The notes under the pieces: generated by a model
The model's database searches: none
What the model saw: only the letters and a program-made list of their open reading frames with translations
Told to the model about the DNA's origin: nothing
Made by a program: the position numbers and the translations under genes
Shown here: piece after piece, positions 1-64,000 of the stretch
How the letters are laid out: every line of letters starts with the position of its first letter
How positions within the stretch are numbered: position 1 is the stretch's first letter
Source: Sterolibacteriaceae bacterium
GTDB taxonomy: Bacteria > Pseudomonadota > Gammaproteobacteria > Burkholderiales > Rhodocyclaceae
DNA: 64,000 bases
NCBI GenBank assembly: GCA_043738385.1
Contig: JAYUGL010000167.1
Location: forward strand, 348 to 64,347
Reading direction: 5' to 3'

Positions 1-878
1 TCCTCAACCATGGTTGGCCGTGGACGTTTTGGGACATGAACAAAATCATTGGGCCGCTCAGCGATCCCGCCGCTTACGGTGGCGACCCTGCCGATGCGTT
101 CGACGTGATCGTGCCCTCCCTGCCCGGCTATGGCTATTCGACGCCGCTGGCGAACACCGGCCTGAATTTCTGGCGCACCGCCGACCTCTGGGTGCAACTG
201 ATGCAGGAGACGCTCGGCTACAAGCGCTTTGCTTCCTACGGCGGCGACTGGGGCTCGCTGATCACCGCGCAGCTTGGTCACAAGCATGCCGACAAGTTGT
301 ATGGCATTTACGTCAGCCTGCCACTGCCGCTCGATCTTTTCTTCGGAACGCTGCCGGGTGCAGATCAATACGCCCCGGACGAACAGGGATGGCACGCCGC
401 CAACGAGCTTTTCTTCGCTACCGAAAGTGGATACTCAGCCCTCCAGGCAACCAAACCGCAGACGCTGGCCTACGGCTTGAATGATTCGCCGGTGGCGCAA
501 TGCGCCTGGATTCTTGAAAAGCGCCGTACCTGGAGCGATTGCGGCGGCAACGTGGAAAGCGTGTTCAGCAAGGACGAATTGCTGACGACCATGATGCTCT
601 ACTGGGCAACCGGCAGCGGCGGCAGTTCGGCGCGCTACTACTACGAGTGCACCCACAACCCGTGGAAGCCTTCCCATGACCGTTACCCGTGGGTGGAAGC
701 GCCGACCGGCGTTGCCGTGTTCGAGAACGAGATCTTGCGGCTACCGAAGTCCTGGTCGGAACAGAACTACAACTTGAAAAGCTGGCGACGCTTTCCGCAG
801 GGCGGCCATTTCGCGCCCATGGAGCGGCCCGACATCATCGTCTCCGAACTGCGGGAGTTCTTTCGGCCGCTGCGCTGA
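1..878 (+). CDS. Epoxide hydrolase-like alpha/beta hydrolase, 5' end outside window
   Basis: The frame of ORF 36..878 stays open back to base 3 (LNHGWPWTFWD precedes the listed Met). The HGWP oxyanion motif, GGDWGS nucleophile elbow and C-terminal GGHFAPMERP form the epoxide-hydrolase signature. Confidence 0.85.
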   Translation, partial: LNHGWPWTFWDMNKIIGPLSDPAAYGGDPADAFDVIVPSLPGYGYSTPLANTGLNFWRTADLWVQLMQETLGYKRFASYGGDWGSLITAQLGHKHADKLYGIYVSLPLPLDLFFGTLPGADQYAPDEQGWHAANELFFATESGYSALQATKPQTLAYGLNDSPVAQCAWILEKRRTWSDCGGNVESVFSKDELLTTMMLYWATGSGGSSARYYYECTHNPWKPSHDRYPWVEAPTGVAVFENEILRLPKSWSEQNYNLKSWRRFPQGGHFAPMERPDIIVSELREFFRPLR

Positions 879-1013
879 GCACTACAGCCACGCTGAAGGA
901 TGGCAATACCTTAGCCAAGGGCGCGAAATCCGGGATCAGAGAATATTTCGTTCTGGCGCAATTTGCCTTATCATGTACAAAATATTGCACACTATTTTGT
1001 TCTAAGGGTTGCC

Positions 1014-1304
1014 ATGGGAATTTCTTCAAACGATGTGGTGCCGTTCTCGCAGGCCCGCGCGAATCTCTCTGAATTGGCCGAGCAGGTCAAAGCGGGTGCT
1101 GAAAAGATCATCACCAAAAACGGGGAGAGCTATGTCGCGTTGATTGATGCGCGGCGTCTCGATCACTATCATCAACTGGAACGGGCCCGCATTCACCTGC
1201 TGCTGATCGATGAGGTCGAAAAGGGTTTGTCCGACATGGAGGCCGGTCGCGTCACCGATGCCAAGGCGGCTCTGCGGAAGATCAAAAAGCGCCGCCTGAG
1301 ATAG
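1014..1304 (+). CDS. Type II antitoxin, Phd/YefM family
   Basis: Within ORF 963..1304. The internal ATG at 1014 (MGISSNDVVPFSQARANLSELAEQV...GESYVALID) gives a typical ~96-aa Phd/YefM-like protein. It ends 9 nt upstream of the toxin-like ORF. Confidence 0.7.
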   Translation: MGISSNDVVPFSQARANLSELAEQVKAGAEKIITKNGESYVALIDARRLDHYHQLERARIHLLLIDEVEKGLSDMEAGRVTDAKAALRKIKKRRLR

Positions 1305-1313
1305 CGGATCGGA

Positions 1314-1691
1314 ATGGCAAACCGCAACAAGATCGTTGTCCGGTTTACGGGCAACTTCGAGGCCAACCTGACATTGATCGAGGCATTCTGGATCGAGAAC
1401 GAGCACCCTCAAGGTTTTGATCGTCTGCTCGATGAATTGGGAGAGACGGTCATTCCCAACCTTGAACGCTTTCCTGCCATGGGAAGACCATTCCTCAAGA
1501 ACCAGGCAGAGTCCGTCGAAGCATTGGCCCGACTGGAAAAAATCGAATCGCGTATTACCAAGCTGGATGGCAAAGGCGAATTGCGTGAATACGTGATGGA
1601 TGAGTATCTCGTCCTTTACGCAGTCCTGAAATCGGCGATCCATCTACTTGCCATCAAGCACCAAAAGCAGTTGGCGTTTGATTTTATCTAG
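1314..1691 (+). CDS. Type II toxin, ParE/RelE superfamily (tentative)
   Basis: 125-aa ORF immediately downstream of the Phd-like antitoxin. Size, position and the C-terminal EYLVLYAV...AIHLLAIKHQKQ pattern fit ParE/RelE-fold toxins. The exact family cannot be resolved by eye. Confidence 0.55.
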   Translation: MANRNKIVVRFTGNFEANLTLIEAFWIENEHPQGFDRLLDELGETVIPNLERFPAMGRPFLKNQAESVEALARLEKIESRITKLDGKGELREYVMDEYLVLYAVLKSAIHLLAIKHQKQLAFDFI

Positions 1692-1738
1692 ACAGGCTAG
1701 AGCGAATATTGGCGCAACTTCTATAAGAAGAGCGTTAG

Positions 1739-2599
1739 TCATAATGAATTAAAGAAATCTTTGTCGATGAAAACCTCTTCAACAACTCGTGTTCTGACCT
1801 CCACTCCTATTCGCAATTCCTTCAATTTCTGTGCAAGAGTTTCACCATCTATGAGATCAATTGGTGGGGCACCATCACGCTGTGCCTCTATCCGCGCATC
1901 CTTGGTGAAAGTTCCAGTAGTAATCAATAACCCTTTGTCGGCCCTGCCAACCATGGCTCCCCTGAAATCTCTTACAACAGAAGCAGAAACGCTTCCTTGA
2001 TATCGTTTGCTCTGGAAGATCACATGAAAGGAAAGCAAGCCACCCAGTCTCACGACACCTTTTCCGTCAATGCCGCCGTCCCCTGATTTGCCTGTCACCT
2101 CAACTTGAATAAAGCCAGATTCACGCAATAATCTTTGGCACAACCGCTCAAAGGCATCTGGGGAAATTGATTTGACAACCTCCAGAATGTTGTCTTCCCA
2201 TGACAACTCCTCCAAATCATCTTCCAAAGACAAAACGTGGGGTTGTGCCGCTTCATCAGGCATCTTTTTTTCTGACTGGCGATCAAGCGCAAGAACAAAT
2301 TTCTTTACTTGTGCTGGATCGACTGTTGTCGTATTTCTACCTACGGTAGTCAGAGACCACACACCCCTGCTGCTATTTTCCAGTATTCCGAAGCGCTTCA
2401 AATAGTTTCTCGCCCAAGCCAATCGATAACTTAGTTTCGTTCTATTACCACGATGTATCTCAGCAATCTCAGCCTCCGTGAGTTTGAGGAACTCCGCAAC
2501 TTTGTCCTCTTGCTCCTCAACATTCGCCGATCCACCAAGCGAATGAATTGCCTCCAAAAGAGGTTGGAATAGTTCGTCATATCTTGGAATCGTCGTCAT
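1739..2599 (-). CDS. mrr: Mrr-type restriction endonuclease (type IV, modification-dependent)
   Basis: N-terminal Mrr_N-like winged helix (IPRYDELFQPLLEAIHSLGGSA) and C-terminal Mrr catalytic core (GDGGIDGKG ... VIFQSKRY, i.e. D...QxK). The gene is visibly AT-richer than its flanks. Confidence 0.8.
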   Translation of the reverse strand: MTTIPRYDELFQPLLEAIHSLGGSANVEEQEDKVAEFLKLTEAEIAEIHRGNRTKLSYRLAWARNYLKRFGILENSSRGVWSLTTVGRNTTTVDPAQVKKFVLALDRQSEKKMPDEAAQPHVLSLEDDLEELSWEDNILEVVKSISPDAFERLCQRLLRESGFIQVEVTGKSGDGGIDGKGVVRLGGLLSFHVIFQSKRYQGSVSASVVRDFRGAMVGRADKGLLITTGTFTKDARIEAQRDGAPPIDLIDGETLAQKLKELRIGVEVRTRVVEEVFIDKDFFNSL

Positions 2600-2605
2600 A
2601 AACTC

Positions 2606-5600
2606 TTAGAGAATCGGCGCCAGCCAGCGCTCCGCCTCGGCAACGCTCATGCCGCTGCGCTGCGCCCAGTCTTCAAGCTGGTCGCGGCCGATCTTGCTCA
2701 CCGCAAAGTAATGCGCCTCCGGGTGGGCGAGGTAGAAGCCCGCCACCGCCGCGGTCGGCGTCATGGCGAAATTTTCGGTGATATTCATGCCGACTTTATT
2801 CGTCACGTCGAGCAGGCGGAACAATTCGCCCTTGACCGTATGGTCCGGGCAGGCTGGGTAGCCGGGGGCGGGGCGGATGCCGCGATATTGTTCGGCGATC
2901 AAAGCCTCGTTGCCGAGTTGCTCATCAGCCGCATAACCCCAGTACTCCTTGCGCACCCGCTCGTGCAGCCACTCGGCGCACGCTTCGGCAAGCCGGTCGG
3001 CAATCGATTTCAGCATGATGGCGCGGTAGTCGTCTTGCGCGGCCTCGAATTCGGCGAGCTTTTTTTCGATGCCGATGCCCGCAGTGACGGCGAAAGCGCC
3101 CGCGTAGTCGGCGGCGCCGCCTTGTTCTTCAATACGCGGCGCGACAAAGTCGGTGAGACATTCGTTGGGCTTGCCCTCGGGTCGCTGATGCTGCTGGCGC
3201 AGTCCGCGCCACGTGGCCAGCACTTTGTCGCGCGACTCATCCTGAAACAGCGCGATGTCGTCGCCCACTGCGTTGGCGGGGAAGATGCCGAATACCGCAT
3301 TGGCCTTCAGCCACTTGCGCTGGATGACTTGCTCCAGCATTTCCTTGCCGTCGCGAAACACGTTGCGCGCGGCTTCGCCGACGATCGCGTCATCGAGGAT
3401 CTTCGGATAGGCGCCGGCCAGATCCCAGGTCTGGAAAAACGGACCCCAGTCGATGTACTTCGCCAGCGTGGCGAGATCGACATTGCGCAGCACGGTGACG
3501 CCGGTCTTGTACGGCTTCACCGGCGCGTAGACGAGCTTGGCGCGGTTGGCGCGCGCGGTGGCCAGTGACACCAGCGTCACGCCTTTCTTGTTGGCATGCT
3601 GGATGCGCACTTTCTCGTAGTCCGCCGCCACTTCAGCCTTGTAATCGGCGGCATGATCGATGGAAAGCAGCTTGGTCACCACACCCACGGCACGCGAGGC
3701 GTCGGGCACGTAGACCACCGGCGACTGGTAATTGGGCGCGATCTTGATGGCGGTGTGAGCACGCGAAGTCGTCGCACCCCCGATCAGCAGTGGCACGATG
3801 AAACCCTGGCGCTGCATTTCTGCCGCGACATGGCTCATTTCTTCGAGCGAGGGCGTGATCAATCCTGACAGGCCAATCACGTCGACGCCATGCTCGCGCG
3901 CGGCGTTGAGAATTTTTTCGGTCGCCACCATCACGCCAAGGTCGATCACTTCGTAGCCATTGCAGCCCAGCACTACGCCGACGATATTCTTGCCGATGTC
4001 GTGCACGTCACCCTTGACCGTGGCCATGATGATGCGGCCCTTGGAAGTGACGCCGGTGCGGATTTTTTCCGCCTCGATGTAGGGCAACAGATGGGCCACC
4101 GCCTGCTTCATCACGCGCGCCGATTTCACCACCTGGGGCAGAAACATTTTGCCGGCGCCGAACAGGTCGCCGACCACATTCATGCCGGCCATCAGCGGCC
4201 CCTCGATCACGCCCAGCGGCGGACCGCCCGCGGCTTCAACTGCCGCGCGACACTCTTCGGTGTCGGCCACCACGTACTCGGTGATGCCCTTGACCAGCGC
4301 ATGTTCAAGACGTTTTTCAACCGTCCATTCGCGCCAGGCCAGATCCTGCACATTTTCCTTGGCCTGGCCCTTCACCGTTTGCGCAAATTCGACCAGTGCT
4401 TCACCGGCACCAGGATTGCGATTCAACACCACATCCTCGACCTTCTGCTTCAACGCCGGATCGAGATCGTCGTAAACGCCCAGCTGGCCGGCGTTGACGA
4501 TGCCCATGGTGAGCCCGGCCTGGACCGCGTGGTAGAGGAACACGGTGTGGATCGCCTCGCGCACCGGGTCGTTGCCGCGGAACGAGAAGCTCACATTTGA
4601 AACGCCGCCGCTGGTCTTGGCATATGGCAGATTGGCCTTGATCCATTTTAGTGCTTCGATGAAATCCACCGCGTAGTTGTCGTGCTCGGGGATGCCCGTG
4701 GCGATGGCGAAGATGTTGGCATCGAAGATGATGTCCTCGGCCGGAAAGCCGTCAGCGACCAGCAGGTCATAAGCCCTCTGGCAGATGGTGGTCTTGCGCG
4801 CGTAGGTGTCGGCCTGACCCTGCTCATCGAAGGCCATCACAATCACCGCTGCGCCATAACGGCGGGCGAGGCGCGCTTGTTCGAGGAACTTGACTTCGCC
4901 TTCCTTCATCGAAATCGAGTTGACGATGCCCTTGCCCTGCACGCACTTGAGGCCCGCCTCGATCACTTCCCACTTCGAGGAATCGAGCATGATGGGCACC
5001 CGGCTGATGTCCGGCTCGGCGGCAATGAGCTTGCAGAAACGCTCCATCGCCGCTTTGGAATCCAGCATGGCTTCGTCCATGTTGATATCGATGATCTGCG
5101 CGCCATTCTCCACCTGGCTGCGCGCCACGGCCAGCGCGGCGTCGAAACGGCCTTCGAGGATCATGCGGGCGAAGGCCTTGGAGCCGGTGACGTTGGTGCG
5201 CTCACCGGCATTGACGAAGAGGTTGTCGGCGTCGATGTTGAATGGCTCCAAACCGGATAAGCGCAGCTTGCGTTGCGGCGCTACTGGCGTGCGTGGCTTG
5301 ACGCTGGCCAATGCATCGGCGATGGCCTTGATGTGCTCGGGCGTGGTGCCGCAGCAACCGCCGGCGATGTTGATCAAGCCCTGCTTGCCCCAGTCGCCGA
5401 TCTCGCCGGCCAGCGCTTCGGCGGTTTCATCGTAGCCGCCGAAGGCATTGGGCAGCCCGGCGTTGGGGTGGGCGGAGATGAAACAATCGCAGACGCGGGA
5501 AAGCTCCTCCACATATTGACGCAACTCCTTTGCGCCGAGCGCGCAATTGAGACCGAAGGACAGCGGCCGTGCGTGGGCCAGCGAATTCCAGAAGGCTTCC

Positions 5601-6280
5601 GCCGTCTGGCCGGAAAGAGTGCGGCCCGAGGCGTCGGTGATGGTGCCGGAAATCATGATCGGCCAACGCCGTCCGGCGGCATCGAAAAATTGCTCGATGG
5701 CGAACAGCGCCGCTTTGGCGTTGAGCGTGTCGAAGACCGTCTCGACCAGAATCAGATCGGCACCGCCCTCGACCAGACCCTTGACCGACTCGGTGTAGTT
5801 GTCCACCAGTTCGTCGAAACTGATGTTGCGGAAGCCTGGGTCATTGACATCGGGCGACAGCGACGCGGTACGCGACGTCGGGCCCAGCACGCCAGCGACG
5901 AAGCGCGGCTTGTCGGGTGTGGAGAACTTGTCGCAGGCTTCCCGCGCCAGCTGTGCGCCGACGACGTTCAATTCATAAGCGATGTCCGCCAGCCCGTACT
6001 CCGCCTGCGAGACGCGGGTGGCGTTGAAGGTGCTGGTCTCGATGATGTCGGCACCGGCGGCCAGATACCCCTCGTGGATACCGCGGATCACGTCGGACTG
6101 GCTCAACAGCAGCAGATCGTTGTTGCCCCTCACGTCCTTGCCGTGAGTGGCAAAGCGCGTGCCGCGGTAGTCGGCCTCGGTGAGATTGTGCCGCTGCACC
6201 ATGGTGCCCATTGCGCCGTCCAGAATGAGGATGCGGCGACGAAGAAGCTGGGTAATCTCTTGGGTACGGTCTGGTTGCAT
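2606..6280 (-). CDS. metH: Cobalamin-dependent methionine synthase
   Basis: Full-length MetH architecture: Hcy-binding ([10 protein letters not shown]), pterin-binding, B12-binding DxHxxG (GDVHDIGKN) and a C-terminal AdoMet reactivation domain. Start moved from the listed 6316 to ATG 6280 (MQPDRTQEI). Confidence 0.97.
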
Positions 6281-6291
6281 AAGCTGATTCC

Positions 6292-6333
6292 AAAAAAGCA
6301 AAACCCGTTCGACCAAATGAGCGGAACGGGTTT
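6292..6333 (-). terminator. Intrinsic-terminator-like hairpin inside the metH leader (possible attenuator or expression platform)
   Basis: Minus strand reads AAACCCGTTC-(13 nt loop)-GAACGGGTTT followed by tgcTTTTTTgg. The U-run ends 11 nt before the metH ATG. No upstream minus-strand gene is present for it to terminate. Confidence 0.5.
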
Positions 6334-6408
6334 GTTTAACGCGTCTCGCTTTAGCCGCACTTGTAAAGCGCCCGCAAGCTGAAACTCAAATCGGCGCTAT
6401 GGGGCGGA

Positions 6409-6437
6409 ACCATACCTGCCAATACCAGCGATGTCAA
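6409..6437 (-). promoter_or_regulatory. Candidate sigma70 promoter of metH
   Basis: Minus strand: TTGACA (6437-6432), 17-nt spacer, TATGGT (6414-6409). This predicts a ~125-nt leader. Confidence 0.5.
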
Positions 6438-6508
6438 ACGGTGCCCGTGACGCCGCAAGTCGCCGACGCCAGGCAAACCGGCGGGACGACACGAGTCAGG
6501 CTGGTCAA

Positions 6509-6537
6509 TTGATTCTTCCTACCGGCTCGGATATGAT
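6509..6537 (+). promoter_or_regulatory. Candidate sigma70 promoter of the vapBC-like operon
   Basis: TTGATT (6509-6514), 17-nt spacer, TATGAT (6532-6537). An AAGGAG RBS precedes the ATG at 6567. Confidence 0.5.
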
Positions 6538-6566
6538 ATGTACTACCGTCCTACAAGGAGATCCAC

Positions 6567-6824
6567 ATGCCATTGTCCGTTCGTTTGTCGCCCAAGGAAA
6601 ATGCGCTGTTGGAAGCCGCCAGCCGACAAACCGCGCGCAGCAAAAGCGAACTGGTGCGCCAAGGTGTGCGTGAACTATGCCAGCGTCTGGCGCGGGGCGA
6701 AAAGACCCCCTATGACCTGGGCAAAGGATTGTTCGGGGCCGGCTCGCTGGGTGCCACACCGACCGACCCGGTTAAACGCGCCGTATGGGAGAAGCTGCGT
6801 GCCAAGCATGGCCGCTTGGGTTGA
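6567..6824 (+). CDS. Ribbon-helix-helix (CopG-like) antitoxin
   Basis: 85 aa. MPLSVRLSPKENALLEAASRQTARSKSELVRQGV is a typical RHH N-terminus. It overlaps the downstream PIN gene by 17 nt. Confidence 0.7.
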   Translation: MPLSVRLSPKENALLEAASRQTARSKSELVRQGVRELCQRLARGEKTPYDLGKGLFGAGSLGATPTDPVKRAVWEKLRAKHGRLG

Positions 6825-7215
6825 CACGGGATTTCTCGTCGCCCTGTTCGCCGGAGATGACCGCTACCATGCATCGGCGGTCGATTTTCTCAAGGGGGCA
6901 GGAAACATTGAGTTTCACACGATCTGGCCGGTAATCTCCGAAGCCAGCTTCTTTCTCGACAACGCCGGCAAGGCGGCCATGCTGGAGTGGCTAGAAGAAG
7001 GGGCCATCCTGTTCCATGAAATCGGCCTGGGCGACCTGCCAGCGATTCGCGCCACGCTGAAAAAATACCGTGACCTTTCGCCCGACTTCACTGATGCGGC
7101 GCTGGTCACGCTGGCGGGTATCCACGGCATCACCAAGATCGTGACCGTGGATGTGCGGGATTTCTCGGCATACCGAACTCGTGACGGGAAGTCTATCGAG
7201 CGGCTGTGGTTGTAA
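6808..7215 (+). CDS. vapC: PIN-domain toxin, VapC-like
   Basis: Internal ATG at 6808 of ORF 6538..7215. It carries the VDTGFLVALF..D N-terminal acidic motif and the DFTDAALVTLA motif of PIN ribonucleases. The upstream part of the listed ORF overlaps the antitoxin and is not protein-like. Confidence 0.8.
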   Translation: MAAWVDTGFLVALFAGDDRYHASAVDFLKGAGNIEFHTIWPVISEASFFLDNAGKAAMLEWLEEGAILFHEIGLGDLPAIRATLKKYRDLSPDFTDAALVTLAGIHGITKIVTVDVRDFSAYRTRDGKSIERLWL

Positions 7216-7264
7216 TTAACACCTGCTTTCATCGCGTTTTTGCACGGCTTGGGGCACAAGCAGG

Positions 7265-8791
7265 CTACCCAAAATTCTTCAAATACCGCTCGCGCAACAC
7301 GTTCTTCTGTACCTTGCCCATCGCGTTGCGCGGCAGGTCATTGACGAGGAACACCCGCTTGGGTAATTTGAAATTGGCGATGCTGCCCTTCAGCGCGGCG
7401 GCAATGCTGCTTTCGGAGAGCGCCGCGCCCACCGCGTTGTTCCGCCGCACCACCACCGCGGTCACTGCTTCACCAAAGTCCGCATGCGGCAAACCGATTA
7501 CCGCGGACTCTGCGACGCCCGGCAAGGCGTCGATCATGTCCTCTATTTCCTTGGGGTAAACATTGAGGCCACCGGTAATAACCAAGTCTTTGGAGCGACC
7601 GACGATGCTGATGTAGCCGTCGCTATCCCTCTGTCCCATGTCGCCGGTCTTGAACCAGCCGTCGGTGGTGAATTCTTCTTTTGTCTTTTCCGGCATCCGC
7701 CAGTAGCCCGAAAATACATTATCCCCGCGCACCTGGATGCTGCCGATCTTGCCCGGCGCGCAAGCGTGACCGCTGTCATCGACGATGCGCACTTCGGTGC
7801 AAGGCAACGAAAATCCGACCGTGCCGCCGCGCCGCTCGCCCGCGTAGGGGTTGGACGTGAACATGCCGCCTTCGGTCATGCCGTAGCGTTCGAGGATGGT
7901 ATGGCCGGTACGTGAAATGAATTGGTCAAAGGTTTCCCTGAGCAGCGGCGCCGAGCCGGAAATGAACAGGCGCATGTTGGCGCAGCGTTGCCCGGTAAAC
8001 TCCGCTTCGGCGAGCAGACGCACGTAATAGGTCGGCACGCCCATGAATACGGTGGCCTGCGGCATTAGTTGCAGCGCGCGTTTGGCGTCGAACTTGGCTT
8101 CGAAGAGCATCGCCGAACCGTTCAGCAGCGCACAATGAGTGGCGATGAACAGGCCGTGAACATGAAATGTCGGCAACATGTGCAACAGCACGTCGCCTTT
8201 ATGGAAGTGCCAGAATTTGTGCAGCGCCTGAGCATTCACCGCAAGATTGCGATGGGTCAGCATCGCGCCCTTGGAACGACCGGTGGTACCGGAGGTGTAG
8301 AGAATGGCGGCGAGATCGTCGCCTTTACGCGCGATGGTGCTGAACCTGTCGGCATAGGGCGCGGCGGCATTGATCAACGAGCCGCGTCCCTCATCGTCCA
8401 GTTCCAGCACATGCGCCACGCCGATTTTTGCCGCAAGCTCGGCCGCCAATGTGCGCGATTGCGGGCGACATACCAATAGGCCGGGTCGGGCGTCGCCAAG
8501 AAAGTATTCGAGCTCATACCGTTGATAGGCCGGGTTCAGCGGCAGGAACACCATGCCGGCACGCAGCGTGGCGAGGTAGAGTACCAGCGCCTCAGGCGTT
8601 TTTTCCACCTGCGCGGCCACGCGGTCGCCGGGTTGCAGACCGAGGGCGATGATCAGGTTGGCGATGCGTGCACTGGCACGTTGGACATCTCGATAGGTCC
8701 ATATCCTGCCATCGGACAGGATCATGCACGGAGCATCGGGGTTCTGCGGAAATCCCGCTGCAAGGAGACTGTAGAGGTTCTCGTTATTCAT
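7265..8791 (-). CDS. matB: Malonyl-CoA synthetase-like AMP-forming ligase (MatB family)
   Basis: RVAAQVEKTPEALVLYLATLRAGMVFLPLNPAY...YFLGDARP closely mirrors MatB. AMP-binding motif ILYTSGTTGRSKGA. Start placed at ATG 8791 (MNNENLY); the listed 8803 is a TTG. Confidence 0.8.
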   Translation of the reverse strand: MNNENLYSLLAAGFPQNPDAPCMILSDGRIWTYRDVQRASARIANLIIALGLQPGDRVAAQVEKTPEALVLYLATLRAGMVFLPLNPAYQRYELEYFLGDARPGLLVCRPQSRTLAAELAAKIGVAHVLELDDEGRGSLINAAAPYADRFSTIARKGDDLAAILYTSGTTGRSKGAMLTHRNLAVNAQALHKFWHFHKGDVLLHMLPTFHVHGLFIATHCALLNGSAMLFEAKFDAKRALQLMPQATVFMGVPTYYVRLLAEAEFTGQRCANMRLFISGSAPLLRETFDQFISRTGHTILERYGMTEGGMFTSNPYAGERRGGTVGFSLPCTEVRIVDDSGHACAPGKIGSIQVRGDNVFSGYWRMPEKTKEEFTTDGWFKTGDMGQRDSDGYISIVGRSKDLVITGGLNVYPKEIEDMIDALPGVAESAVIGLPHADFGEAVTAVVVRRNNAVGAALSESSIAAALKGSIANFKLPKRVFLVNDLPRNAMGKVQKNVLRERYLKNFG

Positions 8792-8807
8792 GGCGCTGAT
8801 CAATCAT

Positions 8808-8853
8808 CCCAAAATGGAAAACCCCGCTCGGCGATCAGCAGAACGGGGTTTTC
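8808..8853 (-). terminator. Rho-independent terminator candidate after the RND exporter gene
   Basis: 10-bp stem GAAAACCCCG/CGGGGTTTTC (8817-8826 / 8844-8853) followed on the minus strand by cATTTTggg. It lies 21 nt downstream of the stop at 8874. Confidence 0.45.
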
Positions 8854-8873
8854 TACCTGCCAGGAAAGATTTT

Positions 8874-11267
8874 CTAGGCTGTCTTGGCGGCTTTGGGTTG
8901 CAGCAAGAACGTCGCCAGGCTGGGAACGATGATCAACGCGCCGAGCATGTTCCAGAGGAACATGAAGGCCAGCAAGATTCCCAAGTCGGCCTGGAACTTG
9001 ATCGGCGACCAAGCCCAAGTGATCACGGCGGTCGCCAGCGTTACACCGATCAGCGCCACAACCTTGCCGGTAAATACCAGGGCGCCGCTATAGGCGTCGC
9101 GGACCGACATGCCTTGGCGTTGCAAGGCCAGGAATACCGTCAACAAATACAACGAATAGTCGACCCCGATGCCAACCCCCAGGGCCACCACCGGCAAGGT
9201 GGCGACCTTGACGCCGATGCCCAGCATCACCATCAGGGCTTCACCCAATATGGAGGTCACGATCAGCGGCAGCACCGCCACGACCACGGCACGCCAACTG
9301 CGGAAGGTGATGAAGCACAACACGATCACCGCCGCATAGACGTACAACAACATGGTGCGGTTGGCCTTGGCCACCGAGATGTTGGTGGCCGCCTCGATGC
9401 CCGAGGATCCAGCGGCAAGGAGGAACTGGTAATTGGCGGTATTGTGTTTCGCGGCGAAGTCTTCGACAGTGTTGACGACGCGCGTCAGTGTCTCCGCCTT
9501 GTGATCAGAGAGGTAGGCGATCACCGGCACCACCGAACGGGCTTCGTTGAACAGTTCCGGGTTGGAATTGAAAACATAGTCGATGGCATCGGCGACGACA
9601 TAGTTGTCGCGGTTGATGGTCACCCACCTGGGCGAGCCTTCGAAGCCGGCCGCCGAGTAAGTCCGCGCCAGACTTGCCGGCGATACTGTGGTCTGAACGC
9701 CGGGCACGTCACGCAGGATGTCCTCCAACCTATCCATTTCCAGAATGGTCTGATAGCTGACCACACCATAATCTTTGGGAGTGGTGACGATGACCGCGAG
9801 CTGATCGCTGGAGAGTGCGTAGTGCTTGGTGACAAAGGCGTTGTCGAGGTTGTAGCGGGAGTCGACGCGCAGCTCGGGGGCGCCAGGATCCAGATCGCCG
9901 ATCTTGAGGTTCTCGCCGATCTTCAACGCGACCCCGGTGAGGATCAAGGTAACGATAATCACGCCGATAGCCCAGGGCCGGCTGGTGAAACGGCTTAGCA
10001 CGCGCACCAACGGGTGGTCGCCTTCGGCGGACTTGAGGGTGCGGGCGGCGGCCTTGGCACTGACGCTGGTATAGGACAGCAGGATGGGCAGCAGGATCAG
10101 GTTGGTGAAGATCAGCACGCCTACGCCAATGCTGGAAGCGACGGCCAGGCCGCGGATGACGGGAATGTCGATCACGGCCAGCACACCGAAGCCGACGGCA
10201 TCGGCCAGCAGCGCGGTGAGACCGGCGAGAAACAGGCGGCGGAAGGTATAGCGCGCGGCGACGTACTTGTGCGTGCCGCGGCCAATGTCTTGCATGATGC
10301 CGTTCATCTTCTGCGCGCCGTGGGAGACGCCGATGGCGAAAATCAGGAAAGGCACCAGCACCGTGTAAGGGTCGAGCACGAAGCCGAGCATGCGCATCAG
10401 ACCGAGCTGCCAGGAGACGGCGACGACGGAACAAATGACGACCAGCAGCGTGCTGCGCACGCAGCGGGTGTAGAAAAAGATCAACGCAGCGCAGATCAGG
10501 GCGGCGTAAGTGAAGTAGGTGAATACCTGAATCAAACCATGGATCAGATCGCCCACGATCTGGGCAAAGCCAACGATGTGGATTCGGACACCCTTGGCCT
10601 GATATTCTTCACGGATAACATCCACCGCGTCGTGGAAGGCGCGGTAATTGAGCTCCTTGCCGGTGACGGGATCGCGATCCAGCAACGGCACGACGATCGT
10701 GCTGGAGCGCTGATCGTTGGACACCAGCGAACCGATGATGCCGGCGCGTTGGATATTGTTGCGCAGGGCCTCGATGCTCTCGGGGGAGCCGTTATAGGTG
10801 TCGGGCATGACCGGGCCGCCCTTGTAGCCTTCGGCGGTGATCTCGGTCCAACGCACCACCGGCATCCACAGCGACTTCATGTACGAGCGGTCAACGCCGG
10901 GCACCAGGAAGACCTTGTCGTTAATGTCGCGCAGGACCTCAATATAGTGGGCATCGTAGATGTCGCCCTTTTCGCTTTCGACAGCGATCCGCACCGAGTT
11001 GCCCAGACCGCGCAAGTTGGTTTGATTGGCGAAATAGTTTTTGATGAAGGGCTGCGACTGCGGCATCATCTTTTCGAAGCTGGCATTGACCTCCAGCTTG
11101 GAGGCCTGATAGCCCAGCAGGACCGTCACCAGCGCGCAAATGATCACCAACACCAGGCGATTATTGAAGATAAGGCGTTCCAGGAAATTGCCGGAGCGCG
11201 CATCGAAGTCTTCCCGCCGCGGCACGACGGGCATTGAATTGATTTGGTTTTCGCTGGGGATGTCCAT
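8874..11267 (-). CDS. RND-superfamily (MMPL/HpnN-like) exporter
   Basis: 797 aa with two blocks of ~6 hydrophobic helices separated by large soluble loops. It is the last gene of the DUF1302-DUF1329-BNR-RND quartet. Confidence 0.8.
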   Translation of the reverse strand: MDIPSENQINSMPVVPRREDFDARSGNFLERLIFNNRLVLVIICALVTVLLGYQASKLEVNASFEKMMPQSQPFIKNYFANQTNLRGLGNSVRIAVESEKGDIYDAHYIEVLRDINDKVFLVPGVDRSYMKSLWMPVVRWTEITAEGYKGGPVMPDTYNGSPESIEALRNNIQRAGIIGSLVSNDQRSSTIVVPLLDRDPVTGKELNYRAFHDAVDVIREEYQAKGVRIHIVGFAQIVGDLIHGLIQVFTYFTYAALICAALIFFYTRCVRSTLLVVICSVVAVSWQLGLMRMLGFVLDPYTVLVPFLIFAIGVSHGAQKMNGIMQDIGRGTHKYVAARYTFRRLFLAGLTALLADAVGFGVLAVIDIPVIRGLAVASSIGVGVLIFTNLILLPILLSYTSVSAKAAARTLKSAEGDHPLVRVLSRFTSRPWAIGVIIVTLILTGVALKIGENLKIGDLDPGAPELRVDSRYNLDNAFVTKHYALSSDQLAVIVTTPKDYGVVSYQTILEMDRLEDILRDVPGVQTTVSPASLARTYSAAGFEGSPRWVTINRDNYVVADAIDYVFNSNPELFNEARSVVPVIAYLSDHKAETLTRVVNTVEDFAAKHNTANYQFLLAAGSSGIEAATNISVAKANRTMLLYVYAAVIVLCFITFRSWRAVVVAVLPLIVTSILGEALMVMLGIGVKVATLPVVALGVGIGVDYSLYLLTVFLALQRQGMSVRDAYSGALVFTGKVVALIGVTLATAVITWAWSPIKFQADLGILLAFMFLWNMLGALIIVPSLATFLLQPKAAKTA

Positions 11268-11297
11268 GGAATCGTGTTTGCTAGGAGGTTATTTCAA

Positions 11298-12410
11298 TCA
11301 GCGTGGTGTTGTCGCCGTCGCGTCGCGCGGCGTCTCTATTCTGAGACCTTCGATTCCGGTGACAACAAAGGTATCAGGACCCACTGCAGCGATCCCGGTA
11401 GTCCGCATCGGTTTGCTTTGCGGCAGCAGCCGGACATTTTTTCCAGTCTTGTCGAGCAGCAGGAATTGCCCGGCGGCATTGATCAGGACGAAGCCCTCGC
11501 CATCGGAACGGGCAATGCCAGCGGCGATGGTCTGCTCGCTAAGCAGGGGCACGGCTTCCCAATGCTTGCCGAGGTCACCGCTGCGGTAGATCGTGCCGCG
11601 CAGGCCGTAGGCGATCAGGGTGTCGTCGATGCCGGCGATGCCGAAGAAGCTGCCGTTGTAGCCGGTGTCGGTCTTGGTGAAGTAACCGCGGCTCCTGTCG
11701 AGCCGGTAGATCTGACCGTGCTCGCCAAAGACGTACAGTTCTTTGCCGATACCGCGTATTCCATTGAGGTTGAGCCTTTCCTTGTTGTCGATGCGATGCA
11801 ACCAGGGTTCCCAACTCTTGCCGCCGTCACGCGTGGCGATCAACATGCCATAGGATCCCACCGCATAGCCGGTGTTGCTGTCGTCAAACCAGACATCGAG
11901 CAGCGGCAGCGCGGGACCCGCCTTGTAGTTGACTCCCATGGTGGTCAATTCTGCAGCGCCATCCGCCCCCATCTTGGTGTAATACGCGGTAAACGCCTCG
12001 CCGGCGATGCGGCCGTCAAGTTGCTTGGTCCACGTTTTGGCGCCATCGGCGGTATGGAGCACCACGCCGTCGTGGCCCACCGCCCAGCCGTCGTTAGCAG
12101 TAGGAAACTGGACTGCAAGCAGGTCACTTTGCACCGGGACTTGGCCCTGGACCCAGGTCTTGCCCTGGTCATCGGAAACGATGACCAGGCCGCGCGAACC
12201 CACCGCCACCAGTCGCGGGCCGGCATGCGCAATCGCCTGCAGCGTGCGCGTGGACAGGGACTTTCGCATATCCGCCGGGGTGTCCAGCGGATCCTGGAAT
12301 TTGACTTCAGACAGCGCCGGTACTGAAACCAGCGCCAGGGAAAAACAGCACACCGTGAGCCACAGCCGATACAGCTTGCGGGCCGGATTTATTGTATTGA
12401 CGCCTGACAT
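11298..12410 (-). CDS. BNR/Asp-box repeat protein, Ycf48-like beta-propeller
   Basis: Signal peptide after ATG 12410. Repeated Asp-box motifs: SDDQGKTW, TADGAKTW, TRDGGKSW, SGDLGKHW. Confidence 0.75.
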   Translation of the reverse strand: MSGVNTINPARKLYRLWLTVCCFSLALVSVPALSEVKFQDPLDTPADMRKSLSTRTLQAIAHAGPRLVAVGSRGLVIVSDDQGKTWVQGQVPVQSDLLAVQFPTANDGWAVGHDGVVLHTADGAKTWTKQLDGRIAGEAFTAYYTKMGADGAAELTTMGVNYKAGPALPLLDVWFDDSNTGYAVGSYGMLIATRDGGKSWEPWLHRIDNKERLNLNGIRGIGKELYVFGEHGQIYRLDRSRGYFTKTDTGYNGSFFGIAGIDDTLIAYGLRGTIYRSGDLGKHWEAVPLLSEQTIAAGIARSDGEGFVLINAAGQFLLLDKTGKNVRLLPQSKPMRTTGIAAVGPDTFVVTGIEGLRIETPRDATATTPR

Positions 12411-12477
12411 GGCGCGAGCCCCTTCTAGAAAAACCAAATTGGACGCGGGATTTTACAAAACAAGCCTTGCGCTAACC

Positions 12478-12513
12478 AAAAAAATGCGGCCGGCCGACCG
12501 GCCGGCCGCATTT
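12478..12513 (-). terminator. Strong rho-independent terminator between the DUF1329 and BNR genes
   Basis: Perfect 14-bp GC-rich stem (12482-12495 / 12500-12513) with a 4-nt loop, followed on the minus strand by a run of 7 T. It starts 8 nt after the DUF1329 stop. Confidence 0.8.
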
Positions 12514-12521
12514 AGGTCAGC

Positions 12522-13952
12522 TTAACGTACGCCCGACGCAGCAACCGACTGCGGAGTGAAATTCAACTTGCCCTCGCAGCAGTCACTATTATTCCAGGCG
12601 CGCAACAAATTGCCCGGCTTATTCACATCCACGTTGATGAACATGAAGTTGCCCTTGATGATGTCGTAGGTGGTCCAGGAGTCAACACTCGCGCCACCGG
12701 TATCGTAGTGGGCGAAGAGGTTGTTTTGCTGGACACGATACAGATTGCCGGCATTGTCGTACTGGTCGGCACCGACGATGGCCCAGGAATCCTCATCGAC
12801 ATAGAAGGTACGTTTCGAGTAGATATGCCGAGCGCCCGGCTTGCGTATCGCTTCAACGACCCAGACGCGGTGCTTTTCCCAACGCACTATATCGGGATTG
12901 ACAAACTTCGTCTTGAACATTTCCTCTGTTTTTGCGGTGCTGGTGGATTTATAGCTGTTGTAGTTGACGATCAGTTCCTTCTTGCCGAGCAGCTTGAAGT
13001 CATAGCGGTCGAGACGACCGACATAGCCGAAAATCTCGTCCCAGAAGATCACGCCGCCGTAGCTGGCGATTGGCACGTCATAGGCAAATTCCGGTGCCAT
13101 CCGCACCCGACGCTGACCGGGCGTATAGAACCAGACCTTCTGTCCGCCGTCTTCACCGCGCGCGGTGTAGAAGTTGAGGAACACGATGCCGGCCGACGTC
13201 GGCGGTGCGGTCAACACCGCATTAAAACCGAATACCGCGTCACCCGGAATCTCCTTGCGGATCGGCTTGGTCTTGTTCTCGTCATACCAAGCGTGGACAA
13301 AATACTCGTCAACGCTAGGCAGGTTCGTGCGGTTGCCCGCGGTATCGACCAAGTAGCCCTGATTCTTGCGGTGCGTAATGGTGGGCGCAAAGTGGGTGAA
13401 GTGATTCCAGATTACTTCCGCTCCGGTCTTGGGGATTGGGAACGGTACACCCGGAAAAGCATTATTGCCTTCGTCAGCACCGAGCAGATTGTCGCCATAG
13501 ACCGGCCCTCCGAGCTTCGCCGTGGTGGCATTCTTGATCGTGTTGGCCAACACCCAGGGCGAATAACGCGCCGTGCGATGGCTAGGATAGACATCGACGC
13601 GGTAGCCCGGATACAGCTTGATCATCGCCTTGGTTCCAGCGCCGAGCAGGGCGTCATACTGGGCGACGTTCTTGGCATCGATCGAGTACAGCGGCTTTTC
13701 GTTGGCATACGGATCCACGTAAAACTGGTTCTTGTTGGGATCGTAGCTCGGCACATCCTTCATGGCCAGACCGCCGGTGTAGGCCGGAATCGAACCGTCG
13801 GCATTGCCGGCTTTTTCGGCGCCAAACTCGGTCAGCGTGGTGCCCAATTGCTTGGCTTCTTCGGCCGAAACCGCCGCCAGCGCCGACGACATACCCAGTG
13901 TCGCTAGCCCAGCCGCCATCAGCAGGCTCAGAACTGTCTTGTTACTTACCAT
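12522..13952 (-). CDS. DUF1329 family periplasmic (LolA-like) protein
   Basis: Signal peptide plus LTEFGAEKAGNADGSIPAYTGG near the N-terminus, typical of DUF1329. Adjacent to DUF1302. Confidence 0.75.
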   Translation of the reverse strand: MVSNKTVLSLLMAAGLATLGMSSALAAVSAEEAKQLGTTLTEFGAEKAGNADGSIPAYTGGLAMKDVPSYDPNKNQFYVDPYANEKPLYSIDAKNVAQYDALLGAGTKAMIKLYPGYRVDVYPSHRTARYSPWVLANTIKNATTAKLGGPVYGDNLLGADEGNNAFPGVPFPIPKTGAEVIWNHFTHFAPTITHRKNQGYLVDTAGNRTNLPSVDEYFVHAWYDENKTKPIRKEIPGDAVFGFNAVLTAPPTSAGIVFLNFYTARGEDGGQKVWFYTPGQRRVRMAPEFAYDVPIASYGGVIFWDEIFGYVGRLDRYDFKLLGKKELIVNYNSYKSTSTAKTEEMFKTKFVNPDIVRWEKHRVWVVEAIRKPGARHIYSKRTFYVDEDSWAIVGADQYDNAGNLYRVQQNNLFAHYDTGGASVDSWTTYDIIKGNFMFINVDVNKPGNLLRAWNNSDCCEGKLNFTPQSVAASGVR

Positions 13953-13974
13953 GGTTTTCTCCTAGTGGTACTTT

Positions 13975-15804
13975 TTAGAATGAAGTCTTGTATTGCAACT
14001 CGACCCAACCGCGGTCATTCACGCCCACCGGACCGGCACCGCCGAAACCGTTATAAAACGCTCCAGGGGGGGCCGTCCCAAAAACAGGGCCAGTTGGCAA
14101 GTTGCCGGTGGTATTGGTGCGCCAATGATTGCCGTTGTAGGACAGCGTGAGCTGATGCTTCTGCTGATAAATGGCCCGCAGCCCAACCGAGTAGATGTTG
14201 GTGCCTTCCTGGTAGAAGGCGCTCGCACGATACGCCGGGTTGCCATGGACGCCATAGGTGTAGGAAATCGGCGCCTCCAGATCAACCCCGGCCCAGACCT
14301 GCTGCCACTGCGGAATAAACAACATTGCGATCGCCAGCGAGTTCTTGGTGGCGCAGCCATCCCTATCTCTGCCACCGCTTGCGGCACCGGTGGGATTACA
14401 AATGAAGTTCCCTGCAGAGTCTTTACGGCCCACAAAGCTCGCCTGATCTCCATTGTCGGTGACGCTGTTCAGATGCGTGAAGGAAAACTCGGCCAGCAGA
14501 ATGCCGGAATCCCACAGCTTCATATCCCCAATCGAGTTGCCACCCAACTGGACAAAGGTGTTGCCGATCAAGTTGGTGATATTGCCTCGGGCACCCAGTC
14601 CATCGGGACCCGCAAGAAAGGAGCTGGCGAGCTCCGTGTGACGACGGGTGCTCAATTCCCAGCCGGTGCTGATCAGGCCAAAGGTCTTTTCAAAGCTGAT
14701 ACCGACCAGCTTGGTCTTTTGCGCAGCGGTGTTGTAGATGCTAAAGAAAGGGATCGAAGTTCCGTTTGTGTTCTTAAGCGATTGCTGGCCACCGGACACG
14801 TTAAGCAGCGGATAGGGATCCACTTCGTCCAACTGCCGGTAGTAGAAACCCATATCGCCACCAATTAATGGCACGTCAGACCAAGTCAGTTTCAAACCGT
14901 AGTTGTGGTTGTTGTTTTGGGGTTGGGCATTGCCGTGGTTACCAACAAAGCAACCAATCTTGTACGCATCAAGACCTAAGGCTCCAGTCAAAAATGCGTT
15001 CCCATTGTTGCAAGGCCCCACGGGACCGTTGTAAAGAACGTCGAAGAAGCCAAAATAAGTGCCGGCTTCAGGGTAGAGATTCTGGCGATATTCAAGAAAG
15101 TATTCCGCCGTGAGCGAGACGTTCTTCGTCAGATCGGCCGACACCAGGATCTGGTTGCGCGGGAGGAACAGTTCCTTGACCTCGGAACCCGGCTGCGTGA
15201 ACGCTTTGTTGAAATCGATTGGCGACTGTGAATAGGCAATATTGGAGAACGCGAAGAAGAATGCATTACCCCAGTATTGCGTCAGGCGGCCGACCTTGGC
15301 GTAAACTTTATGGTCTAAAATTTCGGTGTTGTAGAAGACAAAGCCGTCCAGCCAGTCCCCGCCCTGGACAAAATAGTGCTTGGTTGTGTTGGTGTAGGTG
15401 TCATTCGTGTAGGGATGAGACCCGGCGGCCGCGTATGCGGGATTCTGGGCGACGTGGTCAGTGTAGTTGAAATCCTTCCAAATCGAGGCCGACATGCGGA
15501 AGCCCATATTGCCCTGGTAAGTTCCCTGAAACTCCATCAGATCCTGAACGCGGTTGGTGACCATGTCACCCTTGTGCTGAAACTTGTAGTCACCGGCCTG
15601 AAAGAACGGGGCGTTACCAATTTTGCTGTTGATCTCCTGCGCCCGCCAACCCATGGTCCATTGCACGGTGTTGTCGAACTGCATTTCCCAATCCGGACCT
15701 GCATCCACTTTGAAAGCGTGCGCGGTGCCTGCCGTGCATACGGCCGCAACCGCCAATGTCAGCGCCTTCAACGAAAATCGGTTCCCTTTTTTAGTACCCC
15801 TCAT
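13975..15804 (-). CDS. DUF1302 family outer-membrane-associated protein
   Basis: 609 aa with a signal peptide, aromatic/Gly-rich beta-rich composition and a C-terminal ...YKTSF. GGAGAA RBS upstream. Canonical partner of DUF1329. Confidence 0.75.
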   Translation of the reverse strand: MRGTKKGNRFSLKALTLAVAAVCTAGTAHAFKVDAGPDWEMQFDNTVQWTMGWRAQEINSKIGNAPFFQAGDYKFQHKGDMVTNRVQDLMEFQGTYQGNMGFRMSASIWKDFNYTDHVAQNPAYAAAGSHPYTNDTYTNTTKHYFVQGGDWLDGFVFYNTEILDHKVYAKVGRLTQYWGNAFFFAFSNIAYSQSPIDFNKAFTQPGSEVKELFLPRNQILVSADLTKNVSLTAEYFLEYRQNLYPEAGTYFGFFDVLYNGPVGPCNNGNAFLTGALGLDAYKIGCFVGNHGNAQPQNNNHNYGLKLTWSDVPLIGGDMGFYYRQLDEVDPYPLLNVSGGQQSLKNTNGTSIPFFSIYNTAAQKTKLVGISFEKTFGLISTGWELSTRRHTELASSFLAGPDGLGARGNITNLIGNTFVQLGGNSIGDMKLWDSGILLAEFSFTHLNSVTDNGDQASFVGRKDSAGNFICNPTGAASGGRDRDGCATKNSLAIAMLFIPQWQQVWAGVDLEAPISYTYGVHGNPAYRASAFYQEGTNIYSVGLRAIYQQKHQLTLSYNGNHWRTNTTGNLPTGPVFGTAPPGAFYNGFGGAGPVGVNDRGWVELQYKTSF

Positions 15805-16066
15805 TGCTCTTCTCCTTTTTCACGAATTTGGTTCACGTTTACTCAACAAACGCTTGTTGGACGGATGGTGAAACGGTGGCGATGGTAATTCAACTTCCAG
15901 CGACTTGAAATAGTTAATTTCGTTAACTGTGTTGTTTATACCACACTGTATTCGAACACTACCATGACGCATGGAAAAATTACGGCGTGGTATGAAGACG
16001 GTACGGCACGGTAGCATGCGAATCAAATACGCCATGTTTTAACGCTAACCAGTGACCAATCAACAT

Positions 16067-17203
16067 TCACAGCCCCATGTCCTTGGCGATGATGCTGCGC
16101 AGAATTTCGTTGGTGCCGCCGCCGACCATGCCGTGCTTGGCCTCGCGGAAATAGCGTTCCATGTCGTATTCGGGCAGTTGCGCGTAACCGCCCAGCGCCT
16201 GCATGCCATTGAAGGCAATTTTGAACAGGGTTTCCGAAGTGATCAGCTTGGCCATCGTGACTTCCTTGACCGCCCGCTCGCCGCGCGCCATCTTGCTCGC
16301 GGCGGAATAGACCATCAGCCGTGCGGCTTCGAGTTCCGCCTCGTTTTGCGCCATGCGGTGCTTGAGCACCTGAAATGACGACAAGGTCTTGCCGAACTGC
16401 TTGCGGTCCTTGGTGTAGCGGATCGTGTCGTCCAGCGCGGTACGCGCACTGCCGACCTGTGACGCGGCGATGCTTAGCCGCTCATATTCGAGGTGTTCGC
16501 CGATGTACTGCCAGCCTTTGCCCACTTCGCCGAGAATTGCGTCTTGTGGAATCCGCATGTTGTCCATGAAAAACTCGGTGGTACCGAGGCTCTTGCGGAC
16601 GATGGTGTTCATCTTCTTGATGTCCAGCCCCGGTGTCGTGTTGGGCACCAGGAACAGGCTGAAGCCGTTGTAACGATCCTGGCTGGTGCGGGCCAGAATC
16701 GCGATGGTCGCGCCCGGCAATTGCGCCCCGGAACACCACACCTTGTTGCCGTTCAATACCCATTCGTCGCCTTCAAGGCGCGCTGTGGAGCGCGCCGATG
16801 CGGCGTCTGAACCTGAGCCGGGTTCGCTGATGGAAATTGAAAACTTGGCGTCGCCTTTCAGAAAGGGGGGCAGGTATCTTTGTTTCTGCGCCGGCGTTCC
16901 GTGCCGCGAAATATTGGTCGCGGTGAACATCGACGTCATGATGCAGGCCGCAGTATCGAGACTGTGCTTGCCGATGGCCTCGCAGAAGATCGCGAACATG
17001 ATGGGATCGGCGGCAACGCCGCCATCCTCCTCCGGCACCATCAACCCCAGCCAGCCCTGGTCGGCCATTTTCTTGTACACCGCTTCGGGAAAGTCCCGAT
17101 TGGCGTCATGCTCGCGGGTATATTCGCGACTCACTTCTTTCTCCATGAAAGAGTGCATCGTGTCGTGCCACAAACGCTGTTCTTCAGTGAAGCTGAAATC
17201 CAT
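16067..17203 (-). CDS. Acyl-CoA dehydrogenase
   Basis: Internal ATG 17203 (MDFSFTEEQRLW...) of ORF 16067..17395. ACAD motifs SISEPGSGSD and C-terminal GGGTNEILRSIIA. Confidence 0.9.
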   Translation of the reverse strand: MDFSFTEEQRLWHDTMHSFMEKEVSREYTREHDANRDFPEAVYKKMADQGWLGLMVPEEDGGVAADPIMFAIFCEAIGKHSLDTAACIMTSMFTATNISRHGTPAQKQRYLPPFLKGDAKFSISISEPGSGSDAASARSTARLEGDEWVLNGNKVWCSGAQLPGATIAILARTSQDRYNGFSLFLVPNTTPGLDIKKMNTIVRKSLGTTEFFMDNMRIPQDAILGEVGKGWQYIGEHLEYERLSIAASQVGSARTALDDTIRYTKDRKQFGKTLSSFQVLKHRMAQNEAELEAARLMVYSAASKMARGERAVKEVTMAKLITSETLFKIAFNGMQALGGYAQLPEYDMERYFREAKHGMVGGGTNEILRSIIAKDMGL

Positions 17204-17366
17204 GAACTTTCCTTTTGCGAATCGTTGTGTTGACGCCAGTTGCCGCAACCTTATGGTACGGCTGAGGGTGCGACAGGCCGGGCTGGCAATGCGGTGGGTG
17301 TATTTTGCTTGTATTCGTCGCAGCCTCAAAGCGCTGCTTGACGATGCATGGTTTCGCACCTGTGGT

Positions 17367-17408
17367 TTGACAAACAACAATGTTGCGAAGTACATTAAAA
17401 CAAATGTT
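17367..17408 (+). promoter_or_regulatory. Candidate promoter with two AACA-N-TGTT palindromes (possible TetR operators)
   Basis: TTGACA (17367-72), 18 nt, TACATT (17391-96). Palindrome CAACAaTGTTG (17375-85) lies in the spacer and AACAaaTGTT (17399-408) lies just downstream of the -10. Confidence 0.4.
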
Positions 17409-17471
17409 AGTTGGGTTGATTTATGTTGTCAAGCCGACCAAGACTCATTCGATAAAAATCAGAATTCACTC

Positions 17472-19214
17472 ATGATCTTAACTCCATCGCAACGGCGGAA
17501 ATTGCTTGAGGCGCGCTATCCGGCATGGAAGCCGATGACCATTTCTCAGGCGCTGGATGCGGCGGCGGCCGAGTTCGGCACCAGACCGTTGGTCATTACG
17601 GATGAGCGGAACTACAGCTACCAGGACATCCAGCGTTGGTCGCGACGCCTTGCTTCAGGCTTGATCGCGCGCGGCGTACGCACGGGCGATCATGTTGCAA
17701 TCGTTCTGGCCAACTACCCGGAATATGTCGCGGTCAAATATGCTTTAGCGCGGGTCGGCGCGGCGGCGGTGCCGATCAACTACCTGCTGAGACGCCAGGA
17801 GTTGCGCTACGTGCTGGCGCAATCGGATACCACCGTGCTCATCACCATGAATCGGCTGCGCGACCACGACTATCTGGATGACCTGGATGAAATCGCGCCG
17901 GGCTGGGAAACCGGTGGTGGCGGTTCTCACCTGCCCGTGTTGCGTGACGTCTTTGTGTTTTCCACGGATGGCGAGCGGCGCTCGGGCACCGCGGATCTCG
18001 ACGATCTGGCGCGGCTGGCCACGGCGCTGAGCGATGCCGAGCTGGCGCACCGCGAAGCAAACGCTGACCCTGACTCTCTTTCCGACGTGATCTATACCTC
18101 CGGAACCACGGGCCGCCCCAAAGGGGTCATGCTCAGCCACGACATGATTCTGCGCGCGGCGTATGCCTCGGTCTACACCCGCGCGTTTGAAGACGGCCGC
18201 CGCATTCTTTTTTCGCTACCGATGTATCACGTCTTCGGCTATGTGGAATGTTTGATCGCTTGTGCCTTCAGCGGCGGCGCGATCATTCCGCATGTCGCTT
18301 TCGACGCCGAGCAAATGATCGCGGCAGCCGAACGCCATCACGCCAGTGAAATCGTTTGCGTGCCGGTCATGACGCTCAAGCTGCTGGAGGTGGTGCGCCA
18401 GCGCGGTTTCGATCATTCCAGCCTGATCGCCATGTTCAACTCCGGCGGTGCGTCGCCGGCGACGATCTGGCAGGAGATCCGCGATGTGCTAGGCGCGCGC
18501 GAGATTCTCACCGGCTACGGCATGACCGAAACGACCGCTTCGACGACGTGCACATTTCCGGAAGGTCCGGACGACAAGCTGCTCACCACCAATGGACGAC
18601 TCAAGTACGCGGGGGTCGCGGGCGATCCCGCGCTCGATGGGCTGCTTGCCTTGTATAAGACAATCGATCCGGAAACCGGCGCCGACCTGCCGGTTGGAAT
18701 GCCTGGCGAGCTGGTGGCGCGCGGGCCCATCGTCACCGCCGGTTACTATAAAAAGCCGGAGGAAACTGCGGCGGCATTCAACGCGGCAGGCTGGTTGCAT
18801 ACGGGTGATGTTGGCATCGTCGACGCAGAGGGTTACCTGACGCTGACCGGGCGCATCAAGGAGACCTATCGTTGTGGCGGCGAGATGGTCATGCCGCGTG
18901 AAATCGAGGAACTCGTCAGCGAGCATCCGCTGGTCGGTCAAGCCTTTGTCATCGGCATCCCCGATGCGAAGATGGGTGAGATTGGCTGTGTCTGCATCGT
19001 CCCTGCTGGAGAGCAGCGCCCGGCGCCACAGGAAATCGTCGATCTGTGCGCCCGCCGCCTGGCGCGTTTCAAGGTACCCGGTCATGTACTCTTCCTCTCC
19101 GCGCAGGAGATTCCTTACACGGCAACCGGCAGGGCGCAGAAATTTCGCCTTGCCGAGATTGCCCAGCAGCAACTGGTTGCCATGGGCAATCCGCCCGCCT
19201 TGCGCCCGTCTTGA
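17472..19214 (+). CDS. AMP-dependent acyl-CoA synthetase
   Basis: Internal ATG 17472 (MILTPSQRRK) of ORF 16686..19214. Motifs YTSGTTGRPKGV, GYGMTE, HTGD. The upstream 786 nt of the listed ORF is antisense to the ACAD gene. Confidence 0.85.
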   Translation: MILTPSQRRKLLEARYPAWKPMTISQALDAAAAEFGTRPLVITDERNYSYQDIQRWSRRLASGLIARGVRTGDHVAIVLANYPEYVAVKYALARVGAAAVPINYLLRRQELRYVLAQSDTTVLITMNRLRDHDYLDDLDEIAPGWETGGGGSHLPVLRDVFVFSTDGERRSGTADLDDLARLATALSDAELAHREANADPDSLSDVIYTSGTTGRPKGVMLSHDMILRAAYASVYTRAFEDGRRILFSLPMYHVFGYVECLIACAFSGGAIIPHVAFDAEQMIAAAERHHASEIVCVPVMTLKLLEVVRQRGFDHSSLIAMFNSGGASPATIWQEIRDVLGAREILTGYGMTETTASTTCTFPEGPDDKLLTTNGRLKYAGVAGDPALDGLLALYKTIDPETGADLPVGMPGELVARGPIVTAGYYKKPEETAAAFNAAGWLHTGDVGIVDAEGYLTLTGRIKETYRCGGEMVMPREIEELVSEHPLVGQAFVIGIPDAKMGEIGCVCIVPAGEQRPAPQEIVDLCARRLARFKVPGHVLFLSAQEIPYTATGRAQKFRLAEIAQQQLVAMGNPPALRPS

Positions 19215-19478
19215 ATCAGGCGGCGAGAATCGCCAAAAGAGGCAAGCTCAATCGACAAACGGGGATTGTTGTCGTAAAGAAGTCTGAGCATGTGGGCCGC
19301 CATCCAAGCGTTTAATTTTGCGACCCAACCCGCCTCTTCCCCATCTATAGCGTGTTGACACGGTGTTCCGTTAACGCGTAAAGTCGAAAAAAACAATCGA
19401 TTGTTTATCGCATCTCATGCGGATGTAATAACCTCGACAATCAGCGACAAACTTTCAAACTTTGGAGGAGGGCAAATA

Positions 19479-20717
19479 ATGAGCACACCGGGCAAGAATG
19501 ACGAATTGGGTAAGGCGCCGACCAAGGAGGAACTGATCGCGCGGTTCGGTCGCGACATATTCAACGACTTCGACTACAACGATCCAATGTTCAACATCAA
19601 ATTCGACGAGACCCTGGAGGCACATCTGGCGCACTGCCCGGTGGCCCATAGCAAGGTCGGCACCGGCTACTGGTGGGTGAGTCGCAATGAAGACGTGCGC
19701 CGCGTCGGACAAGACTGGAAGACCTTCTCCAGCGCCAAGGGTTACCAACCGAACCGGCCCGAGGGACTGCCACTGCTCATGCCGGAAGAGAGCGACCCGC
19801 CCATCCATACCGCGTGGCGAGACGCCATCAATCCGCATCTCAGCCCGAAGGCCGTCGCCAGCTATGAGGCAAGGGTGCGCGAGGATGTGAATACGCTGAT
19901 CGACCGCTTTATCGACAAGGGTGAGTGTGAATTCATCAGCGAATTCGGCGCTCTGCTGCCGGGATGGGCCTTCTTCAAGAACGTTCTCGGGGTGCCGGTT
20001 GACGACTTGTCGCTGTTGGTCGATGGTGTCGAGCAGGGCACATTCGGCCCGGTCGACGGCCGCGCGGGGCACTTTGCCAAGGTGTTCGAATACCTCAACA
20101 AGTACCTCAAAGTGCGCGCCAAGCAGCCGCCGCGCGGCGACATGGTCGACACCATCCTTGCTGGCGTGACCTACGAAGGCGGCCAGGCCGCTTCATGGGA
20201 AGACAAGGTCAGCATCCTGGTTGACCTGACTTTCGGCGGCATCGCCACCACGACTTACGTGATGGCTTCGGCGATTCATTATCTCGCCACCAATCCGGCC
20301 GATCTTGAGACGCTGGTCAACAACCCCCAGATGATTGCAAACGCCATGGAGGAATTCACGCGTGTCTTCCCGCCAATCGTCGGCCTGGGACGTACCTGCA
20401 CGCGCGACGTCGAAGTGGCCGGCACGCAAATGAAGGAAGGCGACTTTGTGATGCTGGCCTATTCGGCCAGCTCGCGCGACCCGCGTGTCATCGACAACCC
20501 GAACAAGGTCGATATTGCACGCAATAATGTTCTGCACTCGACTTTTGGCGTTGGGAAACATCGCTGCGTTGGATCCCACCTCGCGCGCCTGGAATTGCTT
20601 GCGACATTGGAGGAGTGGATCAAGCGTATCCCGAAGTTCTCCGTGAAACCGGGAACGGCTCCCACTTATGAGACCGCCTTTCTGCGTTCAATGCGCAAAC
20701 TTGAACTGGCATTCTGA
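19479..20717 (+). CDS. Cytochrome P450
   Basis: Haem-thiolate loop [14 protein letters not shown], ExxR (EEFTR) and I-helix [18 protein letters not shown] before ATG 19479. Confidence 0.92.
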
Positions 20718-20721
20718 TCCT

Positions 20722-21510
20722 ATGTCCCTCGTCGCCGCCAGGTTCGATCAATACCGTAGTCGCTATCAGAACATCAAGCTGGAGCGTGAAGACGGCATCC
20801 TCACGCTGACCTTGCAGACCAAGGGGGCTGGCTTCGTCTGGAGCGCCCTTGCCCACGAGGAACTGGGTTACTGCTTCACCGACATTGGCGCAGACCGTGA
20901 GAACAAGGTCGTCATCATGACCGGTACCGGGGACAACTGGTGCGCCGAGATTGACGCCGGCAGCTTCAAGTTGAGCACCGCCGACGACTGGGATCTGACG
21001 ATTTATGATGGTCGCCGTCTCCTGATCAACCTGCTTGATATCGAGGTTCCGGTCATCAGTGCGGTTAACGGGCCGGCGCGGATACATCCCGAAATCCCGG
21101 TGCTGTCGGACATTGTCATCGCCTCAGAGACGGCCGTGTTCCAGGATGCGCCGCATTTCATGTCCGGCATTGTGCCGGGCGACGGCGCACACGTGGTGTG
21201 GCCACACGTTCTTGGCGCGAACCGGGGCCGTTATTTCCTGCTCACGGGGCAGGAGCTTGACGCTCGTACCGCGCTTGAGTACGGGGCAGTGAATGAAGTG
21301 GTGGCGCCATCCAAGCTCATGACGCGGGCAAAAGAACTTGCAACGATGATTGCCGCCAAACCGCCGCTGACGAGGCGTTACAGTCGCATTGCGCTGACCC
21401 AGCGTATCAAGCGACTAATGCACGAAGGTCTCGGCTACGGATTGGCAATCGAAGCGCTTGCGGCGATCGACCATTTGCCGACCGAGGGCCGAATGAAATC
21501 GGCAAAATAG
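20722..21510 (+). CDS. Enoyl-CoA hydratase/isomerase (crotonase) family protein
   Basis: Internal ATG 20722, 5 nt after the P450 stop. Crotonase-like layout (LTLTL...VVIMTGTGD...ISAVNGPA). Confidence 0.7.
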
Positions 21511-21558
21511 GTCGCACCCTTCCCGAAAAAACGGATTCAAGCAACGAGGAGAAATGCA

Positions 21559-21759
21559 ATGAAAGCAAAAATCGACGGTGAACTCTGCTCCGGTCACGGC
21601 CGCTGCGGGGCGTTGGCGGCGAGCGTCTATACTCTTGACGACAACGGTTACAACGCAGAACGTGGCAAAATAATCATCATCAAACCAGGAAGCGAGAGCG
21701 CTGCCCGGTTGGGTGCCGAAATCTGCCCAGAACGCGCCATTACGCTTATTGAGGACTAA
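21559..21759 (+). CDS. Small ferredoxin (3Fe-4S type, P450 partner)
   Basis: 66 aa with CSGHGRC ... CPERA cysteine spacing, typical of P450-associated ferredoxins. Confidence 0.8.
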   Translation: MKAKIDGELCSGHGRCGALAASVYTLDDNGYNAERGKIIIIKPGSESAARLGAEICPERAITLIED

Positions 21760-21765
21760 CACATC

Positions 21766-22725
21766 ATGTCAGCGCTTCGATTTGATGGCCGAGTAGCGCT
21801 GGTCACCGGTGCTGGTGGCTCGATTGGTCGGGCCCACGCGATGCTGCTGGCTGCGCGTGGTGCAAAGATTGTGGTCAATGACTACAACATCACCGTTGCC
21901 GGCGAGCCAGGAAAACCTGGAGAGAACCCGGGCGAAAAGGTTGCCGCGGAACTTTGCGCCATGGGGGCTGAAGCGATCTTCAATGGCGACAGCGTCGCAA
22001 ATCCAGAAGGTGCCGGGCGCATGGTTCAGGCAGCGCTGGATAAATTCGGTCGCTTGGACATTGTCGTCAATAACGCAGCGATCGCGGTTTGCAATTTCGT
22101 TCATGAGGAACCCGGACCTTTGTACGAGCGCAACATGAAGATTCTGCTCGAAGGGTCGATGTTCGTCGTGCGCGCCGCCTGGGAACAGATGAAGAAACAG
22201 CAGTTCGGCCGGATCCTGAATACCAGCTCCGGATCCATCTTCGGCTTCAATCAGCCCGACGGCAACTGGTGGGGTTCCTACGTGATTGCCAAATCAGCGG
22301 TCGTCGCTTACACGCGCCAGCTCGGCGGCTATGGCGAGCAGTTCGGCATCAAGGCCAACGCCATTCTGCCGCTGGCCTACAGCCGCCAGAACTGGGATCT
22401 GCTGAAAGGCACTCCGGAAGGCGACTTCATGGAGAAGTACACACCGCCAGAAATGGTCGCCACGGCGTCCGGCTATCTGCTGCACGAAGAGTGCCCCATC
22501 AGCGGCGCTGCGTTCAGTGTCAGTGGTGGCCGCATCGCCCGAATCGTCTATGCAGAGCCGCTGGGCTACCACCATCCGCAACTCACCCCTGAGGATGTTC
22601 GTGATAATTGGGCCCAGGTCATGGGTCAGGTTGGTAGTGATTTCCGACTGAGCGAGTTTTTTGAAGTGCCCAGTCTGTGGCAGGAATCTGCATTGATGCG
22701 GGCTGCCGGCGTGGGTAAGGACTGA
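21766..22725 (+). CDS. Short-chain dehydrogenase/reductase, MFE-2-like hydroxyacyl-CoA dehydrogenase type
   Basis: TGAGGSIG Rossmann motif, NNAA, YVIAK (YxxxK). Confidence 0.8.
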   Translation: MSALRFDGRVALVTGAGGSIGRAHAMLLAARGAKIVVNDYNITVAGEPGKPGENPGEKVAAELCAMGAEAIFNGDSVANPEGAGRMVQAALDKFGRLDIVVNNAAIAVCNFVHEEPGPLYERNMKILLEGSMFVVRAAWEQMKKQQFGRILNTSSGSIFGFNQPDGNWWGSYVIAKSAVVAYTRQLGGYGEQFGIKANAILPLAYSRQNWDLLKGTPEGDFMEKYTPPEMVATASGYLLHEECPISGAAFSVSGGRIARIVYAEPLGYHHPQLTPEDVRDNWAQVMGQVGSDFRLSEFFEVPSLWQESALMRAAGVGKD

Positions 22726-22773
22726 CCGGCGTATCGAGCAGGCGGTTGGATGCATCCGCGTTTTGGATGCAAC

Positions 22774-22810
22774 AAGGGGATCGTCAACTGCGACGATCCC
22801 CTTCTGCTTT
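22774..22810 (+). terminator. Rho-independent terminator candidate between convergent SDR genes
   Basis: Perfect 12-bp stem AAGGGGATCGTC/GACGATCCCCTT (22774-22785 / 22792-22803) followed by ctgcTTTTg. Confidence 0.6.
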
Positions 22811-22831
22811 TGCGGCTGAATGCGGCTACCG

Positions 22832-23572
22832 CTATAAGGAGGTATAGCCTCCATCGATCAGAATGGTCGAACCGGTGATGAACGAGGACTCGTCACTGGC
22901 GAGGAACAACGCCAGATTCGCCACTTCCGATGCCTCGGCCATGCGGCCCATGGGCGTTGCCTTGTAAACCACATCGAGCGCCGCCTGATCCATGCCGGCG
23001 GTCATGCCGGTTTTGATGGCACCAGGCAGGATGGCGTTCACGCGGATTTTCTTGCCCGCATATTCCGTTGCCGCTGCCTTGGTCATCATGACCACCGCCG
23101 CCTTGGCACCACAGTAGGCAATTTCGGCATGGAACGCGACGACGGACGCCATTGATGCTGTATTAACGATGGATCCACCGCCCTGCTTGAGCATGAGGGG
23201 AATGGCGTAGCGGATGCCGAGAAATACGGAGCGGGCATTAACGGCCATTACCTGGTCATAGCCCTCCTCGGAATATTCCCCCGCGAGGTTCATTTCGCCG
23301 ATGATCGACGCGTTGTTGTAGAGAACGTCGAGTCGGCCGAATTCGGCAACCGCCTTGGCCAGCATCGCCTGCACGTCCTTGCCTTTGGAAACATCGGCGT
23401 GAAAGGGCAGACAGTTGGCGCCAATACGCTTGGCCACATCTTCCTGCTTGCCCGAAATATCCACGGCGATGACCCTGGCACCTTCGCGGCAAAACAGCTC
23501 TGCAGAGGCAGCACCAATACCCGACCCCGCGCCGGTAATGACGGCCACCTTTCCCGCAAGTCTTGCTGCCAT
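22832..23572 (-). CDS. Short-chain dehydrogenase/reductase (FabG-like)
   Basis: TGAGSGIG, NNAS, YCGAK catalytic YxxxK. 246 aa. Confidence 0.9.
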   Translation of the reverse strand: MAARLAGKVAVITGAGSGIGAASAELFCREGARVIAVDISGKQEDVAKRIGANCLPFHADVSKGKDVQAMLAKAVAEFGRLDVLYNNASIIGEMNLAGEYSEEGYDQVMAVNARSVFLGIRYAIPLMLKQGGGSIVNTASMASVVAFHAEIAYCGAKAAVVMMTKAAATEYAGKKIRVNAILPGAIKTGMTAGMDQAALDVVYKATPMGRMAEASEVANLALFLASDESSFITGSTILIDGGYTSL

Positions 23573-23613
23573 TTCTCTTCTTCTTTTTAGTGTTGAATAA
23601 ACCGACTCGGTTT

Positions 23614-24834
23614 TTATCCCTTGCCCAGGCGTTCAATCGCAAAGGCGTCATAACCGACCTCGCGCAAGATTTCAACGGAGTGCTCGCCAAGTTTTGGCGG
23701 TGGCCGACGGATGCCACTCCCTGTCGGGTCCACCGGTAGCCGGAGTTGCGGCATGCCTTCTGCCCATCCCAAAGACTGCGGGTCAATGAGAAGATTCCGT
23801 TCCTGCGTGACTGCCATAGCGAGACTGGCACGAACGTCATTCACCCGACCCACAGAAATCCCGGCACGGCCCAGCCGATCCAGCCAGGCGTCCACCGGCT
23901 CCGTGGCAAACAGATCTGCCAGCATTGTGTCCAGCTCCTCGCGATGCTCCAGGCGTGCGGGCATTGCGCTGAATCGCGGGTCACTTTCAAACCCATCCAG
24001 CCCCAGAGTGCGGCACAAACGCACAAACTGTGGGTCACTTGCGGTTGCCAGCATGAAGGCGCCATCTGAGGCTTCAAACACGCGATAGGGTGCGGCACTT
24101 GGCGCGCCAGAGCCGAGCTTCTCGGGCGGATTGCCGGTCGCCAGGAAGCCGAGGACTTGGTGATTCATCAGGGTGAATGCCGAGTCCAGCAGTGAAGGAC
24201 GCACATATTCACCTTGGCCACCTGCCGCCCGCCGCGTAAGGGCCGCCATGATCCCGATGGCGCCCCACATGCCGGTGGTGAGATCCAGCACCGAGGGCGC
24301 AAGCCTGACTGGAGGCGTTTCAGGATGGCCGGTGAAACTCATCAGACCGGACACCGCTTGCACCAGCGCATCGTAGCCGGGCATCTTCGAGCCCAGCGGT
24401 CCGTCGCCGAAGGCGGAGATGGTGCAAAGGATGATGCGAGGATTGCGCGTGCGCAAGTGTTCAAAAGTGAGTTGAAGTTTTTCCGCCAACCCAGGCGGAA
24501 AGCTTTCAACCACTACATCAGCCGTCTCCACCAGCTTGAGCAGAGCCTCGCGGCCTTCAGCCGACTTGATGTCCAGCAATACGCTGCGCTTGTTGCGATT
24601 GACGGCGATGAACACCGTGGCCTCGTCACCCCAGCGCGGCGGCAGGGCACGGGTGTCGTCTCCGCTGGGCGGACGTTCAACCTTGATGACATCGGCGCCC
24701 ATGTCGCCCAGAATCATCGATGCGAATGGGCCGGCGATATTGGTTGCCAAGTCGAGTACGCGCAAACCAGGATACGTGCTGTTCAGCAAGATGAACTCCG
24801 CTGTAGCACTTGCCCCTTGCGGTCGGGGGTCCAC
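23614..24834 (-). CDS. Family III CoA-transferase (CaiB/BaiF-like)
   Basis: LRVLDLATNIAGPFASMILGDMGADVIKVE N-terminal signature. The listed GTG start overlaps the upstream gene by 52 nt, so a downstream TTG at 24789 is an alternative start. Confidence 0.8.
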   Translation of the reverse strand: MDPRPQGASATAEFILLNSTYPGLRVLDLATNIAGPFASMILGDMGADVIKVERPPSGDDTRALPPRWGDEATVFIAVNRNKRSVLLDIKSAEGREALLKLVETADVVVESFPPGLAEKLQLTFEHLRTRNPRIILCTISAFGDGPLGSKMPGYDALVQAVSGLMSFTGHPETPPVRLAPSVLDLTTGMWGAIGIMAALTRRAAGGQGEYVRPSLLDSAFTLMNHQVLGFLATGNPPEKLGSGAPSAAPYRVFEASDGAFMLATASDPQFVRLCRTLGLDGFESDPRFSAMPARLEHREELDTMLADLFATEPVDAWLDRLGRAGISVGRVNDVRASLAMAVTQERNLLIDPQSLGWAEGMPQLRLPVDPTGSGIRRPPPKLGEHSVEILREVGYDAFAIERLGKG

Positions 24835-25100
24835 AACTTGTCGACGGTCTGTCGAACCTCAACTTCGCGGACCCCGGGTATTTGCATGACCGCATCTTGT
24901 ATGTACTGGCGCATCCCGCGGAAATGAACACAACCCGGGTCGGTCAGGCACAGCGTGACGGACACGCGCCCGTCTGCAATCTCCAGGGCATCCACCAAAC
25001 CCATTTCACAAATGTCGATGGGACTGCGCATGAGTAGGCTGCAGGGCTCCTGCACGGTGCGCAACTGCTCCAGGACCATGGCTTGCGTGATCGGGGTCAT
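24783..25100 (-). CDS. DUF59 / MIP18-family (PaaD-like) small protein
   Basis: Internal ATG 25100 (MTPITQAMVLEQLRTVQEP...) gives ~105 aa with the DUF59-like core (IDICEMGLV...VSVTLCLT..GC). ATGA overlap with the amidohydrolase stop. Confidence 0.6.
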   Translation of the reverse strand: MTPITQAMVLEQLRTVQEPCSLLMRSPIDICEMGLVDALEIADGRVSVTLCLTDPGCVHFRGMRQYIQDAVMQIPGVREVEVRQTVDKLWTPDRKGQVLQRSSSC

Positions 25101-26182
25101 GACAGCGGCTTGGCCACCTTTCCAGCACGGAGGAGGTGCCACGGCTTCACCTCGCCGCGCGCGCGTCCCAATGCGAACTCGTCATTCCGGGTGCCCTGAA
25201 TTAACGCCTCTGGATTGATGCCGTGCAGCCTCATGGCGTTACGGCCAAGGATATTGAGCCGGTCTTCTGCCGTGATTTGGCGCAGACCGAACTCCTGGAC
25301 ATGAGCCTCCGGGAATTCATAGTTCAGGAACGCATCGATCAGCGGCGACGGGTGCCCAAGGTTGTTGCCGCTGGCGAACAGGAGTCGGTCGGAGCCGCAC
25401 TCGGTAATCAACCTGCCAAGAATCTTGGCGAACACCCGCGGCTTCACAAGGATGTATTGAAACGTCGTTTCCAGGGTCAGGTAGAGGTTACGGTGGCACT
25501 TGAGCAACTCAATGGTTTCATCGAGGAACGCGATCGCGCCGTGCACCATTTCAAACTGAATATCCGGAAATCTTGCAAGTGGCGAGTCAAAATCATCGAC
25601 CGCGAATGCCCATTTCGGTGCCGGTGCGAGCCACAAGGACTTGTGCACGGCCACGTGCCTGATGCCCAGGTCCCGTGCCGCCTCCAAAAGTGGCGTGGCG
25701 AAGTCAGGGCCATCGAGCTTCCACCCTTGGGCCTTGCCGTCGTAATAGAACGCGGGGTAGAGCTTGATGCCGTCCACCTTCAGTTCCTTGACTTGGCGCT
25801 CGACGTCAGCAATTGCGGTTTCGATGATGGGGGTATCGACCGTGCCGTAAAGCTTGAATCGGTTCGGGTGCCGGTCGCGAAACGCCGCCGCCTTGTCCGG
25901 ATCGGTGATAAAGCTCAGGCCGAAGCCGAGGTTGGGGAGCGCATGAATGACGGCGAAGTCTACGGGGGATTCGACAAACTCTGCATGCGCGATGACGTCC
26001 CAGGATATGTCGGTGAAAAACTCCTCATCGTTCAGCACATAGTCGCGGTGTGCTTCGTCGACCGACAGTTTGTGGGAACCGTGAACTGCAGCAATGGCGT
26101 CGGGGGCATCGCGGTTCTGGTTCTCCGGTGACATGTTCCATGGGTGAACCACGGCATCGACGATGACGATGTCGTTGATCAC
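25097..26182 (-). CDS. Amidohydrolase-2 family TIM-barrel metal hydrolase/decarboxylase-like protein
   Basis: 361 aa. N-terminal IVIVDAVVHPW and later HV..H / D motifs resemble amidohydrolase_2. GTG start overlaps the upstream stop by 4 nt. Confidence 0.6.
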   Translation of the reverse strand: MINDIVIVDAVVHPWNMSPENQNRDAPDAIAAVHGSHKLSVDEAHRDYVLNDEEFFTDISWDVIAHAEFVESPVDFAVIHALPNLGFGLSFITDPDKAAAFRDRHPNRFKLYGTVDTPIIETAIADVERQVKELKVDGIKLYPAFYYDGKAQGWKLDGPDFATPLLEAARDLGIRHVAVHKSLWLAPAPKWAFAVDDFDSPLARFPDIQFEMVHGAIAFLDETIELLKCHRNLYLTLETTFQYILVKPRVFAKILGRLITECGSDRLLFASGNNLGHPSPLIDAFLNYEFPEAHVQEFGLRQITAEDRLNILGRNAMRLHGINPEALIQGTRNDEFALGRARGEVKPWHLLRAGKVAKPLS

Positions 26183-27006
26183 GAGTCGCTTTCCTTGTCG
26201 AGACGGTTGTATTCAGGTTCGCGCTTCTCGAGCGCAGCGTTGACGCCCTCAGGCAAGTCAGCCCCATGATAAAGCGCCGCTGCACCCCAGAAGCTGGTGT
26301 TCATGGAGGTGATCAAATCCATGTGCCAACTCTGTCGAAGCTGATGTTTGGTGGCCTCCAGCGCCAGGCGCGAATATTTCGCGATCCTTGCGGCCAGTTC
26401 GACAGCGGCGGGAATCAACTGCTCGTGCTCGACCACACGGTTAACAAGGCCCATGCTCAATGCCCGTTCGGCGTCGATGAGATCCCCGGTAAATGCGAGC
26501 TCGGCGGCCAGACCGGACCCAATCAGGCGAGGCAGGAAGTAACTGCCGCCATTGCCGGGGTTCAATCCGAGCTTGATATAGGTTTCGCCCATCTTGGCCT
26601 TTTTGGAAGCGATGCGCATGTCACAGGCAAGCGCAAAGTCGAAGCCGCCGGCGGTAGCACCACCGTTGATGGCCGCGATGATGGGCAGACGACACGTCAC
26701 CAGGCGCTGCGTGACAGGAAACAGAACACGGGCGTTGTAGGGCTCATGTTCCACTTGCAGACGCTCTTCCAGGAAATGCTTGAACCCATGGAGATCAGCG
26801 CCAGCGCAAAATTGCTTGCCCGCACCGGTGATGATCAGTACGCGAACGCGCATATCCGATTCCAGTACGGCAAGCGTGGCGAGGAGATCTCGCGCCATTT
26901 CGGGGACGACTCCGTTGCCGGACTCGGGCCGATTCAGCGTCAACATGACGACGCCATCCGCCACCGTCTCGTAATAGACGGTTTCGAGTTCTACCCGGTT
27001 GCTCAT
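26179..27006 (-). CDS. Enoyl-CoA hydratase (crotonase)
   Basis: Internal ATG 27006 (MSNRVELETVYYE...) of ORF 26179..27294. FCAGADL and GGATAGGFDFALACD crotonase motifs. The Arg/Pro-rich N-terminal extension of the listed ORF is not protein-like. Confidence 0.85.
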   Translation of the reverse strand: MSNRVELETVYYETVADGVVMLTLNRPESGNGVVPEMARDLLATLAVLESDMRVRVLIITGAGKQFCAGADLHGFKHFLEERLQVEHEPYNARVLFPVTQRLVTCRLPIIAAINGGATAGGFDFALACDMRIASKKAKMGETYIKLGLNPGNGGSYFLPRLIGSGLAAELAFTGDLIDAERALSMGLVNRVVEHEQLIPAAVELAARIAKYSRLALEATKHQLRQSWHMDLITSMNTSFWGAAALYHGADLPEGVNAALEKREPEYNRLDKESDS

Positions 27007-27017
27007 GATGTTCTTTC

Positions 27018-28196
27018 CTAGTTGGCCTTTTGCAGGATCGTGGTCACGGCCAGCGCATACATTCCGCCCAGCCAACCGCCACCATTCACCGCCATGCCGA
27101 GACGCGCGCCTGCCACTTGCCGGCTGCCGGCGCGCCCGCGTAACTGCATGCATATCTCGACCACTTGGGCACAACCGGTCGCGCCCAGCGGGTGTCCGCG
27201 GCTGAGTAAGCCACCACTGACGTTGACGGGATGGGCACCGCCCAGAGCGGTCGCGCCGCGCCGCAGCAGATGATGGGCCTGGCCTTCTTCGCAAAGACCG
27301 ATCTCGGAATACTGAAGCAACTCCGCCGGCGCCGCCGCATCGTGCAGTTCGAAAAGGTCAAGATCGCCGGGGCCAACGCCCGCTTCGGCGTAGGCGGCAG
27401 CCGCTGCTCCGACGACAGGGCTTTTTGGATGGTTCTTTCCCTGGCCGGCGATTTGCGATGTCACCAGATGCACCAAGTCTCCCTTGAGGCGGCGTGCGTA
27501 TTCCTCCGAACACACCACGAGTGCCGCAGCACCGTCGGTCGTTGGAGAACACATGGGCAGCGTCAGGGGTGAAACAATCATGCGCGCCGCCAGCACTTCC
27601 TCGACGGTCTGCGGCTTGCGCAAATGAGCCAGCGGATTCAGCGCCGCATGATTGCGGTTCTTGACGGCAACCAGGGCAAAGTCACTCGGATGCGCTTGAT
27701 ATCGGTCAAGGAAGGCTTGCGCCTCGCCCGCGTAGTAGTCCATGAGGATCGAGTTGGTTGCGAGTTTCCCTGGCTCCGATTCGCCGATTTCCTCGATGTC
27801 GGTGGATCCGCGCAATGCGTTGAAGGGCCGCGACTTGTCGGGGTGGTTCAGTTGTTCAACACCCACCACCAGCACGACTTCCGCACGCCCGCCGCTGATC
27901 GCCTCGAATGCAAGGTTCAGCGCCGAACCGCCCGAGGCACAGGCATTCTCGACATTGATGAGTGGCACACTACTCAGTGCGTGATAGCGCAGCGCAATCT
28001 GGCCGCGAATCATCTCCTGCTGTGAGACGATACCTGCCGCCGCATTGCCGAAGAAAATTTTGTCGACGTCTTCCAGGGGCACGCCGGCATCGGCCATGGC
28101 TTCATCAATCGCCGCGACCGCTAGGCTGCGAACACCGCGGCCCAACTGCTTTCCGAACGGCGTCATTCCGACGCCGGCAATCATTACCTTGTTCAC
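27018..28196 (-). CDS. Thiolase-like protein (SCP-x / lipid-transfer type)
   Basis: VENACASGGSAL active-site Cys region and C-terminal SRGHPLGATGCAQ. Confidence 0.85.
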   Translation of the reverse strand: MNKVMIAGVGMTPFGKQLGRGVRSLAVAAIDEAMADAGVPLEDVDKIFFGNAAAGIVSQQEMIRGQIALRYHALSSVPLINVENACASGGSALNLAFEAISGGRAEVVLVVGVEQLNHPDKSRPFNALRGSTDIEEIGESEPGKLATNSILMDYYAGEAQAFLDRYQAHPSDFALVAVKNRNHAALNPLAHLRKPQTVEEVLAARMIVSPLTLPMCSPTTDGAAALVVCSEEYARRLKGDLVHLVTSQIAGQGKNHPKSPVVGAAAAAYAEAGVGPGDLDLFELHDAAAPAELLQYSEIGLCEEGQAHHLLRRGATALGGAHPVNVSGGLLSRGHPLGATGCAQVVEICMQLRGRAGSRQVAGARLGMAVNGGGWLGGMYALAVTTILQKAN

Positions 28197-28198
28197 GA

Positions 28199-29788
28199 TT
28201 ATCCTTTCTTGGGCAATTGCGGTCCGCCGCCACCGATACGTCCTTCATATCCCTTCCAATAGGTCTCGCGAATCTCTCGGCGCATGACCTTGCCGTAGCC
28301 GCTGACCGGAAGTGCATCAACAAAATCCACACTCTTCGGTTTTTTGTAGCCGGCCATGTGACGCCCGCAGTGTTCGATTATTTCCTCTGCCGTCACCTGC
28401 ATTCCAGGCTGCCGGACAACCACCGCATGAACCGCCTCGCCCCAGTATTCATGGGGAATGCCGAACACCACCACGGTAGCGACCGCCGGGTGCAAAACGA
28501 TGACCTCTTCCACCTCGCGTGGATAGACATTGTTGCCGCCGCTGATGATCATGTCTTTGGCGCGATCGAGCAGGAACAGGTATCCCTTGTCGTCAAACAT
28601 GCCGATGTCGCCGGTATGCAACCAGCCGTTGCGCATGGCTTCCGCCGTGGCTTCCGGATTGTTCCAGTAGCCGGCCATGACAATATCGCCGCGAGCAACA
28701 ACTTCTCCCGCTTGCCCAGGCGGCAATTCATTATCGTTTTCGTCAACGCAGTGTGCCTCGACATCGGTGCGTATGCTTCCCGCCGAACCAATACGTGGGT
28801 CATTCATGTTGAGCAATCGCGAGTGTTCGGCAGCGTTCATTCCGGTAATCGTGATCGGCGCTTCGCCCTGTCCATAGATCTGGGCGAATACCGGTCCAAA
28901 AGCCTTGATGGCATTGCGCAGATGCTCGACATAGATCGGCGCACCGCCGTAGCAAATCGCGCGCAGGCTGGAAAGATCGTAGGTGCCGGGTTTGAACTCT
29001 TCCAGCATCTTGATGATCTGCGTAGGGGCAAGGAAAGCAATCTTTGATGCCTTCATGCGTTCGATCATGGCGAACAGGACATCCGGCTCAAAGCTCTTGC
29101 TTTCCAGAACAGCATTCGTTGCGCCGCGTGCGACGACGGGTAGAGCAACGATACCGCTGCCATGCGACATCGGCGCAGCGTGGATCACGACCTCGCCGGG
29201 CTGGATGTTGTAGACATCGGCGAGGTAGTTCATCACCACCACGCGGATGGTGCGATGGGTCCAGATCGCACCCTTCGGCCGTCCGGTGGTGCCCGAGGTG
29301 TAGAACAACCAGCTGGGATCGGTGGCCAGGACGTCCACGGGCGCCGCAAGACTTGCGCCCGGATTGAGTAGCGTGTCGTACAACGATGCGCCCTCGGCGG
29401 GCTCCAGGCAGACGCGGTGTTCGAGGCCGGAGAACTCGGCGATATGTTCGACGATGCCGTCCTGATATTCCGCGCCGTGCACCAAAACCTTCGCGCCGGA
29501 ATTGGAAACAATGTAAGCCATTTCCCGCGCGTGGAGCCGTGCATTGACCGGGACCACCACCAGCCCGGCGGCGAAGCAGCCATAGATGGTTTCGAGAATT
29601 CGCGGACTGTTCGCGAGACAGAAGGCCACCCGGTCGCCCGCCTTCAGGCCGAGCGACAGCAGATTGCCACCAATCGAAAGGGCCCGCGCGTAAAACTCGC
29701 GATAGGTGATCTGCTCGGCGCCATGCACCAGCGCGAGCGTCTCCGCATGCTGCCGTGCGGATTTTTGCAAGAATGCGCAGGTATTCAT
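28199..29788 (-). CDS. AMP-dependent acyl-CoA synthetase
   Basis: Internal ATG 29788 (MNTCAFLQKSARQ). Motifs FYTSGTTGRPKGA, YGQGE, HTGDIG. Confidence 0.85.
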   Translation of the reverse strand: MNTCAFLQKSARQHAETLALVHGAEQITYREFYARALSIGGNLLSLGLKAGDRVAFCLANSPRILETIYGCFAAGLVVVPVNARLHAREMAYIVSNSGAKVLVHGAEYQDGIVEHIAEFSGLEHRVCLEPAEGASLYDTLLNPGASLAAPVDVLATDPSWLFYTSGTTGRPKGAIWTHRTIRVVVMNYLADVYNIQPGEVVIHAAPMSHGSGIVALPVVARGATNAVLESKSFEPDVLFAMIERMKASKIAFLAPTQIIKMLEEFKPGTYDLSSLRAICYGGAPIYVEHLRNAIKAFGPVFAQIYGQGEAPITITGMNAAEHSRLLNMNDPRIGSAGSIRTDVEAHCVDENDNELPPGQAGEVVARGDIVMAGYWNNPEATAEAMRNGWLHTGDIGMFDDKGYLFLLDRAKDMIISGGNNVYPREVEEVIVLHPAVATVVVFGIPHEYWGEAVHAVVVRQPGMQVTAEEIIEHCGRHMAGYKKPKSVDFVDALPVSGYGKVMRREIRETYWKGYEGRIGGGGPQLPKKG

Positions 29789-29798
29789 CGCGTGTTCA

Positions 29799-30200
29799 CT
29801 AAGACTTGGCGTGTTTGAACCAGGCACACGCGCGTCGCTCTATCTGCTGCGGAGGCACCGGCGCGAACTCGACGCTGTCGTCGCACTTGTAGCTTTGCCA
29901 GTCACCATCCGGGTCGGCTACCAACCGCGCCAGCAACTGAACACCTTCTTCGAGTTTGATGACGCCAAGCGCATAGGGCAGGTCTTGCTCGAAACCCTCG
30001 GGGGCTCCCACGCGCAAGACCGTAAAGCTGTGCAGCACTCCCCGCCCGGCGGACTTGTGCCAGCCCAGCGAAAGCGATTGGCAATGCGGGCAGGCGTGAC
30101 GCGGATACAGGTTAAGTCCGCTGCAGTCATTGCACTTCTGCACCAGCAATTCGCCGCGGGTCAGGCCCGCGCGAAATTCGTCACGAATCGGGTTGCTCAT
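29799..30200 (-). CDS. DUF35 OB-fold / zinc-ribbon protein (thiolase partner)
   Basis: Cys4 ribbon CNDCSGLNLYPRHACPHC followed by an OB-fold-like segment. Start overlaps the upstream thiolase stop by 1 nt (TAATG). Confidence 0.8.
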   Translation of the reverse strand: MSNPIRDEFRAGLTRGELLVQKCNDCSGLNLYPRHACPHCQSLSLGWHKSAGRGVLHSFTVLRVGAPEGFEQDLPYALGVIKLEEGVQLLARLVADPDGDWQSYKCDDSVEFAPVPPQQIERRACAWFKHAKS

Positions 30201-31429
30201 TATTTTCCTCCCTTTGCGGCCCGCTCAAGGAGCAGTACCTGCGCATCCATGTAGCTGCCACCGGAGCCGCCGACGACGCAGCGCTGCACACCTGGTATCT
30301 GGCGTTCAGGTTCGGCCCGCCACAGCAATTGGCGTACGCCTTCGACCAGCAAGGCGGTACCGCCGCCCACGCCAGTGTGGCCGGCCGACAACATGCCACC
30401 ATTGGTGTTGCAGGGCAGCTTGCCGCCAGGGTCGGCGACACCGGAAGCAAACCAGCGCGCACCCTCACCGGGCTTGCAGAACCCCAGGCCCTCCACGGCA
30501 CTGGTGATCACGGCGGTATAGGTGTCGTAGATCTGGGCGATCTGCGCATCCTCGGGACCCCAGCCTGACTGCTCGTAAGCGCGTTTGGCCGCCGTGGCCC
30601 AACCCAGCGCACCAAGATCGGGCTCCTGGCCTATGCTGTAGTGGCTAACGCAGCCGCCCGAGCCCGCTACCCGCACCGTGGTGTCCAGACCGCGCTGCTT
30701 GGCGTTTTCGGCACTGGTCATCACAAAGGCCACCGCGCCGTCTGCCAGCATTGGACACTCCAGGGCATGCAAGGGATCAGCGACCATTTTTGAGGCCAGC
30801 ACCTTTTCCACGGTCAAGGGTTTACCGTAGTACATGGCATTCGGATTGAGCTGGGCCCACTTGCGCAAGGTCACGCAGACCGAGGCCATGGCCTCGGGGC
30901 TCGATTGGGTCGCGTGCATGTAGCGCCGTGTGATCAAGGCGCCGATGGCATTGAACTGCAGGCCCGTGGGCATCTCCCATTCGTTGGGGATGCCGTACTT
31001 GCTGAGCATGTTCACCATCGCGTTCACGTCGGCCGAGCCCCAGCGCTCGCACTGCAAGACCAGCACAGTACGTGCGTGGCCGGAGGCGATCAGGCCCGAG
31101 GCAATGCGCACCGCGTTATCGCTGGTGGAGCCGCCAGAATGCACCATAAAGTTCGACTTCAGGTGCCCGATCAATCCCAGTTCTTCAGTCATGCGCGAGA
31201 AGATGAGGTCGGCCTGGTCGACAGCAGAGTGCAAACATGGGATCAGCAAAATCGTGTCGACATCGCGCGGCACCATTTGCGCATCGGCCAGTGCGCGCAA
31301 AGCGACGTGGGTGAGATCGCCAATAAAATCGCGATCAGGGTAGCGTCCGGAAGGCAGCTCGCCGATGCCAATGAACACCGGGTCGTTAGGTGATTTTGCG
31401 TTTACATTCATGGGCCAGGTGTCACTCAT
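30200..31429 (-). CDS. Thiolase-like protein (SCP-x type, DUF35-associated)
   Basis: 409 aa with thiolase-fold length and C-terminal NTNGGMLSAGHTGVGGG. It sits directly upstream of DUF35, as in known SCP-x thiolase/DUF35 pairs. Confidence 0.8.
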   Translation of the reverse strand: MSDTWPMNVNAKSPNDPVFIGIGELPSGRYPDRDFIGDLTHVALRALADAQMVPRDVDTILLIPCLHSAVDQADLIFSRMTEELGLIGHLKSNFMVHSGGSTSDNAVRIASGLIASGHARTVLVLQCERWGSADVNAMVNMLSKYGIPNEWEMPTGLQFNAIGALITRRYMHATQSSPEAMASVCVTLRKWAQLNPNAMYYGKPLTVEKVLASKMVADPLHALECPMLADGAVAFVMTSAENAKQRGLDTTVRVAGSGGCVSHYSIGQEPDLGALGWATAAKRAYEQSGWGPEDAQIAQIYDTYTAVITSAVEGLGFCKPGEGARWFASGVADPGGKLPCNTNGGMLSAGHTGVGGGTALLVEGVRQLLWRAEPERQIPGVQRCVVGGSGGSYMDAQVLLLERAAKGGK

Positions 31430-31916
31430 TACCCGTTCCTTTTTGTGTTTGGCGCCGCGCCAGCATAATCTGCAGGAATGTCATGACTTCTTCCTCCTTT
31501 TGATTGCGTACTGAATAGTTGACATGCAAGGTGCCGTATTTCGGATTGCTTCCGGCACTGAGTTCGACAACCTCGGCATGGACCTTAACGGTATCGCCCG
31601 GGAGCACCGGCTTCAATGCGCGCAGGCTCTTGATCTCCAACAATGCGACGATCGCGTTGCCGTAAAAACCACTCATCCCTACCAGCCCGACCGCGATGGC
31701 GAAGGTCAGCGGGCCGTGTGCGATCCGCGTGCCAAAGCGGGTGGATTTTCCAAATTCTTCGTCAATGTGCAGCGGATAATAATCGCCGGTCAGTCCAGCG
31801 AAGGTCGTCAGGTCGCCAATGTCCACCGTGCGTCCGCGCGTCACCATCAAATCGCCAAGGATGAAATCGTCGAAAGCCTTATCTTGCGGATCGTTCAAAG
31901 TGCGTCCAGCACGCAT
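31422..31916 (-). CDS. MaoC-like (R)-specific enoyl-CoA hydratase, hot-dog fold
   Basis: Internal ATG 31916 (MRAGRTLNDPQ...). The FAGLTGDYYPLHID MaoC dehydratase motif is present. Confidence 0.8.
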   Translation of the reverse strand: MRAGRTLNDPQDKAFDDFILGDLMVTRGRTVDIGDLTTFAGLTGDYYPLHIDEEFGKSTRFGTRIAHGPLTFAIAVGLVGMSGFYGNAIVALLEIKSLRALKPVLPGDTVKVHAEVVELSAGSNPKYGTLHVNYSVRNQKEEEVMTFLQIMLARRQTQKGTGNE

Positions 31917-31927
31917 GTTCTTCCCCC

Positions 31928-31943
31928 AAACAATCATTTGTTT
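31928..31943. promoter_or_regulatory. Palindrome AAACAA-tcat-TTGTTT upstream of the MaoC-led operon (candidate operator)
   Basis: Perfect 6-bp arms 12 nt upstream of ATG 31916. It shares the 10-mer ACAATCATTT with the region just upstream of the TetR start (reverse complement at 32756-32765). Confidence 0.35.
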
Positions 31944-32073
31944 AAGCAAGTTAGGATACCTGAGACAGGACTGCCACGTCAACTTGGGTAAGGCGGCGTA
32001 ACGGGCGTCGCGGGTGCGAGACTGAACTTAATAGTACGGTGCGGAATGTCGAAAGCCGCGTGCTTTTTTTCAG

Positions 32074-32751
32074 TCAAACGGACTTCGTTGATGGCTGGTT
32101 CGCGGTGGTTTTTTTGTGCTTTCTCGTTTGCGCTGCGGCGTCCGATGGCGCAGATTCATACCCGCCAGCACACAAGCCGTGCAGCAGATAATCTGCAAGC
32201 TTTTCACCAATTTCCTCGGCTCCGGCAGGCCCGTGCGGTGAGTACCATTCCGGTGTCCAATTGAGGGCGCCCAGAATCGTGAATACCGCGATCCGGCCAT
32301 CAATCTTGGGGCTGAAATCCCCATTTTTGATGCCGTCATCCATGATTCTCTCGAAAATCTTCTGGTAGCGACGGCGTTTGTCCCTGGCACGTGGAAGATT
32401 CTGCTCGCTGAGAAAGCGCCATTGGTGGAACACCACGAGTGCGCGCTCCGGGTTTTCGGCGGCAACAGCAACGTGCGCCTTGATCGCAGTACGCATGCGC
32501 AGCGCGGCGGACTCTGTCGACGCGGCAAGCGGCCCTTCGATTGCGAGGAATCTTTCGATGCCGGATTCGACAAGTTCGACGAGCAAGGTTTCCTTGCCGT
32601 CGATGTGCGCATAGAGGCTGCCGGGCAACATGGCCACGGCGTTGGCGATATCGCGCATCGTCGTGCCCGGATAGCCCTGCGTGCTGAAAAGCCGCATTGC
32701 TGCCTCGAGAATGGCTTCCCGCGGGTGGAGCGAGTCTTGTGGTGCGCTCAT
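32074..32751 (-). CDS. TetR-family transcriptional regulator
   Basis: Internal ATG 32751 (MSAPQDSLHPREAILEAAMRLFSTQGYPGTTMRDIANAV...) carries the TetR HTH. About 225 aa. Confidence 0.85.
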   Translation of the reverse strand: MSAPQDSLHPREAILEAAMRLFSTQGYPGTTMRDIANAVAMLPGSLYAHIDGKETLLVELVESGIERFLAIEGPLAASTESAALRMRTAIKAHVAVAAENPERALVVFHQWRFLSEQNLPRARDKRRRYQKIFERIMDDGIKNGDFSPKIDGRIAVFTILGALNWTPEWYSPHGPAGAEEIGEKLADYLLHGLCAGGYESAPSDAAAQTRKHKKTTANQPSTKSV

Positions 32752-32995
32752 TTGAAAATGATTGTCATAAAAATAACCGACATCGTGGATGTAGCGAGAC
32801 CACGCTGGATAAACCAACGCACAACGCGTATCGATCCTTGATCTCTCGCACCACAACGCGGCTCAAATACGTGATGATTTCAGATTATAACGGACTCTCC
32901 CAGACGTAAAACAAACGCTTGCAAGCACTGCCGTCGCTTAGTAATCAGCATCCCAAGTCCTTCTTGCCTGATTTGGATCGACCAAAGTAGGGCAC

Positions 32996-34174
32996 TTACC
33001 ACCGGCTGGCCATGCTTGCCATTTGGATGACCAAGGCCAGCAGCGCGAGCCAGATCAGCGTGGCACCCATCGCGCGCAAGCGCCCCAGGTTATACGTCAA
33101 GCGGAAAGCGCCCCAGGCGCCGACCACCCACAGCACGCTCATGAGCCAGACCAGCGCGGCGAGCGTCGCCATGCCGATCGTCGGGCCCTGCATCGTGCTG
33201 TCCAGCAGTGTCTGTGCCAGCAGGGCGCGCTCAGCGAGTGGCTGCGGCAACCGGAAAATGGCGAGGTATCGGGTAAACACCTCGGCATCGACCAACTGCG
33301 CGCCCAGCACAATCATCAGCGCCCCCGCACAGAAACCTAGCCACGCGCCACCGTAGATGTAGGAGAAGATCAGCGTTACCTGCCGGAATTCAGTACGTGC
33401 GCCGCACAATCGCCATGCCAGGGTCAGCGGTACCGACACCAGTGTGATCAGGATCAGGCCAAACAGCACGCCGACAAGGAGCCAGGAGATGGCGTCCGAT
33501 ACGCCGACACCGATGACCAGGGCAAGGTTTCCCAGCAGCAGGCAGGCGAAAAGGAACAGGAAGGCGCGCACATGATCGAGGGTGCGCCCGGTCTGGCGCC
33601 GCGCAATCAGGCGCCGTGGATGCGTCGCCAACTCCAGCATGTCGAGAGCGAAGCGCGAAAACACATCCATCGCCTCGCTGTTGCCAGAAGGCGATGGCGG
33701 CGCTTCCGTCTCGATGGCAAATTGCGCTTGCAGGCTGCCAATCAAGCGGTTGGCATCGTCGCGCCAACGCGATTCCATCAACTCGACGGCCTGGCAACGC
33801 GAGAAGGCCTGTAGTGACGTCGGCAGCGCCTCGGCTGGCGGCATTTTTGCTCCAGCGACCAGTATTGGAATCACCGGCACCTCAGCGCGAAACGCTGCTT
33901 CGATCTCGAGGCGCACAAAGTCGCCCTGGTCGTCCAGCCGACGCCTGCCCTGAGAGTCGCGTGCATCGGCCCAGTCGGGGCCGACCACGGCGAGAACCAC
34001 GGTCGAGACGCTGATCGCGCTATTGATGGCATCGGCGAAATCCGCGCCGGCGATGATCGAATCGTAGTCGCGAAACACGCGCTGCGGGCCGAAGTACTGC
34101 TCCAGCTGGTCGGCGAGCCGGCCGGTGGCGCTCAACGCGTCCTGCCGCCGGTAGGATAGAAATATGTCGGACAT
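32996..34174 (-). CDS. TIR-domain protein fused to a multi-pass membrane domain (TIR-A)
   Basis: N-terminal TIR (IFLSYRRQD, GRLADQL, VFRDYDSI, DFVRLEIEAAF, VIPILV), then at least 5 hydrophobic helices (Yip1-like by eye). AGGAGG RBS present. Confidence 0.8.
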   Translation of the reverse strand: MSDIFLSYRRQDALSATGRLADQLEQYFGPQRVFRDYDSIIAGADFADAINSAISVSTVVLAVVGPDWADARDSQGRRRLDDQGDFVRLEIEAAFRAEVPVIPILVAGAKMPPAEALPTSLQAFSRCQAVELMESRWRDDANRLIGSLQAQFAIETEAPPSPSGNSEAMDVFSRFALDMLELATHPRRLIARRQTGRTLDHVRAFLFLFACLLLGNLALVIGVGVSDAISWLLVGVLFGLILITLVSVPLTLAWRLCGARTEFRQVTLIFSYIYGGAWLGFCAGALMIVLGAQLVDAEVFTRYLAIFRLPQPLAERALLAQTLLDSTMQGPTIGMATLAALVWLMSVLWVVGAWGAFRLTYNLGRLRAMGATLIWLALLALVIQMASMASRW

Positions 34175-34321
34175 GTCGAGGGCCTCCTGACGCTGATTGC
34201 TGCGGCGCGAATGGCATGAAAGTCGAATCCATCACGGCGCTTCCCGCGTTATGAAACCCCCGCTGCATCCGTTACTTGATGGTGCCGCGCTGCGTGCCGG
34301 ACGCCATCAAAAACCGTGCGA

Positions 34322-35548
34322 TCACGGAAACGTTTCCGAGCCGTCCGGCTCATAGTGCGGCACTTTGTTCATCTCGTGGCGAAACTTCGATAACTCGTAA
34401 TACATGCGCCGCCGCGCGCGGCTTTGATTGCCCAGCGGACGATGCTCCGCCAGGCAATGCCAAGGGTTATACGACAGGCGTTTGGCGAAAGCCATCTGCT
34501 CGGGCGAGTTGAATTTCTGTCTGGGAATTCGTAGCGTGGCGACCGACACACGCGGTGAAAGTTTCTCGGGCCAAAGGACACCCGCATGTTCGATCGGCAT
34601 GAGATGCGAATCGGTCTGTAACTGAACGCGTACGTCGAGTTCCACATCCTCTTGGTCGAGCGCCGCGACCATGGCGTTGCGCAGGTAGTCGTCGGGCGGA
34701 CGAAACGGCAGGCGCGGGATTGGCGTCTTCTTTTTCGACACGGGCCAGAACGAGTACTGCATGGCTTGCCCTTCCCCCAACAGATAGGGCACACAACTGA
34801 AATACGGCGCCTCAAACGGACTGCTCTGCGTTTTGATCCAAAGCCCCTGCATGATCAAGTCCAACATGTGTGGACGCTTGAAGTTAATGAAGTGGAAAAG
34901 CGAGGCATTCTTCAAACTCCACGTCTGCAGATGGGCGTTTGCGTAAGTGTCGGGGGTGACAAACGTCGGCGGCGACACGCCAAACATGTCCTGCGTGAAC
35001 TTTTCCTCGTCCATGAGCTTGGGACCCGGCACATCCATCAGCTTGACGCTGATGCTCATGAACCCCACGTCGTCTATATCCGGAGTGACATACGGGCCGG
35101 GGCCGGAGAAACGCACCCAGGCCGGATACGATCTGGGCGCGGCGAAGATGCCATGGCGAAAATGGGGCGGCAGATCGTCATGCACGATGAGTTCGGCGCG
35201 CACGATGCCCTGGGTTTTGGTGTTGCCGCCACGTTCGAAGCCCCCGGGCTTCCACAGCCCGCTCATCTGCTGCTTGAAGGTCGTGATGATCGACTCAAGG
35301 TTGGCCTCTTCGTCAGGCAACAGCTTTTCCTCGGCAATCTTCAGGCCTTCGTCAGTCCGTTGCCAGTTGATTAGGGCCGTGGTCAGGCGCGATAGGGCAT
35401 CGCGAAGCACGGCATCGAAGGCGGGGCGAATGAAAGGATCTATTCGCCGCTCCATTTGCACCAGGAACATCGACGTATTGCTGATCCAATTCAACAGGGC
35501 CGAGCCAGCATTGGCTCGCGGTACCGAGCGACTCGTGTTTGAATCCAT
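34322..35548 (-). CDS. Catalase-related haem protein (non-canonical catalase family)
   Basis: ATG 35548 preceded by GAGAGG. ERGGNTKTQG...VRFSGPGP and C-terminal NPWH..HRPLGNQSRARRRMY resemble catalase-core / catalase-related peroxidase motifs, including the proximal Tyr region. Confidence 0.6.
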   Translation of the reverse strand: MDSNTSRSVPRANAGSALLNWISNTSMFLVQMERRIDPFIRPAFDAVLRDALSRLTTALINWQRTDEGLKIAEEKLLPDEEANLESIITTFKQQMSGLWKPGGFERGGNTKTQGIVRAELIVHDDLPPHFRHGIFAAPRSYPAWVRFSGPGPYVTPDIDDVGFMSISVKLMDVPGPKLMDEEKFTQDMFGVSPPTFVTPDTYANAHLQTWSLKNASLFHFINFKRPHMLDLIMQGLWIKTQSSPFEAPYFSCVPYLLGEGQAMQYSFWPVSKKKTPIPRLPFRPPDDYLRNAMVAALDQEDVELDVRVQLQTDSHLMPIEHAGVLWPEKLSPRVSVATLRIPRQKFNSPEQMAFAKRLSYNPWHCLAEHRPLGNQSRARRRMYYELSKFRHEMNKVPHYEPDGSETFP

Positions 35549-35559
35549 GGCAACCTCTC

Positions 35560-37074
35560 TCAATGTGACATCGCGAGATAGCGTAAAGCGCGTATGCCTG
35601 GCAACAAAAAGTACGCCCCGCCTCGCACGGTGACAAACGACGGAAGCGCTGTCAGTCGTTTGTCAGGGCCATCGGACTGAGGTATCGAGAACACATCGGT
35701 GCGAGTTCCATCAGGGCCTGGTTGACGCTGCCCCAGCAGCGGGTCACCTTCACCGGCAAGGCCGTCGAACTTGGTTCCGGCGATCCATGCGCTTTGCACA
35801 AACTCGAACTGCCGGGCAATGTTCGCCACCAAACAAACAAAGTGCAGGCCGGACTCATCGCCTTGGGGCGTATCGGCCAATGCTTGAGGCAGGGACGCCG
35901 TGGCGCCGTACTTCCGACCGCGGCGCAGCAGCCGGTGGAATCGCGTGGATGCAACATGATCATTTTCCAGCGCTTCGGCGTCGAAGCCCAGCGTCCGGAT
36001 AAGTCGCGAAAACATTCCTGGATTGCCGGGTGGCAGATCAGCGTTGCGCGGATTGCTCCGGCGGATATGCGCACCCAGCGGGCAACGCAAGCCTTGGAGA
36101 TCGGATTGGTAGGTAAATGCGTTTGCGTCGATATCCGGCTTTTCACTGTTACCCGCGATTATCTCGTTCGTGCGTCCAACCAGCGGCTCGCCGCTCAGCG
36201 TTCGGCCCACCATGGCCGCGGCCAAGCTTTCACGCAATGCCGCCTCGCCGCCGGCTTGCTGGTCAATGTAACGCCAAAAACCTTGTATGTCCTGTCGCAA
36301 CTGTCGCATCACAAGGTAGCTACCATTTCGACCCAGGTCAGCCTGCTTCGGCACGTCCTCCGCCCGCGGAAGTGCGGCGGCTGCGTCATGCCGTGGGTCC
36401 AGCAACGGCCGATCAGTGTAGCCACCGTACTCGTTTGGATAGCCCAGCAGGAACTCGCCGAGGCAGGCGAGATTTGTATAGGCATATTGTTCTTCGTCGC
36501 AAATGCGTCGCTCGCGATCCCAATCAAGCTTTGGTTGAGAAATGCCATCCTTGAAGCCGAAGGGTTCGAAGTCATCTATTTCAGCCGTCCCCAGGCAGGC
36601 CAGTTCTTCAAAACCTGCGCTGCACTGAGCTTGTACCAACCGTAGATAGCCGTCCAGTGTTCCAGACGTCGCATAGAGCATGATGAGAACGTGAGGCACG
36701 CAATGCTTGGCGCCCCAATCCCACTGACCAGGATCGCTGGCAGCCACATCGCCCAAACGCCGCGAACGACCGGGATCGCTGCTCATACCAGCGACATACT
36801 CGTTCGAGAAACTATCAACGATGTCTTGCGCGACACCCAACGCGAGCAACCCTTCGCTGGTGAGCGCCACCTGTAGAGCAGTCGGCGGTAGAGGATTCGC
36901 GGTCACTGCACTGGTTACGGGCGCCGCCGCCAGCCAGGCGCGCGCGGCATCACGATCCTTGATCCGCAACAGTAGAAAGCTCGCCTTGGTGAGATGTTTG
37001 AATCCGAATCTCAGCAGCCCCTGCATGTCATCCAGTTCCAGGGACCCGGCATCGCCTTCCGTTCGCATGTTCAT
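35560..37074 (-). CDS. Dyp-type peroxidase
   Basis: N-terminal DDMQGLLRFGF, GxxDG motif FGFKDGISQP and C-terminal FVCLVANIARQFEFVQ are typical of Dyp peroxidases. ATGA overlap with the upstream gene. Confidence 0.75.
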   Translation of the reverse strand: MNMRTEGDAGSLELDDMQGLLRFGFKHLTKASFLLLRIKDRDAARAWLAAAPVTSAVTANPLPPTALQVALTSEGLLALGVAQDIVDSFSNEYVAGMSSDPGRSRRLGDVAASDPGQWDWGAKHCVPHVLIMLYATSGTLDGYLRLVQAQCSAGFEELACLGTAEIDDFEPFGFKDGISQPKLDWDRERRICDEEQYAYTNLACLGEFLLGYPNEYGGYTDRPLLDPRHDAAAALPRAEDVPKQADLGRNGSYLVMRQLRQDIQGFWRYIDQQAGGEAALRESLAAAMVGRTLSGEPLVGRTNEIIAGNSEKPDIDANAFTYQSDLQGLRCPLGAHIRRSNPRNADLPPGNPGMFSRLIRTLGFDAEALENDHVASTRFHRLLRRGRKYGATASLPQALADTPQGDESGLHFVCLVANIARQFEFVQSAWIAGTKFDGLAGEGDPLLGQRQPGPDGTRTDVFSIPQSDGPDKRLTALPSFVTVRGGAYFLLPGIRALRYLAMSH

Positions 37075-38369
37075 AGCAACCTCAACCAGGATAGCGCTTG
37101 TGCATCGGTCATCGTGGCTTGTTCCAGACCTTCGCGAATGCGCTGGTTGCGTTCCATATCCAACGCGGTCAGTCCGGGATAGGCCTTGTACCAGACCTGA
37201 CTCGGTATCTGGTGCCGGCGCTGGTAATACTTGAAGCGCTGTTCATGGCGCGCGCCGCGCTTTATCAACCAATCCGTACGTGGCCAACCGATACCGTTGC
37301 TAAACACCAGGTTCAAACCCCATGCCACTTTGTTGATGAAGTCGTCCATGTACGCCTCGTGGCTGCCATCGTAATTGCTCGTGAACACAATCCGCGCCTT
37401 GTTGTCGATAAACACCCAGCGTGCAAAGTGTATGGTGCGCACGCGCCCCAGATGGCCACGATTAAAGATTTGGCGGGATGCGTAGTTGATCAGCACCAGT
37501 ACCACCGTCCCCACCCAGCGCCGAAATAGCCCCGGCTTCACCGAGCCCAGTGCCGAGAATTGGTTTGACACGTCACGATCCTCCAGCCGCCGCAACGCCT
37601 GTAGCGCTTGCGGATCAGGACGCGGACAGACCTCGGGATCATTTTTCTCGCGCGTGCGCAGTAGGACGATGATAAACGGTAGCATCACCAGCAAGATTGG
37701 CGATATAAGCAGCCCCGCAAGCGGCAGCGCAATTGCGTTCAGGAGTTTCGCCATCTGCCAATCCAGTGACGTGGGTTCCGGTTTCGTCAACACCAGCCGG
37801 CCGGCGCGCAGCTCGGCATCCACGAATGCGATGAGATCGCGTCTAACCCGCTGCGCATCCGCAGGCGACGCAAACCTATCGCGTGGTACTTGAGCGCAAA
37901 GCGCGCGTTGCAGAATGCTCTCTTGCCTGACCTGCATCACGGTGCGACCCACCCAGTTCACGTAGTTGGCCGCTACAGGCACGTCATGCGACAACATCCA
38001 GGCCAGCAGGTCGCCTCCTGCATCGAAGTCTTCGCAATGAGCAAATATTCTGCGCAACCCCGCATCGGCGCGCCGCGACAAATTCGCGAGCAACTCCTGC
38101 GATGGCCCGTCGCAGTCCCCCATGAATACAAGTTGCTTGGGAAAATTCGGCGCCTGCATGCCATGGGCCGCATAGTCAACGAGCGTGGCATCCTCGAGCA
38201 CAACCAGGCGCGCGAAATGCAGCCGGTCAAATTCACCAAACGGCAGCAACGCGTTGCGTGGGTCAGCCATGCCGGGCGCAGAGTTCATGCTATCCAATAC
38301 CGCGCGCAAGTCAGCCTCGCGCCCCTTCGCGATTGCCGCCACCACCATGAAAGGCGATTGGGGCGTCAC
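37071..38369 (-). CDS. Hypothetical protein with one central hydrophobic segment
   Basis: 432 aa with protein-like composition, translationally coupled to Dyp. An N-terminal FDRLHFARLVVLED segment is reminiscent of Dyp-like ferredoxin folds. Central LLISPILLVMLPFIIVLL helix. Confidence 0.55.
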   Translation of the reverse strand: MTPQSPFMVVAAIAKGREADLRAVLDSMNSAPGMADPRNALLPFGEFDRLHFARLVVLEDATLVDYAAHGMQAPNFPKQLVFMGDCDGPSQELLANLSRRADAGLRRIFAHCEDFDAGGDLLAWMLSHDVPVAANYVNWVGRTVMQVRQESILQRALCAQVPRDRFASPADAQRVRRDLIAFVDAELRAGRLVLTKPEPTSLDWQMAKLLNAIALPLAGLLISPILLVMLPFIIVLLRTREKNDPEVCPRPDPQALQALRRLEDRDVSNQFSALGSVKPGLFRRWVGTVVLVLINYASRQIFNRGHLGRVRTIHFARWVFIDNKARIVFTSNYDGSHEAYMDDFINKVAWGLNLVFSNGIGWPRTDWLIKRGARHEQRFKYYQRRHQIPSQVWYKAYPGLTALDMERNQRIREGLEQATMTDAQALSWLRLL

Positions 38370-38372
38370 AAC

Positions 38373-38804
38373 TTAGAATTGCAGGCAGAAGTCGATCAGC
38401 CGCGTCTTGGACCAGTACACCTTGCCCAGATAAAAGCCGGGCCCGATGAGCCGGATTTCGTCGCGTACCCAGTGTGCCAGCAGCGAAGTCTCGGAGTAAT
38501 CCAGCACGATGCATTCTTTGTCGTCGAGCCAACTCTTGCCTTTGTATACCTTGGCAACTATAGCCTCAAGCCCGAACGCCAGGATTTTGTTTTTCAGCAC
38601 ACCTTTTTGTGCGTCGAACACTTTGCCCTGCCATCCGAAGTGATTAATGATCTCGGCGATATTTGCCGTGTACGCCGTTCCCGGCGCGATGATCGCCGTA
38701 CCCTTGGCCTGGCCATTCGGAATGTCGCCCACCGGGCTGGCCTTAAACAGATCGTCGAGTTGAACCTGTGACATCGATATCAGTTTTGCTGCGTCGTATT
38801 CCAT
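38373..38804 (-). CDS. Hypothetical small protein
   Basis: ORF 38373..38840. AGGAG is followed by ATG candidates at 38810 and 38804. No recognisable motif. Lies 3 nt upstream of the next gene. Confidence 0.5.
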   Translation of the reverse strand: MEYDAAKLISMSQVQLDDLFKASPVGDIPNGQAKGTAIIAPGTAYTANIAEIINHFGWQGKVFDAQKGVLKNKILAFGLEAIVAKVYKGKSWLDDKECIVLDYSETSLLAHWVRDEIRLIGPGFYLGKVYWSKTRLIDFCLQF

Positions 38805-38866
38805 TGCCATCTCCTGAGTTGAAATCCCGCTGTAAAACAACCAAACGCGCGCTCAAGCACGGTGCA

Positions 38867-40717
38867 TCAGTGCGCTCTTGCCGCGTCACGCAAAATCACG
38901 TCGCCCGCCTTCTCGGCGATCATGTAGACCGCGCTCACAACAAAGAAACCCGGGGTGCGCGGAAACACCGAAGCGTCGGCCACCCGCAGCCGGCGAACAC
39001 CGTGGACCGAGAAATTGCTGTCGAGCACTCCGTTTTCGCTGGCTGGACCGATGGCGCAAGAGCACGATGCGTGGTGGCCCCATGCCGTATCGCGCACATA
39101 GTCAGCCAGTTCTGCATCGGTCTGGACGGCGGCTCCGGGCGTCTTCTCCTCGGCGATCAGTCCACCGGCAATCAAGGGAGCCGTCATGCTGCGCACGAAT
39201 TTGATCCCATTCACGACAGCTTGAAGGTCCTCGCCGGCCGAATCGTTGCCCTCCTCAAAATAGTTGAAGTTCACCAGCGGCATGTCACGCGGATCGGCAG
39301 ACCGCAACGTAACCGCGCCGGCGCGGTTTTTGGTATGTGCCTTTAATACCGCCCATGTCAGATAGTCGTGATGGGCGCTGATCAACTTTGAAAAGCCGGT
39401 GAAGTAACCTTCGAACCGCGACAGCAGCGCCATGCAAAAAATGTCTGGTTCCGGTGCCGTCGGCCGTGAGCGGCACGCTACGGCGATGGCCGCGCCGTTG
39501 GAGGTGTACATGCCGGAACGTGATTCATGCCACAGCCGCCACAAAGGATCGCCGTGATCGAAGCGCGCGCCCTGCAAAACCTTCCATGGCTGATGCATGC
39601 GATGTGTCACCGCCACCTCATAGCGGTCTTGAAGGTTGCGCCCGACTCCTGGCAAATCTACCCGCACGGGGATGCCGTGCGCATTCAATTCCCTGGCCGG
39701 GCCAATACCGGACAACATCAACAACTGCGGCGTATTGAAGGCGCCACCACACAGAATGACTTCCCGCCGCGCACGCACCTCCCGAAGATCGCCTGCCTGC
39801 GTATTCGGCGTTGCGTGTGCTCTGTACAAGTGCTTACCTTTGAGATACTCGACGCCCGCCGCGCTGCCATCGCTGGCAAAGATCACCCGCGTAACCAACG
39901 CATCAAGTTCTATGTGCAACTTACCCGGATGAGCAGCGGCCACTTTCAGCAGGCGCTCACGTGCGCCGACGCGGCGGTGGTCATGGGTGGACATCGGTGT
40001 ATAACAAATGCCCTGGTAGCTGCGCCGCCCCCATCGGCGTGCGTTCGGGTCGCCCCTACTCCACAACCAGCGCAACACGCGCGCAAGGGGTAGCGGAAGG
40101 CCGCTCACAAAGCTACGCGCAGTGCCTGTTACCGTTTTGAGCAATTCGTCATCGGCCAGTGCCTCGTGCGGCATGGCCCGCTCGGTACGCAGCCATCCGT
40201 CCCAGCCGTGTCCCGACAAGTCAAAGCCGATGCGCCGCAACGCGCGCCACAATGGCCGGTGATGACAGGCTTCCAGCCTTTGGGCGTAGCGACGCATGTG
40301 CGATGCGCGCCAGGAATGATCACCGGTGACTTGTGCGATGTGGTTCCAGTCCGATTCGTGCGGCAACATGAATATCATCGCGTTGTGAGCCGTGCATCCA
40401 CCCAGCGCAGCCGCGCGCGGATACAGCACGCCCTGCCCCCGCTCATACTTTGGGTCACGCGCCTGCCGTTGCTCATCGGCATAGTGCCGAACCTTGAAGC
40501 CCCAGCTCATGGCAGGGTTCTCACAGGCAAAGGCATGAAAAGCCGGCACTTCGTAGTCATCCGGCAAACGCTCCGCAATGGCGGCAAGCGGATCGCCGCC
40601 GGCTTCGAGCACGAATACCCGCATACCCGCTGCCACAAGTCGCGACGCCAATGTACCACCCCCCGCGCCCGAACCGACGATGACGTAGTCCCATTCGAGT
40701 CTCGCTTCGCCGGCCAT
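38867..40717 (-). CDS. GMC-family FAD oxidoreductase
   Basis: DYVIVGSGAGGGTLASRL FAD fold, plus C-terminal GHHASCSCAIG and LRVADASVFP GMC signatures. Confidence 0.9.
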   Translation of the reverse strand: MAGEARLEWDYVIVGSGAGGGTLASRLVAAGMRVFVLEAGGDPLAAIAERLPDDYEVPAFHAFACENPAMSWGFKVRHYADEQRQARDPKYERGQGVLYPRAAALGGCTAHNAMIFMLPHESDWNHIAQVTGDHSWRASHMRRYAQRLEACHHRPLWRALRRIGFDLSGHGWDGWLRTERAMPHEALADDELLKTVTGTARSFVSGLPLPLARVLRWLWSRGDPNARRWGRRSYQGICYTPMSTHDHRRVGARERLLKVAAAHPGKLHIELDALVTRVIFASDGSAAGVEYLKGKHLYRAHATPNTQAGDLREVRARREVILCGGAFNTPQLLMLSGIGPARELNAHGIPVRVDLPGVGRNLQDRYEVAVTHRMHQPWKVLQGARFDHGDPLWRLWHESRSGMYTSNGAAIAVACRSRPTAPEPDIFCMALLSRFEGYFTGFSKLISAHHDYLTWAVLKAHTKNRAGAVTLRSADPRDMPLVNFNYFEEGNDSAGEDLQAVVNGIKFVRSMTAPLIAGGLIAEEKTPGAAVQTDAELADYVRDTAWGHHASCSCAIGPASENGVLDSNFSVHGVRRLRVADASVFPRTPGFFVVSAVYMIAEKAGDVILRDAARAH

Positions 40718-40734
40718 CGCGCCTAAGGATTGAC

Positions 40735-43251
40735 TCAGAACGTCTTTATGAAGGCGATCAGGGCACGCTTATCCGCGTCGCTTAACTCTGGTTCTGTTGC
40801 GAAGGCTTTTTCGTCGCTGCTCAAGCCGTCCTGCTTGTTGAATTCGGCGGTACCGAAATAGTGACCGCGATTGACCACAAAGTCCGGGCATTTGCTGAGC
40901 TTCAGCATCGGTTCACGCAGGTTCGCGAACCTGGCGCGCAGTTCGTCATCACTCGCACCCGCCGGCGCTGTGGCCAGATCCACTTTCAGCTTGACGAGCA
41001 ACTCGCCGACATCCTTCACGTGCGCGACCTTGTCCGCGAGGCTGTCGCTCTCGGCACGTAACTTGAGATTTGCGAGCAAGTTGACCGGCACGCCCTTCGG
41101 AATCGGTCCGAGCACGATATCGCCACCCGCATCGACCAGCCACGGGAACCAGCGATGCAATGTGCTCTGTAGCGGCTGCAGGGCCTCGGGTACATAGCCG
41201 CGTGGAATCGTCACGTTGCTGCGTTCAGTGGTCCGATCGATGGTGCCGAGAACCTTGTTGCCCAGCACGGAGTCGCGCTCGCGCTTTTCAGGCCACAACA
41301 TCTGCTCGATCGACGCCTCGAAAACCTTGACGCGGGCATCCACTGAAGGACTGGCATCGAAGGGGCCGACGCTATTGTTCAGCAGAAACGGCGCCGTGGA
41401 CCAGATGCTGATGAGCGAGGGAACGCGCGTGTAGCCGCGCCCACCTGCCGGCATCGCGTACGGCACCAGTGCGCCGGTGTACGGATCGCTCAATGTCACC
41501 GTTCCCACCGAGGGCAATTGTTTGTACGTGTGGGACGAGAAGTTGTCCCAGATATTACCGGCAAGCGCATTCGTGGCCAGCGGGCTGCACACGTTGGTGC
41601 GCAGCAAGGTTGCCGGAATTCGCGCATCGGTCGAGAGATAGTTACCCTGCAGGAAGTCAGGTGCCTGCACGATCTTCCGCATCTGCGCCTTGTAATCATC
41701 GGTTTGTGTCCACGTCCAGTAACGCTTGAAGCACCCAAGGTAACCGGCGCCCATGCATTGGGTAAGCTTCAGATCGTCCGGAGGGCTAGGCGCTTTGCTC
41801 GAATGACATCGGGCGCACGTATCCGCGAACACGTTCTTGCCCTGCGCCAGCATTGCCGAGCCGTCGGCAAGATATTTGTCGCCACCGGGCGCGTCCTTAA
41901 GCCGGTCTGGTTGCGCCGCCTTGAGGAAAAACAGCGCCGTGTTCGGTGTGCCCGCTTCGGTCGCTTGCCAATAGGTGGAGTTCTTCTGGGCGGTGGCAAT
42001 TTCAATCGGCGAAATGTCCTTGCCGCCAACCACCGGATTGAAATGCCGTAACCACTCTTCGCTGTAGACGCCAATGTTCATGTAGACGCGATTGAGTGCT
42101 CCAAGCAGCCCCACCGAGTCGGCGCCGTCCTTCAATACATGTGGCGTAAGCACAATGGCGTCTTGCTTGGCATAGAAATCAAGCAACGGACCACTGGTCA
42201 GAAAATCATTGAACTGTTTGTTATTGAGTTCACCGCCGGCCAATGTTTCCCGGCCAATTTTTTTGGCCATGCCCATGCGTGCCACGAAATCATAGAGGGC
42301 GTTCATGGTGCGCGGATTATTGATGCCATCGGTCGAAATGAGAGAGGTGTCCATTGAGCCGGGGCGATAGGTGTGCGCGAGCTGATACATGTAGTTCGTG
42401 CGACCCTCCGGCTTGTTGGAATTAAAGATGAATAACCGGTCCACCCACATGTATTGCGAGCCCACCGAAGAACTCAAGTTGGCAAACTTTGGATTGGCGG
42501 GGTCTACCGGCGGGTTAACCGGACTGGGGCCAATATGGCAAAAGCCGCATGCCATGCCGATACGGTAGGGTCGCACCAAATCCTTGCGGTTGTAGTAACC
42601 GGGGTCGGAGTAATAGCGTTCCGGATCCCACGCTTTGGCGGCCTTCGCGTCAAAATCCGGGTTCGGAAACAAGCGCAGGCCCATGACCCCCGTGGAATAT
42701 CCGTAGAACGACCCTACCGGCTGAGTCGTGCCGTCTCCCAAGGGTTTGCCCCTCGCACCAATGGCAACGCCCGGATACTTGCTTTCGTTTTCAAACGGAT
42801 CCGGCGCGCAATCCTTGCCGCGCACATCGAGCCACAGGCCGCGGCGATTCTTGTCTGGCCCCTTTGCAGGCTCAAAGCAGGGCTCGTTGACAAGCCCGAG
42901 GTAATTCCAGCGACTGGTCCGGGAGTAACCGAGGCTGGGGTGTGAACTAATGATCTTCAACAGGTCGAACGCACCGAAGGTGTACTCGGTCATGGCGTTC
43001 CAGAGGCGATCGTTGCCACCGCTCCAGACATTCCACATGTTACGGCCCTTGATCTCTTCAGCCGTGAGGGTCACTCCGCCATCCATGTCGTGGAAATAGT
43101 CTTCCGACGCGTGCTGGAACGAAGTCACGTCACGACCGGCGCGTTTCGCCTCGTCAAGCACCGCTACGGATTGTGTCTGCTTGGAACAGCCTGTGAAAAG
43201 CAGGCCGGCGAGGAGGATCAGGGTTGCCGATATCCAGAGTTTTCGGATCAT
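40735..43251 (-). CDS. Lipoprotein with two CxxCH haem-c motifs (cytochrome-c-peroxidase-like, large)
   Basis: ATG 43251 gives MIRKLWISATLILLAGLLFTGC (lipobox). CGFCH at nt 42535-42549 and GKNVFADTCARCH at nt 41803-41817. Confidence 0.7.
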   Translation of the reverse strand: MIRKLWISATLILLAGLLFTGCSKQTQSVAVLDEAKRAGRDVTSFQHASEDYFHDMDGGVTLTAEEIKGRNMWNVWSGGNDRLWNAMTEYTFGAFDLLKIISSHPSLGYSRTSRWNYLGLVNEPCFEPAKGPDKNRRGLWLDVRGKDCAPDPFENESKYPGVAIGARGKPLGDGTTQPVGSFYGYSTGVMGLRLFPNPDFDAKAAKAWDPERYYSDPGYYNRKDLVRPYRIGMACGFCHIGPSPVNPPVDPANPKFANLSSSVGSQYMWVDRLFIFNSNKPEGRTNYMYQLAHTYRPGSMDTSLISTDGINNPRTMNALYDFVARMGMAKKIGRETLAGGELNNKQFNDFLTSGPLLDFYAKQDAIVLTPHVLKDGADSVGLLGALNRVYMNIGVYSEEWLRHFNPVVGGKDISPIEIATAQKNSTYWQATEAGTPNTALFFLKAAQPDRLKDAPGGDKYLADGSAMLAQGKNVFADTCARCHSSKAPSPPDDLKLTQCMGAGYLGCFKRYWTWTQTDDYKAQMRKIVQAPDFLQGNYLSTDARIPATLLRTNVCSPLATNALAGNIWDNFSSHTYKQLPSVGTVTLSDPYTGALVPYAMPAGGRGYTRVPSLISIWSTAPFLLNNSVGPFDASPSVDARVKVFEASIEQMLWPEKRERDSVLGNKVLGTIDRTTERSNVTIPRGYVPEALQPLQSTLHRWFPWLVDAGGDIVLGPIPKGVPVNLLANLKLRAESDSLADKVAHVKDVGELLVKLKVDLATAPAGASDDELRARFANLREPMLKLSKCPDFVVNRGHYFGTAEFNKQDGLSSDEKAFATEPELSDADKRALIAFIKTF

Positions 43252-43491
43252 TGCAGATCTCCTTTTTCTCTTTCGTTGGAAAAACTGGAAGTTCAAATGG
43301 ACCCTTTAATAGTATCTTCGAGCGAGACAGGTGCAGTCAACCGTTTTCGTTTTGCAAAAGAAGGTCCAAACGTCCTGTGCGGCTGGTAACACTGGATCAA
43401 AACAGCATAGCCGCGTATGATAAATTCAGACGTGTGGGATTTTCGTGGGGTTGGGTTTCCTGTTCGTCCTGTCGGTTTAAAAGAGACGATC

Positions 43492-43517
43492 GTTTCGGGG
43501 AAAGGTTTCGGGGAAAG
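43492..43517 (+). repeat. Perfect tandem duplication of a 13-mer (GTTTCGGGGAAAG x2) ending 5 nt upstream of a start codon
   Basis: 43492-43504 and 43505-43517 are identical. Each copy contains a GGGGAAAG Shine-Dalgarno-like core. Confidence 0.9.
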
Positions 43518-43522
43518 CGCCG

Positions 43523-44566
43523 ATGATGCTGAAACGCGAGAAGTGCCCGTTTTTCCTTGTCTTTCTGCTACCGATGGTGGCGGCGTGCGGCGTGACTCCG
43601 CAAACAGCTGACAATCCCCGGATGACTTCTGCCTGTCAGGTCGAGCGGTCGGCCAGCCCAAGATCGGCGGCGCCGAGCAGCGGATTCTCGATGACCTTTG
43701 GCGGCTTGGGCGCGAGCGGCGGCGGTTCCCGTCCGCAGCGGGGTGAATGCGACGGCCCATGCCCCAGGGACAGCGCCGGTTCCCGCAGCAGCGTGGGAGC
43801 GGGCTTGTCCCTCAACCTCGGCGAACTGTTTCGGCACCTGTCCACACCCGAGTTACCAAACCGGTTGTTCGACGAAGGTCCCCGCTTCGAAGATGCCTTC
43901 AGCATGGCCTGCATCCCGGTACGCGGTTTTGTTCGCGGTGGTTGGCCCCTGGTCATCGATTATCAGGCGGAACCGGGGACCGTTGCTTCGGTGGAAATTC
44001 ACGTCGAAGGGCAGGATCCGGTGGTGTTGCCTTTGCCCAGCGGTAGTCAACGGAATGTACTCAAACTGAAGCTGCCCGAACGGCTGGGTGACAAGCTCAC
44101 CACGGCCTTGTTCCTGGTGCGCGGGGTCAAAGACCAGCCGGGTGCGCCGGTACTCGGCCGGGTTCAGGTGTTCGGGCTGGGCGCCGGACCGCGGGCCGTG
44201 GGCTCGGTCGCCATCGACCAGGTGGACTTCAAGCCGGGGGTAGTGCATCTCGGCAAGAAGGAGACCGCCCGCTTCAGCTTTTATTCCCGCTCCGACTTCA
44301 ATCGGGCCGTGGCCGAGATCATGCGGGTGGACAATCAAAACGGTGACCTTCAGGTACGCTTGGCCCGATCCATTCCATTGGAAGGCGGGGTGGCAGCCGG
44401 TACTTGGGTTGGCCGCCAGGAAGCGCGCCTCTGGGACGGTACCGACGCCAATCGGCAGGCTTCTCTGGGCCAGCACCTGATGCAGGTCCGGGCCTGGCTC
44501 GGCGCCCAGGAGGGTGGCGACTGGGTTGCGGCTTGGTCGGCCGGGTCGGTGGAGGTTGCGCGCTGA
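43523..44566 (+). CDS. Lipoprotein with C-terminal Ig-like (FlgD_ig-like) domain
   Basis: Signal peptide plus lipobox (LLPMVAAC). The C-terminal WDGTDANRQASLGQHLMQVRAW resembles FlgD-type Ig-like domains. The stop is 4 nt before the next ATG. Confidence 0.6.
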   Translation: MMLKREKCPFFLVFLLPMVAACGVTPQTADNPRMTSACQVERSASPRSAAPSSGFSMTFGGLGASGGGSRPQRGECDGPCPRDSAGSRSSVGAGLSLNLGELFRHLSTPELPNRLFDEGPRFEDAFSMACIPVRGFVRGGWPLVIDYQAEPGTVASVEIHVEGQDPVVLPLPSGSQRNVLKLKLPERLGDKLTTALFLVRGVKDQPGAPVLGRVQVFGLGAGPRAVGSVAIDQVDFKPGVVHLGKKETARFSFYSRSDFNRAVAEIMRVDNQNGDLQVRLARSIPLEGGVAAGTWVGRQEARLWDGTDANRQASLGQHLMQVRAWLGAQEGGDWVAAWSAGSVEVAR

Positions 44567-44570
44567 CGCG

Positions 44571-46118
44571 ATGTTTGCTTCGGTACTCCGCTACCGCTGG
44601 CTGCGCGCGCTGCGGGCCCGTTGGCCATGGGCCGTGGGCCTCTTGCTGGTCATCCTTTCTGGCCAGTTCGCGCTAACTTCGCCACGCAGTGGCGTAGATC
44701 TCGCCGCCATCGGCGTGCTAAAGCCGGTGCCAGGCCAAGCCATCGCCCTGCGCGGCTTGGCGACGGAAGGTAATATCCTCACCTATACGGCGGGCGCGGA
44801 AGGCGGCCTCGATCTCCGCTTCGAACGAGCCCGCTTGGCGCCGGAAACCCTGGCACTGCTCAGCCACCTTGGCATCGTCGCGCCAACCGGTGAGGCGCCC
44901 GTGAGTTGGATCACCCGTGCCGAGCCTGGGATCGGCAAGGAAACCAAGTCGCGTTTCGAGGTGACGGCAGCTGACCCCAACCGGCTTCCGGACATCTTCG
45001 TATTGCGCGTTCTCCCCGGCGCCACCCCGCGCCAGGCGCGCCTCGAAATGGTCTCCAGCGGTGCGCCGCTGGCGGTAATCCTGTCCTTGCCGTGGACCGG
45101 CGCGGACCATGCGCCCCGCAAGATCCTGCGGCTCGGCGCGACCGACCTGGTCCTCCCGGGAACCCTGCCGATCAAGCTGCTGGTGCCAGCCGATGCACGC
45201 TGGCGGGCGATCATCTCGCTGCCTGAGCAGCCCGTACCATCCGCCGCGCTAATCTTCGGGGCCTTCTCCGAACGAGATGGTGGCGGGCTGGCGGCAGCTG
45301 CGCTCGGCCTGGAGCCGGTGCCCGGAGCGTCAGCCTTCCTTGCCTGCGGTACCGCGGCGGGAAGTCTCTTGTGGCGTGCTGCCAGCCGATTGGCCGCTGG
45401 CGCCTGCCCGCCGACCGATCATGCCATCCAGGTACGTTCCCTGACCTTGCGTGCGGATGGTGCAGACTTGGTCGTTGGCGGCAACGCCTGGGTACTAAAG
45501 GATAGCCAGCCCCTTGGCGAGGACCTTCTCGTGCACCTGCGCCGGCAGCCTATATGGTGGGCTTTGCTTCTCCTGGCGGATGGACTGCTCCTCGCCTGGG
45601 CCCTGCTTGCCCTGCTGCCCGGGCCCCGCCGCATTGATCTGCGCGGTGTCTTCATCAGCTATCGGCGTGCCGATAGCGGGCCCCGTGTCGGGCGACTTTA
45701 CGACCAACTGGTGGCGAGACTGGGCGCCGAGAAGGTGTTCATTGATCTCGAGTCGATCCCCGCGGGGACCGACTTTAAGCACTTTATCGCTGACAGCCTG
45801 AGCAAGGTGGACGTGGTTCTGGCGGTGATTGGCCCGCATTGGCTCGACTTGAGGGATGGCAGCGGTCAGCGTCGGCTGGATGCGGAGAACGATCTGGTGC
45901 GCCGGGAGATAGCCGCCGCCCTCGCTGGCGGTCTTCGAGTGATCCCGGTGGTGGTGGGCGGCGGTTCGATGCCGACTGCGGGACAGTTGCCTGCCGACCT
46001 CGCCGCCCTGGCCGGCCGCAATGCCGCAGAGATCGGCGACCGCCAGTTTCTGCGCGACGCCGACGATCTGATTGATCAGATCGAATACGCCCCCCTGCGT
46101 TCCGGTTCAGCAAGTTGA
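44571..46118 (+). CDS. Membrane protein with extracytoplasmic domain, second TM and C-terminal TIR domain (TIR-B)
   Basis: ATG 44571. N-terminal anchor WPWAVGLLLVILSG, ~290-aa hydrophilic region, TM IWWALLLLADGLLLAWALLALL, then TIR (VFISYRRAD, GRLYDQL, DLVRREIAAAL, VIPVVV). Confidence 0.8.
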   Translation: MFASVLRYRWLRALRARWPWAVGLLLVILSGQFALTSPRSGVDLAAIGVLKPVPGQAIALRGLATEGNILTYTAGAEGGLDLRFERARLAPETLALLSHLGIVAPTGEAPVSWITRAEPGIGKETKSRFEVTAADPNRLPDIFVLRVLPGATPRQARLEMVSSGAPLAVILSLPWTGADHAPRKILRLGATDLVLPGTLPIKLLVPADARWRAIISLPEQPVPSAALIFGAFSERDGGGLAAAALGLEPVPGASAFLACGTAAGSLLWRAASRLAAGACPPTDHAIQVRSLTLRADGADLVVGGNAWVLKDSQPLGEDLLVHLRRQPIWWALLLLADGLLLAWALLALLPGPRRIDLRGVFISYRRADSGPRVGRLYDQLVARLGAEKVFIDLESIPAGTDFKHFIADSLSKVDVVLAVIGPHWLDLRDGSGQRRLDAENDLVRREIAAALAGGLRVIPVVVGGGSMPTAGQLPADLAALAGRNAAEIGDRQFLRDADDLIDQIEYAPLRSGSAS

Positions 46119-46248
46119 TTTGCGCGTGCGCCATAAAAAGTTTCACTGCGAGATGCAAATCGTTCCTGACGCTGCTGATGCATAGAGGATTTGTTGGGGC
46201 TTCACCTCCGCCAAGTTGCTCAAGTTGACGCACACAACGCATGCCATT

Positions 46249-46278
46249 GGAAAACGCAGCGTCGAAAACGGACGCTGC
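46249..46278 (-). terminator. Terminator candidate in the convergent gap between TIR-B and TIR-C
   Basis: 8-bp stem GCAGCGTC/GACGCTGC (46256-63 / 46271-78) with a 7-nt loop, followed on the minus strand by GTTTTCC. Confidence 0.35.
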
Positions 46279-46384
46279 TCAAAAGGAAAAATCGACGTTG
46301 AAGGCTCGCGCATTGCGAGCGCGGGGACGAAGGCAGAAAAAGCAAACGTAAAGAAGACGGCCACGGCAAAAGCGCCGACAGTGC

Positions 46385-47191
46385 CTACATGCACTTCGAT
46401 TGCCACTGCGAGCCGCCGGCAGGGCAATAGCCGGCGCAGGCTGCGGCTTCGTGATATCCGGAAGCGCATTGCGGATTCGGTTGGCTGACTCCCAGGGCCA
46501 CATATCCCCAGCAACCGCATGCCGACGTCGGCATGCCGCTGGCCAGCCCAACCTGTTGCGGCGGCAACTGCTGATTGGGTGGCGTGGACGATTGCTCAAT
46601 GAGGAGTCCGATTACGATCAGCCCGACGAAGATGCCGCCAATCCAGGCCAGCGTTTTCACCAGCTTTGACGATGGCGGAGTCGAGGGCGGCGACGGCACC
46701 CTATTGTCGCCCCCGGGGGTCGGGATGGGGCGCAACCCCAAGCTCTCCAGCGCCGCAGCCAGTTGCTGCACGTCGTAATCCCAGCGCTCGTCCGACAAAG
46801 TGAGCGCCTGACGCCGGGCCAGCGGCTTGAGGTCCTCGGGCAGGTCTGCGTCAACGGGTGACGCGGCGCCTTCCACCAGCACCGGAATCACCCGGATGCC
46901 GCGCTTGAGCGCGGCCGCGATTTCCAGCCGAATCCAGTCATTGGGGAGGTGCAGCCGACTCTGATCTCCGCTATCGCCGGCCCAGCGGCGGCCGATGACG
47001 GCCAGCATGACCGAGCACGACGAGAGCGCACCCTCGATGGCTTCGACGAAGTCAACACCGGGCTGGATGGTCTCGACGTCGCGGAATATCTGCGCCTTGC
47101 CGAAACGCCGCTCCAGGCTGTCGGCCAATCGCCCGGCAGCACTCTGGCTGTCCTGGCGCCGGTAGCTGATGAAAATGCCTGACGCTGCCAT
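46385..47191 (-). CDS. TIR domain, single TM, Cys-rich tail (TIR-C)
   Basis: IFISYRRQD, GRLADSL, DWIRLEIAAAL, VIPVLV. TM LAWIGGIFVGLIVIGLLI. The last ~44 aa contain 6 Cys. Confidence 0.8.
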   Translation of the reverse strand: MAASGIFISYRRQDSQSAAGRLADSLERRFGKAQIFRDVETIQPGVDFVEAIEGALSSCSVMLAVIGRRWAGDSGDQSRLHLPNDWIRLEIAAALKRGIRVIPVLVEGAASPVDADLPEDLKPLARRQALTLSDERWDYDVQQLAAALESLGLRPIPTPGGDNRVPSPPSTPPSSKLVKTLAWIGGIFVGLIVIGLLIEQSSTPPNQQLPPQQVGLASGMPTSACGCWGYVALGVSQPNPQCASGYHEAAACAGYCPAGGSQWQSKCM

Positions 47192-47347
47192 TGTTATCGC
47201 CTTTCGTTGAACACTGAATCGTCATGCCTGTCTTTGATGCTGTGTAGCACTACAGCCCGTGTCCTGTTGTCGATCATTCGGCCCAGCTTCTAGCCTGAGC
47301 CCATGCTACCTGCGGCATATTTCAATGTAAACCGCGGGTCGTCGCGC

Positions 47348-48517
47348 TCACACGAATCCGGCGAAATGGGCCGGCTGCACCTGCTTCGCGGCGGCTTGGC
47401 CGACCTTCTGGATCTCGGCTATGTATTGCACCGAATCCAGCATCTGGACGTGGTTCGGATCGACCTCCGCGAGACCCAAAGCGTCGAGGCCCGCGCGGCT
47501 CAGGTCCGCGTCATAACGCAGGTAGGTGAACAGCTTGGCGCCGGTCCAGTTGCTCTGGTCGCCGGGTTGTACCAAGAGGCCGCCGATCTCGCGATCAATC
47601 GGCCCGCCCGCGCGGCATGCGCCGAGCATCCGACACGCCGTGTCCCAGCCGGCAGCGGCGGCATTCATCAGCGCCGCCGGAATATTCTTGACGTGATCGA
47701 GCAGCCATAGATCATCGGCCTTCAGTTCCGGCCTGGCCATCGCCGCGCCGCCCGTGCCGACCGATACGATCAGCAGCTTGTCCGCGCCTGTGGGCCAATT
47801 CACCTTGTACGGCGCCGTAGTGGCCATCTGGAAGGCGAGAAAAGCTGGGTTGTTGTAGGTCGTCACACCGCCGTCTACAAATACGAACTGATACTCGTTT
47901 GGCGTACCTTCGGCGAAAGTCACCACTTCGGGCGGAAAGAACGTCGGTGCTGCCGTGCTGGCCCGCACCAGTTGCCATAGTGGCAGGTTGAGGTTGCAGT
48001 CTTTGCGATCAGCCTGGTTGTACTTGCCCAGCGGATTGTTGAACACCGGCCAGGGCGAATCAGTGGTGTGGTTGCGCAGCACCATCATCAGCAGGGTGCG
48101 CAGGTTCGCGTCGCCCAGCGTGGCGGGTGGCACGTTGTCAGCATGGCCAAGCGCGCGGTTGAGTTCAGTGCGCAGCTTTCCGGCCAACGGCTCATCGTTG
48201 TAGCTATAGCGCAGACGCTTGAAGAGGCTGGCCTTGTCGAACATCTGCTCGCCGCTACCAACGTAGAACGCGCGAATCCTGTCCATCGACATGCCGGCAG
48301 AGATGCAGGCGGCGATGATGGCGCCGGTGCTGGTGCCGCAAACGAAGTCGAAGTAATCGGCAAGCACCAGATCTGGCTTGCCGCACTGTTCGCGCAGTTG
48401 CGCTTCGATCCGCGCCAGGATTTCGACACTCATCAGGCCGCGGATGCCACCGCCATCGCAGGCGAGGATCTTCTTGGGGCCGGCGGACTGCATGCGCTTC
48501 AGGACCTGCTCGTTCAT
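47348..48517 (-). CDS. Patatin-like phospholipase
   Basis: DGGGIRG oxyanion loop, GTSTG nucleophile elbow and FVDGGV Asp motif. GGGAGA RBS. Confidence 0.9.
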   Translation of the reverse strand: MNEQVLKRMQSAGPKKILACDGGGIRGLMSVEILARIEAQLREQCGKPDLVLADYFDFVCGTSTGAIIAACISAGMSMDRIRAFYVGSGEQMFDKASLFKRLRYSYNDEPLAGKLRTELNRALGHADNVPPATLGDANLRTLLMMVLRNHTTDSPWPVFNNPLGKYNQADRKDCNLNLPLWQLVRASTAAPTFFPPEVVTFAEGTPNEYQFVFVDGGVTTYNNPAFLAFQMATTAPYKVNWPTGADKLLIVSVGTGGAAMARPELKADDLWLLDHVKNIPAALMNAAAAGWDTACRMLGACRAGGPIDREIGGLLVQPGDQSNWTGAKLFTYLRYDADLSRAGLDALGLAEVDPNHVQMLDSVQYIAEIQKVGQAAAKQVQPAHFAGFV

Positions 48518-48538
48518 GTCATTCTCCCAATACGTGTC

Positions 48539-50104
48539 TCAGGCGGACGGTCCGCCCGGCGCAACCGTGAACAACGCCTCGAACACTTCGCGTGCCTTGG
48601 CGGTATTCATGCGGCCAGCTTCCAGCCAAAGGAAACGTCCGCAGGGCGCGGCGCCAATATCGGCGGCGGCGGTCTGCCGGTCGGTTTTGTCATCGTAAAG
48701 CACAACGACACGACGCAGGTTCGCGACCTTGACCAAGACGCTCAGTTCGTAGCGGCAACCGTGGTTCTGCGATTGAAAGCCGCGCAGGTCCATGAGCACG
48801 ACGTCGCAGCGATTCACCAATGCGGTCAGCGCGGACTCCCAGGTCGTGTCGCGGCAGTAGCACTCGTTCACTCGATAGCGACCGTCCGGGTCGGGCTTGA
48901 GGTCGAAATTGGCCAGACGCTGCGGCACGTCGGGTTCGCTGTTGATGAAGCGTTTGCCCAGTTGCCCGTCGAGAAAAGTGAACAGGTCATCCGGATCGAG
49001 GGTACGGCTGACAAGGTCGGTGCCAGCGATCAGCATGGTGTTGCCGGTGAAGCGCCAGCGCTCGATCACCTGATCGAACAAGGCCTCCAGCTGCGCGTCA
49101 TGCTGAAAGACCCGCAGCACCAGCAAAGTGGCCGGGTTGTCTTCCCGCGGCCGCCAGATCGTCAGCACCCACCAGCCGACGGGGATCCAGAGCCACGGGA
49201 TCAACAAGCTCAGGCCGCTGGTGCCGACACCGGCAAATGCGGGAACGGCATTGCCCATGAGGATGACAAACCAATAGATGGCGAAGAGATAACCGAGATC
49301 GGAGAAACGCTTGTTGCGGTAAGCGCCGGCCATGCGACGACCTAGCGCGAACACCGGCCATGCAAGCAGCGCCCAGGGTGCCAGGGCGCAGAACAGCATC
49401 GTGCCCTTGACGCCGAAGACGTCGACCAATGGCGCCACAACCTGCCAGCTCGTGTTCACGTTGGTGCTGAGGGCCTGGAGCGCGAGGATCGAGGCACTGG
49501 AAAGAACCAGCGCCGGCGGCAACAGATAAGGCGCCACGGCCCGAATGCGACCACTGGCACTGATGATCAGTGTAATGATGAGTGGCACGCCCATCTCGGT
49601 GGACAACCAGCCGACGACCGCTAGCAGCGATTGCTGGGCATTGGAACGCAGCATCACGAGCACGATCATGATCACGAGATATATTGCGATGCCACCCAGC
49701 ACCCGGCCCCAGGGCCAGCGCAGGGTCAAGCCCCAGGCCAGCACCATCGGCCAGCCATAGACCGCGCCGAGCAGCAGTAGCCGATTGACCGAGAACGCCT
49801 TGACCTGAACGATCAAGGCAAACCACGCTTGCGTCAGCGCCACCAACACGCAAACCCCGGTCAGCGCCACCAGAAGGCGCATGGTCACGCGGCGATTTGC
49901 CGCGAGGTCCAACCGCGCTGGCATCCGCGGCGGCAAGGCCAACACCTCGGTAACGCCCGCACGCGCGACATCAGGCGCGGCCCCGCCACGCATCAGGATC
50001 ACCATGCGCCGTCGGTACAACCCGGCCACCACCCACGCAAGGCTGGCGGCGAGGAATACACCCAACATCAGGGCGACGAATAGGTGGCCGCTTTGAATTC
50101 CCAT
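48539..50104 (-). CDS. Multi-pass membrane protein with a C-terminal soluble alpha/beta domain of unknown function
   Basis: About 10 hydrophobic helices over the first ~320 aa, then a ~190-aa domain (LLVLRVFQHD...CDVVLMDLRGF...VVVLYDD) with alternating strand/helix character. No motif recognised. Confidence 0.6.
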   Translation of the reverse strand: MGIQSGHLFVALMLGVFLAASLAWVVAGLYRRRMVILMRGGAAPDVARAGVTEVLALPPRMPARLDLAANRRVTMRLLVALTGVCVLVALTQAWFALIVQVKAFSVNRLLLLGAVYGWPMVLAWGLTLRWPWGRVLGGIAIYLVIMIVLVMLRSNAQQSLLAVVGWLSTEMGVPLIITLIISASGRIRAVAPYLLPPALVLSSASILALQALSTNVNTSWQVVAPLVDVFGVKGTMLFCALAPWALLAWPVFALGRRMAGAYRNKRFSDLGYLFAIYWFVILMGNAVPAFAGVGTSGLSLLIPWLWIPVGWWVLTIWRPREDNPATLLVLRVFQHDAQLEALFDQVIERWRFTGNTMLIAGTDLVSRTLDPDDLFTFLDGQLGKRFINSEPDVPQRLANFDLKPDPDGRYRVNECYCRDTTWESALTALVNRCDVVLMDLRGFQSQNHGCRYELSVLVKVANLRRVVVLYDDKTDRQTAAADIGAAPCGRFLWLEAGRMNTAKAREVFEALFTVAPGGPSA

Positions 50105-50146
50105 ATCAACCGTCCCCGGGTTCAGCCACGCGTCTCGATATCGACC

Positions 50147-51088
50147 TCACGACGAACCGCCATCTCGCTTGGCGACGAACTCCACCGGCGTATGCACCGA
50201 ATACCCGCCGCTGATTTCCAGTGTGAAACGTATGCTTTCGGGCGTTACCTGACCGATGTAGTGATGCGTCACCTCCTTCGGTTCCCCGCCGCTGCTGATC
50301 GACTCCAGGCTGCGTGTCACGAAGCTCAGCCACTCGCCCTCCAGCTTTGCCTGTTCTATCGTCAGACGGCCCCCTTCGAATGAGGCCGTGCCGTGCAGCG
50401 CATTGGCCAGGTATTTGAACTCGAACACTTCGTCATACTGGTCGCCCCAGTCGTACTTCACCCGCGCGCTCCAGCGCCCGCTGAGATCCACTGCGGCTTG
50501 GTGCGCCACCGGGGTGCTTGTCGATGTTGCTGGAACAAAGCGCAATGCCGCAAACACACCGACCACGACAATCGCAACGGCCGCGACAATCAGGCGCGCT
50601 CGGCCGAAGCCAGGCTTTGCGTCGTGGGCTTCCGGCGACAACTCCCTCAATCTCGCCACCAGCCGCTCGACATCCGTCCGCCAGTCGGCATCGGACAACA
50701 CCATGGCCTGGTGGCGCGCCAGGCTGGCGATGGCATCGGGCAGATCCTCGCCAGCCGGCATTGCCGCGCCGCCCAACAGCAAGGGGATGACCGGCTTGCC
50801 GGACGCGAGCCCGGCAGCCACCTCGCGGCGAACAAAATCGTCCGGCGCATCGAGTCGTCGCCCGCCGTCGGCGCCGGCCTCCAGCCAGTGGGGTCCGATC
50901 ATCACCAGCATCGCGTGGGCGGACTGCAATTGTCTGTTGATGGCCTCGACGAAGTCCTCGCCGGGCTGAATGTCGTCCACATCGCGGAACACGCTGCCGA
51001 CCCCGAAGGCCGTCTCAAGCGCATCCGCCAGGCGGCCGGCGAAACCGGCGTTGTCGTCGCGACGATAGGAAAGAAAGAATCTGGGCAT
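50147..51088 (-). CDS. TIR domain, single TM, ~120-aa extracytoplasmic beta-rich domain (TIR-D)
   Basis: Internal ATG 51088 (MPRFFLSYRRDD). GRLADAL, DFVRREVAAGL, VIPLLL. TM LIVAAVAIVVVGVFAALRFV. The upstream part of the listed ORF overlaps the previous gene. Confidence 0.8.
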   Translation of the reverse strand: MPRFFLSYRRDDNAGFAGRLADALETAFGVGSVFRDVDDIQPGEDFVEAINRQLQSAHAMLVMIGPHWLEAGADGGRRLDAPDDFVRREVAAGLASGKPVIPLLLGGAAMPAGEDLPDAIASLARHQAMVLSDADWRTDVERLVARLRELSPEAHDAKPGFGRARLIVAAVAIVVVGVFAALRFVPATSTSTPVAHQAAVDLSGRWSARVKYDWGDQYDEVFEFKYLANALHGTASFEGGRLTIEQAKLEGEWLSFVTRSLESISSGGEPKEVTHHYIGQVTPESIRFTLEISGGYSVHTPVEFVAKRDGGSS

Positions 51089-51102
51089 GGAGAGAAACAG
51101 CG

Positions 51103-52464
51103 TTACCCGTTTTGCCCAAGATCCGCGGCGCCGAGGCAAGCGATTTCGGCCAACGACGACTGCACAGCCTTGATCTGGGTCGCGCTCGTTTCGAGCATCC
51201 AGGCGGGCACGTTCAACGCCCATGCTTCCGCCTGCCACTTGGCTGCCGCAGCGGTATCACCCAGCCCCACGGCCGCTTCGCGCAGCGTGGCGACAATCCA
51301 AAAGCGTTTCTCGGCATCGATATCCTTATCGAGCAGCGGTTGCGCGTACTGAATCACCAGGCGCCGGGTGCGTTTTGCCAGCACCGCGTCGGTCATGCCT
51401 TCGTCCCGGTCACCGGCCTTTAGCGCCTTCAAAGCCCGCATGTCCAGCAGATGGGCCAGATTGATGCCGTTGTAGTAGTCCTGCTTGAGATGGAAACCGC
51501 GCTCGCAGGCGGCGATGCTCTCATCGAGGTCCTGTTCCTGGTGGTTGAGATCCCACAGGCGCTTGTGGATGGCGCCCCACAAGCCCAGCGTTTCCGGATC
51601 GTTGGTGGTCGCCGGCGAGAGCTCGCGCAGGATGTCCTTGGCCGCCAGGAGCGCCGCGTCGGGCGTCGGCTGTTGAGACTTGTAGGTGGCGAGCGCGAGC
51701 TGCTGAATGACGAAGCTATCGTTGGGTCGTTGCTTGCGCACTTCCTCAAGCAACCGCTGGGCATTGGCGAAGTCCCCGGAACCGATCCTGCCCAGGGCAT
51801 CATCGAGGACCGACTTGGCGCTCGCGGCTTCCGGTTCCGGGCCTTCAGCGCAGGTGCCGGGGGACAGCTGCGGAGGCCGCATGCGCGCGACGATCGGGGT
51901 CAGGTGGTCTGCAACTGCTGGCCCGGTGCCTCCCGCCGCCACGGCGGCGGGAGGCACCGGGCGGGGCTTTTCCAGCTCCGGTGGAATCAGGTCGGGCAGG
52001 AAGGTATACACCGGGCTATCAATCTCCCCGCTCGCCAGGATGTCGGCGATGGCCTGCTTCAGGTCATCGCGGAAGCGCTTCGCCTCTTGCGCGCCGATGT
52101 CCTCGCCCAGATGCTTGTAGCGGCGAATGGCGATGTGGCCGACATCGAAGGGGTTCTTGAACTGTTCCTCGGCAACGATGATCGTGGCGCGATGTCGCAA
52201 ACCATAGCGGATGCCCAGCTCAAAGGCAGCGTTGACGTTGTAGGTGGATAGATCCGCGATGACCAGATCGGCCTGATACAACTGCCGGTACATCGGCGTA
52301 TCGATGGTGCCGGAGTGCGGAATCTCGTCGGCACGCAGGCATGCCAGACCCGCCGCTTCCACCGCCTCTTTGATGATGGCATAGGAAGCGTCAAGGTCGA
52401 GTACGCGCCCGTCGGTGAAATCGGTCTTCTTGCCAAAGCCCTGGACAACAAAACAAGTAGCCAT
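51103..52464 (-). CDS. TIR-like / nucleoside-deoxyribosyltransferase-like N-terminal domain + TPR-like helical domain (DUF4071-like)
   Basis: ATG 52464 with a GGAGG RBS 5 nt upstream. CFVVQGFGKKTDFTDGRVLDLDASY...DLVIADLS...ELGIRYG N-terminal fold, then a ~250-aa helical repeat region. Confidence 0.65.
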   Translation of the reverse strand: MATCFVVQGFGKKTDFTDGRVLDLDASYAIIKEAVEAAGLACLRADEIPHSGTIDTPMYRQLYQADLVIADLSTYNVNAAFELGIRYGLRHRATIIVAEEQFKNPFDVGHIAIRRYKHLGEDIGAQEAKRFRDDLKQAIADILASGEIDSPVYTFLPDLIPPELEKPRPVPPAAVAAGGTGPAVADHLTPIVARMRPPQLSPGTCAEGPEPEAASAKSVLDDALGRIGSGDFANAQRLLEEVRKQRPNDSFVIQQLALATYKSQQPTPDAALLAAKDILRELSPATTNDPETLGLWGAIHKRLWDLNHQEQDLDESIAACERGFHLKQDYYNGINLAHLLDMRALKALKAGDRDEGMTDAVLAKRTRRLVIQYAQPLLDKDIDAEKRFWIVATLREAAVGLGDTAAAAKWQAEAWALNVPAWMLETSATQIKAVQSSLAEIACLGAADLGQNG

Positions 52465-52490
52465 CAACGGTCCTCCAAATTCGACAACAC

Positions 52491-53060
52491 TCAGGCAACT
52501 GCCTGCTTCAGGCCGGTCTCGTAGATCCACTGCCCGCTGCGCGGATCGCGGATGTAGCTCAACTGCTGGCGCCGGTTGGCGCCCTGTCCGGGCGCTTTCA
52601 CCGAGATATGCACCCATCCCGAGTTGGGCCCCTGACGCGGATCGAAGCATTCACAGATGATCTGATCATAGTCGGCAAGGTTGTCGCGCGCCCACTTGGC
52701 CAGTTCCAGTGTGCTCTTGCCGGGGATCTCGACGTCGCAGGCGCAGCCCCGCGTGTGCTGGCTGGTGCTGATCCAGCCAGCCGGCTTTTGTTTCAACGCG
52801 CGCTCGGTCGCCTGGCTGCGGAAAACGCTGTTGGGCGCAAAACTGCCGAACTTGTCGCGCAACACCTGCAAAACATTTCGCGCCAGATACACCGCCGCTT
52901 GCAGTTCGGCGTCGCCGGGAAATCCATTGTCAATACCGAGCCGACTGGCGACTTCGGACTTGGTGAGTTCAAAGACGTGAAAATTCGGCGCGACGAGGTC
53001 TTGCAGGTCCAGCGCCCGGAGCGTGATCTTGTCGAGCGGCGTGGTGGATCGGTCGGTCAT
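52491..53060 (-). CDS. Peptidase M15 (D-Ala-D-Ala carboxypeptidase/endolysin-like) zinc hydrolase
   Basis: Internal ATG 53060 (MTDRSTTPL). Hx6D (HTRGCACD) and distal WVHISV His motifs of the M15 family. The listed ORF's Arg-rich N-terminal extension overlaps the upstream giant gene. Confidence 0.7.
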   Translation of the reverse strand: MTDRSTTPLDKITLRALDLQDLVAPNFHVFELTKSEVASRLGIDNGFPGDAELQAAVYLARNVLQVLRDKFGSFAPNSVFRSQATERALKQKPAGWISTSQHTRGCACDVEIPGKSTLELAKWARDNLADYDQIICECFDPRQGPNSGWVHISVKAPGQGANRRQQLSYIRDPRSGQWIYETGLKQAVA

Positions 53061-53085
53061 GACGGTCTCCCTGGGTCTGTCCGGA

Positions 53086-56000
53086 TCACAGTGCGGCGCG
53101 GACCGACTTGATGGCCTCGGCCGCTGGCAAAGATGCGATGCCGGCGAGTTCGGCCACGAAGTCCAGGTGTTCCAGCACCGACGCGTATTCGCGCGGGCTG
53201 GCGCCACGTTGTGCCGCGGCCCGGTAGCGCGCAACGATCCTGCCCACCGACTGCGTCGCCGCGTTGCCTGTCTGCAAGAGCAAGCGCGCCAGTTCGCAAT
53301 CGGCCTCGCCGACGGCATCCCAGAAGTTGGGGTTCGCCTCCTTACGCGCTGTGGCGATGGCAATCATGCGCTGGCATTGGTCGTCGACAATGCTCCGCCA
53401 ATGGTCACTGCGCGTGCGATCGAGGACGGCGACGAATACCGTGGCAATGGCCCAGTTGGAGAACGGGTAGGGATTCTCGTTGTTGCCCCGCTTGAAGGCC
53501 TGGTGGTAGTAGCTGGCCATATTGACCAGCGCCTCGAAACGCGGTGTCGCGTCGTCGCACACCCAGGCCAGGCGCTTGCAGGCGCCGCCGAGGAGATTGA
53601 GCCGCTCGACCGTCGGCGCGCGCTGGCAGATCACATCCAGTTCCCTGACGGCGTGCTCAATGTCCGCGACGAGACCGCGGCGATCCGCCGCCTTGCCGCG
53701 CTTGCTGGCGCGCAGAGCCTGCCAGCGCTGACCGCAGAGCCGCACCTGGAAGTTGGCGCACTGCTCCACCGCGCGCAGCGGACAATCACCGAGATCAGCA
53801 TGCAACGCCTTGTTCAGCCATTCCACACCCTTGGCATACTCGCCGGTTTCGCCCCAAGCGAAGCCGGCGGCGGCGGCGACGTCGGCACGCGCGGCCCACT
53901 CCCCGCGTTGCGCTTCCGGAGCGCCTGCCAGCAGTGCGTCGATCGTTGCCCGCATGCGCGCCACAGCCTCCACGTCCTCGCCTTTTTCCTTCATCTGCAT
54001 GCGAATCGATTCGCGATGGTTGTCGAGTTCGGCGACCAGCTCGGCCGGTGCCAGGAAGCTGGGCTGCGACGGCCGCGCGGAACCTTCGCCGCGGAGGCGG
54101 TAGCCATGGTCGCCGTAGCATTGATATGCGCCCCAGGTATTCACCTCGGGAAAGCTGGCCCAGACCGCGGCGCGCGCCGCTTTCACCGCTTCGCCAAAAG
54201 TCATGGGGCAGTCGGGGTCAAGCATATGCCGGTAGAAACTCTCGGCAAACGCGCCCGCCGCCCCGTCGTCAACCGCCCAGCCCGCCGCCACCACCGCCTT
54301 GACCCCCATATTGATGAACTGTACGCCCAGATTCGCCGCCAGCGCACTGTATTCGCCGTGTCCTTCGGCCTGCGTCTTGCCCAGGTGACAGCAGTTGATG
54401 AACACGAGCTCCGGCACCCAGCGCATCTGTTCGATATCGCCCGGCGTCAGGAAGGTGTTCTTGCCGATGACCATGCCCGACACGCGCCGCTCCGGTTTGG
54501 AACTGGCCGTGATGTCCTGAACGGACTGCGCTCCGTCATCGTGAGCAGCTCCGGTGTCGTCGTTCAGGACGAATTCGTGCTCGCCGTGGCCGGCCAGGTG
54601 CAGGATGCGCCAGGCATCCTTGTGCAGTCCGTCCATCAGATCTTCGGCGTTCTCATCGATGCAGTCCCTGACCCGGAAGCCGCGCCGGCTGAGCAGGGCG
54701 GACACTTTCTGCGCCTCGTCCCGTGCGCCGGGCAGTTCCGGAAACTCGCGCCAACCGCCGAGGTCGGGATTGCCTACGACGAACGCCGTGGCTTCGGTCG
54801 CGTGATGGGGGTTGAGCCGGAACTGGGGCGTCTTCAACTGGCGGATCAGGCCCGCGCTCACCGCCGGCGGACGTCCGCTCTGGCTCCAGCGATCCTCGAT
54901 CAATTCCCACGGATAGCGCGCGGAGACTTCGTCTACCAACAGGACCATGTCGGTCTGTTGGGGCGCAAGTTCCTTGAGCTGATTGGGCAGCAGCATCTCG
55001 AACAGCGTCTTGGCCACTTCCGAATTGCTGGCCGGCGAGCGTGAGGCCTGGCGAATGAAATCCTCGGCGAACCGCAATTGGCCCGTGGCATGGGTAATCT
55101 CGGCGCGGGCGCGGTCGGTCGCCGAGATGAAGCGCAAGCCGCCATCGCCTTTCTCTTCGATGATCTCCAGCCGGCCCCACCAACCCGGCGCATCGTCGTA
55201 GCGCAGGCGACGGCGACAGCCCTGACCTTCCTCGACCACCCCGGCGCTCCAGTTGACCGCAGTCGCCAGTTGACCGTCCGCCAGGAGTGCTTTGAGGGCC
55301 TTGGCGGCGGCAAGCGCGGCGTCCTCGAAAACGTCCACGAACTCGATCCTGTCAACCAGCACCTTGTCCGCCAGTTCAGCCTTCTCAAGTCGCTCGTTGG
55401 CGAGCACGGCACCGCGCAGGATGACTTCGACACAATCCCGCACGCTCGTGCCGCCCGGGCCGGAGCCGACCAACAGGCAGGAAACCGCCGCCGAACGCAC
55501 ACCGCCGCTAGGGCCGAAACGCGCATCGGGCCACCGGGCCACCTGTAGCGCGTAGTCGAGCAGCGCGGCGCACACCGTGGTCTGGAGCACCGTGGTGGAC
55601 AGGCTGCCGACTTGGCCGAGACCGATGACGATGGCACCGCCGGGCTTGCCGCTCGGCTGTTCGTTGAAAAAGACGGCATGCGTTCCGGGCTGGCCGGGGT
55701 AGAGCCCGAGCCCCAGACTCTTCGTCAAAACGCGGCCGAGCCGCCCGTCCAGCGCAGCTTCGGCATTGACGATGACGTCGCCCAGGTAGTGGCCGACCAG
55801 CACCGGGTATCTGGCGTAGGAGAGATCGCCATGCACGACGCTGACCTGGATCCTCGGTGTCGTCATCTGATCGGCGGCATCCTCGACCGGCGCGCCGGGG
55901 CCAAAGCCCATGCTGCGCATGTCGCGCTGGTCGGGAATGCTGTCGGTCGGCGGCAGCGTGGGCATAACGAATTTTTCGGCGCCGGTCGTTGCGGCGCGCG

Positions 56001-58590
56001 CGCCACCGGGCGGCGTGGCGGGCAGCAGCGATGTCTTGCCGGTCATCAGCAAATCAAGGTAGCCCGGCAGGACGCGCTTCTGGGTGCACAAGGCGTCGTG
56101 CGCGGTATCCTCCGCATACCAGACCGGCACGTCGGGCAGAAAGCCCGATTTCCAGCTCACCGTGCCATCGCCGCATGGGGTGGCGAGAAACTCCAGGCGC
56201 TTGCGTCCCGCCAGCAGTGGATCCTCGTAGTCGGCTACCTGGTAGTCGATCACGGTCGCATCCTGGCAGCCGGCGACGTAGATCATGAACTTGGGGTCGG
56301 CGGGTGCCGCTTTGAGCAGCGCCCAGGTATCGCGCGCCTGTTGCAGCACCGCCTCGTCCGTCACCGGCCAACGGGCACTCAATGCCTTCCTGAGATCCTG
56401 CCACAGCGCGCGCTGCGCGAAATCCCGACTGTCGTCATCGAAGGGCAGAAGTTCCACCAGCCCGGGAAACGCGCGTACCAGATCGATGATTTCATCGGTG
56501 TCGTGCGTCATGTCGAGCAGGCTGAGGTTCGCCTCGGTCGCGTTGTAACCTGTCAGCCAGCGCACCGCTTCGTAGGAGCCGCGGTTGGGTGTACCGAGCA
56601 TCAGGAAGCGGCTGTTCGGCAGCGCCTGGATGCGCCGCCACAGCGCCGCGCCGCGGCTGCCGTCGACGATCATGGCACGCGTCACCAGGCCGCCCATCGA
56701 GTGAGCGACGATGTGTACCGGCTGCTGAGTGCGCTCGATCTCCGGCAACCAGGTCTCCAATTTGTCGGCGAGTTTCGCCGCCGCATCGCGCACCGACAGC
56801 CGCCAGTCATAGGGGAATATCTCGACGCGATGGCTGCGCGCGAGGAATTCCAGTAGCGGGCCGTAGAAATCGTCGAGCAGATCGACCGGCTCGACGCCGG
56901 CTACGTCCATATGAATCTTCGCCAGCCCGCCCCGCAACAAGCTCCAGTAGTTCAACCAGACACCCTCGCCCTGAACGTTCAGAGCACTACCCATGGTCCC
57001 TGGCAGCACTACCGCCAGCGGCCGTGGTTCGGCGGCGGTGCGACTGCGACGCACGGCAGCGCGCCAGCGCGGCTCTGCCTGCGGCGCTTCCTGAATCGGC
57101 TGGAAACCGCCGTCGTCATCGTCGGCCCGGGTGAGGCCCGCCACCAGCCAGCGCACGCTCTTGTCGTTGGCGAAATAGCTGAAGTGACTAACGTTGGCGC
57201 CCTTGTCTAACTGGAAGCGCGCACCCTTCTCCGGACGACGCAAGCCACCGGCCATGGAGCCGGTGTTCACCACCAGGTCGTGATCGGCGCCATAGAACCA
57301 GTCGGTGGCCAGCAGCTTGACCTGGCTCCACAAGCCCTCGCCCTCGATGTCGCCGGCGATGACGCTCAAGTCGGCGCTTGTCACCAGCGCCGGATGCAGC
57401 AGCAGGCGCGTCAACGCGGAACCCGGCATCATGGCTTCAAGCCCTGGCAGCGTGCGCGGATCGGTGCGTTCCTTTACCACCGCCAGCATGAAGTCGGCAA
57501 CATCGCCGACGAGACCGTCGCCACTCAGGAAATTCAGCACCGACAGCCAACGGTCGAGCCGCCCAGAAGCCAGCGTGGTGCCGCGCGCCGGACAGGCCAC
57601 GCGTACGAAACGACCAACCTTCAACTGGCGGTCGTCAAGTTCGTTCAATAGTTGTTGCAGGTTCTTGCGGTCGGCTTGGTAGCCCAAATCGCGCGCCTTG
57701 GCATCATTCGCCGCCAGCGGTCCGAGGTCCAGTTGCCGGGCGATGGTCCGGTCGGCGGCGAAGAGCGTCTGTAGCAGTTCCGGACGTAGCAGGTCGTTCG
57801 CGCGATCGCGCTGGCCGAGGCAAAGCAGCTCGCCGACCAGGCCGCCGCGCGAATGACTGACGAGATGAATCTCGGCGCCCTTCGGCAGCCGCTGCACCAG
57901 ATCCAGCGCGTTGCGGATCGGGCTTTCCGTCATGCTGCGATGCTCCCACGCAAAGACCCGATCGCCATATTTCTCGGCCAGCGTGCGGCGTGCGGCAGCG
58001 CCGACGGCACCGTTCCACAGCTTGCCGAAGCTGCCCTCGCAACTCGACGCGGTGCCATGCAGGAAGACCAGGACCGGCTTGTCCGTGGCGATGCGCGCGT
58101 TTTTTTCGGTCGGCGAAAGCGCAAAAGTATCGCCGAGTGCGCAACGGTAGAGTCCCGGTGCCCTGCCTTTGAGCATTTTTTCTTCAAACGCCCGGCCGAT
58201 GGCGCCGGCCGCCTTTTCTTTCAGATCCACGCCGAAGAACTCGAGCGCCTTGATGCCCAATCCCATCCACCCGCGCTGGCCGCGGGCGCCTGCCCGGGCG
58301 CCGCGCGCCGACGGCTGGAGCTCGATTTCCCAGGCATCGCCGCCATCGCGGCGCACCTCCTTGCGGCCGCTTTCGCGGATCAGATCGTCGGCACGCGTCC
58401 ACAGCACGAAGCCGTTGTCGAGCTCGACCTTCACCACCTCGTCGCTGTGCGCCTCGATCTCCTCGGCGGTCGCGCCCCGCGCAGCGCCAGGCACCACGCG
58501 GCGGTGGCTGGTGATGACGACCGCCTTGCTGGTGGCCGGCGCGGTAGCCGATGACTGTTGGGTGCCACGGATGCGATAGCTGATGGTCAT
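53086..58590 (-). CDS. 1,834-aa multidomain protein: two lipase-type alpha/beta hydrolases + central alpha/beta insert + CHAT (caspase-like) protease + C-terminal helical repeats
   Basis: ATG with AGGAG RBS. SHSRG (Ser247) with DHDLVV/SHF. AHSMGG (Ser631) with GDGTV and AHD (LCAT/PGAP1-like). CHAT dyad HLAGHG (His1335) and FINCCHLG (Cys1400/1401). Residues ~1510-1834 are helical. Confidence 0.85.
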   Translation of the reverse strand: MTISYRIRGTQQSSATAPATSKAVVITSHRRVVPGAARGATAEEIEAHSDEVVKVELDNGFVLWTRADDLIRESGRKEVRRDGGDAWEIELQPSARGARAGARGQRGWMGLGIKALEFFGVDLKEKAAGAIGRAFEEKMLKGRAPGLYRCALGDTFALSPTEKNARIATDKPVLVFLHGTASSCEGSFGKLWNGAVGAAARRTLAEKYGDRVFAWEHRSMTESPIRNALDLVQRLPKGAEIHLVSHSRGGLVGELLCLGQRDRANDLLRPELLQTLFAADRTIARQLDLGPLAANDAKARDLGYQADRKNLQQLLNELDDRQLKVGRFVRVACPARGTTLASGRLDRWLSVLNFLSGDGLVGDVADFMLAVVKERTDPRTLPGLEAMMPGSALTRLLLHPALVTSADLSVIAGDIEGEGLWSQVKLLATDWFYGADHDLVVNTGSMAGGLRRPEKGARFQLDKGANVSHFSYFANDKSVRWLVAGLTRADDDDGGFQPIQEAPQAEPRWRAAVRRSRTAAEPRPLAVVLPGTMGSALNVQGEGVWLNYWSLLRGGLAKIHMDVAGVEPVDLLDDFYGPLLEFLARSHRVEIFPYDWRLSVRDAAAKLADKLETWLPEIERTQQPVHIVAHSMGGLVTRAMIVDGSRGAALWRRIQALPNSRFLMLGTPNRGSYEAVRWLTGYNATEANLSLLDMTHDTDEIIDLVRAFPGLVELLPFDDDSRDFAQRALWQDLRKALSARWPVTDEAVLQQARDTWALLKAAPADPKFMIYVAGCQDATVIDYQVADYEDPLLAGRKRLEFLATPCGDGTVSWKSGFLPDVPVWYAEDTAHDALCTQKRVLPGYLDLLMTGKTSLLPATPPGGARAATTGAEKFVMPTLPPTDSIPDQRDMRSMGFGPGAPVEDAADQMTTPRIQVSVVHGDLSYARYPVLVGHYLGDVIVNAEAALDGRLGRVLTKSLGLGLYPGQPGTHAVFFNEQPSGKPGGAIVIGLGQVGSLSTTVLQTTVCAALLDYALQVARWPDARFGPSGGVRSAAVSCLLVGSGPGGTSVRDCVEVILRGAVLANERLEKAELADKVLVDRIEFVDVFEDAALAAAKALKALLADGQLATAVNWSAGVVEEGQGCRRRLRYDDAPGWWGRLEIIEEKGDGGLRFISATDRARAEITHATGQLRFAEDFIRQASRSPASNSEVAKTLFEMLLPNQLKELAPQQTDMVLLVDEVSARYPWELIEDRWSQSGRPPAVSAGLIRQLKTPQFRLNPHHATEATAFVVGNPDLGGWREFPELPGARDEAQKVSALLSRRGFRVRDCIDENAEDLMDGLHKDAWRILHLAGHGEHEFVLNDDTGAAHDDGAQSVQDITASSKPERRVSGMVIGKNTFLTPGDIEQMRWVPELVFINCCHLGKTQAEGHGEYSALAANLGVQFINMGVKAVVAAGWAVDDGAAGAFAESFYRHMLDPDCPMTFGEAVKAARAAVWASFPEVNTWGAYQCYGDHGYRLRGEGSARPSQPSFLAPAELVAELDNHRESIRMQMKEKGEDVEAVARMRATIDALLAGAPEAQRGEWAARADVAAAAGFAWGETGEYAKGVEWLNKALHADLGDCPLRAVEQCANFQVRLCGQRWQALRASKRGKAADRRGLVADIEHAVRELDVICQRAPTVERLNLLGGACKRLAWVCDDATPRFEALVNMASYYHQAFKRGNNENPYPFSNWAIATVFVAVLDRTRSDHWRSIVDDQCQRMIAIATARKEANPNFWDAVGEADCELARLLLQTGNAATQSVGRIVARYRAAAQRGASPREYASVLEHLDFVAELAGIASLPAAEAIKSVRAAL

Positions 58591-58637
58591 GACAGGCGCT
58601 CCTCGTTCAAATTCGGTGGGTCCGCCGGACGGCGTGG

Positions 58638-59429
58638 TCAGGTGAACACGTCGAATCGGCGGGCGGCCGCGCTGCCGAATATCTGCGGGTGCTGCGGCAG
58701 TTTGCTGGAAGGCAGGTAGGCACTGATCAGTTTGAACCAGTCGTCATAATTGGACGGCGCGTCCTCGCGCAGCGTCTTCAGCGCGTAGTAGGTGAAGGCG
58801 CCGTTAGGCCGGCCATGGAAGCGCGTATCCCAGCTGTATTCGGAATCCTCGGCGCCAGCCAAAAGCAGATCGCCGCCGCTGCGCTTGAATCCGTGCACCA
58901 GGGTCTTTGGCCGCTTCGCGGTTGCAGGCAGCTTGCCCGCCGGCATCCAGTCCTGCAAGGGCATGTAGCGGGCGCGCGGCATGCCGGGGGCGGGGTCGGT
59001 TGCATCGCCGCGGGTTACCGAACCGGAGTGGCAGCTGTCGGAGAGCAGCAGGACGCGCACGCCATTCGCGCGCCGGTCGAAAAGTTGATGGATCTCGTCA
59101 TCGAGCAGTGGCCCCGCGCTGCTGATATCCCAGGGGCAGAGACCCTCATCACGGCCATCGGGCTCATCGCCGGAACTGTCCGGCACCCAGGTGCCATGCC
59201 CGGAGTAGGTGATGACCACGGTATCGCCTGACGACACGCCGGAGATCGCCGCGCCGATTAACGCCGCCATGTTAGCCTTGGTGGCCTGGCCGTCGAGCAA
59301 CTTGGTAATGGTGAAGCCGCGCTTGGCGAGTTCCGTCGCCCAGTCATTGGCATCGTTGACGCAGCCGGACAAATCGTTCTGGGTGCCGGGATAGTCGTTG
59401 ATGCCTATGCAAAGTGCCTTCTTCGCCAT
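58638..59429 (-). CDS. Caspase-like peptidase (C14 family, metacaspase/orthocaspase type)
   Basis: ALCIGINDY, His motif YSGHG (His78, nt 59196-59198) and Cys motif LSDSCHSG (Cys133, nt 59031-59033). AAGGAGGA RBS. Confidence 0.9.
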   Translation of the reverse strand: MAKKALCIGINDYPGTQNDLSGCVNDANDWATELAKRGFTITKLLDGQATKANMAALIGAAISGVSSGDTVVITYSGHGTWVPDSSGDEPDGRDEGLCPWDISSAGPLLDDEIHQLFDRRANGVRVLLLSDSCHSGSVTRGDATDPAPGMPRARYMPLQDWMPAGKLPATAKRPKTLVHGFKRSGGDLLLAGAEDSEYSWDTRFHGRPNGAFTYYALKTLREDAPSNYDDWFKLISAYLPSSKLPQHPQIFGSAAARRFDVFT

Positions 59430-59480
59430 GTTGTGTCCTCCTTGGGGCAGGCTTGTGCCACGGACCGACGCACTGTTGGT

Positions 59481-59509
59481 AATCTAGCGATGCAAACAAC
59501 TTTGGTCAA
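59481..59509 (-). promoter_or_regulatory. Candidate internal sigma70 promoter upstream of the caspase-like gene
   Basis: Minus strand TTGACC (59509-04), 17 nt, TAGATT (59486-81), inside an AT-rich 138-nt gap. A 6-bp inverted repeat GTCACG-cc-CGTGAC lies just upstream. Confidence 0.45.
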
Positions 59510-59567
59510 TGATACTGATACGTAAATATTGGTTTGTCACGCCCGTGACTTATCGGACCCACCGGCA

Positions 59568-60389
59568 TCAGAGGCTTCTGGTGTCGATCCAGCAGACCCG
59601 GCCGCTGCGGCGTTTGACTTCTTCGACCATATGGCCGGTGCCACCGGCGCCCTCGGTACCCGCGCCGTTCCAAAGGCAGACGAGACTTACCTTGTCCGGG
59701 CCGCAGACGAGGGCGGTATAGAGCAGCCAGAGATTGCAACGCTCGTAGGGGTAGTCCTCGCTGCTGCCGCGCGGCGGCTGGCCCAGCACCTCCGGTGCGG
59801 CGCGCGGGGGTGCCGCCAGCGCGGCTCTCGACGCCAGGTAACGGCGGTGCCAATCTTCGCCGCAGCCAACCACGGAGGCCGCGATGAACTCCGGTTCGGC
59901 AAAGGGTTGCAGCCAGAACACCTTCACGCCACGTTGCCGACAGGCTTCGGTGAACAGCAGGTCGCCGCCGCATGCGCCCTGCGTCAGCGCGAGATCTTGC
60001 GACCCGGCAGCGAGCCGTTCGAGCGCTTCGGCAATTCTTTGCGCCGCCTGCGCTACCTTGTTGGCGGGAAAACGTGGCGTCGGCCGATCGGGGGCATCGA
60101 TCATATGGCCACTGAACACGAAGACCTGCCTGGGCTGCCAGGTTTCTGCGGCGCGATTCGGAACAGCGGTCCCTTGCCGGCACAGGGCCTGCTCGCTCAG
60201 GCCCTTCGCATTGCCAGCGTTGATAACCAAGGCACGTTCGAGCAGTTCGAGCGCGAACGCGTAGTGCCCCGCCGCACGTAACGCCGCGGCCGCCTCGATC
60301 CAAGTATCGGCGCGAAGCTCCGCTGCCGGCGCCTCGTCGGCGAGCAGCAGCAGATCACCGATGCGGTTCGCCGAGCGGGCGAGACCCAC
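59568..60389 (-). CDS. Hypothetical protein with SLOG/LOG-like Rossmannoid domain (tentative) and short N-terminal helical region
   Basis: This frame is the only protein-like one of three overlapping ORFs. VFVFSGHMID strand, TQGACGGDLLFTEA and GAGGTGHMVEE resemble the GGxxG / GGxGTxxE loops of LOG/DprA/SLOG folds. GTG start. Confidence 0.5.
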   Translation of the reverse strand: MGLARSANRIGDLLLLADEAPAAELRADTWIEAAAALRAAGHYAFALELLERALVINAGNAKGLSEQALCRQGTAVPNRAAETWQPRQVFVFSGHMIDAPDRPTPRFPANKVAQAAQRIAEALERLAAGSQDLALTQGACGGDLLFTEACRQRGVKVFWLQPFAEPEFIAASVVGCGEDWHRRYLASRAALAAPPRAAPEVLGQPPRGSSEDYPYERCNLWLLYTALVCGPDKVSLVCLWNGAGTEGAGGTGHMVEEVKRRSGRVCWIDTRSL

Positions 60390-60437
60390 CCGCGCGTGCC
60401 AGGAATCGTTCGTTGCGATCGTAGCCCCCTTCGGTGT

Positions 60438-61832
60438 TCAACTCCAGGCGCGATTGCCAAGCCCGGCGACGTAGTCGTTGATGAACTTCGCCCAGGCGTT
60501 CTTCTTCGCGAAGTCGAGCGTGCGGTAGAGGCCGCAGACCTTCTTCTTCGGGAAGTAGATCGAGGCGCCGTGCGAATGCGCCATCTTCGCGCCTTTCCAG
60601 CCCGATCGCAGGATCATCTGCGCCGCCGCCGCCTTCACCGCCGCACAGGCGGCCGAAACATCGGCAACGGTGACGAGCTTGGCCAGGCCGTCGCAAAGGT
60701 CAACCAGGTCGACGTAATCGTCGTAGGGTGACGAGTACTCCTGCACCCCGCCGCGTACCGACTGGAGCGCGGTGAAGACCTTCGCGTCGGTCATCGCCTT
60801 GCTGAGCGCGGCGCCGAGGCTATTCACGCCGGCGGCAACGGCATCGATCTTGGCAAGATCCGTGGCGGCGAAGGTGACGCCGGAATTAGCGCCATAAGAC
60901 GCGATGTACTGGGTAACGGCGAGCTTCGAAAGTTCGGCCGGAGACATGGCCGGATTCTTGGCCAGCGCGGTCAGGATGCGGTCGTAAGGCCAGCCTTCGT
61001 TTGGCTCTTCTTCCTGCGAACCCACGGTGTAGGCAGCGACGCCCTTAACCTGGTAGCCGACTTCGAGCATGCTCATCAGGCAGGCGTCGAAACCGAGGAT
61101 GTCGATCTTGCGGCCGAGCAGTTTCTTGATGTCGAGCATGACGCGCTTCATCTCGATGTTGTCGATGTAGTCCTGCGCCTGATCGTCGAAGGCGATGGCG
61201 CGCGACTGCGCCATTTTCTGAACCGTGGTCCGGAACAGCGCGCGACCGCCGCGTCGAATCGCCGCCCGTGCCTGCGCCAGAGGAACCGCGGCCGTCTTCT
61301 TGCGCCCGGCGCCCGCGCGCGCCGACACGCCGCCCTTGGCATCGAGCGTGTAGCCCTTGCGGATCACCGGCGGCGCGTTGCCACCGAAATAGTCGCCGCC
61401 GGCGGCATAAAGGTTCGAATCGTCCCAACCGGCGCCGTGGTTCCAGAGTACCGCCAGGTAATGCTGCGCCGGGTAGGTCTTGATGCCCCAGGTCAGAAAG
61501 TCCTTCAGGACCTTGGGGTCGCCCGTATTCGTCTCGCCCAGATCACCGACGACGTCGGCCGCGACCGGGGTACCCTTGCGCAGCAGATAGCGTTTCGTGG
61601 TTTCCTTGCTGCCCGCCCGATCAAACTGGGCAACGACGTTGATCGAGGCGCTGGAGCCGACCTTCTTCATCTCCAGCAGATCGGTCACTCCGGCGCCGTC
61701 GAGATTGTTGTCGCCGGCCAGATAGACCATGAGGGTCCAGCTGGCATTCGCTTTGGCTTTGGCCGGAGCCGCTTTTTTCGTCGTCGCTCTTCCTGCCGGC
61801 GTCTTTGTTGTCGTTGCGCGTGCCATAGTCAT
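60438..61832 (-). CDS. Clostripain-like cysteine peptidase (C11 family)
   Basis: WTLMVYLAGDNNL, His motif LWNHGAGW, Cys motif GFDACLMSMLE. N-terminal Lys/Ala/Thr-rich low-complexity segment. Confidence 0.85.
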   Translation of the reverse strand: MTMARATTTKTPAGRATTKKAAPAKAKANASWTLMVYLAGDNNLDGAGVTDLLEMKKVGSSASINVVAQFDRAGSKETTKRYLLRKGTPVAADVVGDLGETNTGDPKVLKDFLTWGIKTYPAQHYLAVLWNHGAGWDDSNLYAAGGDYFGGNAPPVIRKGYTLDAKGGVSARAGAGRKKTAAVPLAQARAAIRRGGRALFRTTVQKMAQSRAIAFDDQAQDYIDNIEMKRVMLDIKKLLGRKIDILGFDACLMSMLEVGYQVKGVAAYTVGSQEEEPNEGWPYDRILTALAKNPAMSPAELSKLAVTQYIASYGANSGVTFAATDLAKIDAVAAGVNSLGAALSKAMTDAKVFTALQSVRGGVQEYSSPYDDYVDLVDLCDGLAKLVTVADVSAACAAVKAAAAQMILRSGWKGAKMAHSHGASIYFPKKKVCGLYRTLDFAKKNAWAKFINDYVAGLGNRAWS

Positions 61833-61946
61833 TCTCCCTTACGGTTGGATGTGTGGATCATGCGTACTGCCGCCGGTTGACAATACTCTCACAACATATC
61901 GGCTTCAATGGATGATCGATGCCGACAATCGGTCGCCGGCACGTAA

Positions 61947-62326
61947 CGCCTCGCGAATACCCGCGGCACGGACGGACGGATCCTCCGCGCCGACGATGAT
62001 ACGTTTCTCCGGCAGAATGAAGATGACCACCAATTCGAATACGGTATCTTCCGCCACGGCTTGGTCCGCGCCTGCCGTGACGCGTGCGCATGGCGGTGCC
62101 CACCGGCATGGCGGCGAACTTCTGGGACGACCAGTTCCGTCTGCTCGTGAACGGCGTGCCGCGCGCGCCCGACTCGAACCTGAATCTGACGGTGGAGGGC
62201 GGCGCCGCATTGGACGGTGACGTCACCTTCGAAGTACCGGATACGGCGCAGTCGCTCACGCTTCGGATCCAGCATGGCGCGGACGCCGCGGCCGACCTGC
62301 CGCTGAAGATGGAACCGAAAAAATGA
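61947..62326 (+). pseudogene. Possible frameshifted gene remnant (beta-sandwich-like C-terminal fragment)
   Basis: Two adjoining protein-like stretches in different frames: ...ILRADDDTFLRQNEDDHQFEYGIFRHGLV, then ...NFWDDQFRLLVNGVPRAPDSNLNLTVEGGAALDGDVTFEVPDTAQSLTLRI. Both have G/C-rich third positions but no intact long ORF. Confidence 0.3.
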
Positions 62327-62445
62327 AACCCGCGTCTTCATCGCAATGCCCTTCGGCCCCAAGAAGGACGCCAACGGCCGACGATAACTTCAACCGCATC
62401 CAAGACGAGCGGCTCAAGGAGCGCTTGGTCGCCATCTGCGCGTAA
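62323..62445 (+). pseudogene. Decayed N-terminal fragment of a TIR-like/NDT-like gene (paralog of 51103..52464)
   Basis: RVFIAMPFGPKKDANG (frame 0) and DDNFNRIQDERLKERLVAI (frame 1) together mimic CFVVQGFGKKTDFTDG...LDLDASYAIIKEAV. Two frame changes are needed, and the reading frame stops after ~40 codons. Confidence 0.45.
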
Positions 62446-62511
62446 GTCTGCTGGCGCTCGGCGCTGCGGAATGAAGATTCATTGTCTTTAAGGCAGACGC
62501 AAATACTCGTC

Positions 62512-62538
62512 CGTAAAATCTTTCGCTATCCCGAAAGA
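62512..62538 (-). terminator. Weak terminator candidate downstream of the C1/hydrolase gene
   Basis: 7-bp stem TCTTTCG/CGAAAGA (62519-25 / 62532-38) followed on the minus strand by TTTTA. About 95 nt after the stop at 62634. Confidence 0.3.
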
Positions 62539-62633
62539 GGATCAGGTTCGAGGCGCAATACCGATGAGGTGGCTAATGTGAGCCTTCTATATGAGCGCGG
62601 TTAGCAGCAAAAATTACAACGCGTTGCGATGAA

Positions 62634-64000
62634 TCAGTAGCCAAGGTCATCGATTGGCACAGTCAGGGTGGCGCCCGGCGCATTGCCGAGAATCCGGTTA
62701 ATCGTGCGTTCGATGACCTCCTTGTTGTTGTCAAACGAGCCATGCGATGCGGGGATGGATTTTTTGCCGGTCGAGACCTGGTCACTGGTGACGACTTCGC
62801 ACGCAGGTCGCCCGTCGGCCTGCGCCGGCAGACCACTCACCCAGTTGCGCCAATCGCTCACCTGCGGCCAGTAGCTCTGCTGCCAGAGGTCGTCATCGGG
62901 ATGGGTGGCGTTGATCTCGACGCAATGCTGCAGGCCGGCAATCGGCGTCTTGCGTGCATCTTCGAAACCGCGACACACCAGGTAGAGCAGCGATTTGCCA
63001 TACGGCCCGGCGCTATCTTCTTTTTCGCGTTGGTCGGAGAGCACGTGCAGCCAGGTTTTACTGGCGGGCACTGACTTGGGTGTCACAAAGTGAAGGTTTG
63101 CGAAAGCGAGCGAGCAAGCGGGCGCAAACAAGGTGAGCGAGGCAGGTTTGATTTTTGCCTTCGCCATCATGTCGAGCAAATAACCATGGACAAACGAACC
63201 CGCCGAGTGGCCGACCAAATGAAATTCGGTGTCAGGATACTTCGCCTGCAACCACGCCATGTTTGCGACCATGAGATCCAGCGCGCAACCCTGGGCCTGC
63301 GCCCCTGCCGCGTTGTCTTTCATTTCATTCCAGATCCACCGGGCCGCGTGCGCGCTCGCTTCCAGCAGGTAGTCTTTCGCGTCGCCGAAGAATCCGGTGG
63401 CAATTTTTTCCGCCGGTGCTATGCCAAGTACATCCTGTAGTTTGGAAATGATGGTTTCCCAAGCGCCGGTGCGCCAGGTATAGAAAAGCGGGTAGACGCC
63501 GTTGGCAAGAAAATAGGGGGCCATCACCCGGATACGATTGATGGAGGATTCTTCGTCGTTAAGTCCACCGTGCGCATAGATCACGACCTTGCGCGCAGGT
63601 TTGGCGACCCCCTTGAGCCACTGGCCGATATTCTCTTTCATGATCAACTCAACCAGTCCTTCAGCGGTGCCAATATTGGGCATGCTCATGCGCACGAGTC
63701 CATTATTGCCGGCGACCAAAGTATGCTGGTACGCACGCTGTGTGGGCCACGGCGGTACACCAGCGGTACTCCCTTTGTCGCCGGCCTTGCTGTCACCGGA
63801 CAACAAGGAGGTACTGAGTTGCCGCGCCGGTGCGCTGGTGATGACCGCGGCGCCGGTAGGCTGGGTCGCCTGTGGTACGCCGAGCGAACACACCCAGGCA
63901 TCGGCGCCATTCACTGCCCAATCGGCGTAGGTCATGATCGCGAATCCGCTTGCACCCCATCCCTTGCCCCACGAGTTCTGCACCACGAAGCCGATTTCGT
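62634..64000 (-). CDS. Papain-like (C1) peptidase C-terminal end fused to an alpha/beta hydrolase (lipase/esterase-like); 5' end outside window
   Basis: The frame is open to base 64000 (..GFVVQNSWGKGWGASGF, the NSW catalytic-Asn region of C1 peptidases). Downstream: VVIYAHGGLND and nucleophile elbow VGHSAGSF. Confidence 0.75.
   Translation of the reverse strand, partial: EIGFVVQNSWGKGWGASGFAIMTYADWAVNGADAWVCSLGVPQATQPTGAAVITSAPARQLSTSLLSGDSKAGDKGSTAGVPPWPTQRAYQHTLVAGNNGLVRMSMPNIGTAEGLVELIMKENIGQWLKGVAKPARKVVIYAHGGLNDEESSINRIRVMAPYFLANGVYPLFYTWRTGAWETIISKLQDVLGIAPAEKIATGFFGDAKDYLLEASAHAARWIWNEMKDNAAGAQAQGCALDLMVANMAWLQAKYPDTEFHLVGHSAGSFVHGYLLDMMAKAKIKPASLTLFAPACSLAFANLHFVTPKSVPASKTWLHVLSDQREKEDSAGPYGKSLLYLVCRGFEDARKTPIAGLQHCVEINATHPDDDLWQQSYWPQVSDWRNWVSGLPAQADGRPACEVVTSDQVSTGKKSIPASHGSFDNNKEVIERTINRILGNAPGATLTVPIDDLGY

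Follow-up and report, generated by a model that had tools for sequence, protein, structure and literature searches.

An uninterrupted open reading frame on the minus strand of the 64,000-nt stretch of Sterolibacteriaceae DNA analysed here (the window) joins two lipase-type hydrolases, a caspase-like CHAT protease and two putative sensor domains in a single chain. Each of its parts is of a known kind, and the protein is a predicted protease-effector defence module. On balance, we think that this giant protein probably acts as a signal- or trigger-gated CHAT protease that licenses its fused lipase effectors within a conflict system. It is best explained as a cytoplasmic single-chain effector of the anti-phage, abortive-infection type. 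The gene, its parts and its neighbours are as follows.

53086-58590, minus strand: whole gene, 1,834 aa plus the stop codon (53086-53088); open reading frame present, full-length homologues
58312-58590, minus strand: N-terminal β-rich domain (aa 1-93), which includes the invariant R81; AF2 strands at 4-89, pLDDT 64-75
58267-58311, minus strand: disordered loop rich in indels (aa 94-108), with R106-G107, a candidate Arg-specific cleavage site, at its end; pLDDT below 50
57121-58266, minus strand: hydrolase 1 (aa 109-490), a DUF7379 α/β hydrolase; Pfam PF24096 (3.5e-32), lipase-type fold matches
56011-57024, minus strand: hydrolase 2 (aa 523-860), with an LCAT/LPLA2/Tle4-like phospholipase fold; Pfam LCAT (5.4e-9) and PGAP1, Foldseek
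55855-56010, minus strand: linker (aa 861-912) with R865 in a disordered stretch, a second candidate cleavage site; pLDDT, conservation
55087-55854, minus strand: macro-fold domain (aa ~913-1110), resembling the N-terminal domain of M17 aminopeptidases, with a small β region after it (to ~1168); Foldseek
54100-55086, minus strand: CHAT caspase-like protease (aa ~1169-1497); Pfam CHAT (4.8e-24) and C14 (1.2e-4)
53089-54048, minus strand: TPR-S helical sensor domain, as predicted (aa 1515-1834); Pfam PF20308 (1.4e-11)
58638-59429, minus strand: metacaspase-like C14 protease, 263 aa, 47 nt upstream of the giant gene; Pfam C14 (7e-24)
59568-60389, minus strand: recurrent partner of 273 aa, comprising a single TPR and a conserved domain of ~190 aa that lacks annotation
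52491-53060, minus strand: M15 (LAS-type) zinc peptidase, 189 aa, 25 nt downstream of the giant gene; Pfam Peptidase_M15_3
50147-52464, minus strand: type VIII Thoeris-like pair, a ThsI-like TPR-S protein (51103-52464; Pfam TPR-S, 1.7e-24) and a TIR protein (50147-51088; Pfam TIR_2, 1.2e-14)

The frame comprises 1,834 codons and begins with ATG, with a GAGGAG Shine-Dalgarno sequence 8 nt on its 5' side. An initial annotation of this DNA had described one uninterrupted frame, and it is indeed intact: an identical protein recurs on five independent contigs (ENA, Logan), and hence the frame is not a sequencing artefact. Together with the full-length homologues, these contigs rule out an artefact of sequencing error or gene fusion. 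Promoter and terminator candidates were discarded, as their scan scores were no better than those of shuffled sequence. In the initial annotation, a lipase-lipase-CHAT architecture was taken as not known from described systems. In fact, full-length relatives (43-95% identity) are encoded at no fewer than 587 loci in species-representative genomes, spread over several classes and phyla. The family is thus large, conserved, widespread and uncharacterised, and its architecture is not rare. Database names for its members are limited to 'CHAT domain-containing' or 'DUF7379 domain-containing' protein. The giant itself matches no PADLOC or NCBIfam model, and no publications came up for DUF7379, or for TPR-S combined with CHAT, in literature searches.

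We hold the domain composition given above to be almost certain. The initial annotation named two hydrolases, a CHAT protease and about 320 aa of helical repeats. Pfam profiles and fold searches bear out all four, and the protein has six parts in total, since the N-terminal β domain (1-~93) and the macro-fold domain (~913-1110) had been overlooked. The invariant arginine sites and the conserved partner genes, both described below, had not been noticed either. Conservation was assessed across 121 full-length sequences of 54-95% identity. S247, D438, H469, D808, H831, H1335, C1400 and C1401 are invariant in this set, and 120 of the 121 share S631, in keeping with the earlier view that the catalytic motifs are intact. 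The codons assigned to four of these residues were also correct (S247, 57850-57852; S631, 56698-56700; H1335, 54586-54588; C1400, 54391-54393). When the whole protein or a 31-sequence profile was compared with the PDB, there were just marginal α/β-hydrolase matches (1pja, 4r1d, 5ah0).

Hydrolase 1 scores 112.3 bits against DUF7379 (PF24096; Pfam gathering cut-off 33) in three stretches, the best at 174-257. Its nucleophile, S247, lies in a T/S-H-S-R-G motif and its histidine is H469. The acid is ambiguous in the structural model, and may be D414 or D438: D414 ends a predicted strand (408-414), and D438 falls in a low-confidence loop (429-445). Part of hydrolase 1, D438 included, is modelled at low confidence. 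Hydrolase 2 had been called LCAT/PGAP1-like, with AHSMGG, GDGTV and AHD motifs, and this assignment holds. The LCAT profile (PF02450) matches aa 589-744 with 36.2 bits (cut-off 21) and PGAP1 matches 619-643, while Foldseek recovers LPLA2 (4x92, 1.3e-10), LCAT (5txf) and Tle4 (4r1d), and PDB profile searches 1pja and 4r1d. Each member of its conserved triad, S631 (AHSMGG), D808 (GDGTV) and H831, follows a predicted β strand. The fold and the Ser-Asp-His triad are thus common, by sequence and fold comparison, to hydrolase 2, LCAT, lysosomal phospholipase A2 and the T6SS effector Tle4. LCAT, LPLA2 and Tle4 are secreted or lysosomal stand-alone enzymes, whereas hydrolase 2 shares a single cytoplasmic chain with a protease and a sensor.

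The CHAT profile (PF12770) covers aa 1191-1494 with 85.7 bits (cut-off 24) and is aligned over positions 2-289 of 289; the Peptidase_C14 match lies within this region (aa 1269-1410). Foldseek matches include the TPR-CHAT chains 8d9h_E/7y8t_B and 7y85_D and the SAVED-CHAT chain 8tl0_D, with probabilities of 0.99-1.00; TM-scores are low because the target chains are multi-domain. H1335 in HLAGHG aligns with the SGHG motif of metacaspases, and H1335-G1336 and C1400-C1401 are invariant in the 121 sequences. The domain is a predicted clan CD, caspase-like peptidase. Hence the earlier assignment of the domain and of its histidine is upheld. The nucleophile, for which C1400 of FINCCHLG had been named, is by analogy more likely to be C1401 (54388-54390), because the metacaspase motif DSCHSG corresponds to NCCHLG.

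Two domains flank the protease. On its C-terminal side, region 1515-1834 is all-helical in the AF2 model (pLDDT 86-98 over most of it) with TPR fold matches, as the mention of helical repeats had implied. It scores 45.3 bits against TPR-S (PF20308) at aa 1585-1715 (gathering score 27.6), and is on this basis a predicted sensor of an NAD-derived signal. The match is weaker than that of the ThsI-like neighbour, and the two regions share no pairwise BLASTP similarity. On the N-terminal side, Foldseek matches the macro-fold domain to macroH2A1.1 (1zr3, TMt 0.71), PARP14, MACROD2 and TTHA0132, and also to the N-terminal domains of leucine aminopeptidases (LAP; 8pz0, 1gyt). Alignments with single-domain macro targets span ~190 columns at TMt 0.63-0.76, supporting a macro fold. 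At the level of sequence the domain falls outside Macro: neither the giant nor its homologues have a Pfam Macro match, and this middle region of the giant has no Pfam match even at E≤10. Its nearest affinity in sequence, a weak one, is to the N-terminal domain of M17 aminopeptidases, as seen in a weak alignment to the LAP N-domain 3jru_B and a Peptidase_M17_N match (4.5e-4) in the homologue P0204. The M17 N-terminal domain is an oligomerisation or DNA-binding domain, not an ADP-ribose binder. Two Gly-rich loops of the macro-fold domain, GLGQVG (990-995) and GxGxGG (1042-1047), are invariant.

The macro-like, CHAT and TPR-S domains form a constant core, and the hydrolases are modular cargo, of which there may be two, one or none. 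Besides the two-hydrolase giants, we found LCAT-only (P0175), DUF7379-only (P0188, P0204) and core-only (P0130, P0186) variants. P0175 is a complete gene and the sole LCAT-only case verified as such; P0122, P0155, P0128 and P0221 were rejected as LCAT-only representatives, as their starts fall within conserved hydrolase sequence, which probably reflects truncated gene calls. The macro-fold core domain is carried by 1,609 representatives of 50%-identity clusters. The layout of the giant is best explained as a regulatory core (macro-fold, CHAT, TPR-S) in the C-terminal two-fifths and cargo in the N-terminal half, the cargo being two lipase/phospholipase-type α/β hydrolases behind a small β domain.

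This N-terminal domain has no significant Pfam match at E≤10 (ProQ_C is non-significant, E=0.11). R81 is invariant in the 121 sequences. In the loop that follows, gapped, variable columns precede R106 (121/121) and G107 (120/121); (S/T)-R-G/D is conserved in divergent representatives, and both R81 and R106 persist across representatives of different 50%-identity clusters. Within the linker behind hydrolase 2, pLDDT is below 50 at 863-870 and 879-883, and R865 is present in all 121 sequences. That R81, R106-G107 and R865 are specific cleavage sites is a tentative proposal, possible rather than probable; the conserved arginines could instead be structural residues.

The initial annotation suggested a self-contained executioner, and the neighbourhood speaks against this. 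A metacaspase gene lies directly upstream of the giant gene, and an M15 gene directly downstream, in about half of the loci (metacaspase directly upstream in 36/81, M15 present in 40/80). The metacaspase, whose PDB matches are GSU0716 (3bij, 5e-32) and metacaspases, also occurs beside the one-hydrolase variant P0188. In the window, the M15 gene has a GGGAGA Shine-Dalgarno sequence, and sequence prediction finds neither a signal peptide nor a hydrophobic segment in its product. The 273-aa partner is present in 21 of 80 loci, and its ~190-aa domain also occurs elsewhere in fusion with TPR-S; the partner has no pairwise BLASTP similarity to the ThsI-like protein. We also counted neighbours at the 63 loci whose flanks each span 3 kb or more, and found M15 at 32, C14 at 30, a further TPR-S protein at 26 (41%), an 8-TM protein at 14, TIR at 12 and patatin at 6. 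Among the neighbours are a TPR-S-patatin fusion, a DUF4062(NIR)-ATPase and a TIR-NB-ARC protein. At five of the 63 loci, the recurrent partners are all missing. Outside the partner genes, the flanks consist of housekeeping genes, so the locus behaves as an inserted island; and as the flanking genes vary between loci, the giant gene keeps no fixed chromosomal position.

These neighbours bear on what kind of system the giant belongs to. The proposal of a conflict-system setting fits the TIR, TPR-S, caspase and patatin genes, and PADLOC models match TIR, patatin and caspase neighbours in the window. One could instead envisage an exported toxin against competitors, in which a Tle-like phospholipase leaves the cell through a secretion system, with CHAT as maturation protease and the helical region binding a chaperone or adaptor. 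Hydrolase 2 does resemble Tle4 in fold and, weakly, in sequence, and M15 peptidases also occur as peptidoglycan-targeting toxins. However, sequence prediction finds no signal peptide or TM segment in the giant, its partners (TIR, TPR-S, metacaspase) are intracellular conflict-system genes, and secretion-system, PAAR/VgrG/hcp and immunity-like genes are absent from the annotated neighbours in the window and from the recurrent flank clusters. The vgrG/hcp/PAAR linkage and adjacent immunity gene that mark T6SS Tle effectors are likewise not seen among the annotated neighbours. We therefore regard export as extremely improbable. A role in regulated housekeeping or developmental autolysis and lipid remodelling, such as programmed lysis in flocs or biofilms of aggregate-forming Proteobacteria and not primarily anti-phage, also seems very unlikely. 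It would suit the hosts, most of which are associated with flocs, biofilms or aggregates (Thauera, Accumulibacter, Competibacter, Dechloromonas, Lamprocystis), the housekeeping flanks in many genomes and the enrichment of caspase-type systems in 'multicellular' prokaryotes (Aravind-group papers). Against it stand the differing flanks and lack of a fixed position, the relatives in several classes and phyla, and the co-occurrence with TIR, patatin and other TPR-S genes, with the patatin and TIR of the window matching PADLOC defence models.

Within the conflict-system reading, the trigger would be sensed by TPR-S and/or the macro-fold domain, and would most likely be a nucleotide-derived second messenger from TIR or other NADase proteins. 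Several parallels with Thoeris motivate this view. TPR-S is also present in the type VIII effector ThsI, where cADPR sensing is presumed; the Macro domain of type II binds His-ADPR; and in type IV, N7-cADPR made by TIR activates an Arg-specific caspase-like effector. The giant likewise carries TPR-S, a macro-like fold and a caspase-like protease. TIR genes may be enriched near family members, and in the window the ThsI-like and TIR genes, with PADLOC ThsB and TIR matches, lie 0.6-3 kb downstream. Either a TIR or a further TPR-S gene is found at 34 of the 63 loci (TIR at 12, TPR-S at 26). In contrast to Thoeris effectors, the giant is far larger, multi-enzymatic and without an obligatory TIR partner. 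Thoeris effectors share an operon with a signal-producing TIR; here the nearest TIR in the window is paired with its own ThsI-like gene, and 81% of loci have no TIR in the flanks examined. With TIR within about 5-6 kb at only 19% of loci, and five of 63 loci without partners, a dedicated signal generator in the locus is not a feature of the family. Overall, we consider a nucleotide trigger conceivable, if short of probable.

Alternatively, the giant could be a stand-alone direct sensor, in which TPR-S, perhaps together with the macro-fold domain, binds directly to a phage protein or damaged cell component in the manner of Avs/STAND, with CHAT activation and lipase release then following in the absence of a second messenger. 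Most loci lack a nearby TIR and some lack any partner, core-only genes are surrounded by unrelated genes, and TPR scaffolds commonly bind proteins; the relative weakness of the giant's TPR-S match and its lack of pairwise similarity to the ThsI-like neighbour point the same way. However, it is the TPR-S profile in particular that the helical domain matches, above the gathering score, and the further TPR-S proteins at 41% of loci, which bear other effector domains, together with TIR at 19%, suggest a shared diffusible signal. Direct sensing is thus rather unlikely in our judgement.

For the gated protease that we favour, known systems provide a guide to the later steps. CHAT proteases had been linked earlier to Craspase and other conflict systems. 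The conflict-system part of that link fits; the closest analogues are signal-gated proteases of the Thoeris and SAVED-CHAT types rather than Craspase specifically, because the helical repeats are TPR-S and a macro-fold domain precedes CHAT. Csx29, the TPR-CHAT of Craspase (type III-E CRISPR), which is switched on by gRAMP-RNA binding and cleaves Csx30, does combine TPR and CHAT and is among the fold matches (8d9h_E, 7y8t_B, 7y85_D). However, its TPR is N-terminal, an order reversed in the giant, and Cas genes are absent here. In type III-B CRISPR-CBASS hybrids, SAVED-CHAT cleaves and activates PCaspase (Steens et al., bioRxiv 10.1101/2023.06.23.546230). There, as in the giant, a sensor is fused to CHAT and a separate small caspase-like protease adjoins: the commonest upstream neighbour of the giant is the metacaspase, and SAVED-CHAT (8tl0_D) is a fold match. 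The giant differs in that its sensor is TPR-S plus macro-fold rather than SAVED, its context lacks CRISPR or CD-NTase genes, its CHAT bears two fused lipases and cleavage of its metacaspase is putative. A further precedent is LcCaspase/LcHydrolase, in which a caspase-like protease activates an α/β-hydrolase zymogen by double R|G cleavage and a short middle piece is excised (Evans et al., PMC12642450). The giant similarly links a clan-CD cysteine protease to a putative latent α/β-hydrolase death effector, with the invariant R81 and R106-G107, 25 residues apart, separating hydrolase 1 from an N-terminal piece of roughly 9 kDa. Unlike that pair, it is one polypeptide with two different hydrolases and other sensors, and its cleavage sites are candidates based on conservation.

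We infer the trigger, cleavage sites, substrates and outcome as follows. Sensing would switch on CHAT, probably via oligomerisation as in SAVED-CHAT. CHAT would then cut after R81, R106 (R106|G107) and R865, in or beside disordered linkers, so that both hydrolases are freed or unlocked, and it would probably also process the neighbouring metacaspase zymogen where present. The lipases would degrade membrane phospholipid and the metacaspase proteins. A compromised membrane would give the cytoplasmic M15 peptidase access to peptidoglycan, with lysis before the invader finishes its cycle. The most far-reaching version is an all-in-one death machine. A double sensor of macro-fold and TPR-S domains would read an ADP-ribose-type messenger that whichever TIR or NADase system the cell has could supply in trans, and CHAT would cleave its own chain, release two phospholipases and activate the metacaspase. 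Through the breached membrane the endolysin-like, cytoplasmic M15 peptidase would then reach the wall, giving a holin-free, host-encoded lysis cascade that serves as a shared executioner for several signalling defence systems. In this full form we consider the scheme unlikely.

Death effectors under protease control have become central to work on bacterial immunity, as has TIR/NADase signalling. In the characterised cases, sensor, protease and effector are split over two or three proteins, whereas in the giant family a single chain unites a sensor, a protease and two effectors directed at lipids, along with candidate conserved cleavage sites. The family is thus a compact model for how CHAT is switched and hydrolases are licensed. 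It would also put to the test a general role of TPR-S and macro-fold domains as receptors for signals derived from NAD. If the proposed mechanism is true, hydrolysis of membrane lipid and of peptidoglycan would join the known outputs of caspase-like immunity.

The giant is encoded by an ORF of 1,834 codons, 53086..58590 (−), running from ATG to TGA, with a GAGGAG ribosome-binding site 8 nt 5' of the start. The identical protein occurs on five contigs, each assembled independently, the longest of which (ENA ERZ27314315 k141_1727389, 85.6 kb) is the source of the window. More than 120 protein clusters, 54–95% identical to the giant over 97–100% of the query, share its four Pfam domains. When one genome per species was scanned by pattern, relatives were encoded at no fewer than 587 loci, of which 80 were kept for comparison; these relatives are 43–78% identical to the giant and nearly all almost full-length. 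Hosts in the 80 loci are mainly Beta- and Gammaproteobacteria (Thauera, Denitromonas, Niveibacterium, Accumulibacter, Competibacter, Dechloromonas, Rhodoferax, Rubrivivax, Azotobacter, Lamprocystis and Thiodiazotropha), with a minority in Geobacter, Syntrophobacteraceae and Methylomirabilis. Of the named relatives among the matches listed, the closest (78% identity) is from a Rhodocyclaceae MAG. The five identical contigs and the full-length homologues, down to 43% identity, rule out a frameshift or fusion artefact, and the single uninterrupted ORF described in the initial annotation stands. Public annotation of the family is generic, and our literature search found no paper describing it.

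Four Pfam families match the giant above their gathering scores: DUF7379 (3.5e-32), LCAT (5.4e-9), CHAT (4.8e-24) and TPR-S (1.4e-11). PGAP1, DUF676 and other lipase-type families match the same nucleophile elbow as LCAT, and Peptidase_C14 is also detected (1.2e-4). Two AlphaFold2 models, computed from a 61-sequence alignment, cover residues 1–900 (mean pLDDT 79.4) and 880–1834 (82.6). The solved structures that best match the N-terminal half are lysosomal phospholipase A2 (1.3e-10), LCAT, the phospholipase Tle4 of the T6SS, and lipases of Pseudomonas/Burkholderia; the C-terminal half matches Craspase TPR-CHAT, SAVED-CHAT and TPR proteins. Profile and structure searches thus agree on two lipase-type hydrolases and a CHAT domain, as had been read from the sequence. 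On the membership criteria tested, the giant belongs with CHAT proteins, LCAT-type hydrolases, DUF7379 and TPR-S. Residues 1–93 are modeled as a beta-rich domain, and no signal peptide or transmembrane segment was found in the giant.

Across 121 sequences, S247, D438, H469, D808, H831, H1335, C1400 and C1401 are invariant and S631 is kept in 120, in line with the earlier view that the catalytic motifs are intact. Two assignments need qualification. C1400 had been named as the CHAT nucleophile; although it is invariant, NCCHLG lines up with metacaspase DSCHSG, making C1401 the more likely nucleophile. Similarly, a candidate acid of hydrolase 1 had been noted (DHDLVV); D438 is invariant but lies in a loop of pLDDT below 50; D414, which ends strand 408–414 in the model, may serve instead. 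The most conserved stretch of the giant is aa 330–450 (nt ~57241–57603; 79–86% mean identity among the 121 sequences), within which segments 339–346, 358–362, 417–419 and 429–445 are modeled with low confidence. This stretch may be a lid, membrane-binding or regulatory element of hydrolase 1.

Unexpectedly, the C-terminal half also matches Macro domains (macroH2A1.1, PARP14, MACROD2 and TTHA0132; target-normalised TM-scores 0.63–0.76 over ~190 columns) and leucine aminopeptidase (LAP) N-terminal domains, whose fold is macro-like. We place this match at residues ~913–1110, because a profile of these residues aligns weakly to the LAP N-domain of 3jru, the equivalent region of homologue P0204 matches Pfam Peptidase_M17_N (4.5e-4), and the Gly-rich loops GLGQVG and GxGxGG are invariant. 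By the sequence criterion, the region falls outside bona fide Macro domains.

The macro-fold profile matches 1,609 representatives of 50%-identity clusters (1.84 billion proteins), 775 of them at E<=1e-30. Most are giants of 1,750–2,010 aa, with the domain at ~870–1000. The LCAT-type domain is the only hydrolase in P0175 (1,308 aa), and DUF7379 the only one in P0188 and P0204, all complete genes. Both P0130 (977 aa, internal to its contig) and P0186, whose gene adjoins a KAP-NTPase-LRR gene, are without any hydrolase. Given complete genes with one or no hydrolase, the constant unit is macro-fold, CHAT and TPR-S, with the hydrolases as exchangeable cargo, a pattern typical of regulator-effector arrangements. 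At one locus with a DUF7379-only member (L087:10335-12535), a C14 caspase lies downstream rather than upstream, followed by a calcineurin-like Metallophos phosphoesterase, possibly a signal-degrading enzyme.

In the window, the giant belongs to a closely packed array of same-strand genes: 699-aa protein, C11 clostripain, 273-aa TPR protein, C14 metacaspase, giant, M15 peptidase, ThsI-like TPR-S protein, TIR, 8-TM protein, patatin and second TIR. Gaps are 47 nt between metacaspase and giant and 25 nt between giant and M15 peptidase. A third TIR gene lies past the array on the opposite strand.

Genes beside the giant (L001, coordinates on the source contig)
62634-64000, (−), also L001:2888-4984: 699-aa protein, weak papain-like N-half (C1, E=0.004), weak alpha/beta-hydrolase C-half
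60438-61832, (−): C11 clostripain-family protease
59568-60389, (−): 273-aa protein, one TPR and a ~190-aa C-terminal domain with a GACGGD motif
52491-53060, (−): M15 peptidase, LAS-type, HxxxxxxD...H
50147-52464, (−): ThsI-like 453-aa protein (unannotated N-domain, then TPR-S/MAP3K_TRAF_bd), then 313-aa TIR
44514-50104: further conflict-type genes, namely a 521-aa 8-TM protein with a soluble C-terminal part, a CapV-like patatin and two TIR proteins (268 aa; 534 aa, + strand)

The 699-aa protein may be another protease-hydrolase fusion of this array. The ~190-aa domain, highly conserved, associated with TPR-S and so far unnamed, is 63–70% identical to stand-alone ~196-aa proteins in MAGs of Nitrospira, Sulfurimicrobium and Methanoperedens, and is fused C-terminally to TPR-S in 380–470-aa proteins. 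The M15 peptidase has no signal peptide or TM segment; such a cytoplasmic endolysin-like enzyme could get at peptidoglycan only once the membrane is breached; alternatively, it may act on D-Ala-D-Ala in the cytoplasm. The 453-aa and 313-aa pair looks like type VIII Thoeris (ThsI and TIR); the N-domain of the former weakly matches the PADLOC 'Effector TIR' model and has no PDB match by sequence. Among the genes of the window, PADLOC recognises the TIRs (ThsB-like), the caspase and the patatin (CBASS-type phospholipase effector, 2e-44); the giant matches none of its models. GC content steps from 0.57–0.60 to 0.62–0.66 at ~44 kb, where the conflict-gene array starts, and an rve integrase fragment (L001:2402-2839) lies on the source contig just past the high-coordinate end of the window; both features fit an island acquired by horizontal transfer.

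Comparison of the 80 loci by tblastn and ORF clustering placed a metacaspase directly upstream of the giant in 36 and an M15 peptidase directly downstream in 30–40, depending on method. Among 63 loci having at least 3 kb on each flank, partners were M15 peptidase (32), C14 metacaspase (30), another TPR-S protein (26), 8-TM protein (14), TIR (12), patatin (6) and C11 (5), with none of these at 5. The extra TPR-S neighbours bear other effector-like domains (e.g. a TPR-S-patatin fusion), and DUF4062/NIR-ATPase and TIR-NB-ARC-TPR proteins also occur. Outside the partners are housekeeping genes (argS, gltX, purB, malic enzyme, flhA, SDR, ABC1 kinase) that vary by lineage, and hence the giant and its partners behave as a small inserted island.

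Candidate processing sites were apparent in the alignments. R106 is present in 121/121 sequences and G107 in 120/121, and the pair closes a variable, indel-rich stretch (94–108) that is disordered in the model (pLDDT below 50). R865, also invariant, lies in the disordered linker that joins hydrolase 2 to the macro-fold domain. Across 50%-identity-cluster representatives, including DUF7379-only variants, R81 and R106 are kept in the form (S/T)-R-(G/D). The putative sites bracket the two-hydrolase block, and R81/R106 a variable 25-residue piece, echoing the published activation of the LcHydrolase zymogen by cleavage at two R|G sites (PMC12642450); they also fit bacterial caspase-like effectors, which cleave strictly at Arg. 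The processing enzyme is more likely the CHAT domain in cis, because the Arg sites are universal, whereas a separate metacaspase is encoded at no more than about half of the loci.

We propose a logic merged from three published precedents, in which a sensor would activate the CHAT protease and this in turn a latent effector. A nucleotide signal switches SAVED-CHAT on, after which it cleaves PCaspase (10.1101/2023.06.23.546230); a caspase-like protease / alpha/beta-hydrolase zymogen module (PMC12642450) is the second precedent. In Thoeris, TIR products activate a caspase-like effector (type IV), are bound by a Macro domain (type II) or, in type VIII, are presumably read by ThsI through its Aravind-type TPR. 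The weak point here is the trigger, as a TIR or NADase gene is encoded at a minority of loci only. The signal could be made in trans; the same scarcity would also suit direct sensing of something by the TPR-S and macro-fold domains, a rival reading that we consider rather unlikely. The giant falls outside Thoeris effectors by the operon criterion and has none of the features of a T6SS Tle effector.

All components of the giant belong to known types, and the sensor-to-protease-to-latent-effector logic is already established; we therefore class the giant as a variant. Its distinctive features are the fusion of two different lipases to a protease-sensor core, the macro-fold domain, and the conserved metacaspase and M15 peptidase partners. 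Although no new principle is involved, the family is real, large and untouched, and the predictions made here are directly testable.

Follow-up and report, generated by a model that had tools for sequence, protein, structure and literature searches.

Organisation of the locus

The window, a stretch of 64,000 nucleotides from a Sterolibacteriaceae bacterium, encodes three cysteine peptidases of clan CD on its minus strand: a clostripain-family (C11) peptidase, a free caspase-like (C14) peptidase and a CHAT protease that forms part of a giant protein (Table 1). The first-pass annotation had read all three as intact enzymes, and this is borne out by the profile matches and the conserved dyads described below. 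It had also placed them together in the interval 58638-61832. The three genes are indeed found within 9 kb, with 8.7 kb from the stop of the giant gene to the start of the C11 gene, but that interval holds only C14, the SLOG gene and C11, and the CHAT gene lies outside it.

Table 1. Features of the locus, all on the minus strand of the window.
Feature	Coordinates	Strand	Basis
Downstream island genes	46385..53063	-	Pfam, PADLOC
Giant lipase-lipase-CHAT-TPR-S protein, 1834 aa	53086..58590	-	Pfam; dyad conservation; position directly downstream of C14
Free C14 caspase/metacaspase-like peptidase, 263 aa, no extra domain	58638..59429	-	Pfam, PDB, homologues
AT-rich spacer, 138 nt	59430..59567	-	Between SLOG gene and C14
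TPR-SLOG protein, 273 aa (predicted fold)	59568..60389	-	AF2, Foldseek
C11 (clostripain-family) cysteine peptidase, predicted cytoplasmic	60438..61832	-	Pfam, PDB matches, dyad, AF2
Papain-like (C1, weak) + alpha/beta hydrolase protein, 3' part, ~699 aa	62634..64000	-	ORF; homologues

The C14 protein scores 85.2 bits against PF00656 (cutoff 21.4), and its caspase domain takes up residues 3-255 of the 263. The best PDB match is GSU0716 (3bij, 4.9e-32), with metacaspases next. The dyad residues H78 (in YSGHG) and C133 (in DSCHSG) are invariant among 20 homologues, and R152 and R154, in the linker from Cys133 to the p10-like part, are nearly so. The length of the family is fixed at 263 aa at identities of 51-94%.

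The C11 protein matches PF03415 with 186.9 bits (cutoff 25.8) and aligns to the solved C11 structures 6n9j, 6mzo and 4yec (6.9e-19); against the TIGR02806 clostripain equivalog it reaches 56 bits, where the cutoff is 550. The motifs NHGAGW and FDACLM supply H132 and D249/C251, all of them invariant in 26 homologues of 57-84% identity. D249, two residues ahead of the Cys, presumably corresponds to the S1 Asp of PmC11, and from this position of the Asp a specificity for Arg/Lys is predicted. The true start is likely to be the second ATG at 61826, which has GGGAG 7 nt upstream and gives a protein of 462 aa, the length also called in close relatives. In the AF2 model the core has pLDDT above 90, and both the N-terminal tail and the linker between His and Cys fall below 50 and are modelled as disordered. 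This linker (residues 133-223, ~90 residues) is conserved among homologues, yet disordered in the model, and it aligns to the gap that separates the two chains of processed PmC11. The Lys/Ala/Thr-rich segment that the first reading had considered as a tether or pro-peptide is real (residues 1-28), and the tail is basic across all homologues; however, its length ranges from about 5 to 45 residues, which is too variable for a required pro-peptide, and that role was rejected.

No signal peptide or transmembrane segment was found in C11, C14 or the giant, nor in 30 sampled homologues of C11, and by this measure the three proteins are cytoplasmic, the C11 protein being a member of an unstudied cytoplasmic family. 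Matches in Pfam and the PDB gave neither C14 nor C11 a sensor or ligand-binding domain of its own. Literature searches turned up no paper that connects clostripain or C11 with anti-phage defence or CHAT.

The giant protein consists of an N-domain, a DUF7379 alpha/beta hydrolase (HSRGG, S247), an LCAT-like hydrolase (HSMGG, S631), a middle domain, the CHAT protease and a TPR-S repeat, in this order and with long linkers between the domains. The CHAT protease (residues 1191-1494) covers positions 2-289 of the 289 of PF12770 with 85.7 bits, and profile alignment shows that its dyad, H1335/C1401, is kept in 47 of 48 aligned homologues; a PDB sequence search with this region returned no match. The sensor at the C-terminus is TPR-S (45.3 bits in Pfam), and there is no Pfam match to SAVED in the protein. 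One Geobacter giant carries a fused C-terminal TIR. The TPR-S domain was reportedly named by Burroughs and Aravind in 2020.

The gene between C14 and C11 encodes a protein for which AF2 (pLDDT 90.8) predicts an N-terminal part of three TPR-like hairpins followed by a Rossmannoid SLOG domain of the YpsA type at the C-terminus. Foldseek placed YpsA on top (2nx2; prob 1.0, TMt 0.62, E=7e-5), followed by DprA, ShosA, LOG-like proteins and TM1055. Searches of Pfam, PADLOC and NCBIfam gave no match, including none to STALD or LOG in Pfam. Of its motifs FSGHMID, TQGACGGD and GGTxHM the last two are conserved, and the C-terminal domain is ~65% identical across phyla and in some homologues fused to TPR-S. 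The modelled fold, which is of nucleotide-sensor type, is in line with the earlier proposal of a sensor between the peptidases, and a nucleotide sensor or adaptor is a plausible candidate role for the protein.

The gap between C14 and the giant is 47 nt. The spacer between the SLOG gene and C14 contains the AAGGAGG ribosome-binding site of the C14 gene and a promoter-like TTGACC-17-TAGATT (59509-59481), which is a consensus match only, the scan having found 3 sites in the region where 3.1 were expected. At the same junction one relative has two extra genes. The spacer is likely the boundary between a C11-SLOG module and a C14-giant module, which speaks against the idea of one continuous unit.

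The gene upstream of C11, with the alpha/beta hydrolase motif GHSAG, is truncated by the end of the window. Its full-length homologue of 699 aa in a 94% relative shows Peptidase_C1 at E=0.0019, which is weak and below cutoff, and in another homologue, directly upstream of C11 (L035), C1 appears at E=1e-4. This protein is a recurrent upstream neighbour of the C11 subfamily, and in Verrucomicrobiota its alpha/beta hydrolase part occurs as a fusion with C14. The 800-nt gap upstream of C11 was searched with tblastn for leftover island genes, with no significant match.

Downstream of the giant lie genes for an M15_3 peptidase, a ThsI-like TIR-like/TPR-S protein, a TIR protein, a 521-aa membrane protein, a patatin phospholipase and a second TIR protein, in an order that close relatives keep. 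The ThsI-like gene and a TIR gene are 0.5-3 kb from the giant, and a neighbouring protein of 515 aa has TPR-S at 86.8 bits in Pfam. PADLOC and Pfam detected no cyclase (Cas10/CD-NTase) among the nine genes at 47-64 kb. The proteases sit in a TIR/TPR-S (Thoeris-like) conflict island, whose most likely role is cell suicide or abortive infection. A search for RNA runs containing the locus found none, the only matches being DNA metagenomes from freshwater sediment, and a plasmid search gave one distant Nonomuraea match with an uninformative context.

Genomic linkage of the proteases

In 41 of 48 metagenome loci the giant comes immediately after C14, at identities as low as 51%, and the other, upstream neighbours of C14 elsewhere are housekeeping genes. 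C14 and the giant form a tight, self-contained pair. C11 was found in none of 80 metagenome loci that carry this pair, so it is dispensable for the pair, and C11 with SLOG is a facultative add-on. The same result goes against a single three-protease unit with a sensor inside it. Most C14-giant loci have no TIR gene within 10 kb, which indicates that, as a rule, a TIR-derived trigger would not come from a gene in cis.

The neighbours of C11 were surveyed by same-strand ORFs and profile searches. Of 80 genomes, 24 have a C14 or CHAT gene near C11, and in 18 of these it shares the strand of C11 and is no more than 3 kb away; 27 of the 44 well-flanked C11 loci have neither in cis. CHAT is the commonest downstream family on the same strand (11 of 106 ORFs), and upstream C14 and transglutaminase-core are tied as commonest (4 of 87 each). 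In several phyla the C14 or CHAT gene immediately adjoins C11, and in two loci from Geobacterales (L026, L038) C11 lies directly upstream of the giant, in the usual position of C14. CHAT partners of C11 keep both His and Cys in Chloroflexota, Anaerolineae and one verrucomicrobial locus (L037), and there are also verrucomicrobial CHAT-like partners without the catalytic His. The C11 subfamily is repeatedly paired with other caspase-family proteases across many phyla, and together with the conserved C14-giant pair this enrichment supports the earlier view that the co-location is not accidental. The closest relatives keep all three proteases together and in unchanged order. In one locus from Verrucomicrobiota (L071), spacers of 11-12 nt separate the adjoining genes for C14, C11 and a CHAT-like protein, and a gammaproteobacterial locus (L076) has the three families inside 6 kb. 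In most C11 loci there is no more than one partner protease.

SLOG directly adjoins C11 in only 2 of the 80 genome loci (L015, L019); in 7 of the 80 the two are no more than 10 kb apart. It accompanies TIR, TPR-S and patatin genes generally, rather than peptidases, and its suggested role as a peptidase-linked sensor is not supported in this form; a fixed bridge between peptidases was rejected, as the association with proteases is inconsistent.

A proposed two-module model

We propose that two modules are joined in the island, module A being the free C14 and the giant and module B being C11 and the TPR-SLOG protein, with the CHAT giant as initiator and C14 and C11 as executioner zymogens; we give this reading a probability of roughly 45%. 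The split into initiator and executioners is suggested by C14 and C11 being sensor-less, whereas their partners bear TPR-S, TPR or an N-domain. The conserved yet disordered His-Cys linker of C11, the neighbour lists of C11 and the tight C14-giant pair also favour the model; the C14-giant loci that do without C11, the C11 loci with neither C14 nor CHAT in cis, the scarcity of TIR genes near the giant and the CHAT-like partners without His count against it. The TPR-S repeat of the giant would receive the signal, which could be a TIR-made nucleotide of the cADPR type, by analogy with the TPR-bearing ThsI of type VIII Thoeris. The CHAT protease would then be switched on and would cut C14 and, where present, C11, presumably in the Arg-rich linkers between catalytic His and Cys. 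C14 and C11 may in turn act as basic-residue-specific executioners that, with the lipase domains, kill the cell, and the SLOG protein, as a putative second nucleotide-binding component, may tune or separately gate C11. The whole would be a branched analogue of SAVED-CHAT/PCaspase in a TIR/TPR-S island. The gene identities, the intact dyads, the cytoplasmic location predicted from sequence and the linkage of C14 with the giant and of C11 with CHAT or C14 are the observed basis of the model; what the signal is, which protease cleaves which and what follows for the cell are inferred.

Other explanations of the locus

The three proteases could also be parallel effectors with switches of their own (CHAT by TPR-S, C11 by nucleotide-bound SLOG, C14 by binding to the giant without cleavage), where no protease processes another and the genes are neighbours only because defence and conflict genes cluster. 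This reading draws on the modular structure, with C11 missing from all 80 C14-giant metagenome loci, on the promoter-like site at the module boundary, and on an island rich in stand-alone effectors such as the patatin and the ThsI-like protein. It also fits one locus (L004) where C11 is accompanied by SLOG, ThsI-like, patatin and TIR genes but by no second clan-CD protease, and another in which SLOG is found beside TPR-S and patatin, surrounded by TIR genes, and where no peptidase is listed. However, C14 and C11 have no ligand-binding domain of their own, and SLOG is rarely close to C11. Clustering in islands also leaves unexplained both the fixed attachment of C14 to the giant and the place of CHAT and C14 at the top of the neighbour lists of C11. 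We consider parallel effectors possible, but somewhat doubtful. A reversed direction, in which C14 and/or C11 cut the giant to free its lipase or CHAT domains, or degrade it as brakes, would agree with the tight pairing, with the long linkers of the multi-domain giant and with the position of C11 or C14 upstream of it in the gene order. It is rather improbable, considering that the TPR-S sensor is on the giant and not on the small proteases, and that the sole studied analogue proceeds from CHAT to C14 (10.1101/2023.06.23.546230).

An obligate linear cascade of three steps, with C11, C14 and CHAT in series and gated by the SLOG sensor between them, is suggested by the loci that hold all three families, namely those of the closest relatives, of Verrucomicrobiota (L071) and of the gammaproteobacterium (L076). 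It is nevertheless unlikely, with a slight chance of being correct, in view of the 80 C14-giant loci without C11, the single partner at most in the majority of C11 loci, the verrucomicrobial CHAT-like protein that lacks the catalytic His, and the inconsistent company of SLOG. Finally, the classical enzymes of family C11, clostripain and PmC11 among them, are secreted or periplasmic (PMC11296011), and one could imagine ordinary housekeeping or secreted peptidases that are neighbours by chance. This is hardly credible for proteins with such a low TIGR02806 score and with neighbours that include TIR, patatin, TPR-S, STAND and toxin-antitoxin genes; the lack of signal peptides led us to reject a secreted or housekeeping role, which the first-pass annotation had itself named as a possible refutation, and the contexts are conflict islands.

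Wider implications

Protease cascades have long been viewed as a hallmark of eukaryotic cell death. To our knowledge, only one bacterial cascade has been dissected, that from SAVED-CHAT to PCaspase, and we know family C11 so far only as secreted digestive or virulence proteases. The locus and the survey suggest a much wider, unstudied family of multi-protease modules. If the pairing reflects activation by cleavage, family C11 would gain a new function, one could test a model in which one sensor fires several executioners (proteases and lipases), and new ligand-switched proteases would be available as possible tools. The locus also connects the TPR-S sensor of Thoeris-type signalling with proteolytic effectors. 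It is tempting to speculate, although we would not expect it to be so, that the cytoplasmic C11 peptidases, as a previously unrecognised family, serve the cell-death or immune systems of bacteria and archaea as dedicated executioner zymogens, interchangeable with free C14 and switched on when sensor-bearing CHAT or caspase initiators cut their long conserved His-Cys linker. The locus would then represent a branched, nucleotide-driven network with several executioners (CHAT to C14 and C11, plus lipases), and a third clan-CD family would enter prokaryotic regulated cell death.

Comparison with known systems

The C11 protein shares its fold, the His/Cys dyad and the FDAC Asp with clostripain and PmC11 (MEROPS C11; PDB 4yec, 3uws, 6mzo, 9cip), and a putative activation site in the loop after the catalytic His is a further likeness. 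In contrast to these enzymes it has no signal peptide, a basic N-tail, a His-Cys linker of ~90 conserved residues instead of about 20, and a gene context of cell death or defence. The 273-aa protein is predicted to share the Rossmannoid fold and the Gly-rich loop with SLOG domains of the YpsA/ThsA type, and in ThsA of type I Thoeris the SLOG domain is the receptor of 3'cADPR (as stated in 10.64898/2025.12.03.692087). Unlike ThsA it is stand-alone, with TPR hairpins and no fused effector.

In type VIII Thoeris, which comprises TIR and ThsI (CMP-hydrolase-TPR) with a cADPR signal (Yirmiya et al., 10.64898/2025.12.03.692087), the proposal is that ThsI senses cADPR through its TPR. Likewise the giant has TPR-S at its C-terminus, ThsI-like and TIR genes follow downstream, and SLOG homologues are fused or adjacent to TPR-S; however, the effector linked to TPR-S is here a protease-lipase giant and not a nucleotide hydrolase. 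Type IV Thoeris (TIR + ThsE; Rousset et al., 10.1101/2024.10.24.620036), where a TIR signal activates a caspase-like effector, also has TIR and a caspase-family protease in one island, and by analogy the likely outcome would be abortive infection brought about by indiscriminate cutting after basic residues. ThsE has a C-terminal ligand-binding domain of its own and shares a two-gene operon with a short TIR, whereas C14 is a bare caspase domain whose fixed partner is the giant, not TIR.

The closest parallel is SAVED-CHAT/PCaspase from the type III-B CRISPR/CBASS hybrid of Haliangium ochraceum (Steens et al., 10.1101/2023.06.23.546230), where SAVED-CHAT cleaves and activates PCaspase, and for this reason the arrangement can be called distinct from known CHAT or caspase effectors, as first suggested, only in part. 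The differences are that the sensor is TPR-S and not SAVED, that neither a cyclase nor type III CRISPR genes turned up beside the locus, that sigma factor, kinase and inhibitor genes are absent here, that the CHAT protein also bears two lipase-type hydrolases, and that C11, as a third clan-CD protease, and the SLOG protein are attached. In both systems a sensor-fused CHAT is encoded beside a free C14 peptidase, the dyads of PCaspase (H79/C146) and C14 (H78/C133) have almost identical positions, and by analogy the same logic, with CHAT as initiator and the caspase as a promiscuous executioner, may apply here as well.

Results

The assignments of the clostripain-family peptidase (C11), the free 263-aa caspase-like peptidase (C14) and the CHAT domain of the 1834-aa giant protein all lie above the Pfam curated cutoffs. 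The catalytic residues are H132/C251 in C11, with Asp249 two residues N-terminal of the Cys, H78/C133 in C14 and H1335/C1401 in CHAT. The dyads are invariant in C11 (n = 26 homologues) and C14 (n = 20) and retained in 47/48 aligned CHAT homologues, in agreement with the first-pass annotation, which described three clan-CD peptidases with intact His/Cys. The best alignment of C14 is to the structure of Geobacter GSU0716, along with metacaspases, and C11 can be aligned to solved clostripain-family structures; it is a member of family C11 but, by comparison with the TIGR-type NCBIfam models, not a clostripain orthologue. Neither a signal peptide nor a membrane segment was found in the three proteases, in the 273-aa protein encoded between C11 and C14, or in 30 sampled C11 homologues. 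The alternative that these are secreted housekeeping peptidases, named as a refuting condition in the first-pass annotation, is therefore rejected.

The Lys/Ala/Thr-rich N-tail of C11, earlier proposed as a possible pro-peptide, does exist and is basic throughout the family. Since its length varies from ~5 to 45 residues and it is modelled as disordered, a role as required pro-peptide is unlikely. The true start of C11 is probably the second ATG at 61826, giving 462 aa, judged from the position of GGGAG and the gene calls of relatives. The C11 linker (residues 133-223, ~90 residues) is conserved, yet disordered in the model; it contains the invariant R189/R197/R211 and aligns with the gap separating the two chains of processed PmC11. 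In C14 the linker after C133 carries the nearly invariant R152/R154. For metacaspases, the CVNDA motif and acidic S1 residues predict cleavage after basic residues, and the Asp of FDAC presumably has the same meaning in C11, so that both C11 and C14 should cut after basic residues.

The genes belong to a minus-strand run at 46-64 kb (see table). The G+C content is 0.62-0.665 at 44000-62000 compared with 0.53-0.62 elsewhere in the window, a difference compatible with the whole TIR/protease island having been acquired horizontally.

Features of the island in the window, in order of transcription
Feature	Position	Strand	Remarks
Papain-like/alpha-beta-hydrolase gene, 3' part	62634 to beyond 64000	minus	cut by window end
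Gap, 800 nt	61833-62633		non-coding; upstream of C11
C11 peptidase	60438-61832	minus	
273-aa SLOG protein	59568-60389	minus	
C14 peptidase	58638-59429	minus	
Giant protein, 1834 aa	53086-58590	minus	DUF7379 and LCAT-type hydrolases, CHAT, C-terminal TPR-S repeat
M15_3-type peptidoglycan peptidase	52491-53063	minus	next after giant
TIR-like/TPR-S protein		minus	after M15_3
TIR protein		minus	after TIR-like/TPR-S protein
521-aa multi-pass membrane protein	48539-50104	minus	without family match
Patatin		minus	after membrane protein
Second TIR protein		minus	after patatin; last of listed run

Two neighbourhood surveys were made, in which neighbours were counted in cis from simple ORF calls and profiles built for this analysis. 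The C14 survey covered 80 metagenome loci with homologues of 51-74% identity. Of the 48 loci that extend 1.5 kb or more beyond C14, 41 have the giant directly 3' of it on the same strand; the genes that flank the pair, before C14 and behind the giant, are mostly housekeeping genes, and C11 occurs in none of the 80 loci. The C11 survey covered 80 genome loci with homologues 35-86% identical, from at least ten phyla and two archaea. According to these two surveys, C14 and the giant are a self-contained, conserved pair to which C11 is a facultative addition.

Relatives with 94% identity keep the order C1/hydrolase, C11, SLOG, C14, giant, M15, TPR-S, TIR, membrane protein, and in one Rhodocyclaceae genome two extra genes lie between SLOG and C14. 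In the window, SLOG and C14 are separated by 138 AT-rich nucleotides that include a promoter-like site. This fits a module boundary, although the consensus promoter scan (3 sites found, 3.1 expected) is by itself no evidence.

Within two same-strand genes downstream of C11, CHAT is the commonest Pfam family (11/106 ORFs), followed by DUF7379 (6) and TIR_2 (4), with other alpha/beta hydrolases (PGAP1, LCAT) and Peptidase_C25 further down the list. On the upstream side, the highest counts are those of Peptidase_C14 and the transglutaminase core (4/87 each). With iterated profiles, a C14 or CHAT gene was found in 24/80 C11 loci, and in 17 of the 44 having at least 5 kb on either side; in 18 loci such a gene is on the same strand at most 3 kb away. 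The C11 subfamily thus has a marked habit of adjoining a second clan-CD protease.

The partner varies with lineage. It is a CHAT-TPR protein of 745-912 aa in Chloroflexota and Anaerolineae, a hydrolase-M17N-CHAT protein in locus L022 and DUF7379-CHAT in L037, all with His/Cys intact; in Methanoperedens it is a free C14. In the Geobacterales loci L026 and L038, C11 immediately precedes the giant and so fills the slot held by C14 elsewhere. Methylomirabilota, Burkholderiales and a deltaproteobacterium have a ~584-aa protein with an uncharacterised 270-residue N-domain before C14 (L011:9328-11082, L020:8185-9936, L046:11302-13086); it pairs with C11 in either gene order, and the two form a conserved protease dyad of their own. 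Verrucomicrobiota have a hydrolase-C14 fusion, C11, a CHAT-like protein and a DUF7379 protein in this order, with spacers of 11-12 nt. The CHAT-like proteins directly downstream of C11 (L068:2518-4887, L071:3704-5923) retain the catalytic Cys but not the catalytic His, which is replaced by Glu or Val, and may be pseudo-protease adaptors.

The 273-aa protein has no match in Pfam, PADLOC or NCBIfam. An AlphaFold model that draws on 38 homologues predicts its structure with confidence (pLDDT 90.8): three TPR-like hairpins precede a Rossmannoid domain. As the best PDB matches of this domain are YpsA (probability 1.0, TMt 0.62), DprA, ShosA and LOG-like proteins, the model places the protein in the SLOG superfamily. 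The motifs FSGHMID, TQGACGGD and GGTxHM are conserved, the C-terminal domain has ~65% identity across phyla, and some homologues have this domain joined to a complete TPR-S repeat. The earlier label "putative ligand sensor" is reasonable given the SLOG fold and TPR-S fusions, for what is a candidate only. The protein accompanies TIR, TPR-S and patatin genes in general, as in L004 (C11-SLOG-TPR-S-patatin, TIR gene upstream), L175 (SLOG, TIR/PASTA, C14, giant) and L178 (TPR-S, SLOG and patatin among six TIR genes).

Upstream of C11, the window contains the 3' portion of a gene for a ~699-aa protein. This protein combines a weak papain-like (C1) region with an alpha/beta hydrolase (GHSAG) and is possibly a fourth cysteine peptidase. 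It is likewise encoded directly upstream of C11 in L035 and the 94% relative L181, and the Verrucomicrobiota loci L071 and L073 have its hydrolase portion as a fusion with C14. In the 94%-identical L181-L183, the spacer upstream of C11 is ~2.3 kb and contains an opposite-strand 548-aa gene without Pfam match; given the 800-nt gap here, this gene appears to have been lost from the window. A tblastn search of the gap with the island's own genes found no remnant of them.

An M15 homologue is directly 3' of the giant in the relatives L001/L019, L096, L110, L113 and L129 (phmmer), and gene calls of L001 and L181-L183 likewise have M15_3 after it; the peptidase could provide extra cell-wall lysis for the module. 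The 521-aa membrane protein also recurs beside the giant or C14 in L001, L066 and L141, and may be a member of the same guild. A Geobacter-like metagenome contig (L185:15969-21290) encodes a 2160-aa giant, DUF7379-LCAT-CHAT-TPR-S-TIR with a C-terminal TIR_2, with a C11 gene 4.7 kb upstream and no C14. By its predicted domains, this fusion connects the giant with TIR signalling.

Discussion

C14 and C11 consist of the protease fold alone, and their recurrent partners bear sensor-type repeats. Only one bacterial case has been dissected: there a sensor-fused CHAT, SAVED-CHAT, activates a free C14, PCaspase (dyad H79/C146), by cleaving it (10.1101/2023.06.23.546230). For ThsI, the effector of type VIII Thoeris, the TPR-S repeat has been proposed as the domain that senses cADPR (10.64898/2025.12.03.692087). 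On these grounds, together with the giant-TIR fusion, the giant would be an initiator switched on via TPR-S, and C14 would be an executioner zymogen cut in its His-Cys linker, as would C11 where it is present.

We regard such a branched initiator-executioner network, in which we infer the direction of cleavage, as the best-supported reading, with a probability of about 0.45. Against it stand the observations that most C14-giant loci have no nearby TIR and that a clan-CD partner in cis is missing from the majority of C11 loci. The first-pass annotation had suggested instead that C14, CHAT and C11 form a proteolytic cascade; as a linear series of three steps this is unlikely, as C11 is facultative and missing from all the loci of the C14 survey.

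A literature search found no paper joining C11/clostripain to CHAT or phage defence, and none of the curated NCBIfam models covers these proteins. Type IV Thoeris was rejected because C14 of the window has neither a ligand domain nor a fixed TIR partner. C11 differs from every studied C11 enzyme in being cytoplasmic, in its long linker and in the genes around it. The closest comparison may be made with SAVED-CHAT/PCaspase, whose working logic the arrangement is proposed to share; however, the defining SAVED feature is missing and a different sensor is present, and the arrangement adds lipases and a third protease.

What the first reader, a model, noticed from the sequence alone, without database searches (positions are those of the whole stretch)
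59568..60389. SLOG/LOG-like Rossmannoid protein wedged between two clan-CD peptidases: candidate receptor for a TIR-derived nucleotide
The 273-aa product has a short helical N-terminus. It is followed by VFVFSGHMID, TQGACGGDLLFTEAC (residues 137-150) and WNGAGTEGAGGTGHMVEEV (residues 240-258). The last two resemble the GGxxG and GGxGTxxE phosphate-binding loops of the LOG/DprA/SLOG superfamily. SLOG domains are established sensors of TIR-made cADPR isomers (ThsA in Thoeris), and TIR-associated SLOG families are described. Here the protein has no fused effector and is flanked by C11 and C14 peptidases, which suggests a different wiring (sensor acting on proteases in trans).
Basis: partly seen in the sequence, partly recalled or inferred. 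Interest (0 to 1): 0.65.

Follow-up and report, generated by a model that had tools for sequence, protein, structure and literature searches.

The report
Stand-alone SLOG protein in defence island
This is a real, conserved small protein with the nucleotide-binding SLOG fold, a cut-down relative of a widespread three-part protein, which sits in a bacterial immune gene cluster of NAD-cleaving enzymes and caspase-like proteases and probably reads or edits the cluster's nucleotide alarm signal; the kind of system has already been described by computational work.

Summary
The ORF 59568..60389 (-) is a genuine gene. It has more than 450 close homologues and about 3,500 clusters at 50% identity. dN/dS is about 0.25, and its GC3 matches the neighbouring genes. 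The two overlapping alternative ORFs are not coding.

AlphaFold2 (pLDDT 91) gives five N-terminal helices and a five-stranded Rossmannoid domain. Its best Foldseek matches are all SLOG members: YpsA, DprA, ShosA, Moco carrier and LOG. No curated model reaches threshold. The only recurrent hits are weak ones to YspA-type SLOG and DprA-like models.

The protein is a trimmed, free-standing form of a roughly 660-aa protein found in 59 of 80 species loci. That protein has a MilB/TIR-like NAD+ glycosidase, then TPR-S, then SLOG. The window encodes the glycosidase–TPR-S protein separately.

The gene set SLOG + glycosidase–TPR-S + patatin + C14 caspase + lipase/CHAT/TPR-S giant recurs across phyla. 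The C11 neighbour is lineage-specific.

Most likely the protein is a nucleotide-binding regulatory subunit of an NAD+-derived signalling defence system. Whether it is a receptor or an enzyme is unresolved, and direct control of the flanking peptidases is unsupported. TPR-S systems with SLOG, patatin and caspase partners were already catalogued, so this is a new member of a known kind.

The parts
59568..60389 (-). SLOG-family gene (273 aa from the GTG; the stop codon is 59568-59570). The start may lie further upstream, up to about 60419/60422.
   Evidence: ORF. Homologues. Frame and selection tests. AlphaFold2 pLDDT 91, pTM 0.89. Start-codon comparison.
60165..60389 (-). N-terminal helical, TPR-like module (aa 1-75). 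It is homologous to the segment that links the glycosidase domain to TPR-S in the three-domain relatives.
   Evidence: Helices in aa 2-72. Weak TPR_2 hit, E 0.013. 48% identity to P0124 aa 185-267, E 4e-12.
59571..60137 (-). SLOG Rossmannoid core (aa 85-273) with five strands (89-93, 133-136, 156-161, 234-238, 265-267). Family-wide conserved residues are G94, H95, D98, R102, R106, F107, P108, D132, G141, G142, D143, N219, W240, G242, G249, G250 and T251.
   Evidence: fold. (conservation). (weak YAcAr and DprA-like profile hits). 50% identity to P0124 aa 457-666, E 3e-59.
60438..61832 (-). Clostripain-like C11 peptidase immediately upstream. Its stop codon is in frame with the SLOG ORF. The catalytic motifs WNHGAGW and GFDACLM are present.
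   Evidence: Pfam Peptidase_C11, E 1e-54. Sequence. Adjacency also seen in L007, L008 and L093.
58638..59429 (-). C14 caspase-like peptidase downstream, with the SGHG and DSCHSG catalytic motifs present.
   Evidence: Pfam Peptidase_C14, E 7e-24. PADLOC caspase, E 1.6e-14. Homologues near SLOG genes in 22 loci.
53086..58590 (-). 1834-aa giant protein: DUF7379 + LCAT/PGAP1-like lipase + CHAT protease + C-terminal TPR-S.
   Evidence: Pfam. Homologues near SLOG genes in 23 loci.
52491..53060 (-). M15_3-like peptidase (189 aa from the ATG at 53060).
   Evidence: Pfam, E 1.3e-6. Start position. Conserved after the giant gene in L007, L021 and L088.
51103..52464 (-). 'Core Tpr': a MilB/DrHyd/TIR-like glycosidase domain (N-x-N...E144 motif) followed by TPR-S. 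It is the separately encoded counterpart of the N-terminal two-thirds of the three-domain relatives.
   Evidence: Pfam TPR-S, E 1.7e-24, and MAP3K_TRAF_bd. PADLOC TIR, E 1.7e-7. 35% identity to the P0124 N-terminus, E 9e-21. Glu invariant in 64 of 64 sequences. The same motif is catalytic in BcTpr.
50147..51238 (-). TIR_2 protein (probable start at 51088).
   Evidence: Pfam TIR_2, E 1.2e-14. Start position.
48539..50104 (-). 521-aa protein with no family hit. It is conserved in the related Rhodocyclaceae island.
   Evidence: No Pfam hit. Homologue in L007, E 7e-211.
47348..48517 (-). Patatin-like phospholipase.
   Evidence: Pfam, E 2.8e-23. Orthologues lie next to SLOG and core Tpr genes in L008, L089 and L096.
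46385..47191 (-). TIR_2 protein.
   Evidence: Pfam, E 1.9e-16.
44514..46118 (+). 534-aa protein with a C-terminal TIR_2 domain, at the edge of the GC-rich island.
   Evidence: Pfam, E 2.7e-13. GC profile.

Best explanation
The gene encodes a two-part protein. A short helical, TPR-like clasp packs on a SLOG-superfamily Rossmannoid domain of the YpsA/YspA/DprA-like branch.

It is a free-standing, internally deleted version of the C-terminal module of a widespread three-domain protein. That protein has a MilB/DrHyd/TIR-like NAD+ glycosidase, then TPR-S, then SLOG.

The gene belongs to an NAD+-derived-nucleotide signalling defence or suicide island. The island contains the glycosidase-TPR-S 'core Tpr', three TIR_2 proteins, a patatin lipase, C11 and C14 peptidases, and a lipase/CHAT/TPR-S giant.

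Proposed mechanism: on infection the glycosidase-TPR-S and/or TIR enzymes convert NAD+ into an ADP-ribose-derived nucleotide. The SLOG pocket (loops SGH-x2-D-x3-R-x3-RFP, G-G-D and G-G-T) binds it. The SLOG subunit acts in trans with TPR-S proteins that lack their own SLOG (core Tpr and the CHAT giant). In this way it gates or tunes effector firing, including a likely CHAT-to-caspase proteolytic cascade.

Shown here: the gene is real and under purifying selection; its fold; the family architectures; and the conserved gene set. Inferred: the identity of the ligand; binding rather than catalysis; the protein partners; and the protease cascade.
For: Gene reality.

SLOG fold: the model has pLDDT 91 and pTM 0.89. 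All top Rossmannoid matches in the PDB are SLOG members, led by YpsA 2nx2 (E 1e-4, TM 0.61). Viral DprA-like and YspA SLOG models also match. The recurrent sub-threshold profile hits are PF10686 YAcAr (8 of 50 members), phrog_289 (10 of 50, annotated only as a GTP-binding domain) and phrog_768 DprA-like (5 of 50). The GxD motif is 98% conserved and matches the YpsA-clade signature described in PMC6459960.

Derivation from the three-domain protein: the window protein aligns in two pieces to P0124, at aa 185-267 and 457-666. The P0124 N-terminus is homologous to the window's 453-aa protein. 59 of 80 species loci carry the fusion.

Sensory position of the TPR-S-SLOG module: it sits C-terminal to interchangeable effectors (patatin, kinase, ParA-like, AAA_35+TIR, SLATT_1). 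It also sits N-terminal to a sigma54 AAA+ activator domain.

Context: every free-standing (mini or standalone) SLOG locus whose neighbourhood was looked up has a neighbouring TPR-S protein without a SLOG domain. The set SLOG + core Tpr + patatin + C14 + giant recurs from Rhodocyclaceae to Nitrospira. SLATT_3 neighbours occur in 14 loci and TIR_2 neighbours in 10.

Precedents: the ThsA SLOG domain binds gcADPR, and SAVED-CHAT activates PCaspase (text read). BcTpr makes a cADPR isomer through the same NPN...E motif.
Against: No ligand binding or activity was tested. No curated SLOG model reaches its threshold. The TM-scores are moderate, at 0.4-0.6.

The invariant His, Asp and Arg residues could equally mark an active site.

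The giant and core Tpr proteins have TPR-S domains. From memory of Burroughs & Aravind 2020, these were themselves predicted to be the signal sensors, which would leave the SLOG role open.

Many three-domain genes occur without any protease neighbour. Free-standing SLOG genes are not enriched for protease neighbours compared with fused ones (my count from the table).

The BcTpr data come from an un-reviewed preprint.
Confidence: 0.55

Rival explanations
1. The SLOG domain is an enzyme rather than a receptor. It makes, trims or destroys the nucleotide signal, for example by cleaving an N-glycosidic bond as LOG does. That would set the firing threshold or reset the system.
For: A dense set of near-invariant polar residues lies in the loops that form the SLOG pocket: H95, D98, R102, R106, D132, D143 and N219, plus R217 at 76%. 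The SLOG superfamily includes N-glycosidases such as LOG and PpnN, and viral SLOGs are proposed to degrade cADPR-type signals (PMC9503650). In TPR-S-less relatives the glycosidase Glu is lost while the SLOG motifs are kept. This is compatible with SLOG being the active part.
Against: The Glu of the LOG PGGxGTxxE motif is not conserved (E257 in 28% of members). There is no hit to LOG models in Pfam or NCBIfam. The nearest structural relatives, YpsA and DprA, are binders and not known enzymes. The module sits in the sensory position of a sigma54 activator.
Confidence: 0.27
2. The protein is a nucleotide receptor that directly binds and switches on the flanking C11 and/or C14 peptidases in trans.
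For: The three genes are tightly spaced on the same strand as C11-SLOG-C14. C11-SLOG adjacency is kept in L007, L008 and L093. C14 lies within 8 kb of SLOG genes in 22 loci. Type IV Thoeris shows that a TIR product can activate a caspase-like protease.
Against: C11 was found in only 4 of the 80 species loci (L007, L008, L016, L018), and it is adjacent to the SLOG gene in only two of them. In L008 and L089 the SLOG gene has no C14 nearby. C14 always travels with the CHAT/TPR-S giant, which is a more obvious activator. In most genomes the SLOG domain is covalently tied to the glycosidase-TPR-S protein and not to a peptidase.
Confidence: 0.12
3. It is a housekeeping SLOG protein, such as a LOG-type cytokinin or nucleotide nucleosidase or a DprA-like DNA-binding protein, that lies among defence genes by accident.
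For: Some Nitrospira homologues sit next to a methyltransferase, an M32 peptidase and fur.
Against: Those neighbours reflect a shared insertion site. The same sites carry SLATT_3, TIR_2, C14 and giant genes. There are no LOG or DprA model hits. The DprA accessory domains are absent. The fusions are to conflict-system domains.
Confidence: 0.03
4. It is not a gene in this frame. One of the overlapping ORFs (59506..60303 minus, 59529..60281 plus) is expressed instead.
For: Both ORFs exist, as is common in GC-rich DNA.
Against: Third-position bias of substitutions, dN/dS of about 0.25 and a GC3 pattern that fits only the 273-aa frame. There are hundreds of protein-level homologues across phyla.
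Confidence: 0.01

Closest known systems
TPR-S ('core Tpr') conflict systems catalogued by Burroughs & Aravind 2020 (J Bacteriol 202:e00365-20), including their 'YspA-Tpr', 'Patatin-Tpr', TIR-Tpr and caspase-containing assemblies. BcTir/Tpr of Bacillus cereus is the tested example (bioRxiv 10.1101/2023.05.26.542521).
   Same: The window encodes a glycosidase + TPR-S protein with the same N-x-N...E motif that is catalytic in BcTpr. It also has neighbouring TIR genes, a patatin, a caspase and a SLOG-superfamily partner of the YspA-like branch.
   Different: The SLOG domain here reaches no curated YspA or SLOG model threshold. It is usually fused C-terminal to TPR-S in a roughly 660-aa protein. 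In the window it is a free-standing form that lacks TPR-S. The original paper could not be read here, so I cannot say whether this exact domain was described. No SLOG partner has been tested experimentally.
ThsA SLOG domain of type I Thoeris
   Same: A SLOG-fold domain in a TIR-containing defence locus. ThsA SLOG binds the TIR-made gcADPR and switches on the fused effector.
   Different: There is no SIR2 or transmembrane effector fused here. The family's fusions are to a glycosidase, TPR-S, patatin, a kinase and others. The ligand is unknown. In the window the domain is a separate polypeptide.
YpsA (B. subtilis, PDB 2nx2) and the YspA/cpYpsA-related SLOG families
   Same: YpsA is the best structural match. 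The GxD/E pocket signature is present. Weak recurrent hits to PF10686 are seen. The family is associated with SLATT 2TM proteins.
   Different: About 16% identity. There is a large helical insert between strands 3 and 4. The family has its own SGH-D-R-RFP loop. There is no cell-division context.
Type IV Thoeris (TIR + caspase-like protease) and the type III-B CRISPR SAVED-CHAT to PCaspase cascade
   Same: Nucleotide-signal-controlled clan-CD proteases act as executioners. The pairing of CHAT with a caspase resembles the recurrent giant + C14 pair here.
   Different: In those systems the sensor (a C-terminal domain or SAVED) is fused to the protease. Here the CHAT protein carries TPR-S, and the SLOG domain is on another protein.
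LOG / PpnN nucleotide N-glycosidases
   Same: The same superfamily fold and similar Gly-rich loops.
   Different: The catalytic Glu of PGGxGTxxE is not conserved. There are no model hits.

Membership tests
SLOG (SMF/DprA/LOG) superfamily | Three-layer Rossmannoid alpha/beta domain with a five-stranded parallel sheet, structurally closest to known SLOG members | tested here: met
   The AlphaFold2 model has five strands alternating with helices. The top Rossmannoid Foldseek hits are YpsA, DprA, ShosA, Moco carrier, TM1055 and LOG. Viral DprA-like and YspA SLOG models also match.
SLOG (SMF/DprA/LOG) superfamily | Gly-rich nucleotide-binding loops after strand 2 (GxD/E in the YpsA clade) and after strand 4 (GGxGT-like) | tested here: met
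   G141-G142-D143 are 90-98% conserved. G249-G250-T251 are 90-98% conserved. The YpsA signature is described in PMC6459960.
SLOG (SMF/DprA/LOG) superfamily | Significant match to a curated SLOG-clan sequence model | tested here: not met
   No Pfam or NCBIfam hit for the window protein. The best result is PF10686 YAcAr, in 8 of 50 relatives at E >= 0.003, below threshold. phrog_768 DprA-like hits 5 of 50 relatives at E >= 0.01. A profile-profile search (HHsearch) could not be run.
LOG phosphoribohydrolases (PF03641/TIGR00730) | PGGxGTxxE motif with a catalytic Glu, plus a catalytic Arg | tested here: not met
   The Glu position (E257) is conserved in only 28% of the family and R217 in 76%. There are no LOG model hits.
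ThsA-type Thoeris sensor | SLOG domain fused to a SIR2 or transmembrane effector | tested here: not met
   No effector is fused in the window protein. Relatives are fused to a glycosidase, TPR-S, patatin, a kinase, SLATT_1 or TIR, and never to SIR2 among the ten tested.
ThsA-type Thoeris sensor | A TIR (ThsB-like) signal-generator gene in the same locus | tested here: met
   There are three TIR_2 genes, at 44514-46118, 46385-47191 and 50147-51238. TIR_2 neighbours occur in 10 related loci. ThsB_TIR genes are present in L089.
ThsA-type Thoeris sensor | Binding of a TIR-made cADPR isomer | not testable with these tools
   This needs ITC, DSF or a co-crystal with the purified protein.
TPR-S / core-Tpr conflict system (Burroughs & Aravind 2020; BcTir/Tpr) | A protein with an N-terminal MilB/DrHyd-like glycosidase (NPN...E) followed by a TPR-S array | tested here: met
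   For 51103-52464: TPR-S E 1.7e-24 and MAP3K_TRAF_bd E 6e-8; PADLOC TIR E 1.7e-7; N138-x-N140...E144 with the Glu invariant in 64 of 64 sequences; the same motif is catalytic in BcTpr. The fold search for the N-terminal domain was uninformative.
TPR-S / core-Tpr conflict system (Burroughs & Aravind 2020; BcTir/Tpr) | Accessory TIR, patatin, SLOG-family or caspase genes beside the core Tpr | tested here: met
   All four kinds are present in the window. The same set recurs in L008, L089, L094 and L096. The catalogue is summarised.
TPR-S / core-Tpr conflict system (Burroughs & Aravind 2020; BcTir/Tpr) | Anti-phage activity and NADase / cADPR-isomer production | not testable with these tools
   This needs reconstitution and phage challenge.
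DprA recombination mediator | Rossmann domain flanked by a SAM-like N-terminal domain and a winged-helix C-terminal domain, in a competence or recombination context | tested here: not met
   The N-terminus is a TPR-like helical hairpin and there is no C-terminal extension. The context is a defence island.

The most novel reading that the evidence does not exclude
The free-standing SLOG protein is a detachable nucleotide-receptor subunit. It docks through its retained TPR hairpin onto TPR-S proteins that lack a SLOG domain, above all the 1834-aa lipase/CHAT giant. This would put a CHAT-to-caspase proteolytic cascade under the control of an NAD+-derived second messenger through a receptor supplied in trans. 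No characterised Thoeris, CBASS or CRISPR-linked protease system is known to be wired this way.
Probability: 0.15. Interest if true: 0.6.

Novelty: new member of a known kind. Interest (0 to 1): 0.4.

Why it matters
The SLOG domain family identified here is large. It was found in at least 561 species genomes and about 3,500 clusters at 50% identity. It has no curated model and no experimental data.

It sits at the centre of a widespread bacterial system that combines NAD+-cleaving enzymes, the TPR-S scaffold (which matches the Pfam model MAP3K_TRAF_bd; from memory, this is the domain inherited by animal ASK kinases) and caspase/CHAT proteases.

Knowing whether it senses, makes or destroys the signal would clarify two things. 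One is how NAD+-derived messengers are coupled to protease-based cell suicide in bacteria. The other is what the TPR-S module actually does.

For annotation, the practical gains are a domain assignment for thousands of proteins annotated as 'hypothetical' or 'TRAFs-binding', and a corrected picture of this island.

Tried and rejected
- Direct scans of the protein against Pfam, NCBIfam and PADLOC gave only a weak TPR hit.
- Sequence and profile searches of the PDB gave only designed TPR proteins or noise.
- hhalign of the family profile against a single E. coli PpnN LOG domain was uninformative, with probability 0.1. No LOG or DprA genes were present in the 1.4 Mb of held loci from which a comparison profile could be built.
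- The key paper (Burroughs & Aravind 2020, PMC7685563) is not held. Searches for 'TPR-S' or 'aGPT-Pplase' found nothing useful.
- The AlphaFold2 model of the 453-aa core Tpr had a poorly resolved N-terminal domain. Its fold search was swamped by generic TPR hits, so the MilB/TIR-like fold of that domain rests on the PADLOC hit, the motif and the preprint.
- The PDB sequence search with the core Tpr found nothing.
- The promoter and terminator scan of 58.4-62.7 kb was at chance level.
- I considered that the free-standing SLOG could be a decaying remnant. I rejected this because dN/dS is about 0.25 and all motifs are kept across independent free-standing lineages.
- I considered TGA read-through from C11 into SLOG. 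The two ORFs are in frame in the window and in L007 but not in L008, so this is probably coincidence.
Full report
**Observation**

One motif is a single residue off in numbering. It lies between a Peptidase_C11 gene (60438..61832, Pfam E 1e-54) and a Peptidase_C14 gene (58638..59429, E 7e-24) on the same strand.

The frame is coding:
- Differences from orthologues in L007 and L008 pile up at third codon positions (56/38/109 and 56/53/130).
- The GC pattern by codon position (0.72/0.54/0.76) resembles that of the neighbouring genes. The two overlapping alternative ORFs do not show this pattern.
- Nei-Gojobori dN/dS is about 0.25 against three orthologues.
- The protein has 452 homologues at E<=1e-3 in the 90%-clustered collection. 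A profile finds 3,575 representatives of 50%-identity clusters.

The annotated start is doubtful. Residues conserved in homologues (NDSWHARV) lie upstream of the GTG. A 98%-identical orthologue starts 11 codons earlier at a GTG where the window reads ACG. A GAAGGGGG Shine-Dalgarno-like stretch is kept upstream.

**What the protein is**

No Pfam, NCBIfam or PADLOC model matches it, apart from a weak TPR hit at aa 27-64. PDB sequence searches also fail.

AlphaFold2 with a 40-sequence alignment gives a confident model (pLDDT 91, pTM 0.89). It has five helices in aa 2-72, then a beta-alpha-beta domain with strands at 89-93, 133-136, 156-161, 234-238 and 265-267.

Foldseek against the PDB ranks YpsA (2nx2; E 1e-4, probability 1.0, TM 0.61 on the target) first. 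It is followed by DprA (3uqz, 4ljk), ShosA, the Moco carrier protein, TM1055 and a type-II LOG. All of these are SLOG-superfamily members. The remaining hits are TPR proteins matching the N-terminus, or noise. Against viral models the best named hits are DprA-like, 'YspA cpYpsA-related SLOG' and DUF2493 proteins.

At the sequence level, the recurrent sub-threshold hits among 50 diverse family members are these:
- PF10686 YAcAr (YspA-type SLOG), 8 members, best E 0.003.
- phrog_289, 10 members, annotated only as a 'GTP-binding domain', and phrog_768 'DprA-like', 5 members.

Family-wide conservation highlights G94, H95, D98, R102, R106, F107 and P108 after strand 1. It also highlights G141-G142-D143 after strand 2 and G249-G250-T251 after strand 4. 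The G-x-D motif is the signature given for the YpsA clade's predicted nucleotide pocket (PMC6459960). The Glu that completes the catalytic LOG motif is not conserved (E257, 28%).

I therefore place the domain in the SLOG superfamily, on the YpsA/YspA/DprA-like side. It is not a LOG enzyme.

**Where it comes from**

The protein aligns to the 667-aa P0124 in two blocks. Its helical N-terminus matches P0124 aa 185-267 (48% identity, E 4e-12). Its SLOG core matches aa 457-666 (50% identity, E 3e-59). About 190 residues of TPR-S are skipped.

The N-terminus of P0124 (aa 8-174) is 35% identical (E 9e-21) to the N-terminal domain of the window's own protein at 51103..52464. That protein also has TPR-S (E 1.7e-24) and a PADLOC TIR hit (E 1.7e-7).

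In 59 of the 80 species loci retrieved, the SLOG domain is the C-terminus of such a roughly 660-aa three-domain protein. The N-terminal domain has an invariant ...NPNVWYELG... motif, with the Glu present in 64 of 64 sequences. A preprint on the B. cereus BcTir/Tpr system reports several things about the same N80-P81-N82...E86 motif. It lies in a MilB-like glycosidase domain. N82A and E86A abolish NAD+ depletion, cADPR-isomer production and phage defence. cADPR binds BcTpr.

Shorter relatives form a series:
- glycosidase + helical linker + SLOG without TPR-S (P0016, P0080, P0127), in which the glycosidase Glu is replaced by A, Q or R;
- linker + SLOG, which is the window type;
- SLOG alone, about 200 aa.

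The window protein is thus a trimmed, free-standing copy of the C-terminal module. The high pTM suggests that the retained helices and the SLOG domain form one unit.

**Architectures and neighbourhoods**

The TPR-S-SLOG module follows interchangeable N-terminal domains: patatin, protein kinase, ParA-like ATPase, AAA_35+TIR and SLATT_1. In one protein it precedes a sigma54 AAA+ activator domain. One relative has SLOG followed by TIR_2.

My phmmer screen and clustering of 82 non-redundant loci gave these counts:
- a C14 caspase in 22 loci;
- a homologue of the window's 1834-aa DUF7379/LCAT-lipase/CHAT/TPR-S giant in 23;
- SLATT_3/DUF4231 in 14;
- TIR_2 in 10;
- at least one of these in 37.

The methyltransferase, M32 peptidase and fur neighbours seen in Nitrospira reflect a shared insertion site.

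Free-standing SLOG genes (mini or standalone) lie beside a TPR-S protein that lacks SLOG in every locus whose neighbourhood I looked up:
- the window (giant and core Tpr);
- L007 (giant);
- L008 (C11-SLOG-core Tpr-patatin);
- L089 (core Tpr-SLOG-patatin amid many TIR genes);
- L091 (SLOG-giant-DUF4062/TPR-C14);
- L094 (core Tpr overlapping SLOG by 4 nt);
- L095 (SLOG and core Tpr about 3.7 kb apart);
- L096 (SLATT_3-SLOG-core Tpr-patatin-TPR-C14-giant).

L088, which carries the two-domain form P0016, also has a giant homologue nearby.

C11 is present in only a few loci: L007, L008, L016 and L018.

The window's island runs from about 44.5 kb to 62 kb and is richer in GC than the rest of the window. 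It also holds three TIR_2 genes, a patatin, a conserved 521-aa unknown and an M15_3-like peptidase. All three clan-CD peptidases keep their His and Cys motifs (sequences).

**Mechanism**

Several observations favour a ligand-binding regulatory role:
- The module sits where sensors sit in effector-sensor proteins and in sigma54 activators.
- Its nearest structural relatives are binders.
- ThsA offers a direct precedent for a SLOG domain reading a TIR-made cADPR isomer.
- The covalent or operonic tie to an NAD+ glycosidase that makes a cADPR isomer supplies a candidate ligand.

I therefore propose the following. The protein binds an ADP-ribose-derived nucleotide made by the core Tpr and/or TIR enzymes. 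Acting in trans with SLOG-less TPR-S proteins, it gates or tunes effector activation. The recurrent CHAT + C14 pairing suggests a proteolytic cascade like SAVED-CHAT to PCaspase.

The main rival is that the SLOG domain is catalytic and makes or removes the signal. The invariant His, Asp and Arg residues allow this. Nothing here excludes it except the missing LOG Glu and the arguments from the module's position.

Those neighbours are not the constant partners.

**Comparison with what is known**

The preprint's survey of the Burroughs & Aravind 2020 dataset lists 78 core-Tpr operons. They include TIR-Tpr, YspA-Tpr (5), Patatin-Tpr (4), LSDAT, calcineurin and caspase-containing assemblies. The kind of system, including a SLOG-superfamily partner, is therefore already described computationally. 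From memory, that paper predicts TPR-S to sense NAD+-derived signals and links it to the ASK signalosome. I could not read it.

What is added here:
- a structural assignment of this unmodelled domain;
- its derivation by internal deletion from the three-domain protein;
- its large size as a family;
- the consistent pairing of free-standing SLOG genes with SLOG-less TPR-S proteins in the loci examined.

**Verdict**

The SLOG assignment is supported. The receptor idea is plausible but untested. The proposed protease wiring is not supported. This is a new member of a known kind, of moderate interest.

Noticed in passing
window 60387-60440 (-): The C11 stop codon (TGA, 60440-60438) is in frame with the SLOG ORF. 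Conserved residues (NDSWHARV) are encoded between it and the annotated GTG at 60389. A 98%-identical orthologue (L093) starts at a GTG where the window has ACG (60422-60420). A GAAGGGGG Shine-Dalgarno-like stretch is retained upstream. The window gene may therefore use a non-canonical start (ATC at 60419) or be shortened by 11 residues.
   Followed up: partly
window ~44500-62000: A GC-rich block (62-66% against 57-60% elsewhere) is packed with conflict-system genes. These are three TIR_2 proteins (44514-46118 +, 46385-47191 -, 50147-51238 -), a patatin (47348-48517 -) and a conserved 521-aa unknown (48539-50104 -). It is probably a single mobile defence island.
   Followed up: partly
window 62634-64000 (-): The gene upstream of the cluster runs off the window end. 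Its visible start reads ...VVQNSWGKGWGASGF..., which looks like the C-terminal motif of a papain-like (C1) peptidase (judged from memory). About 430 aa follow, with only faint alpha/beta-hydrolase hits. It could be yet another peptidase/lipase fusion.
   Followed up: no
window 61833-62633: An 800-nt stretch lies between the upstream gene and C11 with no convincing ORF. Two weak terminator-like hairpins at about 62330-62383 (-) are at chance level. This may be the promoter region of the C11-SLOG-C14 operon.
   Followed up: partly
P0016, P0080, P0127 (relatives; L088 for P0016): In relatives that lack TPR-S (glycosidase + linker + SLOG, 416-476 aa), the otherwise invariant glycosidase Glu of NPNxxxE is replaced by Ala, Gln or Arg. 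The SLOG motifs stay intact. The glycosidase may be dead in these forms.
   Followed up: partly
L004, L038, L042, L045, L070, L076, L096 (Nitrospira loci): At one conserved chromosomal site, next to an O-methyltransferase gene, different Nitrospira genomes carry different subsets of one set of genes. The set is SLATT_3, a three-domain or SLOG-only gene, core Tpr, patatin, TIR_2, C14 and the giant. This looks like a hot spot with cassette gain and loss.
   Followed up: partly
window 52491-53363 and 51103-52650 (-): The mechanical ORFs overstate two genes. The M15_3-like peptidase most likely starts at 53060 (189 aa, as in L001). The glycosidase-TPR-S protein most likely starts at 52464 (453 aa, MATCF...). 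The TIR_2 gene probably starts at 51088. With these starts the gaps between these genes are 14-29 nt, and the other same-strand gaps from C11 to TIR_2 are 47-138 nt.
   Followed up: yes
L001/L007 10061-11331, compared with window 59430-59567: The closest sequenced relative (a Rhodocyclaceae MAG) has two extra genes (60 aa and 344 aa, no Pfam hit) between the SLOG gene and C14. The window has only a 138-nt gap there.
   Followed up: no
L018:10700-11305 and 13 other loci: An unannotated protein of about 200 aa (no Pfam hit) recurs immediately downstream of the three-domain gene in 14 loci. It is a possible further component of the system.
   Followed up: no
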